NCBI GenBank assembly: GCA_964291625.2
Contig: OZ220090.1
Location: forward strand, 544,001 to 608,000
DNA: 64,000 nucleotides
Source of the DNA: Candidatus Latescibacterota bacterium
GTDB taxonomy: Bacteria > Latescibacterota > UBA2968 > UBA8231
Reading direction: 5' to 3'
This document shows positions 1 to 64,000 of the stretch, piece after piece. The position numbers were made by a program, and so were the translations under genes. The notes below the pieces were generated by a model, which saw only the letters and a program-made list of their open reading frames with translations, made no database searches and was not told the DNA's origin. How positions within the stretch are numbered: the stretch's first letter is position 1; each line of letters begins with the position of its first letter.

Positions 1-962
1 CCCGGCCGACGCCAGCCTTCCGCGTGGTCCCCTACATCCTCGAAGAGCTGCACGCGGCGGGCATCGACGACGACGGCATCACCATCATCTGCGCCCTGGC
101 CGCTCACCGGCCCATGACCCGGGACGACTTCCTCAAGAAGCTCGGCGCCGAGATCGTCGAGCGCTATCGCGTCGTCAACCACAACGCCTACGAGAACCTC
201 GAGTTCCTCGGGAACACGAGCCTCGGAGTGCCGGTCTTCGTCAACCGCGACCTGATGGCCTGCCAGGTGCGCATCGCGGCGGGCATGATCACGCCTCGCG
301 GCGGGATGTTCGGCGGCGGCGCCAAGCTGCTGATTCCCGGGGCCTGCGGCCAGCAGACGATTCTGCTCAACCACCGCTACGTCCAGGGAGAGGCCTTCCG
401 TCCCCATCTCGACGAGGTGGCGGGGATGGCCGGCGTCGATTACATCGTCAACCCGCTGCTGAACGAGGGTCTGGAGATCATGGGCCTCGTGGCCGGCGAC
501 CTGACCGCCGCCTTCGAGCAAGGCTGCCGATTGGGGGCCGAGCTCTACGCTACTCCCATGCCGGCGGCCGGCACGGTGGACGTGGGCATCTTCAGCGCCT
601 TCCCGAAGGACACCGAGCTGTGCCAGGCGGGGCTGGCCCTCGTGCCCCTCGGCAGCTGCCCCCACGACCCGATCGCCGAGGGCGGCACCGTCGTCATCGC
701 CAGCGCCTGCCCGGAGGGGCTCGGCTGGCACTCGGTCCTCGGCCCGGGGACCGCCCTGCGCGCCCCTCCGCAGCCGCCGGCCCACCGCACGCTGCTGTTC
801 TCGACGGGAGTGAACCCGTACGACTGCCAGGCCCTGTACGGCGAGCACGTCCGCCTGTTCCGGGAATGGGAGGACCTCATCGGCCAGTTGCAGGCCATCC
901 ACGGCGAAAGCCCCCGGGTGTCGGTCTTCCCCGCCGGGGCCCTGCAGATGGCCGCCACCTGA
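1..962 (+). CDS. LarA-family (nickel-pincer lactate racemase-like) protein, 5'-truncated by window edge
   Basis: Frame is open from position 3 (RPTP motif), then AAHRPMT, FGGGAKLLIPG and NH, matching the LarA RPTP / GTHR / GGxK / NH motifs. Confidence 0.8.
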   Translation, partial: RPTPAFRVVPYILEELHAAGIDDDGITIICALAAHRPMTRDDFLKKLGAEIVERYRVVNHNAYENLEFLGNTSLGVPVFVNRDLMACQVRIAAGMITPRGGMFGGGAKLLIPGACGQQTILLNHRYVQGEAFRPHLDEVAGMAGVDYIVNPLLNEGLEIMGLVAGDLTAAFEQGCRLGAELYATPMPAAGTVDVGIFSAFPKDTELCQAGLALVPLGSCPHDPIAEGGTVVIASACPEGLGWHSVLGPGTALRAPPQPPAHRTLLFSTGVNPYDCQALYGEHVRLFREWEDLIGQLQAIHGESPRVSVFPAGALQMAAT

Positions 963-986
963 GCACATGACAATGAGGCGGGAAGC

Positions 987-1763
987 GTGGCCCCACTGAA
1001 GTCCTTCGATCTCGATGGCCGGGTCGTGGCCGTCACCGGCGCCGGCCGCGGGATCGGCCGCACCATCGCTCTCGACGCGGTCCGCTCGGGCGCACGCGTG
1101 GCCATCGGCAGCCGGACGGTCAGCGAACTGGAGAGTCTCCAGGAGAGCATCGAGGCCATGGGGGGGGAGTGCTTCGCCCACTTCCTCGACGTGACCGACG
1201 TCGCCTCCATCGAGGCCTTCTTCGAGGGGGCGGACGCCCACTACGAGGGACTCCACGTCCTGGTGAACAACGCCGGCTACAACAAGCTCGGGAAGATCCT
1301 CGACTACGACGAGGATCTCTACGATCAGATCGTCGCTGCCAACCTCAAGAGCGTGTTCTTCTGCAGCCAGGCGGCGGCGAAGCGCATGATCGCCCGGGGG
1401 GTCCGCGGCAGCATCGTGAACATCTCCTCCCAGGCGGGGGTGGTGGGAGCGCCGGAGCGGGGACCCTATTCGGCGGCCAAGGGAGGGGTGAACAACCTGA
1501 CGCGCACGGCGGCCGCCGAATGGGCGGAGCACGGGATCCGGGTCAATGCCGTGGCCCCCACGGTGACCCGGTCGCCCCTGGCCCAGAGAGCCATGGAGGA
1601 CAGCCAGGCCTTCGCCGACGCGGTGAAGACCAAGAACCTCCTTCGCGGCGACCTGGCCGAGCCGGAGGAGATCTCCGCACCGGTGATCTTCCTGGCCTCC
1701 GATGCCGCCAGCATGGTCACCGGCCACGTTCTGGTGGTCGACGGGGGGTGGACCATCGTCTGA
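987..1763 (+). CDS. SDR family NAD(P)-dependent oxidoreductase
   Basis: TGAGRGIG, NNAG, YSAAK catalytic motif, C-terminal VDGG. Confidence 0.95.
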   Translation: MAPLKSFDLDGRVVAVTGAGRGIGRTIALDAVRSGARVAIGSRTVSELESLQESIEAMGGECFAHFLDVTDVASIEAFFEGADAHYEGLHVLVNNAGYNKLGKILDYDEDLYDQIVAANLKSVFFCSQAAAKRMIARGVRGSIVNISSQAGVVGAPERGPYSAAKGGVNNLTRTAAAEWAEHGIRVNAVAPTVTRSPLAQRAMEDSQAFADAVKTKNLLRGDLAEPEEISAPVIFLASDAASMVTGHVLVVDGGWTIV

Positions 1764-1806
1764 CGGCGGGTTCCACATGTCGCCGTCAAGCCGCGGTACC
1801 AGGCCT

Positions 1807-2946
1807 TCAGGGCCGCTCCGAGGCGCCTGGAGCGGTCTCCCGCAGTCTCTCCCCCTGCCAGCCTCGGCGCGCCTCCAGCAGCCCGTCCAGCTCCCCGACG
1901 GCGGAGGCCGTGGCGGACTGCGGATCCCTTGCCAGATGGGCGAGCAGCTCCACGAGGGAGGCGGCATCTTCCACGGCGACGGCTTCGGCCCTCAGCTTCT
2001 TCCCGCCGCGGTTGTGGTAGTTCTCCAGGGGCAGGGCCACCGCACCGGCCCTCAGGCCCGCCCGGCAAAGGGCCGTCGCTTCGCACGTTCCTCCATCCAT
2101 CAGCCGGCGCTGATACCGGAAGGCGGGCCGCTGCCTGCCAAGATCCTCGGCCGCCCCAGCCAGGGCGGCGGTGACCGCAGCGTCGAAGAGCCAGCGGCGG
2201 TCACCGACCCGGATCACGGGGCCGTCGCCGAGGGGGGCACCCGCCAAGCTGGAGGAGCATTCGATATTCACGTACAGGGGATTCCGGTCGAGGTGCCCGC
2301 CGTCGAGGGCGGCGAGCATCCCCCCGAAGCCGGTCTCCTCGGCCCGGGTCAGCAGAACGCCGATGCCTGGGGCCGGGTCGGCGCGCAGGGCCTCGAGGAC
2401 CGACAGGGCCACGGCCACGCCGGCCAGGTCGTCGCAGGCGCGGCCGGAGAGCCTTCCGCCGGACAGCTCGAAGCCGGGCAGATCCCAAGTTGCGAAGATT
2501 CCTCCCGCCTTGGCATCTGCAACCGGATCGTCCAGGCGCACTCGAAAGGCGGGCCGGCCGCCGGGGTCGCCCGGAGCACCCTCCTCCAAGTAGGCCAGCA
2601 CCCTCCCACGGGCGATGGGCTCGGTGGACTGGTGGTCGTGCACCAGCACGCCGGCCCCCCTGGTCAGCTCGGTGGGAATGCCGCCCAGGGAGTGGAAGAA
2701 CCAATCGCCGCCGTCGCCAGCGGCCAGTGCCAGCCCGGGGTGGTCGAGGTGAGCGGTGAGGACGATTCCCGGTGCTGCCGCGCCCAGACGCAGGTGGAGG
2801 TTTCCGAAGGGGTCGGACAGGCAGTGCAGATCGGGCCGCTCCGCCAAATACCGCTCCACCTCCGCCAGGACGAGGTGCTCGTGGAAGGGTGCGGTGGGAA
2901 TGGGGACGAATCGCCGGGCCACGTCCAGATAGAGATCGGCAAGCAT
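1807..2946 (-). CDS. M42/M20/M28-clan binuclear metallopeptidase/hydrolase
   Basis: AHLDH, ACDDLAG, RAEE, NIE and YHN metal/catalytic motifs all present. Confidence 0.8.
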   Translation of the reverse strand: MLADLYLDVARRFVPIPTAPFHEHLVLAEVERYLAERPDLHCLSDPFGNLHLRLGAAAPGIVLTAHLDHPGLALAAGDGGDWFFHSLGGIPTELTRGAGVLVHDHQSTEPIARGRVLAYLEEGAPGDPGGRPAFRVRLDDPVADAKAGGIFATWDLPGFELSGGRLSGRACDDLAGVAVALSVLEALRADPAPGIGVLLTRAEETGFGGMLAALDGGHLDRNPLYVNIECSSSLAGAPLGDGPVIRVGDRRWLFDAAVTAALAGAAEDLGRQRPAFRYQRRLMDGGTCEATALCRAGLRAGAVALPLENYHNRGGKKLRAEAVAVEDAASLVELLAHLARDPQSATASAVGELDGLLEARRGWQGERLRETAPGASERP

Positions 2947-3076
2947 TGGATACCGCCTGTTCCAGGGGGTCGTGGGGATAGGGTATCCGGAGGACGTCCG
3001 GGGTCAAGCGGATTGGTTCGGTGGAGACGGGGCGCCTACCTTGGTGCCGTTCCACCCGGTCGGGAGGCCCGGTTTC

Positions 3077-5233
3077 GTGAGACGGGACATACCACAGGAG
3101 TACAGCGACCACCTGGCCACGCGCCGGGAGCACGTGCTGGGCGGCGGCGGCGAGCGACTCTCCTTCCGCGCCTTCTGGGTCGGCGGCTTCCTCTCCTTCT
3201 TCCTCGCCGTGGGCGCGCCCTACGGCAACATGATCATCCGCGGCTCCTACATGGCCCTCGACTTCAGCACCCCGGGGGCGATTTTCCTCTTTCTGTTCCT
3301 CATCGGCCTCCTCAACTGCGCCTTCAAGCTCGCCCGCCACCCTGCGGTTGCCATCGGCCTCGCCGGCTCGGCCACGGCGGGATGGCTGATCGTCTACAGG
3401 ACGGCCATCACCGATCTCGACTTCTACTCCCCGGGTCTGATGCTGGCCACCTTCCTGGTCCTGACCACCTGGCTCAACCTGCCGGTGGTGCTCCGCGGCG
3501 GGAGCCTGGCCCTGAACCGATCCGAGCTGGTCCTGGTCTACGCCATGCTGCTCATCGTCTCCGCCCTGTGCACCATGGGGCTGGGCGAGCAGATCCTGCC
3601 CGTCATCACGGCGATCTTCTACTTCGCCTCGCCGGAGAACCAGTGGGCGGAGAAGCTCTTTCCCCACCTGCCCCAGCGGGCGATGGTGAACGACGGCACG
3701 GACAGCCGACTGTTCTACGAGGGACTCTCCGGTCCGGAGGAGGCGATTCCCTACGAGTCCTGGGTGGAGCCCCTCCTGTGGTGGGGGATCTTCCTGCTGG
3801 CCCTGTACGTGATGATGGTCTCGGTGGCCGTGATCCTCCGCCGCCAGTGGATGGAGCGGGAACGCCTGGCCTACCCGATCGCGCAGGTGGGCCTCTCGAT
3901 GATCCGCTCCGAGCACGCCGACCGGGCGGTGAACGGCTTCTTCAGGCGACCCCTCATGTGGTTGGGGGCGTCCCTGCCCCTGATCGTCGGCAGCCTGAAG
4001 GCCCTGAACCGCTACTACCCGGAAGTTCCGGTGGCGCCGACGCATTGGTTCCTGCCCTTCGTGGGATACGAGAGCCTGCAGATCACGATCAGCTTCGCCA
4101 TGCTGGGGTTCTCCTACTTCATCAACGCCAACATCGCCGCCGGCATCTGGTTCTTCCACCTGTTCTCGAAGGTGGAGAAGCAGGCCCTGCTTCTCACCGG
4201 CCTCCAGTCCACGCAGAAGATCAGCTTCGGAGTCTCCGACTATCCCTTCCTCGGCTACCAGGGAGTGGGGGCATTGCTGGCCATGGTGGTCGTCGGTCTG
4301 TGGGTCGGCCGCGAGCACTACCGCCGGGTGCTGCTCAAGGCCGCCGGCCTCGCTCCCGAGGTGCAGGACGAGGACGAGATCCTGTCCTACCGGGGCGCCG
4401 TGGCGGGGGCCGTGGGCGGCACCGCCCTCATGGCTGGATGGCTGTGGATCATGGGGACCCCCCTGTGGGTGGCCCTGCTCTTCATCGTCCTGGCCATCCT
4501 GATCTTCATCGGCATTACCCGGATCGTGACCGAAGCGGGACTGGCCGCCATCCGCTCGCCGATGATCGCCAGCGAGCTGGTGGTGCAGGGGATGGGCTCC
4601 TCCCTGGTCGGCCCCGCGGGAGTGATGAACCTCTCCCTGACCTACATCTGGGCCGCCGATATCCGCGTCTTCGTCATGGCCACGGCCTCCAACGCGTTGA
4701 AGATGATCGAGGAGATGGAGCCCCGGAACCGGCGCATCGTGTTCTGGGCCATGGTGGCGGCCATGTTCATCGGCGCCGCCGGATCCTTGTGGATGATCTT
4801 CCACATGGCCTACCGGCACGGGGGCATCAACCTGGCGAGCTGGTTCTTCCAGGGCCTGCCCCGGACCGCGTACGACGCAGCCCTGCGCAACATGGAGCCC
4901 GAGGGAACCTACTGGCCGGGTCTCGGCTTCTTCGGGGGCGGCGCCGCCGCCATGGTTGCCATGATGTGGCTTCGCCAGCGGCTGCCGTGGTGGCCCGTCC
5001 ATCCCATCGGCTTTCCCATCGGCGCCAACAGCATGATGAACCACGTCTGGTTCAACGTCTTCGTGGCCTGGCTGGTGAAGCGGACCGTGCTGCGCTACGG
5101 CGGCGCCAACGCCTACCACGGCAGCCAGCACTTCTTCCTGGGGCTGATCGCCGGCCAGGTCCTGTGCAACGGCCTGTGGCTGGTGATCGACTACTTCACC
5201 GGCAAGGTGGGCAACTCCATCTTCTGGGTGTGA
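3077..5233 (+). CDS. Polytopic membrane protein, OPT-like / DUF6785-DUF6784-type (paralogue 1)
   Basis: Many hydrophobic segments, QWMERERLAYPI and WWPVHPIG motifs. Start moved to GTG 3077 because GGGAGG lies upstream and the N-terminus then aligns with paralogue 2. Confidence 0.75.
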   Translation: MRRDIPQEYSDHLATRREHVLGGGGERLSFRAFWVGGFLSFFLAVGAPYGNMIIRGSYMALDFSTPGAIFLFLFLIGLLNCAFKLARHPAVAIGLAGSATAGWLIVYRTAITDLDFYSPGLMLATFLVLTTWLNLPVVLRGGSLALNRSELVLVYAMLLIVSALCTMGLGEQILPVITAIFYFASPENQWAEKLFPHLPQRAMVNDGTDSRLFYEGLSGPEEAIPYESWVEPLLWWGIFLLALYVMMVSVAVILRRQWMERERLAYPIAQVGLSMIRSEHADRAVNGFFRRPLMWLGASLPLIVGSLKALNRYYPEVPVAPTHWFLPFVGYESLQITISFAMLGFSYFINANIAAGIWFFHLFSKVEKQALLLTGLQSTQKISFGVSDYPFLGYQGVGALLAMVVVGLWVGREHYRRVLLKAAGLAPEVQDEDEILSYRGAVAGAVGGTALMAGWLWIMGTPLWVALLFIVLAILIFIGITRIVTEAGLAAIRSPMIASELVVQGMGSSLVGPAGVMNLSLTYIWAADIRVFVMATASNALKMIEEMEPRNRRIVFWAMVAAMFIGAAGSLWMIFHMAYRHGGINLASWFFQGLPRTAYDAALRNMEPEGTYWPGLGFFGGGAAAMVAMMWLRQRLPWWPVHPIGFPIGANSMMNHVWFNVFVAWLVKRTVLRYGGANAYHGSQHFFLGLIAGQVLCNGLWLVIDYFTGKVGNSIFWV

Positions 5234-5297
5234 GGGGCGGGATGCAGAAGAGCGTGAGGCGCCTTCGAAGCGCACCTGGGGGTTCCGGGACTCGGCC

Positions 5298-7478
5298 ATG
5301 TCCGGCCGGCAGCAGGCGGACCCGGTGAACAGGACGATCCCGCAGGAGTACGGCGAGCGCCTGGCCGAGCGCCGGGAGCGCGTCCTGGGCGGCGGCGAGC
5401 GCCTCTCCTTCCGCGCCTTCTGGGTCGGCGGCTTCCTCTCCCTCTTCCTGGCCGTGGGCGCCCCCTACGGCAACATGATCCTCCGCGGGTCCTTCATGGC
5501 CATGGACTTCAGCACCCCGGGGGCGATCTTCCTCTTCCTCTTCCTCATCGGCCTTCTCAACTGCGCCTTCAAGCTCGCCCGGCAGCCCGCCGTGGCCCTC
5601 GGCCTGACGGCTTCGTCCACGGCGGCGTGGCTGGTGGTCTACAGGCCGGCCCTCGGCGACCTCGACTTCTACTCCCCGGGCCTGATGATGGCCACCTTCC
5701 TGGTCCTGACCACCTGGCTCAACCTGCCCGTGGTGCTCCGCGGCGGCAGCCTGGCCCTGAATCGCTCCGAGCTGGTCCTGGTCTACGCCATGCTGCTCAT
5801 CGTCTCGGCCTTGTGCACCATGGGCCTGGCCGAGCAGATCCTCCCCATCATCACGGCGATGTTCTATTTCGCCACCCCGGAGAACCAGTGGGCGGAGAAG
5901 CTCTTTCCCCACCTGCCGGAGGGGGTGATGGTGAACGACGGCACGGACAGCCGCCTGTTCTACGAGGGCCTCTCCGGTCCCGAGGAGGCGATTCCATACG
6001 CCTCCTGGGTGGAGCCCCTCCTGTGGTGGGGGGTCTTCCTGCTGGCCCTGTACGTGATGATGGTCTCGGTGGCGGTGATCCTGCGCCGCCAGTGGATGGA
6101 GCGCGAGCGCCTGGCCTACCCGATCGCCCAGGTGGGCCTCGCCATGATCCGCTCCGAGCACGCCGACCGGGCCGTGAACGACTTCTTCAAGCGACCCGTC
6201 ATGTGGCTGGGGGCGGCCCTGCCCCTGGCCCAGGGCAGCTTGCGGGGGCTGAAGTTCTACGAAGTGCCGGTGCCCACGACGCGCCTGGAGTGGAATCTCC
6301 CCTTCATCGGCCTCCAGAGCCTGCATCTGAGCGTCAACTTCGCCGTCCTCGGGTTCTCGTATTTCATCAACGCCAACATCGCCGCCGGCATCTGGTTCTT
6401 CCATCTCCTCTCGACTGCGGAAAAGCAGTTGCTCATCCTCACCGGGCTGCAGTCGTCCCGGAAGATCGGTCTCGGCGTCTCCGACTACCCCTTTCTCGGG
6501 TACCAGGGGGTGGGGGCGCTGCTGGCCATGGTGGTGGTCGGCCTGTGGGTGGGCCGCGAGCACTACTGGCGAGTCCTGCGCAGGGCCGTCGGACTGGCCC
6601 CCGAAGTCCGCGACGACGACGAGATCCTGTCCTACCGGGGCGCCGTGGCCGGGGCCCTGGGAGGCACCGCCGTCATGACGGCCTGGCTGTGGTACATGGG
6701 GACCCCCATGTGGGTAACCCTGCTCTTTCTGCTCGTGGCGGTGCTGATCTTCATCGGAATCACGAGGATCGTGACCGAGGCCGGCCTGGCGGTCGTCCGC
6801 GGGCCCATGATCGCCGGCGACCTCGTGGTGCAGGGAGTCGGTTCCTCCCTGATCGGCCCCGCGGGGGTGGTGAACCTCTCCCTGGCCCACGTCTGGGCCG
6901 CCGACATCCGTGTCTTCGTCATGGGCACCGCCTCCAACGCCCTGAAGATGATCGAGGAGATGGAGCCCCGGAACCGCCGCACCGTGTTCTGGGCCATGAT
7001 CGCCGCCCTCTTCATCGGCGCCGCCGGCTCCCTGTGGATGATCTTCCACATGGCCTATCTCCACGGGGCCCTCAACCTGAACGGCTGGTTCTTCCGGGGG
7101 CTGCCCCGCTACGCCTACGATGCGGCCCTGCGCAACATGGAACCCCATGGGGTTCACTGGCCCGGGCTCGGCTTCTTCGGCGCCGGGGCCGCCGCCATGG
7201 TCACCCTCATGTGGCTGCGCCAGCGGCTGCCCTGGTGGCCCGTCCACCCCATCGGTCTACCCATCGGCGCCACGCCCATGATGAACCGCCTCTGGTTCAA
7301 CGTCTTCGTGGCCTGGGTCGTCAAGCGAGGCGTTCTGCGGTACGGCGGCGCCACCGGCTACCAGAAGAGTCAGCCCTTCTTTCTCGGGTTGATCAGCGGC
7401 CAGGTCCTGTGCAGTGGAGGCTGGCTGGTGATCGACTACTTCACAGGCGCAGTGGGGAACTACCTTTACGAGATATGA
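5298..7478 (+). CDS. Polytopic membrane protein, OPT-like / DUF6785-DUF6784-type (paralogue 2)
   Basis: Collinear and largely identical to 3077..5233. Alternative start GTG 5325. Confidence 0.8.
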   Translation: MSGRQQADPVNRTIPQEYGERLAERRERVLGGGERLSFRAFWVGGFLSLFLAVGAPYGNMILRGSFMAMDFSTPGAIFLFLFLIGLLNCAFKLARQPAVALGLTASSTAAWLVVYRPALGDLDFYSPGLMMATFLVLTTWLNLPVVLRGGSLALNRSELVLVYAMLLIVSALCTMGLAEQILPIITAMFYFATPENQWAEKLFPHLPEGVMVNDGTDSRLFYEGLSGPEEAIPYASWVEPLLWWGVFLLALYVMMVSVAVILRRQWMERERLAYPIAQVGLAMIRSEHADRAVNDFFKRPVMWLGAALPLAQGSLRGLKFYEVPVPTTRLEWNLPFIGLQSLHLSVNFAVLGFSYFINANIAAGIWFFHLLSTAEKQLLILTGLQSSRKIGLGVSDYPFLGYQGVGALLAMVVVGLWVGREHYWRVLRRAVGLAPEVRDDDEILSYRGAVAGALGGTAVMTAWLWYMGTPMWVTLLFLLVAVLIFIGITRIVTEAGLAVVRGPMIAGDLVVQGVGSSLIGPAGVVNLSLAHVWAADIRVFVMGTASNALKMIEEMEPRNRRTVFWAMIAALFIGAAGSLWMIFHMAYLHGALNLNGWFFRGLPRYAYDAALRNMEPHGVHWPGLGFFGAGAAAMVTLMWLRQRLPWWPVHPIGLPIGATPMMNRLWFNVFVAWVVKRGVLRYGGATGYQKSQPFFLGLISGQVLCSGGWLVIDYFTGAVGNYLYEI

Positions 7479-10400
7479 GCGGACCACACTCCCGACCCGC
7501 CCTGGCGCTCATGGCCTGGCTGCAGCTCTCTGCCGCGGCCCTTGCGGACGGCCCCGACCTGTGGGCCATCCCCGACGAGGGGCAGCGTCTGCGGGCGAGC
7601 GTGGAGTACCTCTCCGGCCTCGGCTCCCGCATCAGCGGACACGAGGGCGGGAGGCGCGCCGGGGACTGGATCGAGGGCCAGCTGTCGGCCCTTGACCTGG
7701 GGTCCGTGCATCGGGAGACCTTCCCCATCACCGTGCCGGTCGAGCTGGGCGGGCGCAGCCGCCTGGAGGTCGTCGACACCGGTGAGGAGTTCGACATGCA
7801 CGGGCTGTGGCCCAACGGCCCGCGCACTACCACGACCCCGCCCGAAGGCCTGGAGGGCCAGCTCACCTGGGCCGGCAACGGCGAGTACACCGACTTCGAG
7901 GGCCGGCAGCTGCACGGCCGCGTGGTGCTGATGGAGTTCAACACCTGGGATCGCTGGGTGCGGCTGGCGGCGCTCGGCGCCAGGGCGGTGATCTTCATCG
8001 AGCCCGCGGAGACTTCCTATCCCCAGACGGAGGACAAGAGCCTCATCGTTCCCGTCGATGTGCCGCGGTTCTGGATCGGCTCGGAGGCGGGACGGCAGCT
8101 CCAGCGGAGACTGGAGGGAGGAGCCGAGATCGGCGTCCGTCTGCACAGCCGGATGGACTGGGTCGAGCGGCCTTGCGCGAACCTCTGGGTGGAAGTCACC
8201 GGCGCCGACACGGCCCGGGCGCCGCAGCGGATCGTCGTGCAGAGCTACTACGACGGGACCTCGATCGTGCCCTCCCTGGCGCCCTCGGCCGAGGCTTCCA
8301 GCGGCGCCGCGGCGATGCTGGAGCTGGCCCGCCACCTGCGGGACCATCCGCCCGCACGGACGGTGGTCCTCCTGCTCACGGGCTCCCACTTCCAGGACCG
8401 GGCTGGAATCGTCGACTTCATCGAGCGCCACACCCGCAAGTCGGACTACTTCGCTCCCTTCACGGACTCCATGGCCGTCGATCTCTACGTCGGCCTCGAC
8501 CTGTCCACCAAGACCGACCAAGTGGCCATCTGGAACAACACCACCAGTTTCGACCTCAAGCGGTTCTTCGTCCCCTTCGGGCGGCGCTACACCCGGTACG
8601 CCGAGGAGACGGCAGCCGAGCTCGGAAGGGCGGGAGAGCCGCTGCTGCTCAACGGCATCAGCCCCATCCGGGGAATGGACTGGTCGACCTTCGTCCCCGA
8701 CGGCGCCTTCGTCGACACCCGCCTGGCCATGCTCGCCGGCCAGGTGGCCCTCTCCTTCGTCACCGCCCACGACGCCCGCTTTCCGCTGGCCACCCCACTC
8801 GACACTCCCGGCCGGATGAATCAGGACAACCTCCTGAGCCAGTCGCGGTTCCTCAAGGGCGTGCTGTCCCGGTCCTTCGACGACCCGGACCTGTTCACGG
8901 GTCTGGAGGACTTCGGCCCCGTGCTCAAGGACCAGCTGCGCACCCACACCGTTCGCGTACGGGCCTTCCCGCGCCGCAGCCAGATCCCCGACCGGACCGT
9001 GGCCGACGCCCTGGTGATGGTGGGGGCGGGAACTCACAAGGGCCTGAACATGAGCCGGTCCTACCTCACCGACGAGCTGGGCGACGTCACCGTGTCGGGG
9101 CTGGTGGTGGGAGCCACCTCGGTGGTGGCCTATGTCCTCGATCCCGAGACGGGGAGGGTCGTCTACGCTCCGGACCTGAGCGAGCGCGGCCAGAAGCACC
9201 ACGGCAAGCCCCTGGCCAGCGGCCGCATGAACTGGAGCATCCGCTGGAACAAGGACAGCAAGCCCCTCGTCGTCTTCCCGAGCAGGCAGAGGACCCTCTT
9301 CGGGCTGACCCATCCCAACCAGCTCGTGGGGCTGGCCTCCCTGAAGATGATCGGCAGCGGCGGCATCCCGCCCCGGCAGTTCGGGTACGCCTTCGGACGC
9401 ACCCTCAGCAGCAACCTCTGCGTCGTCTTCGCGCCCCAGGAGTCGGCCGTCGAGGACCCCCGCCTGAAGATGCTCTTCGGCGACATGCTGCTGCTCAACA
9501 GCCCGGGGGGGGTATCGGAAAAGGAGGCCAAGGGCACGGGGTACGACCTGGCGGTGGACGACCTGTTGCCCTCGGAGCTGTTCGCCCTGCGCGACACCTG
9601 GAGGCTCAACGACGCTCGCCTGGCCACGATGCGCTCCCACGCCATCGAGAACCAGCGCATCACCCGCCTGCACGAGGCCGGCCGCCGGTTCCTCGCCAGG
9701 GCCGAGGACTCGTTGCGGGAGGGCCGCTGGCGGGACTACGTCGCCGAGGTCCGGTCCGGGCTGGGGGTGACCCTGAAGGCCTATCCCCAGGTGAAGGCCA
9801 CCCTCAACGACGTGATCAAGGGGATCGTGTTCTTCCTGGCCCTGGTAGTGCCCACCGCCTTCTTCGGGGAGCGCCTGCTCTTCGCCGCCTCCGACATCCG
9901 CTGGCAGATCGGGGGGTTCTTCGTCCTCCTGCTGGTCGTCTGGATCCTGATCTCCCAGGTCCATCCGGCCTTCGACATCGCCCACCCCCTGATCATCCTG
10001 CTGGCCTTCTTCATCATGGCCATGGCCGTCTTCGTCCTGGGAATGGTATCGAGCCGGTTCAACCGGTTCATCAAGGAGTATCAGGCCGAGAGGGCCAAGG
10101 TCCACGAGACCGACATCAGCCGCGCCAGCGCCGCCTACGCCGCCTTCATGCTCGGCATCTCCAACATGCGCCGACGCCGGCTGCGCACCGGGTTGACCCT
10201 GCTCACCCTGACCTTGCTCACCTTCACGGTCCTCTCCTTCACCTCCGTCCGGCCCGAAGTGTGGTACTTCGTCTTTCCCCTCCGCCACGAGGGTTCCTAC
10301 ACGGGAGCCCTGATCCGCGACCGCGGCTGGAACTCCCTGCCGGAGACCACCCTGGAGTACGCCCGTTCCCACTTCGAGGAGCACGGCCTCGTGGTCCCGC

Positions 10401-11920
10401 GGAACTGGTACATCACCTACGACGGCGAGGAGAAGAAGTACACCGAGATCCGGCACGACGGCCTGATGGTGCGCGCCACGGGCCTCCTCGGCCTCGCCTC
10501 CCAGGAGCAGCGGGTGACCGAACTGGCCTCGACCCTCTCGGCGGGGAGCTGGTTCGCGGATGGCGACGAGTCGACCTGCCTGATCTCGGAGGGAATGGCG
10601 GAAGGTCTGGGAATCGGCTCCGGCGAAGTGGGGGAGGCCGAGGTGCAGGTCTTCGGCAAGAGGCTGACCGTGGCCGGGATCTTCTCCGCCGATGCCTTCA
10701 ACGAGGTGCGCGATCTCGACGACGAGCCCCTCAGTCCGGCGGACTTCCAGCTGTCGAGCATGCAGGCCCTGGGTCCCGCGGAAGGGCCGCAGATGACCGT
10801 GCAGGAGGAGGAGGAGACGTCAGAGGTGCGGCCCTTCGTCCACCTCGACCCCGCCAACGTGCTCATCCTGCCCTACGAGGCGCTGAAGGTCGCCTTCGGT
10901 GACCTGCGCTCCGTGGCCATCCGCTTCGACGAGGGCGCTCCGGCTCAGGAACTGATCGAGGAGTTCCTGCAGCGCATTTCCGGAACCGTCTTCGCCGGCC
11001 TTCCGGACGAGGAAGGCCGCATCGATGTCGTCTCATACACCTCTCTGGGGGGCACCTCCGTCGAGGGGCTGGCGGCCCTGATCGTGCCGATGCTGATCGC
11101 CGCCCTCATCGTCCTCAACACGATGATGGGCGCCGTGTACGAACGCTTCCGGGAGATCGGCATCTACTCCTCCGTGGGGCTGGCGCCGATGCACATCGCC
11201 CTGCTCTTCATCGCCGAGGCCTGCGTGTACGCGGTCATGGGGGTGACCCTGGGCTACCTCATCGGCCAGATCCTCGGCCGCGGGCTGGTGCACTTCGACC
11301 TGCTGGGGGGCATGAACCTCAACTACTCCTCCTTCGCCGCCATCCTCGCCGCCTGCATGGTCATGGGGGTCGTGCTGCTGTCCACCATCTACCCGGCCCG
11401 CGTCGCCTCCCGCTCGGCCGTTCCCGACACGGTCCGGCGCTGGCGGCCGCCGCCGCCCGACGGCGACCGCTGGGAATTCGACTTCCCCTTCATGGTGGGC
11501 CGGAGCGAGGTGGTGGGGATCTGCGGGTTCCTGGCCAACTTCTTCAGCGCCTACAGCGAGGAGTCGATCGGCGACTTCTACGCCGACAAGGTGCGGATCA
11601 CCACCGGGGAGACGCCGGCGGGACCTGAGTACGCCGTGCAGCTGCTGTTGTGGCTGGCCCCCTTCGACATGGGCGTGAGCCAGTTCGTGCAGATCGAGCT
11701 GGCGCCCACGTCCACGCCCGGGGTCTGCGACGTGCAGATCTACATCCACCGGGTCAGCGGCCAGGACACCTACTGGCAGCGGGTCAACCGCCGCTTCGTC
11801 AACCACCTGCGCAAGGAGTTCCTGATCTGGCACACCCTCGACGCGGAGTCCAAGGCCTTCCACGATCAGAGCGCCCGAGAGCGGATGGCGGCTGAGGAGG
11901 CAGGGGAGGTCACAGCGTAG
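7475..11920 (+). CDS. 1481-aa signal-peptide protein: PA + degenerate M28 peptidase-like ectodomain fused to a MacB/FtsX-type permease
   Basis: ATG 7475 overlaps the upstream TGA (ATGA). Signal peptide ends AALA-DG. M28-like SYYDG...APSAEASSGAAAMLELAR; SNMRRRRLRTGLTLL and VYERFREIGIYSSVG are MacB/FtsX motifs. Confidence 0.8.
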   Translation: MSGPHSRPALALMAWLQLSAAALADGPDLWAIPDEGQRLRASVEYLSGLGSRISGHEGGRRAGDWIEGQLSALDLGSVHRETFPITVPVELGGRSRLEVVDTGEEFDMHGLWPNGPRTTTTPPEGLEGQLTWAGNGEYTDFEGRQLHGRVVLMEFNTWDRWVRLAALGARAVIFIEPAETSYPQTEDKSLIVPVDVPRFWIGSEAGRQLQRRLEGGAEIGVRLHSRMDWVERPCANLWVEVTGADTARAPQRIVVQSYYDGTSIVPSLAPSAEASSGAAAMLELARHLRDHPPARTVVLLLTGSHFQDRAGIVDFIERHTRKSDYFAPFTDSMAVDLYVGLDLSTKTDQVAIWNNTTSFDLKRFFVPFGRRYTRYAEETAAELGRAGEPLLLNGISPIRGMDWSTFVPDGAFVDTRLAMLAGQVALSFVTAHDARFPLATPLDTPGRMNQDNLLSQSRFLKGVLSRSFDDPDLFTGLEDFGPVLKDQLRTHTVRVRAFPRRSQIPDRTVADALVMVGAGTHKGLNMSRSYLTDELGDVTVSGLVVGATSVVAYVLDPETGRVVYAPDLSERGQKHHGKPLASGRMNWSIRWNKDSKPLVVFPSRQRTLFGLTHPNQLVGLASLKMIGSGGIPPRQFGYAFGRTLSSNLCVVFAPQESAVEDPRLKMLFGDMLLLNSPGGVSEKEAKGTGYDLAVDDLLPSELFALRDTWRLNDARLATMRSHAIENQRITRLHEAGRRFLARAEDSLREGRWRDYVAEVRSGLGVTLKAYPQVKATLNDVIKGIVFFLALVVPTAFFGERLLFAASDIRWQIGGFFVLLLVVWILISQVHPAFDIAHPLIILLAFFIMAMAVFVLGMVSSRFNRFIKEYQAERAKVHETDISRASAAYAAFMLGISNMRRRRLRTGLTLLTLTLLTFTVLSFTSVRPEVWYFVFPLRHEGSYTGALIRDRGWNSLPETTLEYARSHFEEHGLVVPRNWYITYDGEEKKYTEIRHDGLMVRATGLLGLASQEQRVTELASTLSAGSWFADGDESTCLISEGMAEGLGIGSGEVGEAEVQVFGKRLTVAGIFSADAFNEVRDLDDEPLSPADFQLSSMQALGPAEGPQMTVQEEEETSEVRPFVHLDPANVLILPYEALKVAFGDLRSVAIRFDEGAPAQELIEEFLQRISGTVFAGLPDEEGRIDVVSYTSLGGTSVEGLAALIVPMLIAALIVLNTMMGAVYERFREIGIYSSVGLAPMHIALLFIAEACVYAVMGVTLGYLIGQILGRGLVHFDLLGGMNLNYSSFAAILAACMVMGVVLLSTIYPARVASRSAVPDTVRRWRPPPPDGDRWEFDFPFMVGRSEVVGICGFLANFFSAYSEESIGDFYADKVRITTGETPAGPEYAVQLLLWLAPFDMGVSQFVQIELAPTSTPGVCDVQIYIHRVSGQDTYWQRVNRRFVNHLRKEFLIWHTLDAESKAFHDQSARERMAAEEAGEVTA

Positions 11921-11923
11921 ACC

Positions 11924-14617
11924 ATGGCCGAAAACGGAAAGCAGAGCCTGCGCCAGCGGCTGCGGAGGTCGCAGTGGCAGGAGGTGGAGGAGTACCGCGC
12001 CCTGCTGGAGCCGGCCGAGCAGTTCGAGAGCGGCTTCACGATGCGCACCATCATCGGCGTCCTCTTCATCTCCCTGGTCATGACCCCGGGGGAGATGTAC
12101 CTGGGCCTGGTCACGGGCGGGGGCATCGGCGCTGCGGCCCAGTGGGTGACGGTGATCCTCTTCCTCGAGGTGGCCAAGCGGTCCTTCACCTCCCTGCGCC
12201 GGCAGGAGATCTACCTGCTGGTCTACGTGGCCTCGGCCCTGGTGGCCCGGGAGGAGGGGGCCTTCCTCGACCTGCTCTTCCGGCAGTACTTCGTGCGCTC
12301 CGCCGAGGCCGAGATGTTCGGCATATCCAAGCTGCTGCCGTTCTGGTACGTGCCCCATCCCGAGTCGCCGGCCCTGGCGGCGCGCACCTTCCTGCACCGC
12401 GACTGGCTGTGGCCCATCGCCCTGCTGATCATGGGCACCATCGTCGGCCGCGTCAGTTGGTTCACCTCGGGGTACCTGCTCTTCCGCCTGACCTCCGACC
12501 GCGAGCGCCTGCCCTTTCCCACGGCGCCCATGTCGGCTCTTTCAGCCATGGCCCTGGCCGAGGAGAGCGGCGGCGAGAAGGAGACCTGGAAGTGGCCCGT
12601 GTTCTCCCTGGGAGGGGTCATGGGCGCCGTCTTCGGCGTCATCTACGTGGGCATCCCTACCCTGACCGAGGTCCTGCAGGGGACGAAGGTCACCCTTATC
12701 CCGATCCCCTGGTGGGACCTGACGCCGTACCTGGGCAACCTCCTGCCGGCCGCGCCCGTGGGGATCACCCTCCACCTCGGGATCATCTTCGGTGGCCTCC
12801 TGGCCCCGTTCTGGGGGATCATCGGGTCGAGCCTGGGCGTGATTGTGCACACGGCGGTAAGCCCGTGGCTGCACGCCCATGGCATGCTTCCGGGCTGGTC
12901 CCTGGGGATGGGCCTCATCGAGACGCAGATCGTCACCGGCATCGACTTCTGGAGGGCCTTCTCCATCGGCATCACCATCGCCGTGACGGTCATCAGCTTC
13001 TACCAGCTCTTCGCCACCGCCCGTCAGCGCCGCATGGCGACCCGCGACGAGTTCCTCGGGGAGAAACGCGAGTACCCGAGGACCTGCGTCCACGACGGCT
13101 GCAACGCCCCCTCGCAGGTCCGCGGCTACTGCATCAAGCACCTGGGCCGGGGCGACTTCAACCTCTGGGTCTGCGTCGTCCTGTTCGCCATGGCCGCCCT
13201 CTACCCCATCGTGCTCGCCAAGACCCTCTTCCCGTCCCTGGTGACCACGGGTCTGCTCATCGTGTTCTTCGGCATCGCCTTCGTGTACGCGCCGATCATG
13301 TCCTTCGTCTCGGCTCGGCTCGACGGGCTCATCGGCCGCGAGGTGTCGATCCCGTACATCAACGAGGCGATCATCTTCCTCACCGGGTACCGCGGCGTCG
13401 ACATCTGGTTCGTGCCCTTCCCGACCCGCAACTACGGGGGCCACGCCGAGGGCTTCCGCGTCGTCGAACTCACGGGCATGCGCTTCACCAGCCTGTTGCA
13501 CGCCGAGCTCTTCATGCTGCCCATCGTCTTCGGCGTGAGCCTCATGTACTGGAGCTTCCTGTGGCGCCTGGGGCCCATCCCCTCGGAGAGCTATCCCTAC
13601 GCCCAGCTCATGTGGCCCCTGCAGGCCTTCAACCAGGCCCTGTTCTACTCCAGCACCATGTACAACAAGATGTGGCGGGCGGGAGAGGAGGTGGACGGGC
13701 GCCGCGTCGATGGCGGGGAGGTGGTCTGGAGCCCGTCCAACCTGCAGGACAGGGAGTGGTGGTACTGGCGGGTGCGGGTCACGGACGACGTGGACGTGCC
13801 CGACGCGGAGAGGCGGGAGTACGGCCCTTGGTCGAAGACGGGGTTCTTCTACACCAACTTCGGAGACGGAACCCCGCCGTCCGACGTGCCGGAGCGCGTC
13901 TTCGACCTGCTCGCCGACGCCGAGCGCAGGGCGGCGATGAAGAGTCAGCAGTCCCGCGCTCCCCCTGAGCCGGGCACAGGGCACACGGCGGAGCTGCTGT
14001 GGCCCGCCCCCGGCGAGGTCGTGGACACGGCGAACCCGAACTTCCACGCCCGGGTGACGGGGGTGCCCGACTCGCTCGAGCTCTACTTCGAGGTGGACAG
14101 ACTGCCCACCTTCGACGGGGAGTTCCTGCAGCGCTCCACGGACTGGCCGCTCATGTTCCAGGCCTTGTGGCGGGATCTTCGCTACACAGGCGACCGGCGG
14201 GACAACGACGGCGACGGCCAGATCGACGAGGAGCTCTACAACCTCAAGGACGACGACGGCGACGGACGGACCGACGAGGACTACCACCATCCCCTCGACG
14301 GCTGGAAGTGGCCGATCATGCTCTTCGGCGCCGGCTTCGGGCTGGTCATGTACTTCGGCCTCTCCTTCCTCGGCCTGCCCGTCTTCCTCATCTGGGGTTA
14401 CGTGCAGAGCGTTCTGGGGGTGCCCACCAGTCTGCTGCCCCAGCTCGCCGGGGCCCTGCTCGCCCGGTTCTACTTCTGGAAGCGCTACGGCCGGCAGGAG
14501 TGGCGCCGGTACGCCATGGTGCTCACCGTCGGCTTCGGCGTGGGCATGTCCCTCATCGGCATGTTCTGCGCCGCCCTCGCCATGATCAGCAAGGCGGTCT
14601 CGGCCCTGCAGTACTGA
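11924..14617 (+). CDS. OPT-superfamily-like transporter with inserted soluble domains
   Basis: GFTMRTII N-terminus, ERLPFPTA motif, many TM helices, insertions CxxxxC..CxxH, YWRVRV..GPWS and DNDGDGQIDEE. Confidence 0.75.
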   Translation: MAENGKQSLRQRLRRSQWQEVEEYRALLEPAEQFESGFTMRTIIGVLFISLVMTPGEMYLGLVTGGGIGAAAQWVTVILFLEVAKRSFTSLRRQEIYLLVYVASALVAREEGAFLDLLFRQYFVRSAEAEMFGISKLLPFWYVPHPESPALAARTFLHRDWLWPIALLIMGTIVGRVSWFTSGYLLFRLTSDRERLPFPTAPMSALSAMALAEESGGEKETWKWPVFSLGGVMGAVFGVIYVGIPTLTEVLQGTKVTLIPIPWWDLTPYLGNLLPAAPVGITLHLGIIFGGLLAPFWGIIGSSLGVIVHTAVSPWLHAHGMLPGWSLGMGLIETQIVTGIDFWRAFSIGITIAVTVISFYQLFATARQRRMATRDEFLGEKREYPRTCVHDGCNAPSQVRGYCIKHLGRGDFNLWVCVVLFAMAALYPIVLAKTLFPSLVTTGLLIVFFGIAFVYAPIMSFVSARLDGLIGREVSIPYINEAIIFLTGYRGVDIWFVPFPTRNYGGHAEGFRVVELTGMRFTSLLHAELFMLPIVFGVSLMYWSFLWRLGPIPSESYPYAQLMWPLQAFNQALFYSSTMYNKMWRAGEEVDGRRVDGGEVVWSPSNLQDREWWYWRVRVTDDVDVPDAERREYGPWSKTGFFYTNFGDGTPPSDVPERVFDLLADAERRAAMKSQQSRAPPEPGTGHTAELLWPAPGEVVDTANPNFHARVTGVPDSLELYFEVDRLPTFDGEFLQRSTDWPLMFQALWRDLRYTGDRRDNDGDGQIDEELYNLKDDDGDGRTDEDYHHPLDGWKWPIMLFGAGFGLVMYFGLSFLGLPVFLIWGYVQSVLGVPTSLLPQLAGALLARFYFWKRYGRQEWRRYAMVLTVGFGVGMSLIGMFCAALAMISKAVSALQY

Positions 14618-14624
14618 CGGTCCT

Positions 14625-15695
14625 TCACGGCCGCGGACGGTCCCCGGGACCTGCCGGGGCCCGGGGTCCCTCCTCCCGGCGCGAGCGGCGCCGCTGCAGG
14701 AAGGCCGGCAGTCCGACGGCCAGGTAGGTGAGGTTGGCCAGGGCGTGGACGACGGTGGCGCAGGCCATGGCCGCCGCCAGGGGAACGGCGAAGAGGACGT
14801 GGAGGGAGTAGCCGTAGAAGTAGTGGTACGGTCCGGTGCCCGCAGGCGCCGGGATCACCACCCCGATCGATGACACGGCCATGATGACGAGGGCCTCCGC
14901 CGTCCCGAGGGACCAGGGGGGGCCATCGAAACCGAAGGCCACGTAGGACTGGTAGATGATGAGGATGTAGGCCAGGTTCAGCAGGATGGAGCTGACCACG
15001 ACCTCGGCCACTGCGGAGGCAGACCGGAGAGCCACCAGCCCCTGGACGAAACTCCGGAGCATGTCTCCCAGACGGGAAGCCAGACCTTCCGACAGCCGAC
15101 CCGTCATGGTTTCCACGACTCGGATGCCGCGGTCTCCAAAGGCGTATGCGCCTGCCATCGCGGCGGCGACGGCAACGCAGGCGGCCAGGACACAGAGCTT
15201 GGCTTCCGCCAGGGACAGGGTGAAGGTGGTTCCCCGGACCTCGGTCTCCCATGGGAAGAGAGCGGCCACCCGTTCCGGAACCACCGCCAGGGAGAGGGCG
15301 AGGAGCGAAGCCAGGCACAGCAGGTCCACGGCCCGCTCCACCACCACCGTGCCGAGGACGGCGCTGAGGCTTGCGCCTCGTCGCCACTTGAGGCTCAGGG
15401 CGCGCGCTGCTTCGCCGGCCCGCGGCAGGGCGATGTTGGCGCTGTAGCAGACGCCCAGGGACAGGGTGGCGTCGAGGACGGTCACCGTGGGGGCCACCGG
15501 GCGCAGCAGCACGATCCAGCGCCAGCCGCGCAACACCAGGGTGAGCACTGTCGTGGCCGCCATGGCCGCCATCCAGCCCGGCGAGACCGCCCGCGCCGCC
15601 GCCCACAAGGCGCCGGCGTCGATGCCCCGGAAGGCCCAGTAGAGGAACAGGGCCATCAGACCGGGACCGACGACGTATCTGGAGAGGAACTTCAC
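14625..15695 (-). CDS. Lysylphosphatidylglycerol-synthase TM / UPF0104 flippase-like membrane protein
   Basis: RGWRW, NIALPRAGEAAR, TVVVER, PAPAGTGPYH motifs; start placed at GTG 15695. Confidence 0.85.
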   Translation of the reverse strand: MKFLSRYVVGPGLMALFLYWAFRGIDAGALWAAARAVSPGWMAAMAATTVLTLVLRGWRWIVLLRPVAPTVTVLDATLSLGVCYSANIALPRAGEAARALSLKWRRGASLSAVLGTVVVERAVDLLCLASLLALSLAVVPERVAALFPWETEVRGTTFTLSLAEAKLCVLAACVAVAAAMAGAYAFGDRGIRVVETMTGRLSEGLASRLGDMLRSFVQGLVALRSASAVAEVVVSSILLNLAYILIIYQSYVAFGFDGPPWSLGTAEALVIMAVSSIGVVIPAPAGTGPYHYFYGYSLHVLFAVPLAAAMACATVVHALANLTYLAVGLPAFLQRRRSRREEGPRAPAGPGDRPRP

Positions 15696-15732
15696 AGGCG
15701 GGCGCCGCGGAGGGGGAGCCCCGCGTGGCCGG

Positions 15733-16134
15733 TCAGGTGTAGACCTGGTGGGGATCGAAGATGCGTTCGTCGACGATTTCCCACCGCTGCTCATCGCGGT
15801 TCCATCGCCGGTAGTAGCAGGAGTGGTACCCCCGGGCACAGGCCGCCACCTCCTGGTCGACCCGGACCTCGAGGGAGTTGCCGTCGCAGTTGAGGCGGAT
15901 CTCCCGCACTCTCTGCACATGTCCCGACTCGACGCCCTTCTTCTGCACCCTTCCCTGCGAGCGCCGGTACAGGTGGACCAGGCCGCTTTCGAGGGTCAGG
16001 TGGAGGGCCTCCTCGTTCAGGTAGCAGAGCACCAGGAGCCGGCCCGTCGACCAATCGGTGACCGCCGCCGGCACCAGGCCGTCGGGCCCGAAGTCGATCT
16101 CCGCGGCGATGCTGCTCTTCACGCCCATGGTCAC
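15733..16134 (-). CDS. hisI: Phosphoribosyl-AMP cyclohydrolase (HisI)-like protein with degenerate active site
   Basis: DGLVPA, KGVESGHVQRV, NCDGN, ACARG..SC; HisI fold motifs with key substitutions. Confidence 0.75.
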   Translation of the reverse strand: MTMGVKSSIAAEIDFGPDGLVPAAVTDWSTGRLLVLCYLNEEALHLTLESGLVHLYRRSQGRVQKKGVESGHVQRVREIRLNCDGNSLEVRVDQEVAACARGYHSCYYRRWNRDEQRWEIVDERIFDPHQVYT

Positions 16135-16871
16135 TCCAGGAGATCCTCGGCCACGTCGGCCACGAGGGTGCCGGCATCCTCTCCCTCACAGATCCTCTGC
16201 ACGGTGCCGGTCTCGGTGACGTCGAAGAGGTGCAGGGGAAGGCCGTTGTCCCTCGCCAGGATGACGGCGGTCTGGTCGATGACCCGCAGGTCGCGGCTCA
16301 GGATCGTGTTGTAGTGCATGCGCCGGTACATCCGCGCCCGGGGATCGATCTTCGGATCGGCGGTGAACACCCCCCGGGCGCCGTTCTTGGCGTAGAGGAT
16401 GGCGTTGGAGCGCGTCTCCAGGGCGCGTTGCACGGCCGGGTAGTCCGTGGTCAGGTACGGCTGGCCCAGCCCCCCTGCGAAGATGACCACGTATCCCTTC
16501 TTCAGGTGCTGGATCGCCCGCAGACGGATGTAGGGTTCGGCCACCATGTTGATCTCGATCGCCGTCATGACGCGCACCTCGACGTCGCCCCCGGACTTGG
16601 ACGACAGCACGCCGCGCAGCATGAGGCTGTTCACCACCGTGCCCATCATGCCGATGTTGTCGGCCTCGGCCCGTTCGATGCCCCATTGGGAGGAGAGGTC
16701 GCCGCGGAAGATGTTGCCGCCGCCGATGACGACCGAGACCTGCACCCCCCCGGCATGAAGGCGAAGCACCTCGTTGGCGATGTGATCGAGAGCGGCGTGA
16801 TCGAAGCCGTACTCCTTGCCGCCGGAGACCGCCTCGCCGCTGAGCTTGAGGGTTACGCGCCGGTAGCGCAT
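16131..16871 (-). CDS. pyrH: UMP kinase
   Basis: KLSGE, GGGNIFRG, ADNIGM, TTD, ADPK, DQTA motifs; ATG 16871 preceded by AAGGA. Confidence 0.9.
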   Translation of the reverse strand: MRYRRVTLKLSGEAVSGGKEYGFDHAALDHIANEVLRLHAGGVQVSVVIGGGNIFRGDLSSQWGIERAEADNIGMMGTVVNSLMLRGVLSSKSGGDVEVRVMTAIEINMVAEPYIRLRAIQHLKKGYVVIFAGGLGQPYLTTDYPAVQRALETRSNAILYAKNGARGVFTADPKIDPRARMYRRMHYNTILSRDLRVIDQTAVILARDNGLPLHLFDVTETGTVQRICEGEDAGTLVADVAEDLLE

Positions 16872-16882
16872 GGTGTCCTTGC

Positions 16883-18322
16883 TCAAAGGAGGCGACCCTT
16901 CTCGACCTCGGCCGCCGCGGGCCACCTGGCCACGACATCGTCCACGCGGCGGGAGAACCGGTCGACCTGCTCGGCGGCGAGGCCGACGAAGTCGGCGCCG
17001 CGGGACAGCAGGTCCTCGATCTCGGCGGTGCTCAGCGGCACCCGGCCGTCGCCGCCCAGACGCTGGACGAGGTCGTTCTCGGTGGCGCCTTGCTCCCGCA
17101 GGGCCAGGGCCGCCGCAACGGCGTGCTCCCGGATCGCCTCGTGGACCTCCTCGCGGCCCCCGCCGCGGCGGAGGGACTCCATCAGCAGGGTGGTGGTGGC
17201 GAGGAAGGGCAGGTAGCGCTCGAGCTCACGGGCCAGCGCGGCTTCGTAGACCCCCATGTCGTCGACGACGTGGAGGGCCGTCTCCAGCAGGCCGTCGAAG
17301 GCGAAGCAGCTGTCGGGCAGGGCGACGCGCCGCACCACCGAGCAGGAGATGTCGCCCTCGAACCACTGGTCTCCCACGAGCCCTCCGAGCATGTGGACGT
17401 AGCCGCCGAGGACGACCTGCAGGCCGTTGATCCGCTCGGCGCTGCGCGTGTTCATCTTGTGAGGCATGGCCGATGAGCCCACCTGGCCGCGGGCGAAGCC
17501 CTCGGTAGCGGCCTCGGCCCCGGCCATGAGGCGCAGGGTGCGGGCCAGGTTGGCGATGCCGCCGCCCATCTGGTAGAGGCAGCTGACGACCTCGAAGTCG
17601 AGGCCCCGGGGATAGACCTGGCCCACGGCGTCGAGCCGCGCTTCGAACCCGAGGTGGGCCCGGACCCGGTCCTGCAGCTCTTCCACTCTTTCCGCCTCGC
17701 CGCCGAACAGGGTGAGCTGGTCGAGGGCGGTGCCGACGGCCCCCTGCAGACCCCGCAGGGGGTACGATGCGGCGAGGGACTCGAGCCGCCGGAAGGCGAT
17801 CAGCATCTCCTCGCCGTAGGCGGCGAGACGCTTGCCCATGGTCGTCGGCTGGGCCGCGGCGTGGTGAGTGCGGGCCACCACGGGCAGATCGCGCCACTCC
17901 AGGGCGCGGGCCCGAAGCCGGTCGAGGAGGTGGACGTACTTGGCGGCCAGCAGGCCGATGCTGGTCAGGACCTGGAACTGCTCGACATTGTCGGTCAGGT
18001 CCCGGCTCGTCATGCCCTTGTGGATCTGCTCGTGGCCGGCGAGGGCGCAGAACTCCTCGATGCGGGCCTTGACGTCGTGGCGGGTGCGGAGCTCGCGCCG
18101 GTGGATCGAGGCGAGATCGACCCGGTCCGCGACGGCCTCGCAGGCCTCGACGGCCCCTGCCGGCACCTCGATCCCGAGGTCGGCCTGAGCCTTCAGCACA
18201 GCGATCCAGAGGCGCCGCTCGAGCCGTACCTTGCCCTCATCCGACCACACCGACCGGACCGCGGGGCTGGCGTAGCGGTTGGCGAGGACGTTCGGGTTCG
18301 AGTCCCGGGTCGGGTCAGTCAA
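16883..18322 (-). CDS. purB: Adenylosuccinate lyase
   Basis: LANRYAS, RHDVKA, HKGMTSRD, GSSAMPHKMN signature; start codon uncertain (TTG 18322 chosen). Confidence 0.93.
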   Translation of the reverse strand: MTDPTRDSNPNVLANRYASPAVRSVWSDEGKVRLERRLWIAVLKAQADLGIEVPAGAVEACEAVADRVDLASIHRRELRTRHDVKARIEEFCALAGHEQIHKGMTSRDLTDNVEQFQVLTSIGLLAAKYVHLLDRLRARALEWRDLPVVARTHHAAAQPTTMGKRLAAYGEEMLIAFRRLESLAASYPLRGLQGAVGTALDQLTLFGGEAERVEELQDRVRAHLGFEARLDAVGQVYPRGLDFEVVSCLYQMGGGIANLARTLRLMAGAEAATEGFARGQVGSSAMPHKMNTRSAERINGLQVVLGGYVHMLGGLVGDQWFEGDISCSVVRRVALPDSCFAFDGLLETALHVVDDMGVYEAALARELERYLPFLATTTLLMESLRRGGGREEVHEAIREHAVAAALALREQGATENDLVQRLGGDGRVPLSTAEIEDLLSRGADFVGLAAEQVDRFSRRVDDVVARWPAAAEVEKGRLL

Positions 18323-18425
18323 AGTCTCGTGATCTGAAGTCGAAGAAGGGGCCGGGCACCGGAGCGAAATCATAACGATTCCCCTCCACAATCGCTACCG
18401 GGCCCCTCTCGGAGCCGGGCCGTGG

Positions 18426-19832
18426 TTACATCGGTCCCGCCCAGCGCCAGTAGAGCACGTTGAGCGGTGCCAGCAGGAGCAGGGACAGGGAGGAGACCAG
18501 GAACATGGCCGCCGCCAGTTGCCTCGGAGTCAGGGCGCCATACGCGAGGACGACCATGAACGGCGCCGACTGGTAGGGGAGGAAGGCAACCGTCGTCGCC
18601 ATGGCCACGCTCAGGGCGCTGGCCAGCGGGTCGAGGCCGGCCGCCGCCCCCGCCTCGAGGAGGCTCGGAGTGGCCACGGCGCCCACGGCGGCGATATCCA
18701 TCAGGAAATCGAGGGGCACGGCCGCCGCGGTCAGCATCAGGTGCGGATCGAGCCATCCTTCACCCACCTTCCCGAGGTGGACGGCTGCGCCGGCCAGGGC
18801 GCGCTGGCTGAAGCCCGTCCCGTCGAGGACGGCGCCGATCCCGAAGAGCGCCGCCAGGTAGAAGAAGAAGGGGTAGTCCACCTGACGCAGGCGCTCCGGC
18901 GCGAGGGCGCCCACGCCGGGGGTGACGGCCAGCAGGACGATGGCGAGGCCGACGAGGACCGGCGGGAAACCGTGGACCACGTCGCTGGCCCACAGGCCGA
19001 CGCCAAGGAGCATCAGGAAGGCCGTGCGGCGCTGATTTGCCCCGGCGCCGGGGTGCGGGACCGGGCGTCGCTCGCCGAAGGGCCGCAGCCGGCGCCCCCA
19101 GATCACCCAGATCACCGCCGCGCACAGGAGCGTGCGCAGGGCGCCCATGACGGGGAACATCCACAGCAGCCACTCGCCCCAGTAGACGACCCGTCCGGTG
19201 ACCGCCTCGAGCTGGCCTGCCACGACGAGGTTCGGCACGGTGCCGGTGAGAATGCCAGCGCCGCCGTAGTAGGTACCGAACACAATCGACAGGATCACCA
19301 CGGGAGGCAGGGCGGGATCCTCGCCGTCGGGATCGAGGGCGAGGATCAGGGCCGTCCCCACTGGCATCAGCAGCAGCACGCGTACCACGCCGGAGGGGAC
19401 CAGGAAGGCCGCCAACAGACCCAGGCCATGGAGACCGAGGAGCAGGCGCGCCCGGCCTCCGGCGAGCAGCGGAAGGGCGGCCCGGGCCAGGCGATCCCCC
19501 AGGCCGCTCTCGGAGACCATCAGACTGAGGACCATCCCGGAGAACACCAGCCAGATGGTGGAACCGGCGAAGGGCGCGAAGGTCCGGCCGAAGTCGACCA
19601 GTCCGCTCACCGGCAGCAGTACCAGCACGACGAGGGAGGTCCAGGAGATGGGGACGGGCTGGGCAGTCCACAGGAGCAGAGCGAAGAGGCTGATCCCGAG
19701 GGCCCGCTGCTGCTCTGCCGGCAGCCACGGCAGGGGCGCGAGGAATCCCGCCGCCAGGAGGACCGCGGCGGCGGCGCCGACCCGGCGGGCGGTCGTTGTC
19801 CGAGGCGCGCCAGCCGCCGGGGTGGATCCCAT
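18426..19832 (-). CDS. SLC13/DASS family anion transporter
   Basis: Hydrophobic; IWLVFSG, PSGVVR, LTGTVPNL, LPYQSAP motifs. Confidence 0.85.
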   Translation of the reverse strand: MGSTPAAGAPRTTTARRVGAAAAVLLAAGFLAPLPWLPAEQQRALGISLFALLLWTAQPVPISWTSLVVLVLLPVSGLVDFGRTFAPFAGSTIWLVFSGMVLSLMVSESGLGDRLARAALPLLAGGRARLLLGLHGLGLLAAFLVPSGVVRVLLLMPVGTALILALDPDGEDPALPPVVILSIVFGTYYGGAGILTGTVPNLVVAGQLEAVTGRVVYWGEWLLWMFPVMGALRTLLCAAVIWVIWGRRLRPFGERRPVPHPGAGANQRRTAFLMLLGVGLWASDVVHGFPPVLVGLAIVLLAVTPGVGALAPERLRQVDYPFFFYLAALFGIGAVLDGTGFSQRALAGAAVHLGKVGEGWLDPHLMLTAAAVPLDFLMDIAAVGAVATPSLLEAGAAAGLDPLASALSVAMATTVAFLPYQSAPFMVVLAYGALTPRQLAAAMFLVSSLSLLLLAPLNVLYWRWAGPM

Positions 19833-19836
19833 CGGG

Positions 19837-21132
19837 TCAGTCCAGGGCGAACAGACTGAGGGCCGGGACGTAGGTGATGACCAGCAGGCAGGCCAGCAGG
19901 ATCAGGAGGAAGGGCAGGGAGGCCCGGTAGAGCTGGAGGATGGGCCGCTCCAGGCGGGCGCTGGCGATGAACAGGTTCAGCCCCACAGGCGGGGTCGAGT
20001 AGCCGATCTCCAGGTTGGCGAGGAAGATGATCCCGAGGTGCACGGGATGGATGTCGTAGGCCGCCGCCACCGGCAGGATCAGGGGGACGACGACGACGAG
20101 GGCGGAGAACATGTCGATCATGCAGCCCACGGCGAGGAGGAACAGGTTCAACAGAACGAGGAAGAGCAACCGGCTCTCGATCCCCCCCTGGAGCGTCGCC
20201 AGCAGACGGGTGGGGATCTCGGCGTCGATCAGGAAGGAGGTGTAGGCCATGGACGAGGCCAGGATCAGGTAGATCCCTCCCACGAGGACCATGGTCTCGC
20301 GGATGATGCCCGGCAGCTGGGAGAGCCGGATCTCCCTGCGCAGGACCATCTCCACGACCAGCACGTACATGGCGCTCAAGGCGGCGGCCTCGCTGACGGC
20401 GATGAACCCCGAGTAGATGCCGGTGATCACGGCGACGGGCAGGAGAAGCTCCCAGACCGCCTCTACGCAGGCGGAAACAACCCTTCCACCGGACCTCTCC
20501 GGAGGATCCCCCGGGGTCCCGGCCGGGCGCTCCGGGAAGGAGGTGCGGTTGACGCGGCGCCCGACGAAGAAGCCATACCCGGCCAGAGCCAGGACCAGGA
20601 GCATGCCGGGGGCGATGCCGGCGACGAACAACTCGTCGATCGGCGTCTCCGAGACGATTCCGTAGAGGATCAGGGGGATGCTCGGAGGAAAGAGCAGGCC
20701 CAGGCTCCCGGAGGTGGTGAGCAACCCGAGGGAGAAGGACTCGGGGTAGCGGGCCTGTTGCAGGGCGGGGAAGAGCAGTCCGCCCACGGCGACGATGGTC
20801 ATTCCCGAGGCGCCGGTGAAGGCGGTGAGGAGGGCGCACACCGACAGGGCCATGATCGCCAGCCCCCCGGGCAGCCACCACAGAAGCGCCTCCGACAGCC
20901 GCACGAGGCGGCGGGCGGCTCCGCTCTCGGCGAGCAGGAACCCGCTGAAGGCGAAGAGGGGGATCGCCGTCAGGGCCGGCTCGTCGGCCAGCCGGTACAT
21001 CTCGATGAACAGCACGGTGAGGTCGACGCCGTCGGAGGCGAACACCACGAGAGCGAGGACGGCGATGATCACGAAGAGGGGCGTCCCGACCGTGGCCAGC
21101 AGGAGTCCCGTCAGAGTGGTGAGGAGGGACAC
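19837..21132 (-). CDS. dctM: TRAP transporter large permease
   Basis: AIPLF, GLLFPPSIPLILYG, HPVHLGIIF, TPPVGLNLF. Confidence 0.95.
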   Translation of the reverse strand: MSLLTTLTGLLLATVGTPLFVIIAVLALVVFASDGVDLTVLFIEMYRLADEPALTAIPLFAFSGFLLAESGAARRLVRLSEALLWWLPGGLAIMALSVCALLTAFTGASGMTIVAVGGLLFPALQQARYPESFSLGLLTTSGSLGLLFPPSIPLILYGIVSETPIDELFVAGIAPGMLLVLALAGYGFFVGRRVNRTSFPERPAGTPGDPPERSGGRVVSACVEAVWELLLPVAVITGIYSGFIAVSEAAALSAMYVLVVEMVLRREIRLSQLPGIIRETMVLVGGIYLILASSMAYTSFLIDAEIPTRLLATLQGGIESRLLFLVLLNLFLLAVGCMIDMFSALVVVVPLILPVAAAYDIHPVHLGIIFLANLEIGYSTPPVGLNLFIASARLERPILQLYRASLPFLLILLACLLVITYVPALSLFALD

Positions 21133-21133
21133 G

Positions 21134-21616
21134 TCAGGCCCCGCTCCGCACCCGGCGCCAGCCGTTGATCAGGAAGCGCAGGGCCATGCCGGCGAAGACG
21201 GCGGGGAAGACGAGCTGGGCGACCCAGGCCGGCACGCCGGGGAAGGCCTCGGCCCCGTAGGCGCGTTCATCGAGGACGAATCGCAGGGCGACAGGGGCCA
21301 GGATCCCGCAGAGGGCGGCAGCCACCAGGTCACCGCAGGCCGCCACCCGGGGCCGCCAGCGCGGGGGCACCAGACGCAGGACCGCGTCGATGCGGATGTG
21401 CCGGTCCTGTCGGGTGGCGACCAAGGCCCCCAGGAAGCTCGACCACAGAACGAGATGGCGCAGCAGCGGGTCTGCCCAGAACCAGGTGACCTGGAACAGG
21501 TTGCGCATGAGGATCTGGGCGAAAGCGAGACACAGTAGACAGCCCACGAGGGCGACGAGAGCGACCTCCTCGGGGCGCCGGTAGAGGGGGGGGCGAGTTG
21601 GTTCGGCGGTCTTCAT
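21134..21616 (-). CDS. dctQ: TRAP transporter small permease
   Basis: Four TM segments, WADPLLRHLVLW, HIRID. Confidence 0.9.
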   Translation of the reverse strand: MKTAEPTRPPLYRRPEEVALVALVGCLLCLAFAQILMRNLFQVTWFWADPLLRHLVLWSSFLGALVATRQDRHIRIDAVLRLVPPRWRPRVAACGDLVAAALCGILAPVALRFVLDERAYGAEAFPGVPAWVAQLVFPAVFAGMALRFLINGWRRVRSGA

Positions 21617-22662
21617 CCTCCGTCCCGGCGCCCGCGGAAGTCACCGAGATGCCGCAGGATCCGCTCGTACACCGGGGCCGAGAAGGCGCGTCCGACGAGC
21701 TCGGGGCGCGACTCCTCCACCAGGGACCGGAAGGAAGCGACATCCGCCTCCGTCGGGACGACGGGCTGAAGCCCTTCGGCCCGCATGATCCGCAGGGCCT
21801 CCTCGTTGTCGCCGCGGCCTCTCAGATTGTGCTCGCCGATCCGGGTGGCCGCGACCCGGGTGAGGAGCTCCTGGTGTTCGGCGGATAGACGATCGTAGTA
21901 CTTCCGGTGGACCACGAAGGCGCCGAGGGTGTAGTTGATCGGCAACTCGGTGTAGTAGCCGACCCTGGTGAACCACTGCAGGATGATCGCCGCCGCCGGC
22001 GAGGCATAGACCACGTCCACGAGGTTGGTCTGCAAGCCGAGGAGCACGTCCGGAATCGCCAGGGGAACCGAGGTGACCCCCGCCTTCTCGAAGAGGACCT
22101 CGGTGATCGGCTCGCCCTGCAGCCTCCAGATCTTGAGACCTTGGAGGTCGCCCGTTCCGCGCACCGGATCCTTCGACAGCAAGTGGACGAAGCCGATGTC
22201 GGCCCACCCGAGGAGCACGAATCCCTGGTCGAGGAAGAGAGCCTTGAACTCCTGCTCCGTCTGTGCGAGCACGTAGTCGATCTCGTCGTATCCGCCGAAG
22301 AGGAAGGGCATCTCCAGGGCCAGCACCTCCCGGCACACGCGGCTGACGCCGGTGCCTCCGAGGGCGGCCCCCTGAAGCTGGCCGATCCGAATCTTGCGCA
22401 GCATCACATCCTCGTCGCCCTGCACTCCCCCCGGGTAGATCCGCAGCTTGAGGGCACCGTCGGTGGCGGCCCTCAGGTCCGCGTCCATCTCCCGCAGCGC
22501 CCGGGCCCAGCCGCTGCCCTCGGGTGCGAGGGTGGAGATCTTCAGGACCGTGTCCGCCGACGCCGGGTCGGGGGCCCAGATGGCCAGTGCCACTCCGGCG
22601 CCGAGAACGGTCAGAAACCCTCGCAGAGGCGGAATCCGGGCGGCGGCTTCAGAAGTATTCAT
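21613..22662 (-). CDS. dctP: TRAP substrate-binding protein (TatP-type)
   Basis: LKISTLAPEGSGW, YPGGVQGDE, LRKIRIGQL; signal peptide; start placed at ATG 22662. Confidence 0.9.
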   Translation of the reverse strand: MNTSEAAARIPPLRGFLTVLGAGVALAIWAPDPASADTVLKISTLAPEGSGWARALREMDADLRAATDGALKLRIYPGGVQGDEDVMLRKIRIGQLQGAALGGTGVSRVCREVLALEMPFLFGGYDEIDYVLAQTEQEFKALFLDQGFVLLGWADIGFVHLLSKDPVRGTGDLQGLKIWRLQGEPITEVLFEKAGVTSVPLAIPDVLLGLQTNLVDVVYASPAAAIILQWFTRVGYYTELPINYTLGAFVVHRKYYDRLSAEHQELLTRVAATRIGEHNLRGRGDNEEALRIMRAEGLQPVVPTEADVASFRSLVEESRPELVGRAFSAPVYERILRHLGDFRGRRDGG

Positions 22663-23521
22663 CGATCTCATCCAGAAGGAGTCGGGCCTGCCGCTGGGCA
22701 GCGGCGTTCTGCAGGGTGAGCTCCGGTACCGCATCTACGGGGCGCGCGAGTACCTCGCGCAGCAACTCTTCGTAGAGCTGGCGGTCGAAGACCTGGCGCG
22801 CGTAGTAACGGGCCTTCTGCACCAGCACGGACAGGTCCTTCCCCCCGCTGAGGTCGAGGGCCCGGTCGAAGTGCCGGAGCGAGCGGTCCGGATCCCCGCC
22901 GAGCATCCGGGGCAACGCCCCGAAGTAGACGCCGAGGAAGACGTGGGGACCTCCCCCCTGGAAGCCTTCGTCGTGCTCGAGGACCCACTCCATCATGTAG
23001 ATGACGCGTGGAAGCTGGGCGAGTGCCGGCATCGACTGCAGATTGGTGCTCACCCACCCGCCCCAGGCACTCGCCGTCCAGAAAACCCATGGCAGGTCGT
23101 CCTCCTTCAGGTGCCGCTCCACCTGGGCGAACTCGCCGAAGGAAGCCTCCCGGAGTCCTTTCAGCGCCGGTCTGCGGGCGACGAGACCATCCCATCCATA
23201 GTCCCTGGCGCGGCGGTACAGGCGCCGCGCCCGAGACGCGTCCTCATGCTCGATCAGAACGGCATAGGCGGTGTATCCCTCGGCCGCCGCCAGCAGAAGG
23301 TCGTCGTCCTGCGGGTCGGACTCGAGGAGACCTTCGAGGAGCACCAGAAAGGTGGGTACCGCCTGCGCCACCAGTTCGATGTCGTCATGGCGGGCCGAGG
23401 CCGAGGCCACGTCTTCCGTCAGGTTGCCGATGGCGGCGGACCGGAGGTATCCGCACGAGGAGGCGATACCCCAGATGCAGAGGAAGAGGGCGCGGAGCGG
23501 GAGTCGCGCCGCCAGGCGCAT
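22649..23521 (-). CDS. tatT: TRAP transporter T-component (TatT) TPR lipoprotein
   Basis: Lipobox ASSC, LLEGLL, GGDP..HFDRAL, ENAAAQRQA-type C-terminus, directly upstream of dctP. Confidence 0.85.
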   Translation of the reverse strand: MRLAARLPLRALFLCIWGIASSCGYLRSAAIGNLTEDVASASARHDDIELVAQAVPTFLVLLEGLLESDPQDDDLLLAAAEGYTAYAVLIEHEDASRARRLYRRARDYGWDGLVARRPALKGLREASFGEFAQVERHLKEDDLPWVFWTASAWGGWVSTNLQSMPALAQLPRVIYMMEWVLEHDEGFQGGGPHVFLGVYFGALPRMLGGDPDRSLRHFDRALDLSGGKDLSVLVQKARYYARQVFDRQLYEELLREVLARPVDAVPELTLQNAAAQRQARLLLDEIDEYF

Positions 23522-23604
23522 GATCCGATCTCTGCGGAAGGGGGAGCGGGAGGAAGGGGGGAGGGGCCCGCGGGTACTCGGCCCTCCATGCCTGGTGAGG
23601 ACAA

Positions 23605-23634
23605 CTAATATCACTCGTGCCGAATGATCGTCAA
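23605..23634 (-). promoter_or_regulatory. Possible sigma70 promoter for the tatT operon
   Basis: TTGACG-18 bp-TATTAG with upstream TG, on the minus strand. Confidence 0.4.
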
Positions 23635-24671
23635 GGAGCCGGCGCCTCCGCCTGAGCCGGTTGGTGGCGCTGCTGCACACAGCTCCACGGATCATCCGTA
23701 TGGGCGCACGCGGCCAGGGCGGCCACCGCCGCCGGCAGCTCCCCCCGGAAGCGCGCGAGGACCGCCTCGAAGTCCGCCGACCGGCTGTGATAGCGCCGGT
23801 ACGACAGCAGGAGCGCGTTGTTCGGCTCCCAGTCGAGGAATCCATCGTATCCCCTGCCGAAGTCGGCTCGGGCCTTGCGGAAGTCTCGCCGGGCCTGCCG
23901 GAAGATCACCCGTCGCTTCCGGAGGACCTCGTCCTTGCCGGAACCGCTGGTGTACAGGCTGTCCAGGCGCGACGCCACGCCTCGGACGAACCCGGTGAAC
24001 CGGTCCGCCTGCCGCCGCCGCAGCAGCGCCCGACGGACCTGGGCGGAGGTGGATCCGTGCCGCTCCGCGAGATACTGCAAGGCGCCGGCACGTCCGACGA
24101 AGGTGGCTGCGCTCTCGTTGTAGTCGGCGTGGCCCTCGGCGTAGATGTCGGAGTGGGTCAGCTCGTGGAGGATCAGCTCCGCAAGGCGGTCCTCGGAATA
24201 CCCCGCCATGGTGCTCAGCACCGGATCCTCGAGATAGCCGAGGGTGCTGTAGGCCGACACGGGCCGCAGGATGGCGTCAAACCCCTCGGCGCGCAGCCGG
24301 TCTCGTTCGGCGGCGGCGAGGCCCCCGTCGAAGTAACCCTTGTACGGCAGCTCGCCCACGATCGGAAACCACCACAGGAACGGCTCGAACCGGTGGGCCG
24401 GAGAGGCGGAGACGTTCCAGGCCACGGGGCCGCCCCCCGTGTCGAAGTAGCGGGTGTACCCCCTGGAGGCGGTCAGTCCGACGCGCTCGCGGCCGAAGCG
24501 GCGCACCTCCTCGACGCGTTCGAGGACCTTCCGGACCTCGACGGGAGTCGATGGCTCGGCCAGGAGCTCGTCCACCGCCTGGCCATGCAGCAGAATCCGC
24601 CCCTGGCCGTGGGCGAGATGCAGGTAGTACTCGAGCTCGCCGCAGGCCGCCAGCAGCGGCAGCAGGGCCAT
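23631..24671 (-). CDS. Predicted zinc aminopeptidase lipoprotein (DUF2265-like)
   Basis: Lipobox LAAC, FPIVG..PYKGYF, AYSTLG, HELTH...NES zincin motif, NNA; start approximate. Confidence 0.85.
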   Translation of the reverse strand: MALLPLLAACGELEYYLHLAHGQGRILLHGQAVDELLAEPSTPVEVRKVLERVEEVRRFGRERVGLTASRGYTRYFDTGGGPVAWNVSASPAHRFEPFLWWFPIVGELPYKGYFDGGLAAAERDRLRAEGFDAILRPVSAYSTLGYLEDPVLSTMAGYSEDRLAELILHELTHSDIYAEGHADYNESAATFVGRAGALQYLAERHGSTSAQVRRALLRRRQADRFTGFVRGVASRLDSLYTSGSGKDEVLRKRRVIFRQARRDFRKARADFGRGYDGFLDWEPNNALLLSYRRYHSRSADFEAVLARFRGELPAAVAALAACAHTDDPWSCVQQRHQPAQAEAPAP

Positions 24672-24856
24672 GAGGGCGATCCTTGAGCAGACGGAGAGGG
24701 AAGAAGGGGGACGCAACCCGAGGCCCGGCTTTTCCGATCGGCCCGGCCCGGCGGGGAAGCGGTGCGCCCTCCCCGAGCCGTGGGTCGGCGCGAGGGAAGG
24801 GGAGGTGGCCTCCTTGCGTGGATGGGCTCCGCGCAAGGCTGTGCCGCCCGGCAGCA

Positions 24857-25609
24857 CTACAGCCGCGTCCGAGCCTGCTCGAGCCCCTGCTGGGCGGCTA
24901 CTGACCGAGGATTGACGCGGAGAGCCTTTTCGTACTGGGCCGCCGCCTCCGGCCAGCTCGACTCCTCCGCGAACAGGGCGCCGAGCCCGAGGTAGGCGTC
25001 GAGGGCGTTGATGTTGCTTTCGATGGCGCGCTCGAAGGCCTGACGCGCGCCATCGGCGTCACCGGCCTTGGCCAGGGCCTTGCCGAGAAGGATGGAACTC
25101 TCCGAGTAGCCGGGGTTGGCCGCGACGGCGCGCTCGAAGCAGGCGATGGCACTGTCCGGACGGCCTTCCGCCTGGGCCAGCTCTCCAAGGCGGAGGAGGG
25201 CCAGGGGATGATCCGGCAGGGCACCGAGGGCCAGATCGAAGGCGGTCCGGGCGCGGCCCGGCCGACCCTGGGCAAGCCACTCGAGGCCGCTGTTGTAGTG
25301 GATGAAGAACAACTGGCCCCGGTACTGGCGGGCGAGTTGGGACAGCCCCTTCGCCTCGTAGACGGCGGCCAGCCCGTCGAGGGCCTCGACGCTCGAGCTG
25401 TCCTGGCCCAGGGCTCGTCGGAAGCCCTCGGTGGCCCGTTGGAGCCTGCCTTCGGACTGCTGGTGCCGTGCCCAGGCGAGCAACTCGGAAGTGCCGGCCT
25501 CCGCCGGCACTTCCTCCGGTGGACTGCAGGAGGCTGAAAGGCAACTGAAGACGAGGAAAGGGATGGCGCCCAGTGGCAGAACCCGGGAGTTCCTTCGGAG
25601 GGAGGTCAC
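24857..25609 (-). CDS. Tetratricopeptide-repeat lipoprotein
   Basis: Signal with SASC and multiple TPR repeats. Confidence 0.85.
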   Translation of the reverse strand: MTSLRRNSRVLPLGAIPFLVFSCLSASCSPPEEVPAEAGTSELLAWARHQQSEGRLQRATEGFRRALGQDSSSVEALDGLAAVYEAKGLSQLARQYRGQLFFIHYNSGLEWLAQGRPGRARTAFDLALGALPDHPLALLRLGELAQAEGRPDSAIACFERAVAANPGYSESSILLGKALAKAGDADGARQAFERAIESNINALDAYLGLGALFAEESSWPEAAAQYEKALRVNPRSVAAQQGLEQARTRL

Positions 25610-26094
25610 CGCTGCGGGGGGGGCACGACCTGGCCGTCGTAGATCACCTCGCCATTCCGGTCCAGGATCCGGCCGTCCTCGGTGAACTCGTACTTCATCG
25701 CCTGGCCAAGGGTGAGGTGCCGCCTCACCTCGTCCAGATCCCCGTACTTCTCTATGAGTTTCTCGATGGGCCCCTCGAACTCGGTGGCGTGGTACTTCGG
25801 CCGGTCTCTGTCACGCGCCTTCCGTTCCTCTGCGGTCATGATCGGCAGGCGCTCCGCAGCCGGCGTGGTGCGGCCACCCATGGCCTGCCGGCGGCGGTAC
25901 TGCTCGTGCCGCTTCTCGGACTCGGAGAGCATCTCCTCCGGCACCGCGCCAAGTCCCGCCCCGCGCTCGGCGGAGGCGCTCTCCTGGCGCTGCTGCGCCT
26001 CCTCGGCCTCACGGGCGAATCTCTCCTCGCGCTCCTGGTCCAGATCGATGTCCGTGCCGAGCTTGCGCAGCACGTTCTTCGCCGCTCTGTTCAT
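25606..26094 (-). CDS. Hypothetical charged protein (162 aa)
   Basis: Typical codon usage, overlaps the next gene by 4 nt, purine-rich upstream region. Confidence 0.7.
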   Translation of the reverse strand: MNRAAKNVLRKLGTDIDLDQEREERFAREAEEAQQRQESASAERGAGLGAVPEEMLSESEKRHEQYRRRQAMGGRTTPAAERLPIMTAEERKARDRDRPKYHATEFEGPIEKLIEKYGDLDEVRRHLTLGQAMKYEFTEDGRILDRNGEVIYDGQVVPPPQR

Positions 26095-26262
26095 CGCTCT
26101 CTGTTCTCCGTGGACGGGTGATCATTCACCCGCCCGGAAATATAGGCTCAGGTCTGTACCTCAGAAAGACGAGAAAGTGGACATGGCCCCATGGCCACCG
26201 CTAATTTACGCCGACAAGACGCCCGGATTCGGGCAGCCAGGCTTCGACACGGCGGGGTTTGA

Positions 26263-27282
26263 ATGGCGTTCTTTTCCAGGTTCTTCTCAAACGACATCGG
26301 CATCGATCTGGGCACGGCCAACACCCTGATCTACGTGAAGGGAGAGGGGATCGTGCTCAACGAGCCTTCCATCGTGGCTCGTCAGGTGATGACCAAGAAG
26401 GTCATCGCCGTGGGCCACGAAGCGAAGGAGATGATGGGCCGCGAGAACTCGGAAATCGAGACGATCCGGCCTCTCAAGGACGGCGTCATCGCCGATTTCG
26501 AGGTCACCGAGGAGATGATCCGCGCCTTCATCCGGATGGGAATGAGGAACCGGCTGTTCGTGCGGCCCCGGATCGTCGTCTCCGTGCCTTCCGGCAGCAC
26601 CGAGGTCGAGAGACGCGCCGTCCGCAATTCCTGTGAACGCGTCGGAGCCCGCGAGGTTCATCTGGTGAGCGAGCCCATGGCGGCTGCCATCGGCATCGGA
26701 CTGCCCGTGGAGCAGGCCGTTGGATCGATGGTCATCGATGTCGGCGGCGGGACGACCGAAATCGCGGTCATCGCCCTTTCGGGAGTCGTCGCCGCCGAGT
26801 CGATCCGGGTCGCCGGCGACGAGATGGACCGGTCCATCGTCGAATGGGTCCGAAAGAAGTACAACCTGCTCATCGGCCCCCGGTACGCCGAGCAACTGAA
26901 GTTCGAGATCGGCTGCGCCATGCCGCTCGATCCCGAGGAGGAGGCGCCCGTCCGGGGCCGGGATCTCGTGGAGGCGATCCCGAAGATCCAGATCGTCGAC
27001 TCGCGGGAGATCCGCGAAGCCCTCGCCGATCCCGTATCCCAGATCGTCGCCGGGGTCCGCCGAGGGCTGGAACGCACGCCCCCCGAACTGGCGGCCGACA
27101 TTCTCGATCGGGGCATGGTCCTGTCGGGCGGCGGCAGCAAGCTGCGCGGCCTGCGGGAGCGCCTGATCGAGGCCACCAGCCTGCCCACCTACCTCGACGA
27201 CGAGGATCCGCTGTCGGCCGTGGTGCGCGGAAACGCCCGAGTCCTCGACGAATTCGAGCGGTATCAGAAGGTCCTCTACTGA
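26263..27282 (+). CDS. mreB: Rod shape-determining protein MreB
   Basis: DLGTANT, RPLKDGVIADF, DVGGGTTE, TPPELAADI. Confidence 0.97.
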   Translation: MAFFSRFFSNDIGIDLGTANTLIYVKGEGIVLNEPSIVARQVMTKKVIAVGHEAKEMMGRENSEIETIRPLKDGVIADFEVTEEMIRAFIRMGMRNRLFVRPRIVVSVPSGSTEVERRAVRNSCERVGAREVHLVSEPMAAAIGIGLPVEQAVGSMVIDVGGGTTEIAVIALSGVVAAESIRVAGDEMDRSIVEWVRKKYNLLIGPRYAEQLKFEIGCAMPLDPEEEAPVRGRDLVEAIPKIQIVDSREIREALADPVSQIVAGVRRGLERTPPELAADILDRGMVLSGGGSKLRGLRERLIEATSLPTYLDDEDPLSAVVRGNARVLDEFERYQKVLY

Positions 27283-27291
27283 GCGTCGTTC

Positions 27292-28074
27292 GTGCTCCAG
27301 CGCCGTCGTGAGTACGTCTGTCTCGGCCTGGTGGTGCTGGCGGCCCTGATGTTGCTGGCTGCGCCTTCCGCCCAACAGGAAAGTCTCGCCCGCAGGCTGC
27401 GCGCGGTATCTTGGGAAACGGGGCAGTGGATCTTCTCCCGCGTGATCAGCTTCGCCCGGAACCAGCAGCACTCGAGGCACCTCCTCACGCAGAACGTGCA
27501 GCTCGCCCTGGAGAACATGCGACTGCGCGAATCGGCCGAGGAAACCCTCCGCCTGCGGACGGCCCTGGAGTTCCGGGAGCGCAGCCGGATGGGGGACCTG
27601 ACGCCCGCCGAGGTGATCGGCCGGGATCCGGACCAGGGGTTCGGGATCCTGATGGTCAACGGCGGGAGGGACCTGGGCTTGCGGGAGAACTGGCCGGTGG
27701 TCACCACGGAGGGTCTTGTCGGCCACCTCCAGCAGGTCGACGCCCACAGTTCGGTCGTGCGCCTGATCCTCGATGCGAGAGTCGCTGCCCTGGTACACGG
27801 CAGCCGGGCCCAGGGCATCGTCTCCCCTCTCCAGGACAACCTCTTCGAGCTCAGCTACGTGGAAGCGAGCAAGGAGGTGTCGACAGGTGACCGGGTCGTG
27901 TCATCCGGCATGGGCGGGCGGTATCCGAAGGGGATCACCATCGGTCGCGTCACCCAGGTCAGCAGGCGGGAGGACAACCCCCTCTTCAAGCAGATCGTCC
28001 TGCAGTCGGATGTCGATTTCCGGGGTCTGGAGGAGGTCTTCATTCTCCGCCCCCCTGACGAGGAGGACCGTTGA
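27292..28074 (+). CDS. mreC: Rod shape-determining protein MreC
   Basis: N-terminal TM, coiled coil, AEVIGRD, SGMGGRYPKGI, LEEV. Confidence 0.93.
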   Translation: MLQRRREYVCLGLVVLAALMLLAAPSAQQESLARRLRAVSWETGQWIFSRVISFARNQQHSRHLLTQNVQLALENMRLRESAEETLRLRTALEFRERSRMGDLTPAEVIGRDPDQGFGILMVNGGRDLGLRENWPVVTTEGLVGHLQQVDAHSSVVRLILDARVAALVHGSRAQGIVSPLQDNLFELSYVEASKEVSTGDRVVSSGMGGRYPKGITIGRVTQVSRREDNPLFKQIVLQSDVDFRGLEEVFILRPPDEEDR

Positions 28075-28099
28075 CAACCCCCGGGGTGGTGGTTATTAT
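28071..28099 (+). promoter_or_regulatory. Sigma70 promoter for the HU-bS22-tRNA cluster
   Basis: TTGACA (28071)-17 bp-TATTAT (28094). Confidence 0.75.
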
Positions 28100-28233
28100 G
28101 GCAGGGCTGTCAAGTGCGCGTAAGCGTCTGGCGCACAAGCGGAAGCGCCGAGCCGAGCCGGCCCCGGCAGGGCGCTCGAAGGCGGGGCTGCAGCCGGCCG
28201 GGGCAATCGACCGTGAACGAGAGGGGGGCGGCC

Positions 28234-28566
28234 TTGACCAAGGCAGATATCGTCCGCCGGATCGCCCAAGGCACGGGGCTGACGAAGACCGACACGGGCG
28301 CAGTCGTGGACGGCTTCATCGAAGCCGTGGTGGAGGCTCTCCAAAAGGGCGAGCACATCGAGATCCGGGGATTCGGTACCTTCAAATCGGTCAGCCGGGC
28401 CCCCCGGACGGGGCGCAATCCACGCACCGGCGCCGAGGTCCGGATCTCTCGCCGCAAGGCCCCCGTATTCAAACCATCCAAGGAACTGCGCGCTCGAGTC
28501 GGAGCCGACGGAAATCCAGAAGGAGCGGAAAAGGATGCCGTGTGGAAGGAAGAGAAAGCGGCATAA
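28234..28566 (+). CDS. hup: HU/IHF family DNA-binding protein
   Basis: TKADIV, IEIRGFGTF, RTGRNPRTG, FKPSKELR; TTG start after GAGGGGGG. Confidence 0.92.
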   Translation: MTKADIVRRIAQGTGLTKTDTGAVVDGFIEAVVEALQKGEHIEIRGFGTFKSVSRAPRTGRNPRTGAEVRISRRKAPVFKPSKELRARVGADGNPEGAEKDAVWKEEKAA

Positions 28567-28630
28567 GATCAACACCCACAAGCGCAAGAAGCGCCTGCGC
28601 AAGAACCGTCACAAGAAGCGCGACCTCTAG
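28535..28630 (+). CDS. Small ribosomal protein bS22 (mS38/COX24-like), 31 aa, not in the ORF track
   Basis: Translates to MPCGRKRKRHKINTHKRKKRLRKNRHKKRDL, preceded by AAGGAG; matches the Bacteroidota bS22 pattern MPxGxKRKRHKxxTHKRKKRxRxNRHKK. Confidence 0.88.
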   Translation: MPCGRKRKRHKINTHKRKKRLRKNRHKKRDL

Positions 28631-28684
28631 GTCCCGGTTCGCCGGCGGGCAGGCTGTAACTGACCGCCGTGCGCAGGAGAGCGT

Positions 28685-28761
28685 GAGCTATTAGCTCAGC
28701 TGGATAGAGCGCTTGCCTCCGGAGCAAGAGGTCACAGGTTCGAATCCTGTATAGCTCACCA
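28685..28761 (+). tRNA. tRNA-Arg (CCG)
   Basis: GAGCTAT/ATAGCTC acceptor stem, CTTGC-CTCCGGA-GCAAG anticodon arm, GGTTCGAATCC, CCA end. Confidence 0.95.
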
Positions 28762-28769
28762 TCGCCGGT

Positions 28770-28846
<77 letters not shown>

Positions 28847-28958
28847 TTATTCGCATGTCCGGCGGACCTCCGGACTCTCACGAGTCTCCAGAGGCCCGCA
28901 CGAAGCCGCAGTGGGCGCCCGGGTCTCTCCGACCCGATGTCGACCCATGCCCTCGCGT

Positions 28959-29036
28959 CGGGGTGTAGCGCAGTCCGGTTAGCGCACCTGCTTCGGGAGC
29001 AGGGGGTCGGCGGTTCGAATCCGCCCACCCCGACCA
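28959..29036 (+). tRNA. tRNA-Pro (CGG)
   Basis: CGGGGTG/CACCCCG acceptor stem, CCTGC-TTCGGGA-GCAGG anticodon arm, CCA end. Confidence 0.95.
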
Positions 29037-29054
29037 TCCTTCCACGGATCGACT

Positions 29055-29090
29055 GATCGGCCCCCGGAAGCGGACCTCCGGGGGCCGATC
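29055..29090 (+). terminator. Perfect 14-bp hairpin after tRNA-Pro (terminator or processing stem, no U-tract)
   Basis: gatcggcccccgga-agcggacc-tccgggggccgatc. Confidence 0.55.
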
Positions 29091-29105
29091 GCCTGCCCCA
29101 CACCC

Positions 29106-30053
29106 ATGTCCCTCCGTACCCGAAGTGTCGTCATCGTCGGCCCCACCGCCGTGGGCAAGACCGAGTTGGCCCTTGACCTGGCGGAGTCCATGGGGGGGGA
29201 GATCGTCTCCATCGATTCTCGCCAGGTCTACCGGGAGCTGGACATCGGAACCGCCAAGCCGAGTACCCGGCAGCGACGGCGGGTCCGCCATCACATGGTA
29301 GACCTCATCGGGCCCGGCCAGACCTTCAGTGCGGGACGCTTCGGGGCAGCTGCGAGGGCCACGGTCGAGAGTCTCGAGGCCAGGGGCCGCACGGCGCTTC
29401 TGGTGGGTGGGTCCGGGCTCTACCTGACCGCCGCCATCGACGGTCTGTTCGTTGCGCCACAGCCGGACTCCGCCCTTCGGGAGAGGCTTGCCGTCCGCCT
29501 GCGGGAGCACGGAACCACCGCCTTGTACGACGACTTGCGGCGGCGGGATCCGGCGGCCGCCAGTGAGATCGAGCCCGGCGATGGAGTCCGCATACTCCGG
29601 GCGCTCGAGCTGACCCTGGCCGACGGCCGCCAGCGGGCGGAGAGGTGGGATACGGATGGCGGCCACGGCTTGAGGGCCATGCCGATGATGCTCTGTCTCA
29701 CCCGGACCCGGGACAGCCTGTACCGGCGGATCGACAGGAGGACCGTGGAGATGTTCGAAGCGGGGTGGCCCCAGGAGGTGCAGAGGTTGCTGGAAAGAGG
29801 CCTGGCCCCCGGCGCCGCGGGACTGCAGAGCCTGGGCTATGCCGAGATCCTGGAGTACCTGGCCGGCGGCCTTCCGCAGGACCGGGCGATCGAAGCCATT
29901 CAGCGGCGGACCCGGCGGTTCGCCAAGCGACAGATGACCTGGTTCCGGCGTGACCGCCGCTTTCGCTGGCTCGATCTGGACCGGGTGGGCCCCAGCGGGG
30001 CAAGGGATCGGATTCTGCGCCAATGGAGGACCGCCGGGGTACTTCCTGTATGA
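29106..30053 (+). CDS. miaA: tRNA dimethylallyltransferase
   Basis: GPTAVGKT, DSRQVY, DIGTAKP, GGSGLY, AKRQMTWF. Confidence 0.97.
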   Translation: MSLRTRSVVIVGPTAVGKTELALDLAESMGGEIVSIDSRQVYRELDIGTAKPSTRQRRRVRHHMVDLIGPGQTFSAGRFGAAARATVESLEARGRTALLVGGSGLYLTAAIDGLFVAPQPDSALRERLAVRLREHGTTALYDDLRRRDPAAASEIEPGDGVRILRALELTLADGRQRAERWDTDGGHGLRAMPMMLCLTRTRDSLYRRIDRRTVEMFEAGWPQEVQRLLERGLAPGAAGLQSLGYAEILEYLAGGLPQDRAIEAIQRRTRRFAKRQMTWFRRDRRFRWLDLDRVGPSGARDRILRQWRTAGVLPV

Positions 30054-30056
30054 CAA

Positions 30057-30085
30057 TTGACACTGGCACTTAGCCCGTTTATCTT
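30057..30085 (+). promoter_or_regulatory. Sigma70 promoter for tRNA-Gly and downstream genes
   Basis: TTGACA (30057)-17 bp-TATCTT (30080). Confidence 0.75.
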
Positions 30086-30117
30086 ACTGATCACCTCAAG
30101 TGCGGCAGAGGACCGGA

Positions 30118-30192
30118 GCGGGAGTAGTTCAGGGGTAGAACGCAAGCTTCCCAAGCTTGATGTCGCGGGTTCGACTCCCGTCTCCCGCTCCA
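30118..30192 (+). tRNA. tRNA-Gly (CCC)
   Basis: GCGGGAG/CTCCCGC acceptor stem, CAAGC-TTCCCAA-GCTTG anticodon arm, TCCA end. Confidence 0.95.
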
Positions 30193-30324
30193 AATCCTCT
30201 CCATCCTTCCGGCAGATCCCGTGAACGGCCCACAGCGGCCTCCCGGCTACACGACCCTGCTCACAAACATTCTCCTGCCTCGACGGGAACGTCGAGAGTC
30301 TCTCCGTGGACATGGGAGGGTTGG

Positions 30325-31674
30325 ATGATCCCGGTAAGCGGAGTCGCCCCCGGTTCCCTGGCCGAGCGGGCGGGGTTCGCGGGGGGAGACCGGATCGCCC
30401 GTGTCAACGGCGAGCCGGTGGGGGACCTGATCGACTTTCAGGTGGCCAGCTCGGAGCCACGGCTGCTGTTCGAGGTCGAGCGGGAGGGAGAGTTGTACGA
30501 GGTGGAGGTGGAGCGCCGGGACGGAGAGTCCCTGGGCTTCGACTTCGAAGAGATGCGCCTCCGGCGATGCAACAACAAGTGCGTGTTCTGCTTCCTCCAC
30601 CAGATGCCGGGCGGCATGCGGCGGTCGCTCTACTTCGAGGACGACGACTACCGGCTCTCCTTCCTCCACGGATCCTACGTGACCCTGACCAACGTCAAGG
30701 AGCACGACCTCCAGCGGATCGTGGATCAGGGCCTGACTCCCCAGTACATCTCGGTTCACGCCACCGACCCGGCCCTGAGGCAGCGGCTGCTCGGCCGCAA
30801 AGCGGGCACCGTGCCCATCCTGGAGCGAATCGAGTTCCTGGCTCGCTCGGGGATCGAGATGCACACCCAGATCGTCCTCTGCCCCGGCTGGAACGACGGC
30901 GACCATCTGGAGCGCACCCTGCGGGACCTGGAGGGCTTCTACCCTTCGGTCCGCTCCGCGGCGCTTGTACCCGTCGGACTGACGCGATTCCGGCAGCACC
31001 TCCCGGAGTTGCAGGCCGTGACGCCGGCCACGGCCGAGAGCTACCTGGCAGATGCCGACCGTTGGGGGGAGCGCTGTGCCCGGGACCTGGGTGAGCGGTT
31101 CGTCTATCCCGGAGACGAGCTGTTCCTGATGGTCGGGCGGCTGCCGCCGCCGGCCGACTACTACGATGCCTTTCCCCAGATCGAGAACGGAATCGGCATG
31201 GTGCGGACCTTCCTCGACCGCTGGGAGCGGGGACGGACGGACCTGCCGAATGATCTCGACAGGCCGCTGCACCTCGCCCTGGTCACGGGCCGGCTGGCAA
31301 GCCGGTTCCTGACCCCCATGGTGGATGGCATCGACACCGGCGGCCTCCGGGCCGATGTGGTAGTCGTGGACAACGATTTCTTCGGAGCCGGCATCACCGT
31401 CTCCGGGCTCCTCACGGGGGGGGACATCCTCCGCGCCGTGCGCGGAGGGCCGTGGGACCTCGTCGTACTGCCCCCCAACACAGTCAACGGCGAGGGTGTG
31501 ACCCTCGACGACATGACCGTACCCCGGATCGAGGCGGATGCGGGCATTCCCGTGACGGTGGGGGAGTACGATCTGGCGGAGACCTTGCTGCGGTGCATCG
31601 ACCGGGAGAGCGTGGCCCACGGACGGGGCCGCCAACTGTCGGAGCTCGGGTTCTACGTCGGGCGGAACCGGTGA
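30325..31674 (+). CDS. PDZ + radical-SAM-like Fe-S protein (DUF512 family)
   Basis: N-terminal PDZ, CNNKCVFC, DDDYRLSF, VPVGLT, QIENGIG; usual neighbour of der. Confidence 0.9.
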   Translation: MIPVSGVAPGSLAERAGFAGGDRIARVNGEPVGDLIDFQVASSEPRLLFEVEREGELYEVEVERRDGESLGFDFEEMRLRRCNNKCVFCFLHQMPGGMRRSLYFEDDDYRLSFLHGSYVTLTNVKEHDLQRIVDQGLTPQYISVHATDPALRQRLLGRKAGTVPILERIEFLARSGIEMHTQIVLCPGWNDGDHLERTLRDLEGFYPSVRSAALVPVGLTRFRQHLPELQAVTPATAESYLADADRWGERCARDLGERFVYPGDELFLMVGRLPPPADYYDAFPQIENGIGMVRTFLDRWERGRTDLPNDLDRPLHLALVTGRLASRFLTPMVDGIDTGGLRADVVVVDNDFFGAGITVSGLLTGGDILRAVRGGPWDLVVLPPNTVNGEGVTLDDMTVPRIEADAGIPVTVGEYDLAETLLRCIDRESVAHGRGRQLSELGFYVGRNR

Positions 31675-33071
31675 CGACCTCGGGATCCACGCCGACCGGC
31701 ATCCTCTCCGTGGCGCCGGAAGGTCCCGTCGTTGCCATCGTGGGCCGGCCGAATGTCGGCAAGTCCACCCTCTTCAACCGCCTCACCGGCACCCGGCAGG
31801 CCATCACCGACGATCGTCCCGGCGTCACCCGCGACCGGGTCCGCGGCGCCGCGGAGTGGGGCGGGCACCGATTCACTCTCGTGGACACCGGCGGCTATGT
31901 CCCCCGGGGGGACGGCATCGAAGACCAGGTGCGGCAACAGGCGGAGAAGGCCCTGGAGGAGTCCGACCTCGTCCTGCTTGTCTGCGACGCCATGGAGGGA
32001 GTCTCGGCAGCCGACCGGGATGTGGCCCATCTCTTGCGGCGGAGAGGTGTGCGGTGCCTGCTGGTGGTCAACAAGGTCGATCACCCCGATCCGTACCGGT
32101 ACGACATGGGGGACTTCTTCGGCCTCGGACTGGGCGACCCCCATCCCGTGTCGGGCGCCACCGGCCGCCGGTCGGGCGACCTGCTCCAGGCGATCGTCTC
32201 GGAGTTCGACGATCCTGCGTCCCCGGGATCGGATCGCCCGCCCGAGGCGGTGCGCGTGGTCCTCGCCGGCCGCCCGAACGTGGGCAAGTCGACGCTGATC
32301 AACCGGCTTTGCGGAGAGCGGATCTCCATCGTCCACGCTGAACCAGGAACGACGCGCGACTCCACCGACGTCACCATTCTCCGGGGCGGCCAGCGCTTCG
32401 TCCTCGTCGATACCGCCGGGATCCGCAGGCGCACGCGGGTGCACGACCCGGTCGAGTACTTCAGCACCCTCCGGGCCTCCCACAGCCTCGAGAGGTCGGA
32501 CGTGGTCGTCGTCCTCCTCGACGCCGTCGAGGGAACCACCGCGCAGGACGCCCGACTCATGAGCCGGGTCATGGAACTCGGACGAGGCATGGTGGTGGCG
32601 GTGAACAAGTGGGACCTCGTGGCCGGGTCCGAAAGGGACGACATCGACGCCTATCGAGACGGGATGAGACGACGGCATCCCTTTCTCCAGCACTATCCGA
32701 TCCTCACCCTGTCGGCGATGACAGGCCGCCGCGCGTCGGCCTGTCTCGACACCTCGGCCGCCGTGGCCGGCCGCGCCCGCGCCCGGGTTCCCACCCCGAG
32801 GCTGAACCGGTGGCTCCGGGAGGTCACCCGGCGGCTGGCACCGGGCGGCGCGGGGGAGGTGCGGATCCTCTACGCCGCCCAGACCGGAGTTGCGCCGCCC
32901 TCTTTCGTCCTGTTCTCCAATCACCCGGACCGGATCAGCCCTTCCTACCGCCGCTTCGTGGAGAACAACCTGCGCGAGAGCATCGATCTGGTGGGGACCC
33001 CGGTCCGCATCCACTGGCGAAGCAGGCGCCCAGGCAGGACTCCGGAGCGAAAGGGGGCGAGGCCGGGATGA
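31671..33071 (+). CDS. der: Ribosome biogenesis GTPase Der (EngA)
   Basis: Two GRPNVGKS P-loops, DTGG/DTAG, NKVD/NKWD, KH-like C-terminus. Confidence 0.96.
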   Translation: MTTSGSTPTGILSVAPEGPVVAIVGRPNVGKSTLFNRLTGTRQAITDDRPGVTRDRVRGAAEWGGHRFTLVDTGGYVPRGDGIEDQVRQQAEKALEESDLVLLVCDAMEGVSAADRDVAHLLRRRGVRCLLVVNKVDHPDPYRYDMGDFFGLGLGDPHPVSGATGRRSGDLLQAIVSEFDDPASPGSDRPPEAVRVVLAGRPNVGKSTLINRLCGERISIVHAEPGTTRDSTDVTILRGGQRFVLVDTAGIRRRTRVHDPVEYFSTLRASHSLERSDVVVVLLDAVEGTTAQDARLMSRVMELGRGMVVAVNKWDLVAGSERDDIDAYRDGMRRRHPFLQHYPILTLSAMTGRRASACLDTSAAVAGRARARVPTPRLNRWLREVTRRLAPGGAGEVRILYAAQTGVAPPSFVLFSNHPDRISPSYRRFVENNLRESIDLVGTPVRIHWRSRRPGRTPERKGARPG

Positions 33072-33505
33072 GTGAGCACAGGCCGGGGATCGGAAAGCTG
33101 TACTACAGCATCGGCGAGGTGGCGGAAGTGACGGGACTGCCGCCGTATACCCTGAGGTCCTGGGAAAAGGAGTTCCCCTGCCTCCGCCCGAAGCGGGTCC
33201 GGGGCAAGAACCGTGCCTACCGCCCCCGCGACATCGGCATCATCCTGCTCATCAAGCGGCTCCTTCACGAGGAGCGCTACTCCACGGAGGGCGCGCGCCG
33301 GAAGCTGCGCAACGAGCCGGGGCTGGTTCAGAAGGCGGCTGACGGCTTCCCCTCGGAGCCCCGCGGCAGCCGGCATTCCGAAGGGGGCGGGGAGCCCAGG
33401 CAGGCGGCCCCACAGTGGGGTCCCCGAAGCGAAGAGGCGCGGCCCGGCGACCTGCCCGGGGGGATTCTCGAGGAGCTGCGACGGATCGCGAGGTTGCTGG
33501 AATAG
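33068..33505 (+). CDS. MerR family transcriptional regulator
   Basis: KLYYSIGEVA...LRSWEKEF, RAY, IKRLLHEERYS. Confidence 0.9.
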   Translation: MSEHRPGIGKLYYSIGEVAEVTGLPPYTLRSWEKEFPCLRPKRVRGKNRAYRPRDIGIILLIKRLLHEERYSTEGARRKLRNEPGLVQKAADGFPSEPRGSRHSEGGGEPRQAAPQWGPRSEEARPGDLPGGILEELRRIARLLE

Positions 33506-33538
33506 CTGCCCTGGGTACCGAACCCGTCCCCCTCAACC

Positions 33539-33567
33539 TTGCTCAACGCCATAATTATCTGTATTTT
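33539..33567 (+). promoter_or_regulatory. Probable promoter of the rimP-nusA-infB operon
   Basis: TTGCTC-17 bp-TATTTT in an AT-rich intergenic island. Confidence 0.55.
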
Positions 33568-33622
33568 TTAGGACTTCGGCAGGCTCGGCGTGCCTGCTGG
33601 TGACCCGGGAGAGCCCTGAGCC

Positions 33623-34111
33623 ATGGCCGAAGCAGAGGCCAGCGACGAACGGGCGGGCCGATCTGCACAGCCGGAGGTCCTGCGCCCGCTGCTGTTCGAG
33701 ATCGCGGAGCCCGTCGTGGCCGACCACGGCGCCGAGCTCGTCGATGTCGAGATCTCCGGGTCGGGCAGCTTCAGCGTCCGCCTGTCGGTCCACCGCGAGG
33801 CGGGCGTCACCGTGGATCTGTGTGAGGCCATCTCCCGGGAGCTTTCGGATGTGCTCGACATCGAGGACCCCCTTCCCGGTCGCTACCGGCTCGAGGTGAC
33901 TTCACCCGGCCTCGAGCGGCCACTGCGGACCGACGCCGACTTTCGGCGCGCGCAGCGGCGAAGGCTCAAGGTCGTCACCTGCGATGGCCGTACCGAGTTC
34001 GGCCGTCTCTCCGGGTTCACGGAGACCTCGATCGAGCTCGAGCGGAAGGCCGGCCCCCAAAGCGTCGCCCGCGGCGACATCGCCCGGGCCACCATCGAAG
34101 TGGAATTCTGA
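33623..34111 (+). CDS. rimP: Ribosome maturation factor RimP
   Basis: GVTVDLCEAISR, YRLEVTSPGLERPL; upstream of nusA. Confidence 0.95.
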   Translation: MAEAEASDERAGRSAQPEVLRPLLFEIAEPVVADHGAELVDVEISGSGSFSVRLSVHREAGVTVDLCEAISRELSDVLDIEDPLPGRYRLEVTSPGLERPLRTDADFRRAQRRRLKVVTCDGRTEFGRLSGFTETSIELERKAGPQSVARGDIARATIEVEF

Positions 34112-34121
34112 ACGGAGCGGG

Positions 34122-35615
34122 ATGAACGCTGAGTTCAACATTATCGAAGCCTTGGGCCAGATCGCGCGTGAGAAGAACGTGGACCGCGAGATGGTCATCC
34201 AGACCCTGGCCGACGCCCTCGTCTCGGCTGCCAAGAGGCGCTACGGCAACGTCGACAACTTCGAGGTCCAGACCGATCCGGGGAGTGGCCGCATGCGGGT
34301 GGTGGCCCGCAAGACCGTCGTGGAGGAGGTGAACGTCCCCGAGCTCGAAATCGAAATCGGGGAGGCCCGCCAGATCGATCACCAGGCCCAGATCGGCTCG
34401 GTGGTCTTCGAAGAGTTGAACCTGGCCGACTTCGGCCGCAACGCCATCCAGACGGCCAAGCAGATCCTGATCCAGCGCGTGCGCGAGGCCGAGCGCGAGC
34501 ACATCTACGAGGAGTTCGCCAGCCGCATCGGCAAGATCGAGTCCGGCACGGTGCAGCAGATCAGCCACGGCGACATCATCATGAATCTCGGGCGCGCCGA
34601 AGCCGCCGTGCCCCTCAAGGAGCAGATCCGCCGCGAACGCTATCGCCAAGGCGACACGGTGCGCGGCTACATCTTCGAGATCCTCAAGTCCAGCCGAGGC
34701 CCCCAGGTATTGCTCTCCCGGACCCATCCCGAATTCCTGCGCAAGCTGTTCTCCCTCGAGGTCCCGGAGATCGCCGAAGGGATCGTGACCATCCACGCCG
34801 TGGCTCGGGAGCCAGGAGAGCGGGCCAAGATCGCGGTGAGTTCCAACGACGACCGGGTCGACCCGGTCGGTGCCTGCGTCGGCGTCAAAGGTTCGAGGGT
34901 ACAGGCGATCGTCCGTGAGCTCTCCGGAGAGCGGATCGACATCGTCCCCTGGATCGACGAGGCCGACATCTTCATCTCCCGGGCCCTGGGCCCGGCCACG
35001 GTATCGCGGGTGATCACCGACGGCCGCCGCCATCATGCCCAGGTGATCGTCGAGGAAGAGCAGCTCTCCCTCGCCATCGGCAAGTCCGGACAGAACTCCC
35101 GGCTCGCTGTTCAGCTCACGGGCTGGGGCCTGGACATCATCACCGACGAGGAGTATCAGCGGCGCCTCCGCAGGTTGGAGGAAAGCAAAGTGGAGTTGCG
35201 CCGCCTGGAAGGCGTCAGCGAGCTCATCTCCCTCAGCCTGGCGACATCGGGCTTCATCTCCATCCGGGGCATCGCCCAGGCCGAGGTCGACATGCTGCGC
35301 ACCGTCCCCGGCCTGGAGGGGGAGGGGGAAGCGGCGCGACTGAAGGAACTGGCCGTCGCTTATGTCGAACAGGCGGAGGCCTCCGGCGAGGAGCTCAGGC
35401 CGGCCACGCTCGAGGAGCTTGAGGCCGCCGAGAGAGCCGCCGCCGAGGCCCGGGCGGCCCAGTTGGCCCGCGCCCATGAAGAGGAGGCCGAAGGCGGTGC
35501 TGCGCTCGCGGAGGAACCGGGCGGCGAGGGCGTAGAGGGGAGCGGAAGCGAAGCTGTGAGCGCAGCCCCCGGGGAGCCCGAGGCCCCCACCACGCGCCCC
35601 TTCGAAACCAGCTGA
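34122..35615 (+). CDS. nusA: Transcription termination/antitermination factor NusA
   Basis: FGRNAIQTAKQ, AREPGERAKIAV, VGACVG, LAIGKSGQN; C-terminal HhH/acidic tail. Confidence 0.97.
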   Translation: MNAEFNIIEALGQIAREKNVDREMVIQTLADALVSAAKRRYGNVDNFEVQTDPGSGRMRVVARKTVVEEVNVPELEIEIGEARQIDHQAQIGSVVFEELNLADFGRNAIQTAKQILIQRVREAEREHIYEEFASRIGKIESGTVQQISHGDIIMNLGRAEAAVPLKEQIRRERYRQGDTVRGYIFEILKSSRGPQVLLSRTHPEFLRKLFSLEVPEIAEGIVTIHAVAREPGERAKIAVSSNDDRVDPVGACVGVKGSRVQAIVRELSGERIDIVPWIDEADIFISRALGPATVSRVITDGRRHHAQVIVEEEQLSLAIGKSGQNSRLAVQLTGWGLDIITDEEYQRRLRRLEESKVELRRLEGVSELISLSLATSGFISIRGIAQAEVDMLRTVPGLEGEGEAARLKELAVAYVEQAEASGEELRPATLEELEAAERAAAEARAAQLARAHEEEAEGGAALAEEPGGEGVEGSGSEAVSAAPGEPEAPTTRPFETS

Positions 35616-35641
35616 CCGGGTAAGCGGATCGAGGAGCTCTC

Positions 35642-38047
35642 TTGGAAAAACGCCGGGTATATCAGGTAGCGAAGGAGAAGAAGCTCTCCAGCGATGCCCT
35701 CATCTCCATGTTGAAGGGGATGGGGCAGGACGTGAAGAGCCACATGAGTGTGGTAACTCCCGAGATGCTGGAGGCGATCACCAGGAAGATCGACGAGGAG
35801 AAGCAGTCCTCGATCGAGGAGGTGCAGCGGCAGAAGGTCAAGGAGTCCCAGCGCAAGGCCGAGGCCCGAGCCGCGCGCCAGCCCACGGATGCCAAAGAGG
35901 AGAGCAAGCCGCGGGACGGCCGCCCCACCGGCCGCCGGCCCGACCCGGCCCCGCGCCCCGGGATGTCCCCCCCGGCGCCCGAGCGCCCCGACGATGGCCG
36001 TCGCCGCAAGCGGCGTGGCGGCAAGGTCGACGAGGAGATGCTCAACGAGCTGCGCGAGACCCACACCGCGGATCGGCCGGCCGAGAAGGCCCCCGCCAGT
36101 TCCGACGTCAGCGGTCGTTGGCGGGCGGGCGGGGGCCGCCAGAGGCGCCGCAAGCAGGTCGATTCGCAGGCGGTCCAGGAGAGCGTCCGCAAGACCCTGA
36201 GCCAGATCAGCGAAGGACGCACGCGCCGGCGATACGACCGCTCGCGCGACGAGGGGGGCGAGGAGGAGTCGCAGGAGACCCAGGTCCTCCACATCAACGA
36301 GTTCGCCACCGTCGGTGAGTTGGCAGAGGCCCTGCACGTCCGGCCGGCGGAGGTGATCGCCGTCTGCCTGCACCTGGGCGTGGTCGTGACGATCAACCAG
36401 CGCCTCGACATGGACACCATGGTCACCGTGGCCGACGAGTTCGGGTACGAAGTCAAGCGTCTCGAGTCAGCCGAGGATGAAGAGGCGGAAGACTTTGGGG
36501 ACGACGATCTGGCCGACGAAGGAGATGTGGGAGAGCCGGCTCCTCGGCCGCCCGTGGTCACCGTCATGGGACACGTGGACCACGGCAAGACATCCTTGCT
36601 CGACTACCTGCGCAAGACCAACGTCGTCAAGGGCGAGTCCGGGGGCATCACCCAGCACATCGGCGCCTACTCCGTCCGGGTCCCCGAGGGGCGGTCGATC
36701 ACCTTCCTCGATACTCCCGGACACGCCGCCTTCACCGCCATGAGGGCCCGCGGAGCCCGCATCACGGACCTGGTCATTCTCATCGTCGCCGCCGACGACA
36801 GCGTCATGCCCCAGACGATCGAGGCGATCGATCACGCCCGGGCGGCCCAGGTTCCGATCGTCGTGGCCATCAACAAGATCGATCTGCCCACCGCCGACCC
36901 GGAGCGCATCAAGCGCGAGCTGGCCGAGCACAGCGTCCTCGTCGAAGGGTGGGGGGGGCAGGTCTCCTGCGCCGAGGTCTCTGCCACTACCGGCGCGGGG
37001 ATCGAGCAGCTCCTCGAAGCGGTTCTGCTCGAGTCCGAGGTTCTGGAGCTGAAGGCCTTTCCGGAGAAACGGGCCCGCGGCACGGTCGTCGAAGGTCAGC
37101 TCGACCGGGGACGAGGCGCCGTGGCGACCGTTCTCATCGAGGATGGCACCCTGAGCCAGGGCGATCCCTTTGTCACGGGCATGTACGGGGGCCGCGTACG
37201 GGCCCTGATGGATGAGCAGAATGCCCGCCTCAAGTCGGCGGGCCCCGGGCAACCGGTCCAGGTCCTGGGGCTGGGCGGGGTCCCCCAGGCGGGCGAGGTA
37301 TTCACCGTCGTCCCCTCGGAACGCGATGCCAAGGCCATCGTCACCAGGCGCCAGCAGATCAAGCGGGAACAGGACGCCCGCAGGAGAAGCCTGACCCTCG
37401 GCGACCTGCAGCACCAGATCCAGGAAGGCCGCATCAAGGACCTCAACGTCGTGGTCAAGGGAGATGTGGACGGTTCGGTGGAGGCGATCACCCAGGAGCT
37501 GGGCGGCATCACCCACGAGGAGGTGCGCATCGCCGTCATCCACGCTGCCGTCGGCCCGGTATCGGACAACGACGTGATGCTGGCCTCCGCCTCTGGGGCG
37601 GTGATCATCGCCTTCCACGTGACCATCGAGAGTTCCGCCTCGGCCATGGCCGAGGAGAACGGCGTCGAGATCCGCGAGTACAGCGTCATCTACGAGGTCG
37701 TGGAAGAGTTGAGAGCCGCCCTCGCCGGCCTCCTCGCCCCGAGCCTCGAGGAGCGCATCATCGGCACCGTCGAGGTGCGCCAGTTGTTCTCCTCCTCCCG
37801 GGCCGGCAACATCGCCGGGTGCTACGTGCAGGACGGCCGGATCGCCCGCAGCAGCGCGGTGCGGCTGCGCCGCGAGGAAGAGATCGTCTGGGAGGGCCGG
37901 ATCGCTTCGCTGCGCCGGTTCAAGGACGACGTGCGTGAGGTGCTCGAGGGGTTCGAGTGCGGGATCTCCCTGGAGGGACACAACGATGTCCGCGAGGGAG
38001 ACCTGATCGAAGCGGTCGACGTCGTCGAGACCGTGCGGACCCTGTAG
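35642..38047 (+). CDS. infB: Translation initiation factor IF-2
   Basis: [31 protein letters not shown]. Confidence 0.98.
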
Positions 38048-38065
38048 AGTTGCGCCTCGGGTGCC

Positions 38066-38347
38066 GTGGTCGTTCTGGTCAGCGAGGTGCAGTTGTACCT
38101 GCCCGACGCCCACTCCCTCAAACAGAAGCGCCAGGTGCTCAACAGCATCAAGGAACGTCTGCACAACCGGTTTCACCTCGCCGTGGCGGAGGTCGATCAC
38201 GCCGACCTGTGGCAGCGCAGCACCCTCGGCCTGGCAGCGGTGAGCAACTCCGGGAGGCAGGCGGACGAGGTGCTGGCCAAGGCGGTGAATTTCATCGAAT
38301 CCGACGGACGGGTGCAGATCATCGACTACACCATCGAGGAACGCTGA
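38066..38347 (+). CDS. DUF503 (YlxP-like) protein
   Basis: HSLKQKRQV, AVAEVDH.DLWQR; conserved position after infB. Confidence 0.9.
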   Translation: MVVLVSEVQLYLPDAHSLKQKRQVLNSIKERLHNRFHLAVAEVDHADLWQRSTLGLAAVSNSGRQADEVLAKAVNFIESDGRVQIIDYTIEER

Positions 38348-38349
38348 CC

Positions 38350-38733
38350 TTGGCAAGCAGCCACCGAGTGCAGCGCGTGCGCCTGCAGTTGCTGCGGGAA
38401 CTGGGCGAGATCGTGCAGCGGCTGCGGGACCCCCGCCTCGGGTTCGTGACCGTCATGGACGTGGAGATCCCCAGCGACGACCTGAGCCACGCCACCCTCT
38501 TCGTCAGTGTCCTGGGCGACGCAACAGAGCAGGAACACGCAATGGCCGCGCTGGAGAGCGCCCTCGGGTACATCCGCCGCGAGTTGGCCCGTCGGTTGAC
38601 GATCCGGCACGTGCCCGAGCTCGCTGTCCGCTACGACCACACCTCGGAGCGTGCGGCCCGGGTCAACGCCATCATCGACGGGCTGCCCGGCACCGGTGGC
38701 GGCACGGCGGAGGCTCCGCCGCCTCGTGGATGA
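38350..38733 (+). CDS. rbfA: Ribosome-binding factor A
   Basis: RDPRLGFVTV, DLSHA, RHVPEL..YD; TTG start at 38350. Confidence 0.93.
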   Translation: MASSHRVQRVRLQLLRELGEIVQRLRDPRLGFVTVMDVEIPSDDLSHATLFVSVLGDATEQEHAMAALESALGYIRRELARRLTIRHVPELAVRYDHTSERAARVNAIIDGLPGTGGGTAEAPPPRG

Positions 38734-39620
38734 CCGTGGACGGGATCGGGGGCGTCCTCGTCGTCGACAAGCCGACCGGACCGACGTCGCACGATGTCGT
38801 AGCCAGGACTCGTCGGGTCCTCGGGATCCGACGAGTCGGACACTGCGGCACCCTCGATCCCCTGGCTACGGGTGTTCTCGTCCTCTGCGTGGGCCCCATG
38901 ACCCGGTTCAGCCGCTGGCTGACCGGCGGCGACAAGGAGTACGAGGCCTGCTTCCGCCTCGGGGCGACGAGCGATACCGACGACGCCCTCGGAAAGATCA
39001 CCGAGACGCCGGCCCCGGCGCCCATGCCCCGGAGCGAGATCGAAACCGCTCTCAAGGGCTTCCTCGGAGTCATCGATCAGGTTCCGCCCGAGCACTCGGC
39101 GGTGCGCGTCCGCGGCGTCCGCAGCTACCACAGGGCCCGGCGCAAGGAGGCGACGGGCCTGGTGCCGCGGCCGGTCCGCGTCGACCGGTTCGAGATCGTC
39201 GGCTACGAGCCGCCCCGGCTGCGTGTGCGCGTACAGTGCGGCCAGGGCACCTATATCCGCTCCCTGGCGCGAGACCTGGGCCAGGCCCTGGGTTGCGGCG
39301 GACTCGTGGAGCAATTGCGGCGCCTGCGCGTTGGGGCGCTGACGATTCGCGATGCCGTCGAATGGGGGGCCCTGGAGCGGCAGACCGCGGCGGACATGTT
39401 TCTGAGCGCACGCCGGGCCTTGTGCGGAGTCCTCGGCTTCGTCGAGGTCGACGGGAGAGGGGCCGAGGCCTTCTTCCATGGGCAGCCGGTACCGGTAGAG
39501 GCGTGCCCCGGAGAGAGGGCGGTCTTTCGCGAGGCCGGTTTTCTCGGCGTGGGACGAGTCGATGAGGAGGGCCGACTGCACCCCCTCAGGGTGGTCGCGG
39601 AATGGCCCACTCTGCCATGA
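38730..39620 (+). CDS. truB: tRNA pseudouridine(55) synthase
   Basis: DKPTG.TSHD, GHCGTLDPLATG, GTYIRSLARD. Confidence 0.96.
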   Translation: MTVDGIGGVLVVDKPTGPTSHDVVARTRRVLGIRRVGHCGTLDPLATGVLVLCVGPMTRFSRWLTGGDKEYEACFRLGATSDTDDALGKITETPAPAPMPRSEIETALKGFLGVIDQVPPEHSAVRVRGVRSYHRARRKEATGLVPRPVRVDRFEIVGYEPPRLRVRVQCGQGTYIRSLARDLGQALGCGGLVEQLRRLRVGALTIRDAVEWGALERQTAADMFLSARRALCGVLGFVEVDGRGAEAFFHGQPVPVEACPGERAVFREAGFLGVGRVDEEGRLHPLRVVAEWPTLP

Positions 39621-40027
39621 GCCGGCCGCTCAGGCCGCCGCGACAGGTCGCCGGCGGAAAGGGCCCCTCGGTCATCACCCTGGAGGGCATCGTCGTCCGG
39701 GGCGAGGGCCGGGGCCGGCGGCTCGGGTTTCCCACCGCCAACCTGCGGGTAGCTGCCGATACGGAGCCGCCGCGGGGCGTCTTCGCCGCCCGGGTCCATC
39801 GGGCCGGAGCCGAGCTCGCAGCCGTAGCCAACATCGGCACGCGCCCGACCTTCGATGGACAGGAGGTCTCGGTGGAAGTGCATCTCCTGGACTTCGAGGG
39901 AGACCTGTACGATGAGCGGCTGCGCGTCACTCTCGACCGCCGTCTTCGGGGCGAAAGGCGCTTCGACACGGTCGAGGAACTGCGGCGCCAGATCGCCGGA
40001 GATATCCAGCAGGCCCGTTCCCGATGA
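39617..40027 (+). CDS. ribF: Stand-alone riboflavin kinase domain (RibF C-terminal half only)
   Basis: GRGRRLGFPTANL, NIGTRPTF, EVHLLDF, LRGERRF; no adenylyltransferase domain. Confidence 0.85.
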   Translation: MSRPLRPPRQVAGGKGPSVITLEGIVVRGEGRGRRLGFPTANLRVAADTEPPRGVFAARVHRAGAELAAVANIGTRPTFDGQEVSVEVHLLDFEGDLYDERLRVTLDRRLRGERRFDTVEELRRQIAGDIQQARSR

Positions 40028-40062
40028 GGGAGGGCTCACCAACAACATCGGAGGCTAGGACG

Positions 40063-40332
40063 TTGTCGATCACCGCTGAACGCAGGAAAGAGCTTGTTGT
40101 GAGATTCGGAGAGAAAGAGGCCGACACAGGGTCGGCGGCGGTGCAGATCGCCATTCTCTCCGAGCGCATTCGCAATCTCACCGAGCACCTTCGGGTGCAC
40201 GGGCGCGACTTCGCGACCCGGCGCGGCTTGCTGAAGCTCATCGGACGGCGGCGCCGTCTGCAGCAGTACCTGCAGGGGAAGTCGCCCGAGGCTTACGCGG
40301 CCCTGATCAAGAACCTCGATCTGCGGCGCTGA
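40063..40332 (+). CDS. rpsO: 30S ribosomal protein S15
   Basis: DTGSAAVQIAIL, RRGLLKLIGRRRRL, LDLRR; TTG start after GGAGG. Confidence 0.96.
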   Translation: MSITAERRKELVVRFGEKEADTGSAAVQIAILSERIRNLTEHLRVHGRDFATRRGLLKLIGRRRRLQQYLQGKSPEAYAALIKNLDLRR

Positions 40333-40366
40333 GGTCCCTGGCGCCCAAGCCGGTCCGGAGACGAAC

Positions 40367-40402
40367 GATCCGTCACCCTCCTTCTGCCAGGGATGACGGG
40401 TC
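40367..40402 (+). promoter_or_regulatory. rpsO-pnp intergenic hairpin (possible processing/RNase III or terminator stem)
   Basis: gatccgtcaccct...agggatgacgggtc inverted repeat. Confidence 0.5.
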
Positions 40403-40439
40403 CCACCCAAGAACGCCACACAGGAAAGCACCGAGAGAG

Positions 40440-42515
40440 ATGACACACAAAGTCGAGATGGACTGGGGCGGGCGCACGCTCTCCCTGGAAAGCGGCAAAG
40501 TCGCGGCGAGAGCCAACGGAGCCGTGTGGGTCCGGTACGCAGACACCATCGTGCTGGTCACCGCCTGCAGGTCCCATCGCGCCGAGGACAGGGGCTTCCT
40601 GCCTCTGACGGTGGAGTACCGCGAGAAGGCGTACGCCGCCGGCCACATTCCGGGGAACTTCTTCAAGCGGGAAGGCCGCATGGGGGAGAAGGAAACCCTC
40701 AGCGCGCGGATGATCGATCACATGATCCGCCCCCTGTTCCCCAAGAAGTTCCCCCACGAGATCCAGGTCTTCGTCTCGGTTCTCTCCGCCGACGGCGAGA
40801 ACGACGCTGACATCATCGGCATGGTCGGGGCCTCGGCGGCCCTTTGCCTCTCCGACCTCCCCTTCGAGGGTCCCATCGCCGCTCTCCGAGTCGGGCGCGT
40901 CGACGGCGATCTCATCGTCAACCCGACCCTCTCGCAGCTGGAAGCGAGCGACATGGACCTCATCGTCTCGGGTGACCGGGACAGCATCGGGTCCGTCGAA
41001 GGTGGCGCCGAGGAAATCTCGGAGGCCGCCCTCCTGGAGGCCCTCGAGTTCGCTCACGAGCATCTCCAGGAGGTCCTCGATCTCCAGGATGACCTCGCCG
41101 AGAAGGCTGGACGCCAGAAGATGGAGTACTCGCCGCCGGTCATCGACACCGAGTTGGTGAAGGCGGTGGAGGAAGCCGCCGCGAAGCGGATCTCCGAGGC
41201 GAATCGCTGCGGAGACCGCGACAGGCGCGGCGCCCTGATCGAGCAGATGGAAGCGGAGGTCGCCGCCGAGCTGGAGGAGCGTTTCCCCGACGCGGGCAAG
41301 GCCATCGGCGAACTGCTCTACGACATGACCAAGGCGGACATGCGGAGGATGGTGCTGAGCGAGGAGCGCCGTATCGACGGCCGCCAGCTCGACGAGGTCC
41401 GGGAGGTGACCTGCGAGGTCGGAGTCCTGCCCCGGGCGCACGGCTCGGCCCTGTTCACCCGCGGGCAGACCCAGGCCCTGTGCACCTCGACCTTGGGGAA
41501 CAAGTTCGACGAGAGGATGATCGAGGACCTGCGCGGCAAGGCATTCAAGTCCTATTACCTCGACTACAACTTTCCCTCCTACAGCACCGACGAGGTCTCC
41601 TTTCCCCGGGGTCCCGGGCGGCGGGAAATCGGGCACGGCCACCTGGCCGAACGGGCCCTGGAGCCCGTGGTCCCGGTGGTGGAGTCTTTCCCGTACACCG
41701 TCCGGCTGGTCTCCGACATCCAGTCATCGAATGGGTCCACGTCGATGGCCACCGTGTGCGGCAGCTCCCTGGCCCTCATGGACGCGGGCATCCCCATCAA
41801 GTCCGCCGTCACCGCATCCGGCGTCGGTCTCATCAGCGAGGGGGAGGAGTACGCCATCCTCACCGACATCCTCGGTGACGAGGACTTTCTCGGCGACATG
41901 GACTTGAAGGTGGCGGGCACCGAGGAGGGGATCACGGCGGTGCAGATGGAGAACAAGATCGCCGGCATCCGCCTCGAGATTCTGGAGGAAGCCCTCGAGC
42001 GGGCCCGCGCGGGGCGCATGCACATCCTCGATGTCATGAACGCCTGCATCGACACCCATCGGGCCGAGCTGTCCCGGCACGCGCCGCGTATCGAGTTCCT
42101 CAAGATCGACCAGGAGAAGATCGGCGCCGTCATCGGCCCGGGAGGCCGGACGATCCGCGAGATCGAGAAGAGCGGCGCCAGCGTCAGTGTCGAGGACGAC
42201 GGCACGATCACGATCTCCGCCGTGGAGGCGGAGGCCGCCGACCAGGCGCGGGCGATGATCGAGGCGGTCACGGCGGAGGCCGAAATCGGCGCCGAGTACG
42301 AGGGCACGGTGAAGCGGATCATGCCCTTCGGCGCCTTCGTCGAGATCCTTCCCGGCAAGGAGGGGTTGCTCCACATCTCCGAGCTCGACCACCGCCGCGT
42401 CGACACGGTGGAGGATGTCGTCGCCGAGGGAGACCAGGTGGCGGTGAAGGTTCTCGACATCGACAATGCCGGCAAGATCCGGCTCAGCCGCAAGGCGATG
42501 CTGCCGAGGAGCTGA
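40440..42515 (+). CDS. pnp: Polyribonucleotide nucleotidyltransferase
   Basis: [46 protein letters not shown] and S1 domains. Confidence 0.98.
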
Positions 42516-42546
42516 CACCGGAGAGCCGGCGCGGCAGCGCGCAAAG

Positions 42547-42596
42547 AAGACTACCGAAGCTCCCGGACGGCCCTGGGCATCGGTAGTCTTTCTGTT
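42547..42596 (+). terminator. Intrinsic terminator after pnp
   Basis: aagactaccga...tcggtagtctt 11-bp stem followed by tctgtt. Confidence 0.65.
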
Positions 42597-42612
42597 GACG
42601 GAGTGGACGATC

Positions 42613-43941
42613 GTGAGTGACGACGGCCCGGCGCCGGATGATGTGATCCCCTCCCGGATCTCCGACATTGCGGAGAGGGAGGGGAAGCGCGTTCAGCTGT
42701 GCGGCTGGGTCTACAACAGCCGGTCCAGCGGCAAGCTCCACTTCCTGGAGGTGCGCGACGGCTCCGGCATCATCCAGTGTGTCGTCTTCCAGGGAGAGGT
42801 GACGCCGGAGGTCTTCGAAGGTTGCCATCAACTGCCCCAGGAGACGGCGGTGGTCGTACGGGGCCGGGTGCGCGCCGACCCGCGCTCGCCCCTCGGTTAC
42901 GAGGTGGGGGTGGAGGACCTGGAGGTGGTCCACCGGTCCGCAGAGTACCCCATCTCCCCCAAGGAGCACGGCGTCGCTTTTCTGATGAAGCACCGCCACC
43001 TGTGGCTGCGCTCTGTTCGTCCCAACGCCGTGCTGCGGGTGCGCGCCGTGGTCATCGACGCCTGCCGGGAGTACATGGGGCGCGAGGGCTTCCTCCTCAT
43101 CGACGCCCCGGTCCTGACCCCCGCCGCCTGCGAGGGAACGACCACCCTCTTCGAGACAGACTACTTCGGGGAGACGGCCTACCTCACCCAGAGCGGCCAG
43201 CTCTACATGGAGGCGGCGGCCATGGCCTTCGGCAAGGTCTACTGCTTCGGCCCAACCTTCCGCGCCGAGAAGTCGAAGACGCGGCGCCACCTCACCGAGT
43301 TCTGGATGATCGAGCCCGAGATGGCTTACTGCGATCTGGCGGGCAACATGGAGGTCGCCGAGGGCTTGGTGACGCACGTGGTGCGAAGGGTCCTCTCCGA
43401 ATGCCGCTGCGACCTGGAGGCGTTGGAGCGCGATCCGGCGCCCCTGGAACGGGCCGCCGAGGGACAGCCTTTCCCGCGGATCTCCTACGGGCAGGCGATC
43501 GAGATCCTGCGCGAAGAAGGGAGCGATCTGCCCTGGGGAAGCGATCTTGGCGGCGACGACGAAACCCTCCTGTCCAGGCGTTTCGACCGGCCCGTCCTCG
43601 TCCATCGCTATCCGGCGCAGGTCAAGGCCTTCTACATGAAGTCCGATCCCGAGGACCGGCGCCTGGCCCTGTGCGTGGACATGATCGCTCCCGAGGGATA
43701 CGGCGAGATCATCGGCGGCGGCCAACGGGAGGACGACCTGCAGGTCCTGGAAGCCCGCATCGCCGAACACGGGCTCCCAGCCGAGGCCTTCGCCTGGTAC
43801 CTCGACCTGCGGCGCTACGGCTCCGTGCCGCACGCCGGCTTCGGCATGGGGATCGAGCGCGTCGTGGCCTGGCTGTGCGGCACCCGGCACGTGCGCGAGA
43901 CGATTCCCTTCCCCAGAACCCTGCAGAGGCTCTACCCCTGA
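42613..43941 (+). CDS. asnS: Asparagine--tRNA ligase
   Basis: OB domain, [42 protein letters not shown]. Confidence 0.95.
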
Positions 43942-43944
43942 TCG

Positions 43945-46878
43945 ATGGCAAAGACGGCTGACCACTCCGGCTCGGCGGGATCGTACGACTTCCGGCGCAT
44001 CGAGAAGCGCTGGCGGGAGCACTGGATCGCCGAGGGCACCTACCGCACCGCCGGCCCGGGAGAGGAGGGCTACGACCCGGAGCAGCCGCGGTGCTACATC
44101 CTCGACATGTTCCCCTATCCCAGCGGCGACGGCCTGCACATCGGCCACCCGAAGGGATACATCGCCTCCGACATCTACAGCCGCTTCAAGCGCATGGCGG
44201 GATACAACGTCCTCCATCCCATGGGGTTCGACAGTTTCGGACTCCCCGCCGAGCAGTATGCCATCGAGCACAATGTCCATCCCGCAGTCTCCACCGATCA
44301 GTGCGTCGACCGCATCCGCGCCCAGCTCCAGTACCTGGGCCTCGGCTACGACTGGGACCGGGAGATCTCCACCTCCCACGAGGACTACTACCGCTGGACC
44401 CAGTGGATCTTCCTACAGCTCTTCGACAGCTGGTACGACCCGGACCTGGAGTGGCGCGACGACTCGGGGCGGTCGATCCGCGGGCGGACCCGTCCCATCT
44501 CCGAGCTCGTGGACTCCTTCGGGAGGGGAGAGCGGCGGCTCACGGGCCAGGACCGGCGGTCCCTGGAAGGAAGTCCGGTGGAGGCCGGGTGGCAGGAGCT
44601 GTCGGAGGCGCAGCGCCAGGCGGTGCTGAACAACTACCGCATGGCGTACCAGAAGGAAGTCACCGTCAACTGGTGCCCCGGCCTCGGCACGGTCCTGGCC
44701 AACGAGGAGGTCACCCCCGAGGGACGCAGCGAGATCGGCGACCACGCGGTGTACAAGCGGCCCCTGAAGCAGTGGATGCTGCGCATCACCGCCTTTGCCG
44801 ACCGGCTCCTGGAAGACCTCGAGGCAGGGGCCCTGCCCGACGGCCGCGGCGGCACCTATGCCCTGGACTGGCCGGACTCGATCAAGCTCATGCAGCGCAA
44901 CTGGATCGGCCGCAGCGAGGGCGCCGAGGTCCGCTTCGACGTGGTCGACGCCTCAGGTTGCACCGGCTCCAGCCTGGAGGTGTTCACCACCCGGCCCGAC
45001 ACGCTCTTCGGAGCCACCTTCATGGTCGTGGCGCCCCAGCACCCCCTGTTGTCGGAGGGAGACCAGGTTCCGGAGGCCTGGCCATCGGATACACCCGACG
45101 ACTGGAAGGGGGAGCCGGGAGCCTCCTCGCCCAGGGAGGCCGTGTCCCACTACGCGGCCCGGGCGGCTCGCTCCACCTTCTCGGTGGCCGGGCAGGATCA
45201 GGAGAAGAGCGGGGTCTTCACGGGGATCTTCGCACGCCGTCCGATGGACGGCCAGCGCATCCCGGTCTTCACCGCCGACTATGTGAGCATGGACTACGGC
45301 ACCGGAGCGATCATGGCCGTCCCCGCCCACGACGACCGGGACCATGCCTTCGCCCACAAGTACGGAATCCCGGTCGTCGAGGTCGTCGAGCCGCCCCCGG
45401 AGGCAGCCGGCACGTTCCCCTACACGGGGGATGGAAGGTCGATCAACTCTCCCGGCGGGGGGGGGGCCGGGAATCCGCCGAGGGACAGCCCGTATGCGAT
45501 CTCGGGTCTGGCCACGGCCGAGGCGAAATCGCGCATGGTCGACGCCCTGGAAGCGGCGGGCGTGGGCCGAAGGGCGGTCACCTGCCGCCTGCGTGACTGG
45601 GTGTTCTCGCGCCAGCGCTATTGGGGAGAGCCGTTCCCCCTGGCCACCCATCCAGACGGCTACACGGTGACTACCGGCCTGCCCGTGGTCCTCCCCGAAC
45701 GAGAGGACTTCCGGCCCAGTACCTCGGACGATCCCGACACCCCGGTCACTCCGCCCCTCGGGCGGGCGGGCAGAGAGTGGACCCAGGTGGAGGTGGGGGG
45801 CGCCCTCTGCGACCGCGAGCTCAACGTCATGCCCCAGTGGGCGGGATCGTGCTGGTACTTCCTGCGCTTCATCGATCCCCACAACGACGGAGCCTTCTGC
45901 GATCCGGAGAAGGAAAGGAGCTTCATGCCCGTCGATCTCTACATCGGCGGCGCCGAGCACGCGGTGCTCCACCTGCTCTACGCCAGGTTCTGGCACAAGG
46001 CGCTCTTCGACCTGGGGCACGTGAGCTCGCCGGAGCCCTTCAAGAAGCAGTTCAGCCAGGGCATGGTCACCGCCGACGCCTTCACCGACGACCGGGGAGT
46101 GTACATCGACATCCGCCAGGTCGCTTTCGACGCCGAGGGCGAGCCCATTCACGCGCAGACCGGGCAGCGGCTGTCGAGACAACGGGGGAAGATGGGGAAG
46201 CGCTACAAGAACGGGCTGCCCCCGGAGGAGGTAGGGGAGGAGTTCGGCGTCGATACGCTGCGGCTGTACGAGATGTACATGGGGCCCCTGGAGCAGAGCG
46301 CCCCGTGGAGCATGGAGGGGATCCGCGGCATGCAGCGGGTCCTGCAGCGGATCTGGAGAAACCTCGTCGCCCAGGACGGGACCGCAAAGATCGACGATGG
46401 CGACGCCCCGGAGGATCTGCGAAGGCTGCTCCACCGGACCATTCAACGGATCACCGCCGACTTCGAGGGATTGCGTTTCAACACCGCCATCGCCGCCCTC
46501 ATCGAGCTGAACAACGAGTTGGTCCCTCTCCAGAGAGTCCCCGCCGAGGTGGCTCGGGCGCTGGTCCTCCTCCTGCACCCACTGGCCCCTCATCTGGCGG
46601 AAGAGTTGTGGCAGCGTTGTGGCTTCGGATCCGGGGATCTCTCCGGCCAACCCTGGCCCGAATTCGACGAAGCCCTGACCCACCGGGAGACGATCCTCCT
46701 TCCGGTGCAGGTCAACGGCAAGGTCCGCGCCACGATCGAGGTGGCTGCTTCGACCTCCGAGGAGGAGGTGAGGAAGCACATCCTCGGCCTGGACAACATC
46801 CAGCGATACCTGCCCGACTCCGGTGAGATCAAGCGCCTGATTCTCGTTCCGGGCAGGATCGTGAACATTGTCGTCTGA
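43945..46878 (+). CDS. leuS: Leucine--tRNA ligase
   Basis: MFPYPSG.GLHIGH, FTTRPDT, GTGAIMAVPAHD, KMGKR, VQVNGKVR. Confidence 0.97.
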   Translation: MAKTADHSGSAGSYDFRRIEKRWREHWIAEGTYRTAGPGEEGYDPEQPRCYILDMFPYPSGDGLHIGHPKGYIASDIYSRFKRMAGYNVLHPMGFDSFGLPAEQYAIEHNVHPAVSTDQCVDRIRAQLQYLGLGYDWDREISTSHEDYYRWTQWIFLQLFDSWYDPDLEWRDDSGRSIRGRTRPISELVDSFGRGERRLTGQDRRSLEGSPVEAGWQELSEAQRQAVLNNYRMAYQKEVTVNWCPGLGTVLANEEVTPEGRSEIGDHAVYKRPLKQWMLRITAFADRLLEDLEAGALPDGRGGTYALDWPDSIKLMQRNWIGRSEGAEVRFDVVDASGCTGSSLEVFTTRPDTLFGATFMVVAPQHPLLSEGDQVPEAWPSDTPDDWKGEPGASSPREAVSHYAARAARSTFSVAGQDQEKSGVFTGIFARRPMDGQRIPVFTADYVSMDYGTGAIMAVPAHDDRDHAFAHKYGIPVVEVVEPPPEAAGTFPYTGDGRSINSPGGGGAGNPPRDSPYAISGLATAEAKSRMVDALEAAGVGRRAVTCRLRDWVFSRQRYWGEPFPLATHPDGYTVTTGLPVVLPEREDFRPSTSDDPDTPVTPPLGRAGREWTQVEVGGALCDRELNVMPQWAGSCWYFLRFIDPHNDGAFCDPEKERSFMPVDLYIGGAEHAVLHLLYARFWHKALFDLGHVSSPEPFKKQFSQGMVTADAFTDDRGVYIDIRQVAFDAEGEPIHAQTGQRLSRQRGKMGKRYKNGLPPEEVGEEFGVDTLRLYEMYMGPLEQSAPWSMEGIRGMQRVLQRIWRNLVAQDGTAKIDDGDAPEDLRRLLHRTIQRITADFEGLRFNTAIAALIELNNELVPLQRVPAEVARALVLLLHPLAPHLAEELWQRCGFGSGDLSGQPWPEFDEALTHRETILLPVQVNGKVRATIEVAASTSEEEVRKHILGLDNIQRYLPDSGEIKRLILVPGRIVNIVV

Positions 46879-46982
46879 GGACGTTCAGAAAGGCGCAGAT
46901 CTGGGTCGGGGATCGAAGGGCGCTTCCGGGTGCCCCATTGTTCACCCCCAAGGGACGCCAACCGCCTGTTCTCTTCAGGGCA

Positions 46983-47010
46983 TAGTTACGTAACGTGTAT
47001 TATACGACAT
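46983..47010 (+). other. dif/lox-like recombination site 1 (11-6-11)
   Basis: TAGTTACGTAA-CGTGTA-TTATACGACAT, an AT-rich island immediately 3' of the recombinase gene. Confidence 0.6.
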
Positions 47011-47042
47011 CACAGCAGTCGCCCCACACGAGCAGGGGGACA

Positions 47043-47996
47043 TCACCGGATGTGGATGTAGTCCGAAGCATTGTCAGTCAGCCGTTCCCGATTCTCGTAG
47101 TACCGCATGGTGGTCTTGAGGTCTTTGTGGCGCAGGTGGGCCTGGACCTGCTGGGGCTTGGCGCCGCCCTCGATCGACAGCGTGCAGCAGGTGTGGCGGA
47201 ACATGTGAGCGGTTACGTTTCGAGTCACGCCGGCCCGGCGGGCATGCTTGCGCACGATGGCGTTGATCGATTGATCCGAGATCCCCTTTCCGCGGGACCG
47301 GTTGCGGGCCAGGGAGATGAAGGCATGTCCCACCACCGGAAAGCCCCCCAGTTCGAGGGCCTGGCGGTAGAGCTCCAGATAGTGCAGGACAATGGGCTGC
47401 AGCTTCACGTCCTGGGGAACCCCGGACTTCGTCTCCGTCAGGCGGAGGAGGTGAAAGGCGCCCTCCTCGCTCAAGTCCGTCCATCTCACGTTGGCCACCT
47501 CGGACCGCCGAAGGCCGGCAAAGGTCAGGAGGTGTAGAATCGCCAGATCCCGGGCGCGAATCAGCGGGTTCTCCTCTTCATCGACAATATCAATAATTCT
47601 CTGTAATTCATTTCGAGTCAGTGCCTTACCGCTCACCGTCTCATCCAGTCGATAGCCGCGCACGAGGGAGGCGTCCGCTGGGTTTCTTTCGATGAGGCCC
47701 GTCGCCGCCATCATGCGGAAGAACGCCTTCAGGCTGGCCAGCTTGCGGTTGATCGTCGACCGCTTGCGGCCGCGGGCGGCCAGCGCGTTCCGGAAGTCGA
47801 TGATGTCGGCGAAGGTCACTGCGGCCACTCTCTTGGGAGTGATGCCGCCGCTGCCGAAAAACTCCCGGAGGTCCGCGCAATAGGCCCGGCGGGTGCGCTC
47901 CGTCAGCTGGCCCGACAGGAAGCGCTCCAGTGGGTCCCCGGAGATGGCCCGGGCAGGATATCCCGAAGGCGGGGCGGGCGTGATTTCGGTGCTCAT
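47043..47996 (-). CDS. Tyrosine recombinase/integrase (Xer-like)
   Basis: N-terminal TRRAY..DL SAM-like domain; full catalytic set GLRRSE, TKS, HMFRH, LRH, TTMRYY; start placed at ATG 47996. Confidence 0.93.
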   Translation of the reverse strand: MSTEITPAPPSGYPARAISGDPLERFLSGQLTERTRRAYCADLREFFGSGGITPKRVAAVTFADIIDFRNALAARGRKRSTINRKLASLKAFFRMMAATGLIERNPADASLVRGYRLDETVSGKALTRNELQRIIDIVDEEENPLIRARDLAILHLLTFAGLRRSEVANVRWTDLSEEGAFHLLRLTETKSGVPQDVKLQPIVLHYLELYRQALELGGFPVVGHAFISLARNRSRGKGISDQSINAIVRKHARRAGVTRNVTAHMFRHTCCTLSIEGGAKPQQVQAHLRHKDLKTTMRYYENRERLTDNASDYIHIR

Positions 47997-48087
47997 GGGC
48001 CCAATATACCCAGCTGGCCCGGATCTGTCATTGCTGCGTTTGCCACGGGCACAGGCGTCCTTCCCGGGCCAGCTCAGCCTGCACGTA

Positions 48088-48115
48088 ATCATTGATAATG
48101 ACGGTTATCGTTGGT
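48088..48115. other. dif-like symmetric site 2 upstream of the recombinase
   Basis: ATCATTGATAA-TGACGG-TTATCGTTGGT; the arms are inverted repeats at 8/11 positions. Confidence 0.55.
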
Positions 48116-48198
48116 TTGGATTCCAGGCCAGTTCTCCGAGCCCGGTTCGCCCGGGCCCTGCAACCCCCCACTCCTCACTTGGCTCGCCTCAAGAGTCT

Positions 48199-48226
48199 GT
48201 GATACATAATGCAGATTATACGTCCT
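48199..48226 (+). other. dif/lox-like recombination site 3 (direct repeat of the site 1 arms)
   Basis: GTGATACATAA-TGCAGA-TTATACGTCCT; left arm 7/11 and right arm 9/11 identical to site 1. Confidence 0.6.
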
Positions 48227-48260
48227 GTACACCTCCGGGGCAGAACGCCCTCTTGGAGTT

Positions 48261-50051
48261 TCACGTCCGGTGGAAGAGCCGATCGAGCTCGTGGAGAAGG
48301 ATCTTGATCAGGATCGGCCGGCCGTGAGGACAGGCGAAGGGCTCGCGCGCGTTGAGTAGTTTGCGGACCAGCGACTCCATCTCCGGGATGGAGAGCCTCT
48401 CGCCGGCGCGGATCGAAGTGTGGCAGGCCATCGATGCGGCGACGGCGTCCCGTGCCTCCGGTCGCACATCCAGCTCCTCGATCAGGTCGGACAGGATCTC
48501 GTGGAACAGGTCTCCGTCACCCCAGTGACGCAGCCCAGGCGGGATGGCATCGATCAAGAGACTCGCGGGACCGAACTCGCGCACGCCGAATCCCAGTCTC
48601 TCGAACAGCTCACGGGCCTGGAGAAAGGCCTCCATCTCCACGGGGCTGACCGTGACTGTCAGGGGCACCAACAGCTGCTGAGAGGCCCCACCTTCCGCTT
48701 CGAGAGCGTCCTGCACCTCCTCGAAGCGGACCCGCTCGTGGGCCACGTGCTGATCGACGACGAGGAGTCCGTCACGGATGGGGATCAGCAGGTACTTGTC
48801 GTGGATCTGCCAGGATATGGTGGAGCGCCGCGCCTCTCCCAGGGTCTGGCGGCCCACGGCGTCTGCCGACACCGGCTCCCCGGGGACGGGGGCCGCTGGC
48901 AGGAGGGTCAGTCTCATCTGATCCGCCGCCCCATCCCACGGCTCTGGCTCGGCGACATAGCCGCTCCCGCTCTCGGCCAAACCCTCGACCGCCGTCTCCG
49001 CGGCCGGCGCCGCCTCGTCGGCCGCGCCTGACGGATAGGAGTAGGTCTGCGCCTCGGGGACCTTCAGGGCATCTCGCACCGCCTTCTGCACCAGCTGCCG
49101 CAACTCCGGCTCCCGGGAGAAGCGCACCTCCCGCTTCGTCGGATGGACGTTGACGTCGAGATGGCGGGGATCCAGGTCCAGCCACAGGACGAACTCGGGA
49201 TGGCCGTTGTGGGGCAGCAGCGAGCCGTACCCGTTGTAGACGGCGGTGGCAAGGGGGCGGCATGTGATGGGGCGCTGCCGGACGACGACGTACTGCCTGG
49301 AACGGGCCCGCCCGCAATCTCCCGGCGGTTTCAGGAATCCCTCGACCCGCGCCTCCGCTCCACCGACTTCCGCCTCCCCCTGAACGGCCAGGAGCCTCCC
49401 GGCCTCGAGGCGGAGCAGCTCCGCCGCTCGCAGGCCCCGCTCCCCCGGGGGCAGGTCGAGGATCTGCCGGCCTCCCTGATCGAGGCGGAAGGAGACCTCC
49501 GGCCGGGCGGCGGCCAGGGCCACGACGGCCTGGGTCACATGCCGCAGCTCCGTGTCCCGGTGGCGCATGAACTTCCTCCGAGCGGGGGTGTTGTAGAACA
49601 GACCGCGGATCTCGATGGTGGTGCCCACGTCTCGCCCCACGGGCAGTAGTTCGCGCTGCACTCCGCCTTCGACGACGAGACGCGTGCCCTCGTCGCCCCC
49701 GGCGGGACGGCTCTCCACGGTCAGTCGGGAGACGGCGGCGATGCTGGCCAGGGCCTCTCCCCGAAACCCCATGGTGGAGATGGTGAACAGGTCCGTGGGC
49801 GTTCGCATCTTGCTGGTGGCGTGGCGCTCGGTGCAGAGCTCCACGTCCTCCCGAGACATGCCCAGACCGTTGTCGGCGACGTGAATCCCCTGGAGGCCCG
49901 CCTCCTCGATCTCGATCCCTATGCGGCTGGCCCCGGCGTCGAGGGCGTTCTCCACCAGCTCCTTGACCGCCGATGCGGGCCGTTCGATCACCTCCCCGGC
50001 GGCGATCTTGAGCACCAAGCTCTGGGGCAACCGCTGGATGCTCGCGCCCAT
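48261..50051 (-). CDS. mutL: DNA mismatch repair endonuclease MutL
   Basis: IAAGEVIERP, GFRGEAL, DVNVHPTK, DQHVAHER, CPHGRP; ATG 50051. Confidence 0.97.
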   Translation of the reverse strand: MGASIQRLPQSLVLKIAAGEVIERPASAVKELVENALDAGASRIGIEIEEAGLQGIHVADNGLGMSREDVELCTERHATSKMRTPTDLFTISTMGFRGEALASIAAVSRLTVESRPAGGDEGTRLVVEGGVQRELLPVGRDVGTTIEIRGLFYNTPARRKFMRHRDTELRHVTQAVVALAAARPEVSFRLDQGGRQILDLPPGERGLRAAELLRLEAGRLLAVQGEAEVGGAEARVEGFLKPPGDCGRARSRQYVVVRQRPITCRPLATAVYNGYGSLLPHNGHPEFVLWLDLDPRHLDVNVHPTKREVRFSREPELRQLVQKAVRDALKVPEAQTYSYPSGAADEAAPAAETAVEGLAESGSGYVAEPEPWDGAADQMRLTLLPAAPVPGEPVSADAVGRQTLGEARRSTISWQIHDKYLLIPIRDGLLVVDQHVAHERVRFEEVQDALEAEGGASQQLLVPLTVTVSPVEMEAFLQARELFERLGFGVREFGPASLLIDAIPPGLRHWGDGDLFHEILSDLIEELDVRPEARDAVAASMACHTSIRAGERLSIPEMESLVRKLLNAREPFACPHGRPILIKILLHELDRLFHRT

Positions 50052-50053
50052 CG

Positions 50054-50632
50054 CTACAGCTCCGGGGCGATCTCGGAGACGCGGCGCTCGTACTCCTCCT
50101 GGGTCATGCGCCCCTCCTCCAGGTCCTTGCGGGCCCGGGCCAGGCGCTCCCGGGGACTGCCGATCCGCCGGTGCATCCGGGCCTGCTGCACCAAGTTGTA
50201 CAGTCCGAAGAGGAGGAGGCCGCCGATGGCGGCCATCCAGGCCGACTCGCGCCACCAGCGTCCGCGGTCGGTGCCCACGGACAGGGCCACCCCGGAGGCC
50301 CGCCACCGGGCGAGGGCCTCGATCACCACAGCCTCGTCCGGCATCGGCACGATGATGTCCTTCGTCAGGGACCGGTGGCCCTCCTCCTCGATGACCACCG
50401 GTTGACGCAGCCGGCCGATGAGCCTGCCCTCCACCACCTCGATCCTCTCGATCATGTCCTGGGACACCAGCTCCTCCAGGCGCTCCGGACGGATGGCGGT
50501 CTCGGAGGGTGCCAGCAGGCTCAGCAGCAGGAGCAGGCTGATCAGTCCCAGGGCCAGAATCAGGGCGAGGGCCGTGGCCGAGGGTCCCTGGCTCGTCCCG
50601 AAGCTCTCCCTGGTCTCGTCGTGGGTTGTCAC
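50054..50632 (-). CDS. Membrane protein: TM - FtsH-extracellular-like loop - TM - SHOCT-like tail
   Basis: Two hydrophobic helices flanking LEELVSQDMIERIEV; C-terminal LEEGRMTQEEYERR. Confidence 0.6.
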   Translation of the reverse strand: MTTHDETRESFGTSQGPSATALALILALGLISLLLLLSLLAPSETAIRPERLEELVSQDMIERIEVVEGRLIGRLRQPVVIEEEGHRSLTKDIIVPMPDEAVVIEALARWRASGVALSVGTDRGRWWRESAWMAAIGGLLLFGLYNLVQQARMHRRIGSPRERLARARKDLEEGRMTQEEYERRVSEIAPEL

Positions 50633-51492
50633 CTGAGCTCCCTCTCTCCCAGCCGGCGTCCGTGGCGTGCCGCCCGGTGCAGCCAGGCCGCCAGTTGCAG
50701 GGCGCGGCCCAGCCCCTCGGCCAGAGGGTCGGGGGCCGCCTCGCGTCCCTGCGCGGCGGCCAGCAGGTCTCCGTACTGTCGGCGCAAGCCGGTCATGCGG
50801 GCCTCGCGCAGGTCCTCGTGGACGAGGGCGCGGCCGCGATGGCCGTAGAGCTCGAAGGCTGCGTCCGCCTCCGTCTCAGCTCCAAGGGCATGAACCTCCA
50901 GCACCGCTTCCAGTCCATTGAGGAACTCCATGTGGGCGAGGGCCAGATCCTCCTCCGGCCGGTTGCGGACCATCGCCCGGGTGTGGGCGGCCACCGTGTC
51001 GATGCCGCCGAAGAGCTCCTCCAGCAGCAGGGGCGCCCAGAGGGCGTGCGACCCGAGGACGCCACCCGTCCCCGACAAGGCTCGGGGCACCCGGACCCGC
51101 AGGCGGGCGAAGACCGGCCTCTCGACCCGGGTGGCGGAGCGCCGCACCTCGTCGGCAAAACCGGAGTGCAGGCTCGGGGCGTCGATGCGCAGCATGCCCT
51201 GCCGTTCCGCTCCCACCAAGTCCCGCAGCTCCCCCGCCCGCCTCCCGGCGACGGGAGGACAGGCGCACAGGACCCCGTTCCCCGCTTCCAGGGCCTGGCG
51301 CACCCAGTATCCACGCTCCGACGGCGGCGAGAGAACGGTGACGATCCCCACCCGCGGGTCTGCCAACCACCCCTCCGGACTCTCCTCCCCCGCGGGCTCG
51401 AGGGCTCGCAGACCGTCCACGGCGTCGACGGCCGCCAGGTGGCGGCAACGCTCCTCGGTCCCCAGAACGGCAACTCCCATCTCTTCCGACAA
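50629..51492 (-). CDS. Gfo/Idh/MocA-like oxidoreductase, degenerate
   Basis: LADPRVGIV, ALEAG.GVLC, EDLALAHMEF.NG, ELYG..G. Confidence 0.65.
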   Translation of the reverse strand: MSEEMGVAVLGTEERCRHLAAVDAVDGLRALEPAGEESPEGWLADPRVGIVTVLSPPSERGYWVRQALEAGNGVLCACPPVAGRRAGELRDLVGAERQGMLRIDAPSLHSGFADEVRRSATRVERPVFARLRVRVPRALSGTGGVLGSHALWAPLLLEELFGGIDTVAAHTRAMVRNRPEEDLALAHMEFLNGLEAVLEVHALGAETEADAAFELYGHRGRALVHEDLREARMTGLRRQYGDLLAAAQGREAAPDPLAEGLGRALQLAAWLHRAARHGRRLGERELR

Positions 51493-51613
51493 CAGCTTTC
51501 CCCCTCCCGCCTGAGCCTCGAGAGTCGAGAGATTCGAGGATGATAGGGGTCCTCGCAGCCCCCGGCCAAAGGGCCCATGGGGAGATGCCGTGAGGATTTC
51601 CGGACGGAAGGGC

Positions 51614-52615
51614 TCAAGCCTTCGCGGGGCCGTCCCGCCCCTCCTTCTCCCTTGCCGCCTGCCTGTGCATCTGTCGGATGAGGCGCTTGTTGAACTCCTG
51701 GGCCGCGTGATAGCCGTCGATGCGGAGCAGGTAGTTGAAGGCGATCGTCTCGGCGATGACGGTGATGTTCTTTCCGGGGTAGATCGGAACGATGATCTCC
51801 GGAACCTCCACCCCGAGGATGGTGAAAGCGCGGTCCTCGATGCCCGTGCGCTCGTAGTCGAGGTCGTCCTCCCAGTCCACGAGGGTGAGGACGACCTCGA
51901 CTCGTTTCTGCCGGCGGGTTCCGCCGACGCCGAAGAGCCGCTTCACGTCCACGATGCCGATGCCCCGGATCTCGATGTGGTCCTGCAGCAGCCGCGGCGG
52001 ACGGCCCATGAGCAGCCCGTGCGACTGGCGGGTGATGATCACCGTGTCGTCGGCCACGAGCCGGTGACCGCGCTCGACGAGATCGAGACCGACCTCGCTC
52101 TTGCCGATGGCGCTGCGGCCCATCACCAGGAGCCCCACCCCGTGGACATCGACGAGGGTTCCGTGGAGGGTCACCTGGGGGGCGAAGTGATCGTCCAGGT
52201 AGAAGTGGAGGAGATGGATGAACTTGGTGGTGTCGTACTCCGAACGCAGCAGGGGGATCCCGTACTTGTCGGCGAGGCGGCGCAACTCGGGGAGGAGCCG
52301 GCCCCGGCCGGTGACGATCACGCAGGGCAGCTCGAACTGGTAGATGATTTCCAGGGCCTGGATCCGGCGGTCCGGAGGCAGGCTCCGGAGGTACTCCAGC
52401 TCGTGGTTGCCGAGGATCTGCACCAGGTCGAAGGTGAAGACCTCGACGAAGCCGGTGAGGGTCAGTCCGGGCCGATGGACGTCGCTGCTGTTGATGGAGC
52501 GGCCCATCCCCCGCTCCCCTGCCAACAGACGCAGACCGAGACGGCGGCCATACTCCTTGAGCAGGGTGTCGATCTTCATCCGCGCCTCGCCCTGGCTGCT
52601 CGCAGGGGTGCTCAT
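51614..52615 (-). CDS. hprK: HPr(Ser) kinase/phosphorylase
   Basis: HRPGL, LHGTLVDV.GVG, GRSAIGKSE, RGHRLVADD, EIRGIGI. Confidence 0.96.
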   Translation of the reverse strand: MSTPASSQGEARMKIDTLLKEYGRRLGLRLLAGERGMGRSINSSDVHRPGLTLTGFVEVFTFDLVQILGNHELEYLRSLPPDRRIQALEIIYQFELPCVIVTGRGRLLPELRRLADKYGIPLLRSEYDTTKFIHLLHFYLDDHFAPQVTLHGTLVDVHGVGLLVMGRSAIGKSEVGLDLVERGHRLVADDTVIITRQSHGLLMGRPPRLLQDHIEIRGIGIVDVKRLFGVGGTRRQKRVEVVLTLVDWEDDLDYERTGIEDRAFTILGVEVPEIIVPIYPGKNITVIAETIAFNYLLRIDGYHAAQEFNKRLIRQMHRQAAREKEGRDGPAKA

Positions 52616-53529
52616 TCGGCTGCCTCCCTGGCCACGGCGTCGCCGTGGGCCCGCCGGAAGCCGTCGTAGCGGCTGCCGGAGATCTGTCCTCGCTCCACCG
52701 CCTCGCGGATGGCGCATCCCGGCTCGTGGATGTGCGTACAGTCGCGGAACCGGCATCCGCCGGCCAGGGGCTTCATCTCGCGGTAGTACTCCACCAGGTC
52801 CGACGCTCCCACCCCCCACGGCTGGAGCTGCTTGAGGCCGGGCGTGTCGACCACGTAGCCGCCGCCGCGCAGCCGGTGCAGGGAGGCCGCCGTCGTGGTG
52901 TGGCGCCCCCGGTCGTGATGGCGCATCAACCCCTGCGTCTTCAGGCCGAGCCCCGGCTCGAGTCGGTTGAGGATCGCCGACTTGCCCACCCCGGAGGGGC
53001 CGACCAGGACCGAGACGCCGTCGCGGAAGGACTCGGCCAGGGACTCCATCCCGGCGCCGGTGGCGGCGCTGACCTCGACCACCCGGTAGTCGAGGTCGCG
53101 GTATAGGTCCACCAGGGGCCGGCGGCTGTCTCCGTCGTCGAGATCGGTCTTGTTGACGCAGATGACGATCTCCTCGATGCCACCGCTGGAGGCCATGACT
53201 AGGGCGCGGTCGATGAACCCCGGGCTCGGCGCCGGATCGAGGGCGGCGCAGACCACGAAGAAGCGGTCGAGGTTGGAGGCGATGACCTGCCGGGTCGGCC
53301 GCCCGCCGGTGGCCATCCGGGCGAGGTTCGACGTCCGCGGCAGGACCGACTCGATCACCCCGCGGCCGTCCTCGGTGCGGCTCACGCGAACCAGGTCTCC
53401 CGCCACCACCGGGGAGCGGTCCTCCCGGCGCCCGGCCTTCAGGATGCCCCTGAGCTGGCAGAGGATCTCCCCCCGGTCGAGACCGACGAGGACCTCCCAG
53501 CCGGAGACGCGCAGTGCCCGGCCGCGCAA
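52612..53529 (-). CDS. rsgA: Ribosome small subunit-dependent GTPase A
   Basis: NKTDL, GPSGVGKS, GRHTTT, DTPG, CRFRDCTHIHEPGC. Confidence 0.96.
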   Translation of the reverse strand: MRGRALRVSGWEVLVGLDRGEILCQLRGILKAGRREDRSPVVAGDLVRVSRTEDGRGVIESVLPRTSNLARMATGGRPTRQVIASNLDRFFVVCAALDPAPSPGFIDRALVMASSGGIEEIVICVNKTDLDDGDSRRPLVDLYRDLDYRVVEVSAATGAGMESLAESFRDGVSVLVGPSGVGKSAILNRLEPGLGLKTQGLMRHHDRGRHTTTAASLHRLRGGGYVVDTPGLKQLQPWGVGASDLVEYYREMKPLAGGCRFRDCTHIHEPGCAIREAVERGQISGSRYDGFRRAHGDAVAREAAE

Positions 53530-53536
53530 CTCGCGG

Positions 53537-54265
53537 TCACTCGCCGCGGGCGAGGCGCTCTGCGGCGTAGGCTGGCCAGCCGAGGTCGTAGATCTTCTCC
53601 TGGGTACGGCGCAGGGGATACTCGGTGCGTCGAAGCTCGACGTGCTCGGCGTCGACGTCCCACAGGGCGAAGCTGGCGCGCGGGTCCCCGTCGCGGGGCT
53701 GTCCGACGCTGCCGGCGTTGACCAGGTACCGGTGGCGCCCGATGGCCAGTTCCGACGATGTGAGCGGGATGGGCCCGGACTCCATCTGGCAGAACAGGGC
53801 GGCGTGGTGCGTGTGTCCGACGAAGGCGATGCGCCACTCCAGCCGTTCGAGGCACCAGCGGACGTGCTCCAGCAGGTAGAGGGTCTGCCAGTCTTCGGGA
53901 CAGACGGGGTTGGCGTGGGCGAAGACCCCTTCCCCCTCGACGTGGCGGTAGGCGAAGCCCCGGATGTACCCGAGCTCTTCCTCGGCCACGAGGGCCCTCG
54001 ATTCCAGAAGGCTGTCCCGGGCCATGCTGTTGAGCTCGTGAACCCGCTGTCCGTCCACCAGGGCCTGGTCGTGGTTTCCGAGGACGCAGACCGCGCCCGC
54101 CTCCCGCAGCCGGTGGATACAGGCCACCGGGTCGGGACCGTAGCCCACCAGGTCGCCCAGCACGAGGAGCTGGTCGGCGCCTTCCTGGTCGACGGCGATG
54201 AGCACGGCCTCGAGGGCCTCGAGGTTTGCGTGGATGTCGGAGAGAACGGCCAGCCGCATGGTCAA
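53537..54265 (-). CDS. Calcineurin-like metallophosphoesterase
   Basis: SDIHAN, GDLVGYG, GNHD, GHTH, GSVGQPRDGD. Confidence 0.93.
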   Translation of the reverse strand: MTMRLAVLSDIHANLEALEAVLIAVDQEGADQLLVLGDLVGYGPDPVACIHRLREAGAVCVLGNHDQALVDGQRVHELNSMARDSLLESRALVAEEELGYIRGFAYRHVEGEGVFAHANPVCPEDWQTLYLLEHVRWCLERLEWRIAFVGHTHHAALFCQMESGPIPLTSSELAIGRHRYLVNAGSVGQPRDGDPRASFALWDVDAEHVELRRTEYPLRRTQEKIYDLGWPAYAAERLARGE

Positions 54266-55203
54266 TGGAAGAGGGCGCTGATCGACGTCTCTTCGTGGAT
54301 GGCGCGGAGGGCGTCGGCGAAGTGCCGGGCCACGGAGACGACGGCGAGCTTGCTCGAGTCGGCCCGCCCCGGCTGCGGCACCGTGTCGGTGACGACGAGG
54401 GACTCGAGGGCGGATGCCTCGATCCGGCTCGCCGCGTCGGCTGCCAGGGTTCCGTGCACACAGCCCGCGTGGACCGACCGGGCCCCCCGGGCGAGGACGG
54501 CCTCGGCGCCGTCGAGGATGGAGTCCCCGGTGATGATCTCGTCGTCGAAGAGCAGCACGTCGCGGCCCTCAACGGCCCCGATGACGCCGTGCACCTGCCT
54601 CTGGCCCGCGGTCTCCCGGATGTCGATCACCACGAGGGGCAACCCGAGGTGGCGGGCGTACGCCTCGGTCACCTTGGCACGGCTGATGTCGGGGGCTGCG
54701 GCGACGCAGCGCGACAGGTCGAGGCGGTCGGCGAAATGCCCGCAGATCGACGGCACGCCGCTCAGCTGGTCGATGGGGATGCGGCAGAAGCCCATGGTCT
54801 GCGGACTGTGGAGGGTCATCGTCAGGATCCGGTCGGCGCCGGCCTCCACCAGCAGGTCGGCCATCAGGCGGGCAGCGACGGAGATGCGCGGCTCGTCCTT
54901 GCTGTCGGCCAGGGAGTACGGGTAGTAAGGCAGGACCGCGGTGACCCGCCCGGCGGAGGCGTACTTGAGGGCGTCGAGAGCGATGAGCAGCTCCATCAGG
55001 TGATCGCTGACGGGCGGGCAGGAGGTCTGGATCAGGAAGACGTCGCAGCCGCGCACGTTCTCGCAGATCTTGACCTTCACGTTCTCGTTGCTGAAGCAGA
55101 CGAACTCGATGCGCCCCGGCTCGATGCCGAGAGAGCGGCAGATCCCTGCGGCCAGGTCCGGGTTGCTGTTGCCCGCGAAGACCTTGAGTGTCCTGTCGCC
55201 CAT
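54262..55203 (-). CDS. prs: Ribose-phosphate pyrophosphokinase-like protein (degenerate copy)
   Basis: FSNEN, DHLMELL, LHSPQ; catalytic motifs altered (YSLADSK, DIRE, DDEIITGDS). Confidence 0.8.
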   Translation of the reverse strand: MGDRTLKVFAGNSNPDLAAGICRSLGIEPGRIEFVCFSNENVKVKICENVRGCDVFLIQTSCPPVSDHLMELLIALDALKYASAGRVTAVLPYYPYSLADSKDEPRISVAARLMADLLVEAGADRILTMTLHSPQTMGFCRIPIDQLSGVPSICGHFADRLDLSRCVAAAPDISRAKVTEAYARHLGLPLVVIDIRETAGQRQVHGVIGAVEGRDVLLFDDEIITGDSILDGAEAVLARGARSVHAGCVHGTLAADAASRIEASALESLVVTDTVPQPGRADSSKLAVVSVARHFADALRAIHEETSISALFH

Positions 55204-55209
55204 CTCTCT

Positions 55210-55881
55210 TCAGGGCAGCAGGGCCAGCTCCTGGCGGGCCCGCTGAGCAATAGGGGTCCGCCCGTACTCGCGGACCACCCTCTCCAGGATCTCGCGCTGG
55301 CGGGAGGCATCGTCCAGGAGCCGGTAGCATCTGGCCCCGTCCATCAGGGCCATCGCCGAGGGCGGGTGGTCGGGATGGTCGTCGGCGTAGTCCACGAAGG
55401 CCCGGGCCGCGGCGGCGAGGTCGCCCTGGGCCTCGAGGCAGGCCGCCAGGCCCGTGCGGGCCGCGAAGACCAGCGGCGGCTGGTCGCCGTGCTCGTCGAG
55501 GTAACGCTGATACAGCCCCTGGGCGTCGACATAGCGGCCCAGGGTGAAGTAGCGATTGCCGAGGGTGATCATCCCCTGGGCGGCGGCCGGGGTCCCGGCG
55601 TACTCCTCGATCAGCTGGCGGGAGATCGCGACGACGCGGTCGATCTGTCCGGACTGCTCGGCCAGGTCGGCTTCGAAGATCATCGCCGACGCCTGGCTGC
55701 GGGCCTCCAGGCGCTGGCCCTTTACGAAGCTGGCGATGACGATGACGGCGACCACCGCCACCGCGCCGCCGATGAACAGTTGCGCCCGGCTCTTGACGTA
55801 CTCCCCCGCCTGGAGGACCCACTCGAGGAATCGGTCCTCCTCCAACTCCGCCTTGCTCGGCCGCCGGTTACGCTCCTCCAT
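55210..55881 (-). CDS. YfgM-like membrane-anchored TPR protein
   Basis: ELEEDRF, single TM helix, YAGTPAA, TPR helices. Confidence 0.75.
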   Translation of the reverse strand: MEERNRRPSKAELEEDRFLEWVLQAGEYVKSRAQLFIGGAVAVVAVIVIASFVKGQRLEARSQASAMIFEADLAEQSGQIDRVVAISRQLIEEYAGTPAAAQGMITLGNRYFTLGRYVDAQGLYQRYLDEHGDQPPLVFAARTGLAACLEAQGDLAAAARAFVDYADDHPDHPPSAMALMDGARCYRLLDDASRQREILERVVREYGRTPIAQRARQELALLP

Positions 55882-55914
55882 GGGGATCCTTTCCAGGACG
55901 CTGGGTGGTCGAAC

Positions 55915-56442
55915 TCAACCCTCTTCTCCAAACTGAACGGCGCTCTCGATCCGGTACGCCTCCAGTCCCTTCCGGCCTCCCAGGGGCTGGAGCTCGACGA
56001 GGAAGGAGAGACCCGCGACGCGGCCTCCGAGGGCCTCCACCAGCCGGCAGGCGGCGCGGGCGGTCCCTCCCGTGGCCAGTACGTCGTCGAGGACAAGGAC
56101 ACCGTCCCCGGCTCCCAGGGCGTCCTCGTGAACCTCGATCACGGCGCGGCCGTACTCAAGCTGGTACTCCTCCCGGATCGTCTCCCGGGGCAGCCGGCCC
56201 TCCTTGCGCATGGGCACGAAACCGACCCCGAGACGTGTGGCCACCGCCGGGCCGAGGAGGAAGCCGCGCGCCTCGATCCCGGCCACGAGGTCGACGCCGC
56301 TCTCGGCGAAGGGCGCCGCCAGAGCGTCGACGGCGGCCCTCAGCCCCCGGGCATCGCCCAACAGCGGGGTGATGTCCCGGAAGAGCACCCCCGCCTCGGG
56401 AAAGTCGGGCACGTCCCGGATGAGGGCCCGCAGTCGGCTCAC
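55915..56442 (-). CDS. apt: Adenine phosphoribosyltransferase
   Basis: PDFP..GVLFRDIT, EARGF, RKEGRLP, LEYG, DDVLATGGT. Confidence 0.97.
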   Translation of the reverse strand: MSRLRALIRDVPDFPEAGVLFRDITPLLGDARGLRAAVDALAAPFAESGVDLVAGIEARGFLLGPAVATRLGVGFVPMRKEGRLPRETIREEYQLEYGRAVIEVHEDALGAGDGVLVLDDVLATGGTARAACRLVEALGGRVAGLSFLVELQPLGGRKGLEAYRIESAVQFGEEG

Positions 56443-56461
56443 CTCTCCCCCTCCCCTCTCG

Positions 56462-57406
56462 TCAGCCCAGGAGACGGCTCACCGACTCGCCGTGGTGAAT
56501 CGCCTTGATGGCGTCGCCGAAGAGGCGCGCCACGGAGATCGTCTCGATCCTGGACGAGCCCTCGCCGCAGGGCAGCGGAATCGTATTCGTCTTGACGAAG
56601 ACCTCCACCGGCGAGTCGTCGATCTTCGCCAGAGCGTCGCCCGAGAACACCCCGTGGGTGCATCCGGCCATGATGCGCTTGGCTCCACGTTCCTTCAGCA
56701 GGCGGACCGCCTCCATCATCGAGCCGCCGGTGAGGACCTCGTCGTCGAAGATCAGGGCATCCCGTCCGTCGATGTCGCCGATCACGGTCAGGATCTCTGC
56801 GGTCTCGTCGTCGGCGTGGCGGCGCTTGTCCATGATCGCCAGCGGCAGGTCGAGACGATGGGCGTAGAAGCTGGCCTCGGTGGCCGAGCCCACGTCGGGC
56901 GACACCACCACCGCCCGGCTCAGGTCCTTCGTCTGCATCAGGTGGTCGCAGATGAGGTTGGTCGCCCACAGCTGATCGACGGGGATGCGGGAGAAGGCGG
57001 CGATCTGGGGCGAGTGCAGAGTCATGGTGAGGATCCGGTTGGCGCCAGCCGTCTCGAGGAGATCGGCCACGAGGCGGGCGCTGATCGAGATCCGGGGCTC
57101 GTCCTTCTTGTCGGAACGCACGTAGGGGTAGTAGGGCAGGACGGCGGTGATCCGGCGCGCCGAGGCGTACTTCAAGGCGTCGATGAGCAGGAGCAGCTCG
57201 ATGAAGTGGTCGTTCACCGGGGAGCATGAGGTCTGGATGACGAAGACGTCGTCCTCGCGGACATTCTCCTCCACGCGCACCTTGATGGTGTCGTTCGGAG
57301 TCCTCTCGAAGCTCACGCGTCCCGGCGGACAGTCGAGATAGGAGCAGATCTCGGCAGCCAGCTCCGGGTTGCTCGACCCGGACATGATCTTCAGGTAGTT
57401 CTTCAT
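56462..57406 (-). CDS. prs: Ribose-phosphate pyrophosphokinase
   Basis: PYYPYVRSDKK, SPDVG, MDKRR, DDEVLTGGS, THGV. Confidence 0.92.
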   Translation of the reverse strand: MKNYLKIMSGSSNPELAAEICSYLDCPPGRVSFERTPNDTIKVRVEENVREDDVFVIQTSCSPVNDHFIELLLLIDALKYASARRITAVLPYYPYVRSDKKDEPRISISARLVADLLETAGANRILTMTLHSPQIAAFSRIPVDQLWATNLICDHLMQTKDLSRAVVVSPDVGSATEASFYAHRLDLPLAIMDKRRHADDETAEILTVIGDIDGRDALIFDDEVLTGGSMMEAVRLLKERGAKRIMAGCTHGVFSGDALAKIDDSPVEVFVKTNTIPLPCGEGSSRIETISVARLFGDAIKAIHHGESVSRLLG

Positions 57407-58443
57407 CCCAGGGAGCGCGCCACGTCCTTGGCGAAATAGGTGAGGATCAGGTCGGCGCCGGCCCGCTTGATGGCCACCAGCACCTCGTCGCGGATGCGGA
57501 TCTCGTCGACCCAGCCGCGCTCGGCGGCGGCCTTGATCATGGCGTACTCGCCGCTGACGTTATACGCCGCCAGTGGCGCGTCGAAGCGGTCGCGTGCGGC
57601 TCGCAGGACGTCGAGATAGGCGAGGGCGGGTTTGACCATGACCACGTCCGCCCCCTCCTCCAGATCGAGTGAGATCTCCCGCAGGGCCTCGCGCACGTTG
57701 GGCGGATCCATCTGGTAGCCGCGGCGGTCGCCGGAGCGCGGCGCCGAGCCGGCGGCCTCCCGGAAGGGGCCGTAGAAGCCGGAGGCGTACTTGGCGGCGT
57801 AGGCCATGATCGGTACCTCGGCGTGTCCGGCGCGGTCGAGGGCCCCGCGGATGGCGGCGACGCGGCCGTCCATCATGTCCGACGGAGCCACCACATCGAC
57901 GCCGGCGTCGGCGTAGACCACGGAGGCGCGCGCCAAAAGCTCAACGGTGCGGTCGTTGTCGACGCCCTCTTCGGTGAGCACGCCGCAGTGGCCGTGGTCG
58001 GTGTACTCGCAGAGACAGACATCGGCGATCACCAGCAGGTCGAGGCCGGCCTCGCCGATCGCCGCGGCGGCTCGGGGGATGATGCCCTCCGGGTCGTACC
58101 CGGGGCTGCCGGCTCCATCCTTGTGGTCGGGAACGCCGAAGAGGATGACCGCGGGGATGCCGGCGTCCGCGGCCTCCCGGCACTCCTCCACCAGCACGTC
58201 CGGGGACATGCGCGCCACCCCCGGCATGGCCTCGATCTCCTGGCGGACACCCCGGCCCGGGCAGGTGAAGAGCGGCAGGACCAGGTCCTCGCGGCGCACA
58301 TGGTGCTCGCGGACCATGCTGCGCACGAGGGCGCTGCCGCGCAGACGCCGGGGACGGCAGGCTCCCGGAGGCAGGCCGGCGGCCGGCTGTTCCGGGAGGG
58401 TTGCGAGAGGGTTGCCGATGTTGGCCACGAAGCCCGGTCTCAC
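57403..58443 (-). CDS. hemB: Porphobilinogen synthase (Zn-type)
   Basis: DVCLCEYTDHGHC, APSDMMDGR, YGPFR, MVKP, YNVSGEY; start approximate. Confidence 0.96.
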   Translation of the reverse strand: MRPGFVANIGNPLATLPEQPAAGLPPGACRPRRLRGSALVRSMVREHHVRREDLVLPLFTCPGRGVRQEIEAMPGVARMSPDVLVEECREAADAGIPAVILFGVPDHKDGAGSPGYDPEGIIPRAAAAIGEAGLDLLVIADVCLCEYTDHGHCGVLTEEGVDNDRTVELLARASVVYADAGVDVVAPSDMMDGRVAAIRGALDRAGHAEVPIMAYAAKYASGFYGPFREAAGSAPRSGDRRGYQMDPPNVREALREISLDLEEGADVVMVKPALAYLDVLRAARDRFDAPLAAYNVSGEYAMIKAAAERGWVDEIRIRDEVLVAIKRAGADLILTYFAKDVARSLG

Positions 58444-59642
58444 ACCTTGTCCAGGGCCTGCTCGAGGTCGGCGATGAGGTCCCCCGCATCCTCGATGCCG
58501 ACGCTGTACCGGACGAGCTCGTCGGTGATGCCGATGGCCAGCCGGTCGGGACGGCTGAGGTCCGAGTAGGAGATCGTCGCCGGATGGCTGACCAGGCTCT
58601 CCACCCCCCCGAGGCTGGGGGCCAGGTACGGCAGCCGCAGCTGGTGGACGAAGCTCCGCGCGCGCTCCAGATCCCCCTCGATATCGAAGCTGACGACGCC
58701 TCCGAACCCCTTCATCTGGCGCATCGCCACGGCATGGTCGGGATGGCTGGCGAGGCCGGGATAGAACACCCTGCGGACCTTGGGATGCCCCTCGAGCCAG
58801 CGGGCGATCTCGAGGGCGGTCTGGTTCTGCCGCTCCATGCGAAGGGCCAGGGTCTTGAGGCCGCGGATCAGCAGGTAGGCGGTGTTGGGGTCGGAGTTGG
58901 TGCCGATGACGTCGCGGAACTCCTTGATGGCCTGCACCATCGGCCCCCTGCCGCAGACGCTGCCGGCCATCAGGTCGTTGTGGCCGCCCAGGTACTTGGT
59001 GGCGCTGTGGAAGACGAGATCGGCGCCGGCCTCGATGGGGCGCTGGTTCACCGGCGTGGCGAAGGTGCTGTCGATGAGCAGGCGCAGCCGGTGCTGCCTG
59101 GCGAAGGGCACGAGCCGGTCGAGATCAGCCACGTGCAGGTGCGGGTTCGTCGGCGATTCGGCGAAGAGCACGCGGGTCTCGTGGCGGACCGCCCCTTCGA
59201 GGGCCTCGAAGTCGCCCGGGGAGACGCCGGTGCAGGCGATGCCGAACTTGCCGAGGACGTCGCAGAGCTGCACGGTCCGGCGGTAGCAGTCCTCCATGAT
59301 CACCAGGTGCTGGCCGCTGCGCATCATGGCCAGCAGGACCGTGGTGATGGCACTCATGCCGGAGGAGAAGAGCAGGGCGTCGTCGGCCCCGTCGAGGGCG
59401 GCGAGCTTGACCTCGGCGGCGCGGACCGTGGGATTGCCGTAGCGGCCGTACTCGAAGTGGCTGCGCTTGCCCTGCTTGTACTCCTCGAACTCGTCGAGGC
59501 TGTCGAATACGTAGGTCGCCGTCTGGGCGATCGGCGTGGTCACCGACTTGGCGTGCTTGCGGCGCTCCTCGCCGCCGTGGACCGCCCAGGTGGAAGGGCC
59601 GCCCGCGGCGGCGGTTGAGGAATCTTCTTCGCTCATCGGCAT
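58440..59642 (-). CDS. metB: Cystathionine gamma-synthase family PLP enzyme (plant-like)
   Basis: YGRYGNPT, SSGM, DCYRRT, ESPTNP, HSATKYLGGHND, SLGGVESL; start at ATG 59642 or 59636. Confidence 0.88.
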   Translation of the reverse strand: MPMSEEDSSTAAAGGPSTWAVHGGEERRKHAKSVTTPIAQTATYVFDSLDEFEEYKQGKRSHFEYGRYGNPTVRAAEVKLAALDGADDALLFSSGMSAITTVLLAMMRSGQHLVIMEDCYRRTVQLCDVLGKFGIACTGVSPGDFEALEGAVRHETRVLFAESPTNPHLHVADLDRLVPFARQHRLRLLIDSTFATPVNQRPIEAGADLVFHSATKYLGGHNDLMAGSVCGRGPMVQAIKEFRDVIGTNSDPNTAYLLIRGLKTLALRMERQNQTALEIARWLEGHPKVRRVFYPGLASHPDHAVAMRQMKGFGGVVSFDIEGDLERARSFVHQLRLPYLAPSLGGVESLVSHPATISYSDLSRPDRLAIGITDELVRYSVGIEDAGDLIADLEQALDKV

Positions 59643-59644
59643 GT

Positions 59645-60982
59645 TCAGGCGTAGACGCTGTCCACGGTTTCGAGAACGGCCCGCCGCACCTGCTCGAGGT
59701 CGGCGTCGACTTCCACGGGCCGGTTGGCATGGCTCGGGGTGACCTCGAACCCGCCGAGACGGTCCTCGTGGTAACCCACCTTGAATTCCGGAAACTTCAG
59801 CCCCAGGGCGGTGGAGATCACCACGACGCGGCTGTCCGGCCGGATGGTCCCGTGGGCGATGAGCTTCTCCAGCGCCGCCAGGGCCACCCCGGTGTGGGGA
59901 CAGGTGAACAGGCCGCTGCGGTCGGCGCGGGCGCAGGCGTCGGCCAACTCGGCCTCGGTGGCTTCCTCCACGACGCCGTCGAGACGGCGCATGACCCGGA
60001 TCGCCCGCTCCCAGCTGACCGGGTCGCCGATGCGGATGGCGGAGGCCAGGGTGTCGGAGGCCTCGACCGGTTCGAAGGACTCGAAGCCCGTCCGATAGCT
60101 GCGGTAGAGGGGATCGGCGTTCCGGGCCTGGGCCACCGCCAGCCGGGGCAACCGGTCGACCATGCCCATCTGGCGCATCTCCAGAAACCCCTTCCCGAGG
60201 GCGCTCACGTTCCCCAGGTTGCCCCCCGGGATCACGATCCAGTCCGGGACGACCCAGTCGAACTGTTGCAGCAGCTCGATGCCGACCGTCTTCTGCCCCT
60301 CGATCCTCAGGGAATTCATCGAGTTGGCCAGATAGACGTTCTCGCTCTTCACGAGACCGCGAACCAGGCGCATGCAGCCGTCGAAGTCGGTTCGGATCGA
60401 CAACGTCAGGGCGCCGTTGGCGATGGGCTGGATCAGCTGCGACACGGAGATCTTGTCCTTGGGCAGCAGGACGATCACGGGGATCCCGGCCGCCGCCCCG
60501 TAGGCGGCGAGGGAGGCCGACGTGTCCCCCGTGGAGGCGCAGGCGATGGCCGGGATCGCCTGTCCGTCGGCCCGCATCTGCTTGACCATGGAGACGAGCA
60601 CCGTCATGCCGAGGTCCTTGAAGGAACCCGTGTGGCTGTGGCCGCACTGCTTGATCCACAACTCCCCGACGCCCATCTCGTCGCCGAGGCGATCCGCCCA
60701 GAACAGGTTGCTGCCGCCCTCGTAGATGGAGACCACGTTGCCGTCATCCACGGCGGGGCAGACCATCTCCTTCTTGCCCCACACGCCGCTGCCGTAGGGC
60801 CAGACCGTCCCCATGTAGCGCTGATCGAAGAGACGCCGCCACTCGGTCCCCGGCCGCCGGCCCAGGGCCTCCATGTCATGGACGACCTCGAAGAGCCCGC
60901 CGCACCCGCACTCGTAGACCACCTGGTCGAGATCGTGGCGGCTGCCGCAGCGGATGCACTCGAACCAGGCCTGGTATTCCAT
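59645..60982 (-). CDS. thrC: Threonine synthase (plant-type)
   Basis: HTGSFKDLG PLP-lysine motif, CASTGDTS, ANSMNSLRIEGQKT, PGGNLGN. Confidence 0.95.
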   Translation of the reverse strand: MEYQAWFECIRCGSRHDLDQVVYECGCGGLFEVVHDMEALGRRPGTEWRRLFDQRYMGTVWPYGSGVWGKKEMVCPAVDDGNVVSIYEGGSNLFWADRLGDEMGVGELWIKQCGHSHTGSFKDLGMTVLVSMVKQMRADGQAIPAIACASTGDTSASLAAYGAAAGIPVIVLLPKDKISVSQLIQPIANGALTLSIRTDFDGCMRLVRGLVKSENVYLANSMNSLRIEGQKTVGIELLQQFDWVVPDWIVIPGGNLGNVSALGKGFLEMRQMGMVDRLPRLAVAQARNADPLYRSYRTGFESFEPVEASDTLASAIRIGDPVSWERAIRVMRRLDGVVEEATEAELADACARADRSGLFTCPHTGVALAALEKLIAHGTIRPDSRVVVISTALGLKFPEFKVGYHEDRLGGFEVTPSHANRPVEVDADLEQVRRAVLETVDSVYA

Positions 60983-61034
60983 CGATCACCGAGCGGTTGG
61001 AGCGGTTGCGGGAGAAGGGGTTATACGGCGGGAG

Positions 61035-61063
61035 AATCTACCCCGGGGGCCGTACATCGGCAA
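61035..61063 (-). promoter_or_regulatory. Probable sigma70 promoter of the thrC-metB-hemB-prs operon
   Basis: TTGCCG-17 bp-TAGATT on the minus strand. Confidence 0.6.
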
Positions 61064-61080
61064 GGAAACGGGACGCCGGA

Positions 61081-61593
61081 TCAGGCAGGCACGCGCCGCA
61101 CCAGCCATGGGATCGAGGCCGCGGCGATGAGGGTTTCGGGCACCATGTAGCTGGCGTTGTAGAGGAGGGAGTACTTCCACACCGGCGTCCCCTCGGGGGC
61201 CAGGTGGGCGAAGTAGACGACCCCGGAGAGGACGTGGCTCCCCAGCCTTGCCAGGCTGGCGCCCGCCGCGGCCGCGGCGATGGTCCAGGGCCCGCTTCCG
61301 GCGGAGGCGGCCAAGCCGGCGAGGCCCAGAGTGGCGAAAGCCGCGGGGTAGTCCAGAACCAGCTGCACCGGGTGCACGAAATAGGGCGCCATGACGAAGT
61401 TGACGACCCCGTACGCGGCCCCGGCCAGCATCCCGGCGCGGGGCCCCCGCCGCAACGAGAGAAACAGGATGGGCAGGGTGTGCAGGCTCACCGAGCCGCC
61501 GTATGCCAGGTGGGGCAGCTTGACGCGAATCAGGCTGAGGACGGCCGCCAGGGCGATGGCGACGGCGGTCTCCGCGGCGGTGCCAGTCCTCAC
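61081..61593 (-). CDS. thiT: ECF S-component thiamine transporter ThiT
   Basis: YGGSVSL, HPVQLVLDY, HVLSGVVYF, YSLLYNASY; GTG 61593 after AAAGGAG. Confidence 0.9.
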   Translation of the reverse strand: MRTGTAAETAVAIALAAVLSLIRVKLPHLAYGGSVSLHTLPILFLSLRRGPRAGMLAGAAYGVVNFVMAPYFVHPVQLVLDYPAAFATLGLAGLAASAGSGPWTIAAAAAGASLARLGSHVLSGVVYFAHLAPEGTPVWKYSLLYNASYMVPETLIAAASIPWLVRRVPA

Positions 61594-61609
61594 GAAGCTC
61601 CTTTCCGTA

Positions 61610-61735
61610 CAGGGGAAAACGAGGCGGAACCCGCCGGCCCGAGAGGCGTCCAACCAGTGCGGGCCATCCCGGTCTTGGCTCGCACCTCCCTGGCGGCCGG
61701 GGGCGTTCCCGCCCTCGGCCGCACCTCGTTCTACC
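61610..61735 (-). ncRNA. Structured 5' leader of thiT (unclassified)
   Basis: Nested stems on the minus strand, including gcggccg-gggcg-GGAA-cgccc-cggccgc and an enclosing aacgagg..gcgg/ccgcctcgtt pair. Confidence 0.35.
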
Positions 61736-61761
61736 GCCGGGGGGGTCGGCTCACTCCGGCC

Positions 61762-62817
61762 TCAGTTCAACCGCTGCAGGAGCATGTACCCCTGCCGGAT
61801 GCGGACCGGGCCGCTGACCCCCCCCACCTGCAGGTTCAGCACATTGCTCTCGACCTCGGGGAGCATCTCCCCGGGCCCGAAGAACCCGAGATCGCCGCCG
61901 TCCCTGGCGTTGGGCGCCTGGGAGAACCTGGCCGCCAGCTCCCCGAAGTCGCCGCCGGCCTCCAGCCTCTCGAGGATGTCGAGGGCCTGCGACTCCGTCG
62001 GAACGAGGATGAAGCGGGCCCGCATCTTGCCGTCCACGATCGCCCGGATGCCATCCATGTTGACGTTGACGGCATGCAGGAGTCCCGGATCCCGGGCGAT
62101 CGCCTTGGTCCGGTCGTACCACTCGAGGGCCTCGGCATAGCGCTTCTCGGCGGCCAGCAGGTAGGCGATGTTGTTGTGCGACTCCACGTCGTCGGGGAGA
62201 AACTCGAGGACCGTGTGGTAACGCAGCAGGGCGCTGTCCGGCTTCCCCGTGCGCGTGTAGTGCAAGGCCAGCAGGCGGTGGGCGTGGCCGTTGCGGTCAT
62301 CGAGGGCGAGGGCGGTGTCGAGCTCGGCGCGAGAGGCGGCCAGGTCTCCGGCCTGCAGGTGCAGGAAGGCGAGCTGGGTGCGCACACCGGAGTTCCCCGG
62401 GGCCAGCTCCATGGCCCGGTGCACGTAGTGCAGGGCGGAGTCGAGTCGGCCCACGGCGAGGAAGGCGTCGTTGAGCATGGAGTAGACGGGAAGCTGGGCC
62501 GGGCGCTCGCCCAGCGACCGCTGCAGGAGCTGGACCGCGCGGCTGCCGTTTCCCTGCATGAGGTAGAGCTCGGCGATGCGGTTCAGCACCTGGGCGCTGC
62601 CGGCTCCCTCGCTGAGGGCCTGCTCGTAGCGCAGCAGGGACTGGTCGAGCTGGCCGCGGCGGGCGAGGCCTTCGGCCTCCCGCACCAGGCTCACCAGCCT
62701 GGGCTCCGGGTCCGTCGGATCCTGCGCCGACGTGCCCGCCGCCGCCAGGGCGAGCCCGGCGAGGAGGAGGAGGAAGGGCGGCCTTCGGGCCGCTGAAGCG
62801 CGGTGCACCCGGCTCAC
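61762..62817 (-). CDS. Secreted TPR protein with C-terminal PpiC/parvulin peptidyl-prolyl isomerase
   Basis: Signal peptide, TPR repeats, DFGELAARFS, GGDLGFF. Confidence 0.9.
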   Translation of the reverse strand: MSRVHRASAARRPPFLLLLAGLALAAAGTSAQDPTDPEPRLVSLVREAEGLARRGQLDQSLLRYEQALSEGAGSAQVLNRIAELYLMQGNGSRAVQLLQRSLGERPAQLPVYSMLNDAFLAVGRLDSALHYVHRAMELAPGNSGVRTQLAFLHLQAGDLAASRAELDTALALDDRNGHAHRLLALHYTRTGKPDSALLRYHTVLEFLPDDVESHNNIAYLLAAEKRYAEALEWYDRTKAIARDPGLLHAVNVNMDGIRAIVDGKMRARFILVPTESQALDILERLEAGGDFGELAARFSQAPNARDGGDLGFFGPGEMLPEVESNVLNLQVGGVSGPVRIRQGYMLLQRLN

Positions 62818-62821
62818 AATC

Positions 62822-63589
62822 TCACCGCTCCTCGGACCGCAGCCGCTGCACGACTTCCCGGGTGATCCGCTCCACGAGGTCGTCCACCGGGCTCCCCTCC
62901 GGGAGGTCGCACCCGGGCCGGCCGCTGATCCCGAATCTCTTGCGCAACTCGATCAACTCCCCGACCTGATCGCGGTCGAGGGTGTTGGTGGCCCCGAGCT
63001 GCCGGGAGACGAGGACGATCCGCGCGAAATGCTCCACCGTCTCCATCTTGAAGTGGGCCTCCTGCACCGACTTCCCGAGGGTTACGGCGCCGTGGTTGGC
63101 CATCAGCACCGCATCGTACTTCTCGAGCAGGGGGCGCATCGGCTCGAAGATGTCGGGCCCCCCCGGCGTGCCGTAGGGTGCGAGAGGAACCCCGCCGAGG
63201 AGCACGACCACCTCCGGCAGGACGCACTCGGTCAGGTCGAGGCCGGCCACGGCAAAGCCCGTGGCGGTGGCCGGATGGGCGTGGACGACGGCGGCCACGT
63301 CGGCGCGCAGCCGGTACGCCTCCAGGTGCATGCGGATCTCCGAGGAGATTCTCATCGGCCCCGAGACCTGGGTCCCGTCCATGTCGCAGATGGCCAGCAT
63401 CTCCTCGGTGAGAAACCCCTTGCTGACACCGGTGGGCGTGCACAGCACCCGGTCGTCGCCGATCCGGGCCGAGAGGTTGCCGTCGTTGGCGGCGACGAAT
63501 CCGAGTTGGTAGATGCGGCGCCCCATCTCGCAGATCTCGCGGCGGGCGGCGAAGGCGGAGGAAGCGGTGGCCACGGGATCAGCGGGCAT
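62822..63589 (-). CDS. Class II aldolase/adducin family (FucA-like) with C-terminal encapsulation-peptide-like helix
   Basis: DGNLS, TPTGVSK, SSE, HAHP, NHG; tail VDDLVERITREVVQRL. Confidence 0.9.
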   Translation of the reverse strand: MPADPVATASSAFAARREICEMGRRIYQLGFVAANDGNLSARIGDDRVLCTPTGVSKGFLTEEMLAICDMDGTQVSGPMRISSEIRMHLEAYRLRADVAAVVHAHPATATGFAVAGLDLTECVLPEVVVLLGGVPLAPYGTPGGPDIFEPMRPLLEKYDAVLMANHGAVTLGKSVQEAHFKMETVEHFARIVLVSRQLGATNTLDRDQVGELIELRKRFGISGRPGCDLPEGSPVDDLVERITREVVQRLRSEER

Positions 63590-64000
63590 GGGCCGGGCCG
63601 AGGACCGAGACCGTCGACCAGCGCCCTTGACCGAGGACGATCAAGCCGGCCAGACCCGGCGCCACGAGGTTGACGGCGCAGAGCAGGAGCGCGGCCTGCA
63701 GGGCCACCGCCGGGGCGACTCCGGCCAACCCGAGGACGGAGACGGCGGCGAACTCGCGCACCCCCAGATCGAGAAAGCTGATCGGCAGCAGAGTCTTGAG
63801 GGCGAAGACGGCGGGCACGCTCCAGAAGACGGAGGGGGGCAGGGGGCCGGCAGCCAGCAGCAGGAGGTGGAACTGCCCGAAGAAGACCAGGTTGAAGATG
63901 GCGGAACCGCAGATATTGGCAGCCCAGCCGAGAGGGGGAACCGCGCCCAGCACCTCGAGCCACTGGAGGCGATGCCGACAGCGGCGAAGGAGGTACCATC
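63579..64000 (-). CDS. Lysylphosphatidylglycerol-synthase TM domain protein, 5'-truncated by window edge
   Basis: LPISFLDLGVRE motif, hydrophobic; frame continues to the window end. Confidence 0.75.
   Translation of the reverse strand, partial: WYLLRRCRHRLQWLEVLGAVPPLGWAANICGSAIFNLVFFGQFHLLLLAAGPLPPSVFWSVPAVFALKTLLPISFLDLGVREFAAVSVLGLAGVAPAVALQAALLLCAVNLVAPGLAGLIVLGQGRWSTVSVLGPAHAR

Follow-up and report, generated by a model that had tools for sequence, protein, structure and literature searches.

The four membrane-protein genes described here, from an uncultured sponge-associated bacterium of Candidatus Latescibacterota, represent a module that is a hallmark of that phylum. Its central protein, B, is a conserved and apparently obligate partner of proteins that we assign to the OPT superfamily, and in one subfamily the two are fused. 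The pairing is conserved within the phylum and we found no published description of it.

The genes lie on the plus strand at 3077-14617 of the window, by which we mean the whole 64,000-nucleotide stretch of DNA analyzed (C2:544001-608000). The four genes and, for context only, their two neighbors are:

3077..5233, plus strand: A1, a DUF6785 + DUF6784 polytopic protein, assigned to the OPT superfamily
5298..7478, plus strand: A2, the tandem paralogue of A1
7475..11920, plus strand: B, a predicted 1481-aa fusion of a pseudo-peptidase and a type VII ABC (MacB/FtsX) permease
11924..14617, plus strand: C, an 897-aa protein assigned to the OPT superfamily as a divergent member
1807..2946, minus strand: M42/M20-like peptidase, divergent neighbor
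14625..15920, minus strand: LPG_synthase_TM protein, convergent neighbor

A sequence-only reading of this DNA had described four co-oriented, tightly coupled genes, and the sequence, read directly, confirmed this: the A2 stop and the B start overlap as ATGA (7475-7478), and a gap of 3 bp (11921-11923) separates B from C. Codon-usage scoring selects exactly the A1, A2, B and C frames. The GTG start of A1 at 3077 has GGGAGG 9 nt on its 5' side; the open frame itself reaches back to 2972, and 2972 and 3044 are other possible starts. As that reading had also stated, no regulator or binding-protein gene is found among the four. There were no Rfam matches in positions 1-17000 of the window, a search for sigma-70-like promoters found none, and none of 7 terminator-like sites falls at the end of the operon. 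Contigs from one metatranscriptomic library overlap A1 and B in part and span the A2/B junction (7394-8351), and the flanks are covered as well; because DNA carry-over is possible, these contigs do not demonstrate transcription of A1-A2-B-C.

A1 and A2 had been called near-identical, but are paralogues with 81% identity (582 of 716 residues). Their proposed membership in DUF6785/DUF6784 was borne out over the full length of both proteins, with Pfam DUF6785 scores of 377.7 bits for A1 (E 1e-112) and 371.6 bits for A2 (E 7e-111; cut-off 25), and DUF6784 scores of 101.7 (E 2.8e-29) and 99.7 bits, respectively (cut-off 26.4). L038 and L046, which are the closest relatives, have the tandem A1-A2 pair as well. 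DUF6785-family genes are present in 27 copies in the genome, and A-type genes stand alone 22 times. We found no described function for DUF6785/DUF6784 in the literature. The motifs of A1 and C, and two further features of C, are:

3860..3877, plus strand: ERLAYP motif of A1, from the translation
12503..12520, plus strand: ERLPFP motif of C, from the translation
13079..13141, plus strand: C residues 386-406, a zinc-finger-like motif (Cys-x4-Cys ... Cys-x2-His), weak Zf_WRKY19 match
13679..14311, plus strand: C residues 586-796, an insert absent from relatives of ~630 aa, delimited by matched stretches

C has no match in Pfam or NCBIfam, and neither A nor C matches Pfam OPT (PF03169) directly; the best direct score, 22 bits against a cut-off of 25.8, came from the C-terminus of a C paralogue. 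A BLASTP comparison of A1 with C returned nothing, and profiles of A, C and their relatives found no match among PDB sequences. The connection to OPT is made through intermediates. C is linked by phmmer to relatives of ~630 aa (the O group), 18 of 29 of which match Pfam OPT at E<=1e-3 over nearly the whole OPT length (best score, 64.2 bits). In hhalign comparisons with the O group, the C family aligned at a probability of 100% (E 1.4e-95) and the A family at 98.5% (E 1.9e-15, 567 columns). Because these intermediates match Pfam OPT, A and C are placed in the OPT superfamily, and A1, A2 and C are, by profile comparison, divergent polytopic members of it. The earlier description of all three as OPT-like thus stands by way of the O group, although not by direct Pfam matches. 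By strict hydropathy, 8-9 strong segments are seen in the OPT-like proteins.

The three proteins had also been said to have an ERLx(Y/F)P motif in common, and they do: ERLAYP in A1 and A2, and ERLPFP in C, with the A and C versions aligned in the profile comparisons. E, R and L of ERLAYP are invariant in 12 paralogues, and L196, P197, F198 and P199 of C in 15 homologues. The zinc-finger-like motif of C sits in a Lys/Arg-rich loop (10 K/R), and its match to Zf_WRKY19 is weak (E 0.059); homologues P0122 and P0125 match at E 0.0011. The insert of C has no Pfam match and includes two DxDxDG-like acidic loops, recognized by eye. Some homologues have PDZ domains at this position.

B was divided into the following regions:

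7547..8413, plus strand: residues 25-313, PA + M28 aminopeptidase-like ectodomain, from profile matches to PDB
8414..9826, plus strand: residues 314-784, a further part of the ectodomain, conserved but assigned to no known family, no Pfam or PDB profile match
9827..10048, plus strand: residues 785-858, three extra TM helices before the MacB unit, from hydropathy
10193..11389, plus strand: residues 907-1305, MacB-type unit (TM1, a predicted periplasmic core domain and TM2-TM4), from Pfam FtsX and PDB profile matches
11390..11917, plus strand: residues 1306-1481, C-terminal domain of 176 aa, cytoplasmic and conserved, of no known family

The N-terminus resembles a signal peptide and precedes the PA/M28 ectodomain, and the predicted topology is N-out and C-in with 7 TM helices. 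Against PDB, the B family profile matched YwaD (6hc6 at E 5e-13, 2ek8 at E 7e-12), Nicalin (7tm3, E 1.4e-4) and, weakly, the transferrin receptor (E about 0.05). In the alignment with YwaD, the metal-binding His and Asp are replaced by Tyr and Glu, and the catalytic Glu-Glu by His-Phe; the comparison is confined to these positions, as later ligands are not alignable. The M28 catalytic residues are likewise degenerate in all five B paralogues of the genome, while a distant homologue, P0297, keeps His-x-Asp and has His-Tyr in place of Glu-Glu. Judged by these residues, the B ectodomain is a pseudo-peptidase, a catalytically degenerate PA/M28-like domain. Residues 321-780 have no Pfam match, and the mid-region has no PDB profile match; hhalign gave no sign that it repeats the M28 or the PCD domain (probability 0.1-0.5%), and this reading was rejected.

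In the permease part of B, Pfam FtsX (PF02687) matches at 1201-1313 with 41.4 bits (cut-off 25.5), and the B profile matches MacB (5lil) at E 8e-11 over 1121-1302, as well as YtrF, LolC and FtsX chains. Hydropathy places a 277-residue loop between TM1 and TM2. The MacB_PCD domain is not matched in B of the window itself, but is found in a paralogue at 28.7 bits (cut-off 27) and in P0297; Peptidase_M28 is likewise matched in two B paralogues and in P0297, there over 1-184 of its 193 positions, and PA matches also occur among the paralogues and this distant homologue. These HMM searches support the earlier proposal that B fuses an ectodomain to a MacB/FtsX permease. The coupling-helix motif ERxREIG (E1223, R1224, R1226, E1227 and I1228) is invariant, and the three extra TM helices are conserved, in 27 homologues. 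These matches identify B as the permease half of an ABC system of type VII, the class with the MacB/LolC/FtsX fold. The C-terminal domain is conserved in P0297 and has no Pfam or PDB match; a degenerate NBD at this position was ruled out (hhalign probability 0.1%).

Co-occurrence of the genes in other genomes, expected of a functional unit in the sequence-only reading, is extensive. Of 151 Latescibacterota genomes sampled, 138 contained B, with three to five divergent copies in each. In 45 of 50 related loci, C is the gene immediately downstream of B; 2 of the remaining 5 loci do not allow the comparison. All 5 B genes of the genome studied here are at a locus with a C gene. In addition, 24 clusters of natural fusion proteins of 1667-2161 aa, some of about 2090 aa, join B to A in that order, the tail of B leading directly into A; one of them is encoded by a single ORF of 2102 aa in a genome assembled as one contig. 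C was not found in any longer, fused form, which is weak evidence. A metagenome scan with a single-protein query found 2 loci, and an unrelated metagenome contig (L113) pairs a Pfam-positive OPT protein with a B-like protein. The conserved adjacency, the translational coupling and the B-A fusions support a physical association between B and its OPT partners. That these are independent transporters that merely happen to be adjacent is very improbable: the frequent occurrence of A-type genes on their own would fit such an arrangement, but the ATGA overlap, the 3-bp gap and the B-C adjacency speak against it, and the fusion proteins contradict it.

A type VII permease would be expected to work with an ATPase, and the sequence-only reading had noted that none is present. 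This is true of the 64-kb window, in which no ABC ATPase was found (0 of the 73 ABC_tran matches of the genome fall inside C2:544001-608000), and there is none beside the B-C genes at 4 of the 5 loci of this genome. It does not extend to the genome, which encodes an orphan ATPase of LolD/MacB type, nor to relatives that have a similar gene near A-B-C; the absence is thus probably a property of the window and not of the whole system. The candidate, g4291 (G000:C2:809660-810496), lies about 255 kb from the operon, has all ABC motifs intact and has no permease neighbor. The other close MacB-type ATPases of the genome adjoin FtsX genes or an ADOP array. In family f3, all 4 loci fetched have the order ATPase-(tRNA-Phe)-A-B-C, the ATPase having no other permease beside it, and coordinates place it ~3 kb from A-B-C in 8 f3 genomes. 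The tRNA-Phe gene is in the opposite orientation and separates the ATPase from A, so that the ATPase is outside the operon. In family f2 the ATPase lies 5-8 kb from A-B-C; since f2 and f3 are related, this proximity amounts to about one evolutionary event.

The best match of g4291 in the f2 and f3 genomes is the B-adjacent ATPase, but the best match of the latter in the genome studied here is g1390. In a neighbor-joining tree (100 bootstraps; the row f1_G055_x, of only 15 aa, carries no meaning), the g4291 clade falls outside the other two, whose joint node has a bootstrap of 56, so that g4291 is a possible orthologue of the B-adjacent ATPase. In favor of a link between B and this type of ATPase, family f10 has B in 0 of 13 genomes and only weaker ATPase matches. 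Against such a link, the ATPase near the module in genome G011 has a short FtsX partner of its own. No LolD/MacB-type ATPase was found within 10 kb among the 45 closest B-C loci, and NBD-like matches near three loci (L032, L036 and L049) were rejected as MacB-type, being TOBE-type or weak. The distant contig L113 has no ATPase within 15 kb.

This distribution bears on whether B needs an ATPase at all. In this lineage B may serve as a passive scaffold or receptor, with a pseudo-peptidase that binds substrate and a MacB-like unit and tail that only anchor or regulate the permeases; all energized transport would then fall to the OPT-like proteins, driven by the proton gradient. The scarcity of suitable ATPases beside B-C loci, L113 included, favors such an arrangement, as do the conserved 176-aa cytoplasmic domain, which could replace an NBD contact, and the run of the B tail straight into A in the fusions. 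The invariance of ERxREIG, however, would be expected if an NBD still docks, although the motif may be structural, and both the orphan ATPase, which is intact and belongs to the right subfamily, and the ATPases near A-B-C in relatives argue the other way. We regard an ATPase-independent B as rather unlikely.

We lean, with slightly less than even confidence, toward A1-A2-B-C as one membrane machine in which a type VII module powered by ATP serves to load OPT-like permeases. The motor would be an ABC ATPase encoded elsewhere, for which g4291 is the candidate. ATP-driven mechanotransmission would move the periplasmic domains of B, which would capture a periplasmic substrate and pass it to the OPT-like permeases; these would in turn carry it across the inner membrane at the expense of the proton gradient. 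Each genome has several divergent sets of paralogues, which may serve different substrates. A peptide-bearing substrate appears most likely, because of the peptidase-like and PA domains of B, the PDZ inserts of C homologues and the LysM domains that certain homologues of B contain. The sequence-only reading had suggested large peptides or glycopeptides as the cargo. DUF6785 genes that stand alone in this genome point elsewhere: in about 12 of 19 regions their neighbors are glycan or sugar-acid genes, against 3 of 19 with peptidases. A fuller version of the proposal, in which B-OPT assemblies form a new class of composite transporter and, within one complex, a dead-peptidase receptor and type VII mechanotransmission load or gate proton-driven OPT permeases as the main route of uptake of peptide-bearing polymers in Latescibacterota, is possible but doubtful.

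The neighbors that recur in 56 related loci, LPG_synthase_TM (21 loci), YbjN/CesT-like (21) and PspA (19), hint that the module may serve envelope upkeep rather than feeding. In such a role, B and its ATPase would resemble LolCDE and YbbAP-TesA in drawing a lipid, a lipoprotein or another hydrophobic molecule out of the inner membrane, and the OPT-like proteins would act as exporters or flippases. The near-universal presence of the family in the phylum would suit this, but characterized OPT members are, to our knowledge, importers. Furthermore, the three to five divergent copies, with their varied PDZ and LysM inserts, resemble substrate diversification, and the recurrence of neighbors among related genomes may be no more than shared synteny. 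On the other side, known type VII systems act on the envelope and not in import (PMC12646458). We consider an envelope-maintenance or export role improbable.

The degenerate M28 residues of all five paralogues raise another possibility, in which this catalytically dead domain would be a regulatory pseudo-enzyme, binding an active hydrolase outside the cell and switching it, and A and C would import the products. The precedent is FtsEX, which acts via the catalytically inactive EnvC. True peptidases are indeed nearby: the M42-like gene beside the operon, of an M42/M20-like family found upstream in 17 of the 56 related loci, and an M20 gene near a paralogous locus. No secreted hydrolase gene is conserved within the module, however, and the M42-like neighbor apparently lacks an export signal. 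FtsEX-EnvC is included among the type VII systems in PMC12646458. We consider control of a hydrolase quite improbable.

The partners that type VII ABC systems are known to drive are periplasmic and include adaptors, hydrolases and chaperones. A constant and sometimes covalent partnership with OPT proteins would add a new mode of working to both families. If the composite transporter is real, it would be the first primary-active mechanical ABC module to act through a secondary transporter, as one polypeptide in the fusions. It would also give a first functional frame to DUF6785/DUF6784, here placed with OPT, and to a protein family widespread in an uncultured phylum of sponges and sediments. 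The fusions of about 2090 aa are ready targets for cryo-EM and for a test of whether the orphan ATPase provides the power.

Among known systems, B resembles ADOP (NCBIfam TIGR03434), of which the genome has an array at C1:2197234-2226175, in being an FtsX-type permease with no adjacent ATPase. B differs in its single FtsX unit, peptidase-like ectodomain and OPT partners, and was rejected as an ADOP duplicated permease, having one FtsX unit and scoring 17 bits against a cut-off of 622.3. As in nicalin and the transferrin receptor, whose dead M28 ectodomains are binding modules, the M28-like sequence of B is without its catalytic set; nicastrin is another catalytically dead M28/PA ectodomain. 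By this analogy we infer a binding role for the ectodomain of B, which, unlike those proteins, is bacterial and fused to an ABC-type permease. A and C have in common with OPT and Yellow-Stripe-like proteins (PF03169) the motif E-[RK]-L-x-[FY]-P, which falls at aligned positions. They depart from them in their coupling to a type VII ABC permease and, for C, in the insert of 210 aa and the loop that resembles a zinc finger.

The closest comparison is with the type VII ABC systems themselves (MacB, LolCDE, FtsEX-EnvC, YbbAP-TesA and YtrF), for which we found no OPT-type partner in the literature. Like them, B has an FtsX domain, the four-helix unit and the coupling-helix motif, and is tied to a periplasmic enzyme-like module; the loop between TM1 and TM2 may form a periplasmic core domain of MacB type. 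Unlike them, B has its enzyme-like module, the dead M28/PA domain, fused to the permease, adds three TM helices and a novel cytoplasmic tail, and here has no ATPase encoded beside it. Its constant partner, sometimes part of the same polypeptide, is instead a protein of the OPT superfamily.

The four co-oriented genes of the cluster are as tightly coupled as the sequence-only reading had described them: the stop codon of A2 and the start codon of B form an ATGA overlap, and a gap of 3 bp separates B from C. A codon-usage gene caller trained on the organism's own genome (69% G+C) chose exactly these four frames among many spurious ORFs.

Features of the cluster and its neighbours (window positions)
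frame open from 2972, end 5233, + strand: A1, DUF6785+DUF6784 polytopic protein; likeliest start GTG at 3077, with GGGAGG 9 nt before it
5298-7478, + strand: A2, DUF6785+DUF6784 polytopic protein
7475-11920, + strand: B, 1481-aa ectodomain-permease fusion
11924-14617, + strand: C, 897-aa polytopic protein
13079-13141: zinc-finger-like motif CxxxxC...CxxH of C, with weak Zf_WRKY19 matches
neighbour, divergent: M42/M20-like peptidase gene
neighbour, convergent: LPG_synthase_TM gene

A1 and A2, previously called near-identical, share 582 of 716 residues (81% identity) and are instead a tandem duplicate, which is also present in the two closest relatives (loci L038 and L046). Neither Rfam family matches nor sigma-70-like promoters were found at the locus. 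RNA-library contigs span parts of it, including the A2/B junction, but they span the flanks too, and transcription is thus putative. The locus is present in sponge metagenomes. Elsewhere in the window, positions 19837-23845 (- strand) carry TRAP transporter genes (DctM, DctQ, DctP) accompanied by a gene for a TAtT (T-component) protein; a putative aminopeptidase (PF10023) and a TPR protein come next.

Both A1 and A2 match DUF6785 and DUF6784 of Pfam over their full length. C has no match in Pfam or NCBIfam, BLASTP of A1 against C gave none, and A1, A2 and C all fall below the Pfam OPT threshold. Their earlier description as OPT-like is nevertheless borne out by transitive homology, because ~630-aa relatives of C match Pfam OPT and the profiles of A and C both join these relatives; membership of the OPT superfamily is established on this basis. 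Among 50%-identity representatives, C has 898 relatives (E<=0.001), the remoter of which are ~630-aa proteins without a counterpart of C residues ~586-796. Pfam OPT is matched by 18 of 29 such proteins at E<=0.001, with a top score of 64.2 bits (positions 99-620 of 623). In profile-profile comparisons the ~630-aa set is matched by C (probability 100%, E 1.4e-95) and by 27 A paralogues (98.5%, E 1.9e-15, 567 columns). Direct alignment of A with C is weak (probability 73% or 35%, varying with the alignments used); the shared ERLx[FY]P motif lies inside the aligned region. An insert of ~210 residues in C contains, by eye, two acidic DxDxDG-like loops, and many homologues have one or two PDZ domains within the insert region. 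C also has a loop rich in Lys/Arg, probably cytoplasmic, whose Cys/His zinc-finger-like motif is kept in paralogues and homologues.

B opens with a signal-peptide-like segment. Residues ~23-313 match PA-domain M28 aminopeptidases by family profile (YwaD, E 5e-13; 2ek8, E 7e-12), and a profile of 27 B sequences matches nicalin (E 1.4e-4) and, weakly, the transferrin receptor. These matches, with that of the MacB-type unit to Pfam FtsX, confirm the proposed fusion of an ectodomain to a MacB/FtsX (type VII ABC) permease. In alignment with YwaD the metal-binding His is replaced by Tyr, the bridging Asp by Glu and the Glu-Glu pair by His-Phe, and the same replacements occur in 5 of 5 B paralogues of the genome; on these residues, a pseudo-peptidase is the best reading of the M28-like domain. 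Residues 314-784 form a conserved region with no known match in family or profile comparisons. Hydropathy places three TM helices at 785-858, followed by a basic cytoplasmic linker, and divides the MacB-type unit into TM1, a periplasmic loop of 277 residues and TM2-TM4. This unit aligns with MacB, YtrF, LolC and FtsX chains, MacB_PCD is matched in a B paralogue, and the coupling-helix motif ERxREIG is invariant in the B family. The C-terminal cytoplasmic tail of 176 residues is conserved; no relatives of it were found, and comparison ruled out a decayed ATPase domain.

Taken together, the fusions, the adjacency and the overlap point to a likely physical complex of B with OPT-like proteins. The genome has five genes each for B and C and 27 A-type genes, and each B lies in a locus with a C: three pairs are directly adjacent, one locus reads B-A-C, and one reads B-A, eight genes, then C-A. 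The check for co-occurrence in other genomes came out in favor of the linkage, with C directly downstream of B in 45 of 50 related loci, although these loci are not independent, being drawn from related genomes and from paralogous sets. The other five are two in which the sequence upstream is <700 nt long, two with the interrupted layout, and one in which 4.4 kb contain no B. In 31 of the 45 B-C loci A precedes B, and in 3 more it follows C; it is absent in 5 and untestable in 6. B occurs in 138 of 151 sampled genomes of the phylum and in 13 of 14 families; the 13 genomes of family f10 all lack it. Searching for A homologues of greater length yielded 24 clusters of fusions (1667-2161 aa) with FtsX, DUF6785 and usually M28 or MacB_PCD, 23 of them also with DUF6784. 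All eight fusions examined consist of B, full or N-terminally cut, with A directly after it; a one-contig genome encodes one of them as a single ORF of 2102 aa. The putative range beyond Latescibacterota consists of one metagenome contig, on which a Pfam-positive OPT protein (58.8 bits) is paired with a 1497-aa PA+M28+MacB_PCD+FtsX protein that retains the C-terminal domain of B.

The eight-gene block of the interrupted locus (G000:C1:4224683-4233906; L012:683-9906) includes creatininase-like, FG-GAP/ASPIC, TPR and DUF4920 genes, a small MacB_PCD-FtsX permease and an ABC ATPase, and the layout recurs in L043 and L044. Near another paralogous B-C locus are an archaeal-type phosphopantothenate synthetase domain (PPS_PS) gene and a ComA (phosphosulfolactate synthase) gene (L013:375-1646 and 2704-3489; G000:C2:977375-980489), with an ankyrin-repeat protein. 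Downstream of C in relatives (L016-L064), YbjN/CesT-like proteins occur in 21 of 56 loci and PspA/IM30 in 19 of 56, along with DUF350, DUF4178 and spermidine-synthase-like genes or, alternatively, a small DnaJ-domain protein (16 of 56); the window has none of these. The LPG-synthase-like, PspA and YbjN neighbors in relatives suggest a machine for envelope upkeep, a reading to which we give little credence.

The cluster and window indeed lack an ATPase, as first noted: 0 of 73 ABC_tran matches of the genome fall within the window. None was found within tens of kb of four of the five B-C loci, and the fifth has the small MacB-like permease of the inserted block, which comes with an ATPase of its own. 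B might then be a passive receptor in an ATPase-free system, which we consider rather unlikely; we incline towards an ATPase that powers B in trans. Most ATPases of the genome closest to MacB-type NBDs adjoin FtsX genes, and the HlyD-linked g1665 adjoins an ADOP array. This array (G000:C1:2197234-2226175) holds about a dozen duplicated FtsX (ADOP-like) permease genes and only a truncated ATPase fragment, the HlyD-linked ATPase lying 8.7 kb downstream.

The leading, though unproven, candidate motor for B is g4291 (C2:809660-810496), a 278-aa ATPase with every ABC motif intact, flanked by dehydrogenase genes and uvrB and with no permease nearby. By their coordinates, eight genomes of family f3 have homologues with 53-58% identity ~3 kb upstream of B on the same strand, and the order is ATPase, A, B, C in 4 of 4 f3 loci inspected. 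In family f2 the ATPase lies 5-8 kb away; f10, which lacks B, has weaker ATPase matches only. Several observations count against a simple pairing of this ATPase with B. In f2 and f3, which are related families, a tRNA-Phe gene in opposite orientation separates A from the ATPase. The top match of the B-adjacent ATPase in our genome is g1390, not g4291; g1390 is paired with a short FtsX protein, and those f2/f3 genomes have their own 79-81% orthologue of it. A neighbor-joining tree of the ATPases gives three clades and leaves the sister pair undecided, and the ATPase near A-x-B-C in genome G011 belongs to the g1390 type and has a short FtsX partner of its own.

A 234-aa short FtsX-domain protein and a LolD-like ATPase are encoded at G000:C1:1882586-1884104 (L095:4586-6104), inside a glycosyltransferase/RmlD cluster, and G011 has this pair too, 1.4 kb downstream of its A-x-B-C; the short protein might be a heterodimer partner of B, or unrelated. 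Between the ATPase gene and tRNA-Phe, a ~220-nt stretch (L087:3205-3425 and matching L088-L090) is conserved in all six frames in four f3 genomes. It has no Rfam match at the gathering score and could be an undescribed RNA or regulatory region.

Binding domains of the kinds present (M28/PA, PDZ, and LysM, the last in 19% of one homologue cluster) hint at a substrate of peptide type. The 22 stand-alone A-type genes of the genome fall in 19 regions, about 12 of which have a glycan or sugar-acid gene no more than two genes away, whereas peptidases occur in only 3 of the 19; the glycan and sugar-acid families include DUF4838, FG-GAP/ASPIC, PcRGLX, CBM9, GlcNAc 2-epimerase, lactonase, MR_MLE and LacI. 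DUF6785 copies above the Pfam cut-off number 27 in this 5.9-Mb genome (for example C1:378507-380501, C1:1759715-1761673 and C2:38543-40513) and occur in 0 of 14 control genomes. The stand-alone proteins may serve the phylum as permeases for oligosaccharides or sugar acids.

In the literature searched we found no mention of DUF6785 or DUF6784 and nothing relevant linking Latescibacteria, OPT, FtsX and Peptidase_M28; a passage search of the main text of a sponge Latescibacterota genome paper gave no mention of OPT, FtsX, oligopeptide or peptidase. Type VII ABC proteins are described as using cytoplasmic ATP hydrolysis to move periplasmic domains (PMC12646458). B would act as these proteins do, its dead-peptidase/PA domain would bind instead of cutting, and the substrate would cross the membrane via the OPT-like subunits. 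A hydrolase switch resembling FtsEX-EnvC, a reading that the replaced peptidase residues of B would fit, seems improbable. The parts of the proposed transporter come from known superfamilies, and it is their combination that is undescribed.

Follow-up and report, generated by a model that had tools for sequence, protein, structure and literature searches.

To our knowledge, bacteria rely on XerCD/dif or, in its place, on a single recombinase (XerS, XerH, XerL, or XerA). The canonical XerCD system works at one dif. The locus described here, a tyrosine recombinase gene (rec) between leuS and mutL, shares features with that system at two flanking sites (sites 1 and 2): the build of XerC arm, 6-bp spacer, and XerD arm, the TTATGTAAATA-type XerD arm, and the position at the terminus. 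It differs in that there are two or three dif-type sites rather than one and in that the host XerC is without three catalytic residues. The host encodes proteins of both the XerC and the XerD type, and rec itself scores far below both equivalog cutoffs.

According to Le Bourgeois et al. 2007 (PMC1914069), the XerS/difSL module of streptococci and lactococci is conserved throughout a single family and is presumed to stem from one acquisition. As described there, XerS is a lone simple tyrosine recombinase encoded right beside its own dif-like site in a terminus module, which is also the arrangement of rec and a third site, P. However, in the same account XerS replaced XerCD/dif, whereas XerD and dif-type sites remain in the rec host and XerC is intact in many relatives. 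The arms of difSL (31 bp) are given there as unequal; P, at 28 bp (11-6-11), is near-palindromic.

XerA/dif, XerH/difH, and XerL/dif each combine one recombinase with a terminus-type site of 11-6-11-like geometry, as proposed here for rec and P (PDB 4a8e, 5hxy, and 5jk0; PMC9765430). The organisms that carry these systems are without XerCD, whereas the rec host has both Xer proteins. We know of no general adjacency of the XerA, XerH, and XerL genes to their sites.

The locus in relatives of the host also resembles Acinetobacter dif modules, in which, as four reports describe them (PMC13141974, PMC12907356, PMC5790767, and PMC9947245), a cassette is bounded by inverted XerC/XerD-type sites and inversions occur at the sites. 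Acinetobacter modules and IMEX elements share a further feature with the rec locus, namely, exchange of what the cassette contains at one fixed position (in genome G007). Unlike the Acinetobacter modules, the rec locus is chromosomal, lies at the main terminus, and is vertically inherited, and a search of plasmids gave no copy of it. IMEX elements usually lack a recombinase; unlike them and the Acinetobacter modules, the rec cassette brings a recombinase together with a site and, in one clade, mutL as well. Finally, Cre/loxP, like rec and P, pairs one recombinase with a site next to its gene, and in both sites the arms are symmetric and the spacer is not. However, loxP has a 13-8-13 build; all three sites of the locus are 11-6-11, and P has Xer-type TAA/TTA inner ends. 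Leslie and Sherratt reportedly found in 1995 that Cre/loxP at the Escherichia coli terminus can substitute for dif.

The leuS-mutL gap and its recombinase gene

We analyzed a stretch of 64,000 nt (the window), and window coordinates throughout are positions within it. The host genome (5.9 Mb) is a MAG in 2 contigs, with a completeness of 95% and a contamination of 6.6%. The features of the locus are collected in Table 1.

Table 1. Features of the rec locus and its neighbors, in window coordinates
Feature	Position	Strand	Content	Placement or role
leuS	43945..46878	+	Pfam LeuRS domains	Convergent with rec
Site 1, dif-type	46983-47010	Read on -	ATGTCGTATAA-TACACG-TTACGTAACTA (XerC-type arm, spacer, XerD-type arm)	33 nt past rec stop
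rec	47043..47996	-	Simple tyrosine recombinase (core-binding and catalytic domains), 317 aa, full R-K-H-R-H-Y set	
Promoter-like pattern	48003..48031	-	ATGACA-17-TATATT (consensus scan, pattern match only)	Ends 7 nt before rec ATG
P site, near-palindromic 11-6-11	48088-48115	Read on -	ACCAACGATAA-CCGTCA-TTATCAATGAT	Proposed cognate site of rec
Site 2, dif-type	48199-48226	Read on -	AGGACGTATAA-TCTGCA-TTATGTATCAC	35 nt past mutL stop; same orientation as site 1
mutL	48261..50306	-	Pfam MutL_C, DNA_mis_repair, HATPase_c_3	Upstream of rec, same strand

A sequence-only reading of this DNA had placed a single intact tyrosine recombinase between leuS and mutL, and this was confirmed by Pfam and by the full catalytic set. 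The rec open reading frame spans 47043..48092 on the minus strand, and the ATG at 47996 is the likely start. The protein contains the Pfam domains PF00589 (86.4 bits, against a gathering cutoff of 27.1) and SAM_1 (39 bits). Its PF00589 score and its R-K-H-R-H/W-Y set, read off an alignment to XerA (4a8e), both place it in the tyrosine recombinase superfamily. The AT-richer tract at 47581-47620, to which the reading had also drawn attention, is real (12 G+C of 40, counted by eye); it is coding sequence, for rec residues 126-139. The consensus scan found one promoter-like pattern for rec, where 0.3 was expected. Contigs from an RNA library cover rec, which is no proof of transcription.

By whole-protein score, rec is below the curated cutoffs of the XerC model TIGR02224 (114.4 bits; cutoff, 335.15) and the XerD model TIGR02225 (115.8 bits; cutoff, 329.6). 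It is also below those of the XerA model NF040815 (107.2 bits; cutoff, 220) and the XerS model NF003462 (65.3 bits; cutoff, 267). The closest solved relative by sequence is archaeal XerA (PDB 4a8e, E 7.5e-14), which also came closest by fold (ranks 1 to 6). XerA works as a single recombinase. All matches in the fold search were generic for tyrosine recombinases (TM about 0.45), a consequence of the flexible link between the two domains. Cre appeared in it at rank 7 and below, with 16 to 17% identity, and the search against solved structures gave no sequence-level match between rec and Cre.

The leuS-mutL gap is the replication terminus (dif region) of the chromosome. We trained ten skewed 8-mers (GGGGGAGG and similar) on contig C1 only and then applied them to contig C2, where their cumulative curve peaks at C2:589785. 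The polarity of these 8-mers switches about 1.2 kb from the rec locus, and both the polarity peak and the last plus-oriented KOPS-like 8-mer fall inside leuS, at window position 45785. The rec locus lies at 0.467 to 0.496 of the chromosome length from dnaA in all 17 closed chromosomes with an orthologue and at 0.47 to 0.48 in the host genome. Neither the window's composition profile nor a plain cumulative GC skew varied enough to place the terminus.

Of 24 genomes from the host's own family, 18 have a rec orthologue (E < 1e-90), against none of 16 from the three other families in its class. We recovered 56 species-level rec loci. Among 16 loci fetched from relatives, rec lies between leuS and mutL in 11; in 3 others, leuS is beside rec and the mutL side is beyond the contig end. 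The gene is single-copy at a fixed locus, and its identity (59 to 94%) runs parallel to that of LeuS (61 to 95%). The comparison shows rec to be vertically inherited and not mobile. Three family genomes have an intact XerC but no detected rec (G012, G021, and G024). The absence is uncertain in each: the contigs of G021 and G024 break off no more than about 0.4 kb from the leuS stop, and leuS was not found in G012. In G003 and G020, rec was likewise not detected.

Two dif-type sites and a third site beside rec

On the forward strand, site 1 reads TAGTTACGTAA-CGTGTA-TTATACGACAT and site 2 reads GTGATACATAA-TGCAGA-TTATACGTCCT. Their arms are identical at 7/11 and 9/11 positions (by eye), against 4/11 for inverted pairing, which bears out the direct orientation. 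Between the spacers, 1/6 positions agree. The sequence-only reading was therefore right to describe two direct 28-bp sites of 11-6-11 build with these arm matches and with differing spacers. It had also likened the TATACG arm to that of Cre loxP, and this did not stand. On the minus strand, the two prove to be ordinary sites of the XerC/XerD type: site 1 matches the family dif-type consensus (ATGTCtTATAA-N6-TTATGTAAATA) at 19/22 positions, with 10/11 in the XerC-type arm and 9/11 in the other, and site 2 matches it at 15/22 (8/11 and 7/11). Sites 1 and 2 are dif-type sites of the host, with an XerC arm and an XerD arm each, and probably not rec's own.

The pattern TAA-N6-TTAT has 5 matches in the window, at 3 places, all inside 1.24 kb. 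Shuffled sequence gave an expectation of 0.04, and 5 matches were reached in 0 of 100 shuffles; a chance origin of the cluster is excluded. Far from being common genome-wide, the longer TAA-N6-TTATACG has two copies in the whole 5.9 Mb, both at the rec locus. Many relatives also have a dif-type site at the site 1 position, and dif-type (U) sites occupy the site 2 position in L051, L052, L054, L063, L089, L092, L103, and L106. Within the genus, the flanking sites differ widely, and their distance from rec is always about 30 nt to 3.5 kb. In relatives, inverted dif-type sites have flipped a mutL-rec cassette, and the inversions were precise in 3 of 3 pairs tested; in the host window, the sites around the cassette are direct, not inverted. 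When we scanned rec-less sister families for canonical dif (ATAA-N6-TTATG), matches were no commoner than those of a control pattern. The same was true of a 3-mismatch dif-type scan of five genomes, which recovered only degenerate sites beside rec, in G041 and G023.

The third site, P, was absent from the first description of the module. It is located between the rec start and site 2, 92 nt upstream of the rec ATG, and has the same 28-bp, 11-6-11 build as sites 1 and 2. P is linked to rec. With a threshold of at least 16/22 to ACTAACGATAA-N6-TTATCGTTAGT, 53 of the 57 loci gave exactly one match, upstream of rec in every case and at a median distance of 158 nt from the aligned rec start, and there was no other match in the 367,347 windows scanned across the loci. 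In locus L059, P stays with rec and not with mutL. The P core GATAA-N6-TTATC is absent from the closed genome G007, which is without rec. P is unique in the host genome. Whole genomes of relatives were checked by a short core pattern only, which gave 1 to 8 core matches per genome and 22 in G023; among the matches listed, the core match with the locus's own P spacer adjoins rec.

Within P, position A1 and the ATAA/TTAT inner ends are invariant or nearly so. Both arms changed symmetrically 16 times, at positions 2 to 5, and positions 5 to 7 are asymmetric in 19 to 23 of 53 sites. P matches the dif-type consensus at only 5 to 7 of 11 positions, and its arms (ACTAACGATAA) are unlike the XerC-type arm (ATGTCtTATAA). 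It lies 57 nt upstream of the predicted -35 box of rec, a position at which a purely regulatory binding site is neither proven nor excluded. From these comparisons, P is likely the recombinase's own site. The suggestion in the sequence-only reading of a new single-recombinase system with its own site holds in part: an own site is probable, with P and not the flanking pair as the likely candidate.

Competing accounts of the locus

We favor, with modest confidence, the account in which rec and P form a "site plus gene" module for dimer resolution that sits beside XerCD/dif at the terminus. The locus is probably a spare chromosome-untangling system rather than a jumping gene. We infer that rec would bind P and recombine it, resolving dimers. 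A rec homodimer would bind both P arms, the two P sites on a chromosome dimer would synapse, and rec alone would exchange strands across the 6-bp spacer. The module would work alongside XerCD/dif and, in the host genus, partly in its place. The idea has a precedent in G007, whose leuS-mutL gap holds, in place of rec, an unrelated Cre-like recombinase with its own palindrome just upstream; the orthologue of that recombinase in L171 has one likewise. The closeness of rec to XerA, which works alone, also agrees with this account, as does the state of the Xer proteins. The host XerC is without His II, His III, and Tyr, a loss found in 17 of 23 family genomes examined, the host included; all 7 genomes examined from other families have an intact XerC. 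Of the 17, 14 carry rec and another has the Cre-like gene between leuS and mutL; the remaining 2 are 76% and 84% complete. The association between XerC decay and rec comes from related genomes only, with perhaps only 2 to 4 independent losses. The host XerD keeps R, R, H (His III), and Y, with His II changed to Gln. This XerD-type protein scores 300.3 bits on TIGR02225, which is below the cutoff, and passes NF001399 (299.3 against 279). With XerD retained and dif-type sites persisting in the host, XerD may still act at dif.

The most serious competitor, which we consider unlikely, is a selfish "dif module" or IMEX-like cassette that entered an ancestral dif by Xer recombination, became stuck, and persisted without a host function. 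P would then serve the cassette only, for example in exchange or autoregulation. The arrangement in relatives suits such a cassette. XerC/XerD-type sites with XerD arms inward bound it in inverted orientation in 26 of 56 related loci, which is comparable to the "D modules" of Acinetobacter plasmids as two reports describe them (PMC13141974 and PMC12907356). The G007 gap holds a different recombinase cassette that is patchy and multi-copy (13 of 41 genomes, fragments included), and a rec fragment is found elsewhere in genome G023. Furthermore, in 14 closed genomes rec occurs alongside XerC and XerD with intact catalytic motifs, so rec cannot be seen as a plain substitute for them, and in those 14 genomes another dimer-resolution system would be redundant. 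However, a stuck cassette fits poorly with a gene that is single-copy at a fixed locus, that diverges in parallel with LeuS, and whose catalytic residues are kept in 55 of 56 orthologues across family-level divergence. We found no close relatives of rec on plasmids or phages, the best matches being 34% and 30% identical, respectively. A functionless gene would also be expected to decay or vanish more often.

A second alternative, quite unlikely in our estimate, concerns the state of the Xer proteins. In it, rec would be a new catalytic partner of XerD at dif-type sites, binding or replacing XerC at the ATGTCGTATAA-type arm, and P would be only an operator or loading site. The host XerC, despite the loss of three catalytic residues, is retained as an open frame that is 83 to 96% identical in four congeners (G002, G004, G006, and G007). 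The open XerC frame, the intact XerD, the 10/11 agreement that site 1 keeps with the family consensus in its XerC-type arm, and the constant proximity of dif-type sites to rec are all consistent with a new partner for XerD. However, it is P, with arms that differ from the XerC-type arm and only 5 to 7 of 11 matches to the dif-type consensus, that is conserved with rec, and not the strongly variable flanking sites. In addition, rec is equally conserved in genomes in which XerC is intact.

The sequence-only reading had preferred neither of two explanations, and the other one, a cargo-free, self-mobilizing 1.2-kb element with sites 1 and 2 as attL and attR and its own recombinase to excise and integrate it, is now very improbable. 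Unrelated spacers block strand exchange between sites, as is established for tyrosine recombinases, so sites 1 and 2 (TACACG versus TCTGCA) cannot excise rec. Their arms are of the XerC/XerD type, the locus is fixed and vertically inherited, and the flanking sites are inverted in those 26 of 56 loci. Direct sites around rec, as in the window, in L051 (genome G002), and probably in L054, would agree with such an element, as would the slightly lower GC content of the module (0.638, against about 0.68 to 0.70 around it) and the swapped gap content of G007. The check proposed with that reading was an empty site at the leuS-mutL junction of relatives. We found none with a single copy, and the only rec-less gap, that of G007, is occupied by the other recombinase. 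A contig from the probable source run spans 46702-49157 without a joint at the sites, and assembled contigs of four runs have no joint at any of the three sites; contigs drop rare forms, and these assembled Logan contigs neither show nor exclude excision or inversion.

An RNA or DNA hairpin at P, such as a mutL terminator or a 5' regulatory stem-loop, is scarcely credible: P does form an inverted repeat (11-6-11), located past the mutL stop and ahead of the rec promoter, with some changes symmetric on both arms, but no T-tract follows it, there is no terminator-like match, its stem would be AT-rich within a 70% GC genome and often broken by the asymmetric positions 5 to 7 while A1 and ATAA/TTAT stay near-invariant, and P goes with rec rather than with mutL, being missing from rec-less G007 although mutL stays there.

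Implications of a probable second terminus module

A broader and rather doubtful proposal is that work at the terminus has been re-divided in this family. In this proposal, rec and P would be the real dimer resolvase, XerC catalysis would have become dispensable repeatedly, and the XerC/XerD-type sites would form an active switch that inverts the mutL-rec cassette. If this were true, flipping of the cassette could alter mutL expression and so create a switchable mutator.

If rec acts on P as favored here, the two would be a compact, orthogonal pair of a recombinase and a 28-bp site that is usable as a tool; the candidate for such a tool is rec with P and not sites 1 and 2. The loci of relatives show that chromosomal dif-type sites outside Acinetobacter can bound and invert cassettes, even with mutL. 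For the family, the module would mean that a third Xer-like recombinase with its own palindrome has stood beside XerCD/dif at the terminus throughout the family's history. The loss of three catalytic residues from XerC in some branches would then show a replacement of dimer resolution caught part-way, and the displacement of XerCD by XerS-type systems would become directly testable.

The recombinase gene, its proposed own site and the replication terminus

A sequence-only reading had placed a single tyrosine recombinase with a full R-K-H-R-H-Y set between leuS and mutL. ORF and Pfam analysis confirmed this gene, rec, and alignment to 4a8e bore out the catalytic set. The protein is a simple tyrosine recombinase, with a PF00589 match (86 bits) and a SAM_1 core-binding domain (39 bits). 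Among solved structures, archaeal XerA comes closest, by sequence (4a8e, E 7.5e-14) as well as in a fold search with a structure model of mean pLDDT 77.6. When scored against the curated Xer models, rec fell well under every cut-off (bits/cut-off: XerD, 116/330; XerC, 114/335; XerA, 107/220; XerS, 65/267). The AT-rich tract reported at 47581-47620 is present, but it is coding and holds no 11-6-11 site; it encodes residues 126-139 (LTRNELQRIIDIVD), which in our model make up the first catalytic-domain helix. Parts of 46400-48800 were also present in contigs of several runs labelled sponge metagenome, one of them an RNA library whose contigs include parts of rec.

Features of the rec locus and related recombinases (unprefixed positions refer to the window; G000, own genome; L, loci from relatives)
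Feature	Position	Strand	Description
Site 1	46983-47010		TAGTTACGTAA-CGTGTA-TTATACGACAT
rec	47043..48092 (ORF); likely ATG at 47996	minus	317 aa; sole ORF between sites 1 and 2
Promoter-like element	ends 7 nt before rec ATG		ATGACA-17-TATATT; pattern match
P	48088-48115	minus	ACCAACGATAA-CCGTCA-TTATCAATGAT; absent from the sequence-only reading
Site 2	48199-48226		GTGATACATAA-TGCAGA-TTATACGTCCT
leuS and mutL	either side of rec		identified by Pfam
XerC orthologue	G000:C1:4123367-4124335		open frame without His II, His III and catalytic Tyr (relatives: L108-L130)
Cre-like recombinase	L047:4672-5631 = L168:1501-2457 (genome G007)	opposite to rec	in the 1.3-kb leuS-mutL gap
Invertible mutL-P-rec cassette, 3.5 kb	L061, L062, L065, L067, L070, L072, L080 and others		bounding sites at ~450-530 and 3930-4060

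P is a third 28-bp site, the sole one of its kind in the genome, and sits 57 nt upstream of the -35 box of the predicted rec promoter. We scanned 57 loci, including the window, for matches of at least 16/22 to ACTAACGATAA-N6-TTATCGTTAGT. In 53 loci P was found exactly once; it always preceded rec, and its median distance to the aligned start was 158 nt. Beyond this one copy per locus, there were zero P-like matches in the 367,347 windows of these loci. One of the four loci without a match is truncated at the rec gene. Position A1 and the inner ATAA/TTAT show no or almost no variation, positions 2-5 changed alike on both arms 16 times, and positions 5-7 vary more in the gene-proximal arm. The spacer resembles CAGGCA in one orientation or the other.

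We picked the ten most strand-skewed 8-mers (GGGGGAGG and others) from contig C1 alone and then tested them on contig C2, on which the window spans G000:C2:544001-608000. Their cumulative orientation on C2 rose to a sharp peak at C2:589785 (window 45785), ~1.2 kb from the rec locus, and then fell. In closed chromosomes with an orthologue, the locus lies at 0.467-0.496 of chromosome length from dnaA (17/17), and in the own genome it lies at 0.47-0.48 under either join of the two contigs. The rec locus is the replication terminus. G-rich 8-mers, including GGGGGAGG, CGGGGGAG and GCGGGGGA, have a leading-strand bias of ~2:1 that converges on the locus and are candidate FtsK-orienting (KOPS-like) motifs of this lineage.

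On the reading with the best support, rec and P would make up a self-contained "site plus gene" module for resolution at the terminus. As a homodimer, rec would occupy both arms of P, and it would exchange strands across the 6-bp spacer between the two P sites that a chromosome dimer carries. Cre/loxP placed at the E. coli terminus can work in like manner. The rec/P plan would mirror that of XerS/difSL (PMC1914069); XerS, XerH, XerL and XerA are described as single-recombinase systems replacing XerCD. Our search of the open-access literature yielded no account of a third Xer-like recombinase that has its own site amid duplicated dif sites at a terminus. A functionless but persistent cassette resembling a dif module is possible but unlikely; the R-K-H-R-H-Y set is kept in 55 of 56 rec orthologues, and the lone outlier is a split gene. 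Published dif modules are those of Acinetobacter.

dif-type sites around rec and their inversions

The two 28-bp sites reported to flank rec held up in coordinates and letters. TAA-N6-TTAT matches the window 5 times, at 3 places, where shuffles predict 0.04 matches. As to its being common genome-wide, TAA-N6-TTATACG occurs only at sites 1 and 2 in the 5.9-Mb genome; a looser 28-bp frame occurs at 9 places, 3 of them within one 1.24-kb stretch here (sites 1, 2 and P). A consensus built from 52 strong sites around rec in relatives reads ATGTCtTATAA-(A/T-rich 6)-TTATGTAAATA, in which an XerC-type arm comes first and a textbook XerD-type arm second. Site 1, read on the minus strand, agrees with this consensus at 10/11 and 9/11 positions and site 2, in the same direction, at 8/11 and 7/11; P matches poorly (5-7/11). 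By their arm sequences, sites 1 and 2 are XerC/XerD-type dif sites. A canonical dif was predicted in the single Gemmatimonadetes genome then available (PMC3025954). In closed relatives, exact TTACATAA-N6-TTAT matches gather within a few kb of rec. That rec is a new partner of XerD at these dif-type sites is quite unlikely. An orphan dif-like 28-mer, GCGGTATATAA-TGCTTA-TTATAAGCCAG, lies at G000:C1:1010027-1010054, distant from the terminus; the surrounding DNA has no tyrosine recombinase match.

Inverted repeats with XerD arms inward surround rec at 26 of 56 loci, the upstream site being "+" and the downstream site "-". The bracket is either tight on P-rec or, in one large clade, ~3.5 kb long and holding mutL-P-rec. 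The paired sites are often identical within a genome, spacer included (28/28 in L071), but differ between genomes. Sites 1 and 2 are direct in the window and in L051, and probably also in L054; this state is confined to the own genus, and we take it as derived. Because their spacers are unrelated, no recombination is expected between sites 1 and 2.

The cassette has leuS on one side in 40 loci, including the window, and on the opposite side in 8; on the rec tree, loci of the two kinds are intermixed. In all three close pairs tested, the central 3.5 kb was collinear at 90-97% identity, the flanks were swapped and reverse-complemented, and the breakpoints fell inside dif-type sites. Therefore, dif-type sites mediated precise inversions in nature. 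The mutL-P-rec cassette occurs in both orientations among close relatives of one clade; thus, with breakpoints in the sites, the housekeeping mismatch-repair gene mutL rides on an invertible segment. We found no account in the open-access literature of a mutL-bearing cassette inverting at dif-type sites.

A third conserved dif-type site, ATGTCTTATAA-GGATAA-TTATGTCAAC, was seen just past the leuS start in L068, L072, L073, L075, L076, L079, L080 and L085 (~6844-6930), oriented as the rec-leuS site with a different spacer; the window has no counterpart. Several MAG contigs of relatives (L054, L064, L078 and L091) end within ~20-80 nt of a dif-type site adjoining rec, and in genomes G004 and G008 rec is split over contigs. 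Such assembly breaks may stem from populations in which the cassette stood in both orientations. In the probable source run, one contig covers 46702-49157 and agrees with it throughout. No joint at site 1, site 2 or P was found in the assembled contigs of any run, which are uninformative on rare excision or inversion.

Inheritance of rec and exchange of recombinases in the gap

Within the family, 18 of 24 genomes have a rec orthologue (E < 1e-90, 60-94% identity); none was found in 16 genomes from the class's three other families, where the best matches are XerC/D types of ~30% identity. A one-genome-per-species scan gave 56 orthologous loci, in hosts labelled Gemmatimonadota (various spellings) or Ca. 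Latescibacterota, and one weak match (36% identity). Among 257 database homologues, the best 120 all have identities of 58% or more and bear generic names only. In 11 of the 16 loci retrieved, rec sits between leuS and mutL; in 3 more, leuS adjoins rec and the mutL side lies past the contig end. In these loci rec identity (59-94%) parallels LeuS identity (61-95%). No close relative was found on plasmids or phages (best matches, 34% and 30% identity, respectively). As judged from locus and divergence, rec is inherited vertically at a fixed place and not recently mobile. The fixed gap, this parallel divergence and the unrelated spacers argue against the self-mobilising element that sites 1 and 2 had been read as possibly bounding, which we consider very improbable. 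G023 carries two short stretches that resemble the N-terminal half of rec (48-55% identity) away from its terminus locus (G023:C1:1234564-1234892); one has an internal stop, and they may be a decayed second copy.

In G007, a closed genome of the same genus, a Cre-like recombinase takes the place of rec and P, with three dif-type sites around it. Its gap shows that the terminus gap can exchange recombinase cassettes. The P core is found nowhere in G007, and in L059, where the cassette is reversed relative to mutL, P remains with rec; that P is a hairpin is scarcely credible. A quasi-palindrome, ACTTGGTATAA-TATCCC-TTATAGAAAGT, lies immediately upstream of the Cre-like gene in G007, and the L171 orthologue has a perfect 11-6-11 palindrome 230 nt upstream. 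These palindromes support a general design in which a recombinase gene is preceded by its own palindromic site. The Cre-like protein is patchy in the class (13/41 genomes), multi-copy and sometimes fragmentary, and thus behaves as a mobile gene. The own genome holds a C-terminal fragment of the same recombinase at G000:C1:77206-77682 (158-aa frame, 67% identical over 84 residues), probably a remnant.

XerC and XerD in genomes with rec

Only four PF00589 matches occur in the own genome: rec, that Cre-like fragment, an XerD-type protein (300 bits, passing NF001399) and an XerC-type protein (148 bits). In the own genus, XerD keeps both Arg, His III and Tyr, and its His II is Gln. Of the 23 family genomes examined, 17, the own included, encode an XerC that has lost His II, His III and the Tyr nucleophile, its inactivity being read from motifs only. 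XerC is intact in the other 6 (one with His II changed to Gln) and in 7/7 genomes from other families; all genomes are metagenome-assembled, and the relatives are non-independent samples. The motif patterns point to repeated, independent losses. Another clade includes 14 closed genomes in which the XerC and XerD catalytic motifs are intact alongside rec, P and dif-type sites. Therefore, rec comes on top of XerCD and is not just a replacement for it. Among the 17 genomes with decayed XerC, 14 have rec and one (G007) has another recombinase in the gap; the remaining two are 76% and 84% complete. XerC decay in genomes that carry a recombinase module fits a take-over in progress.
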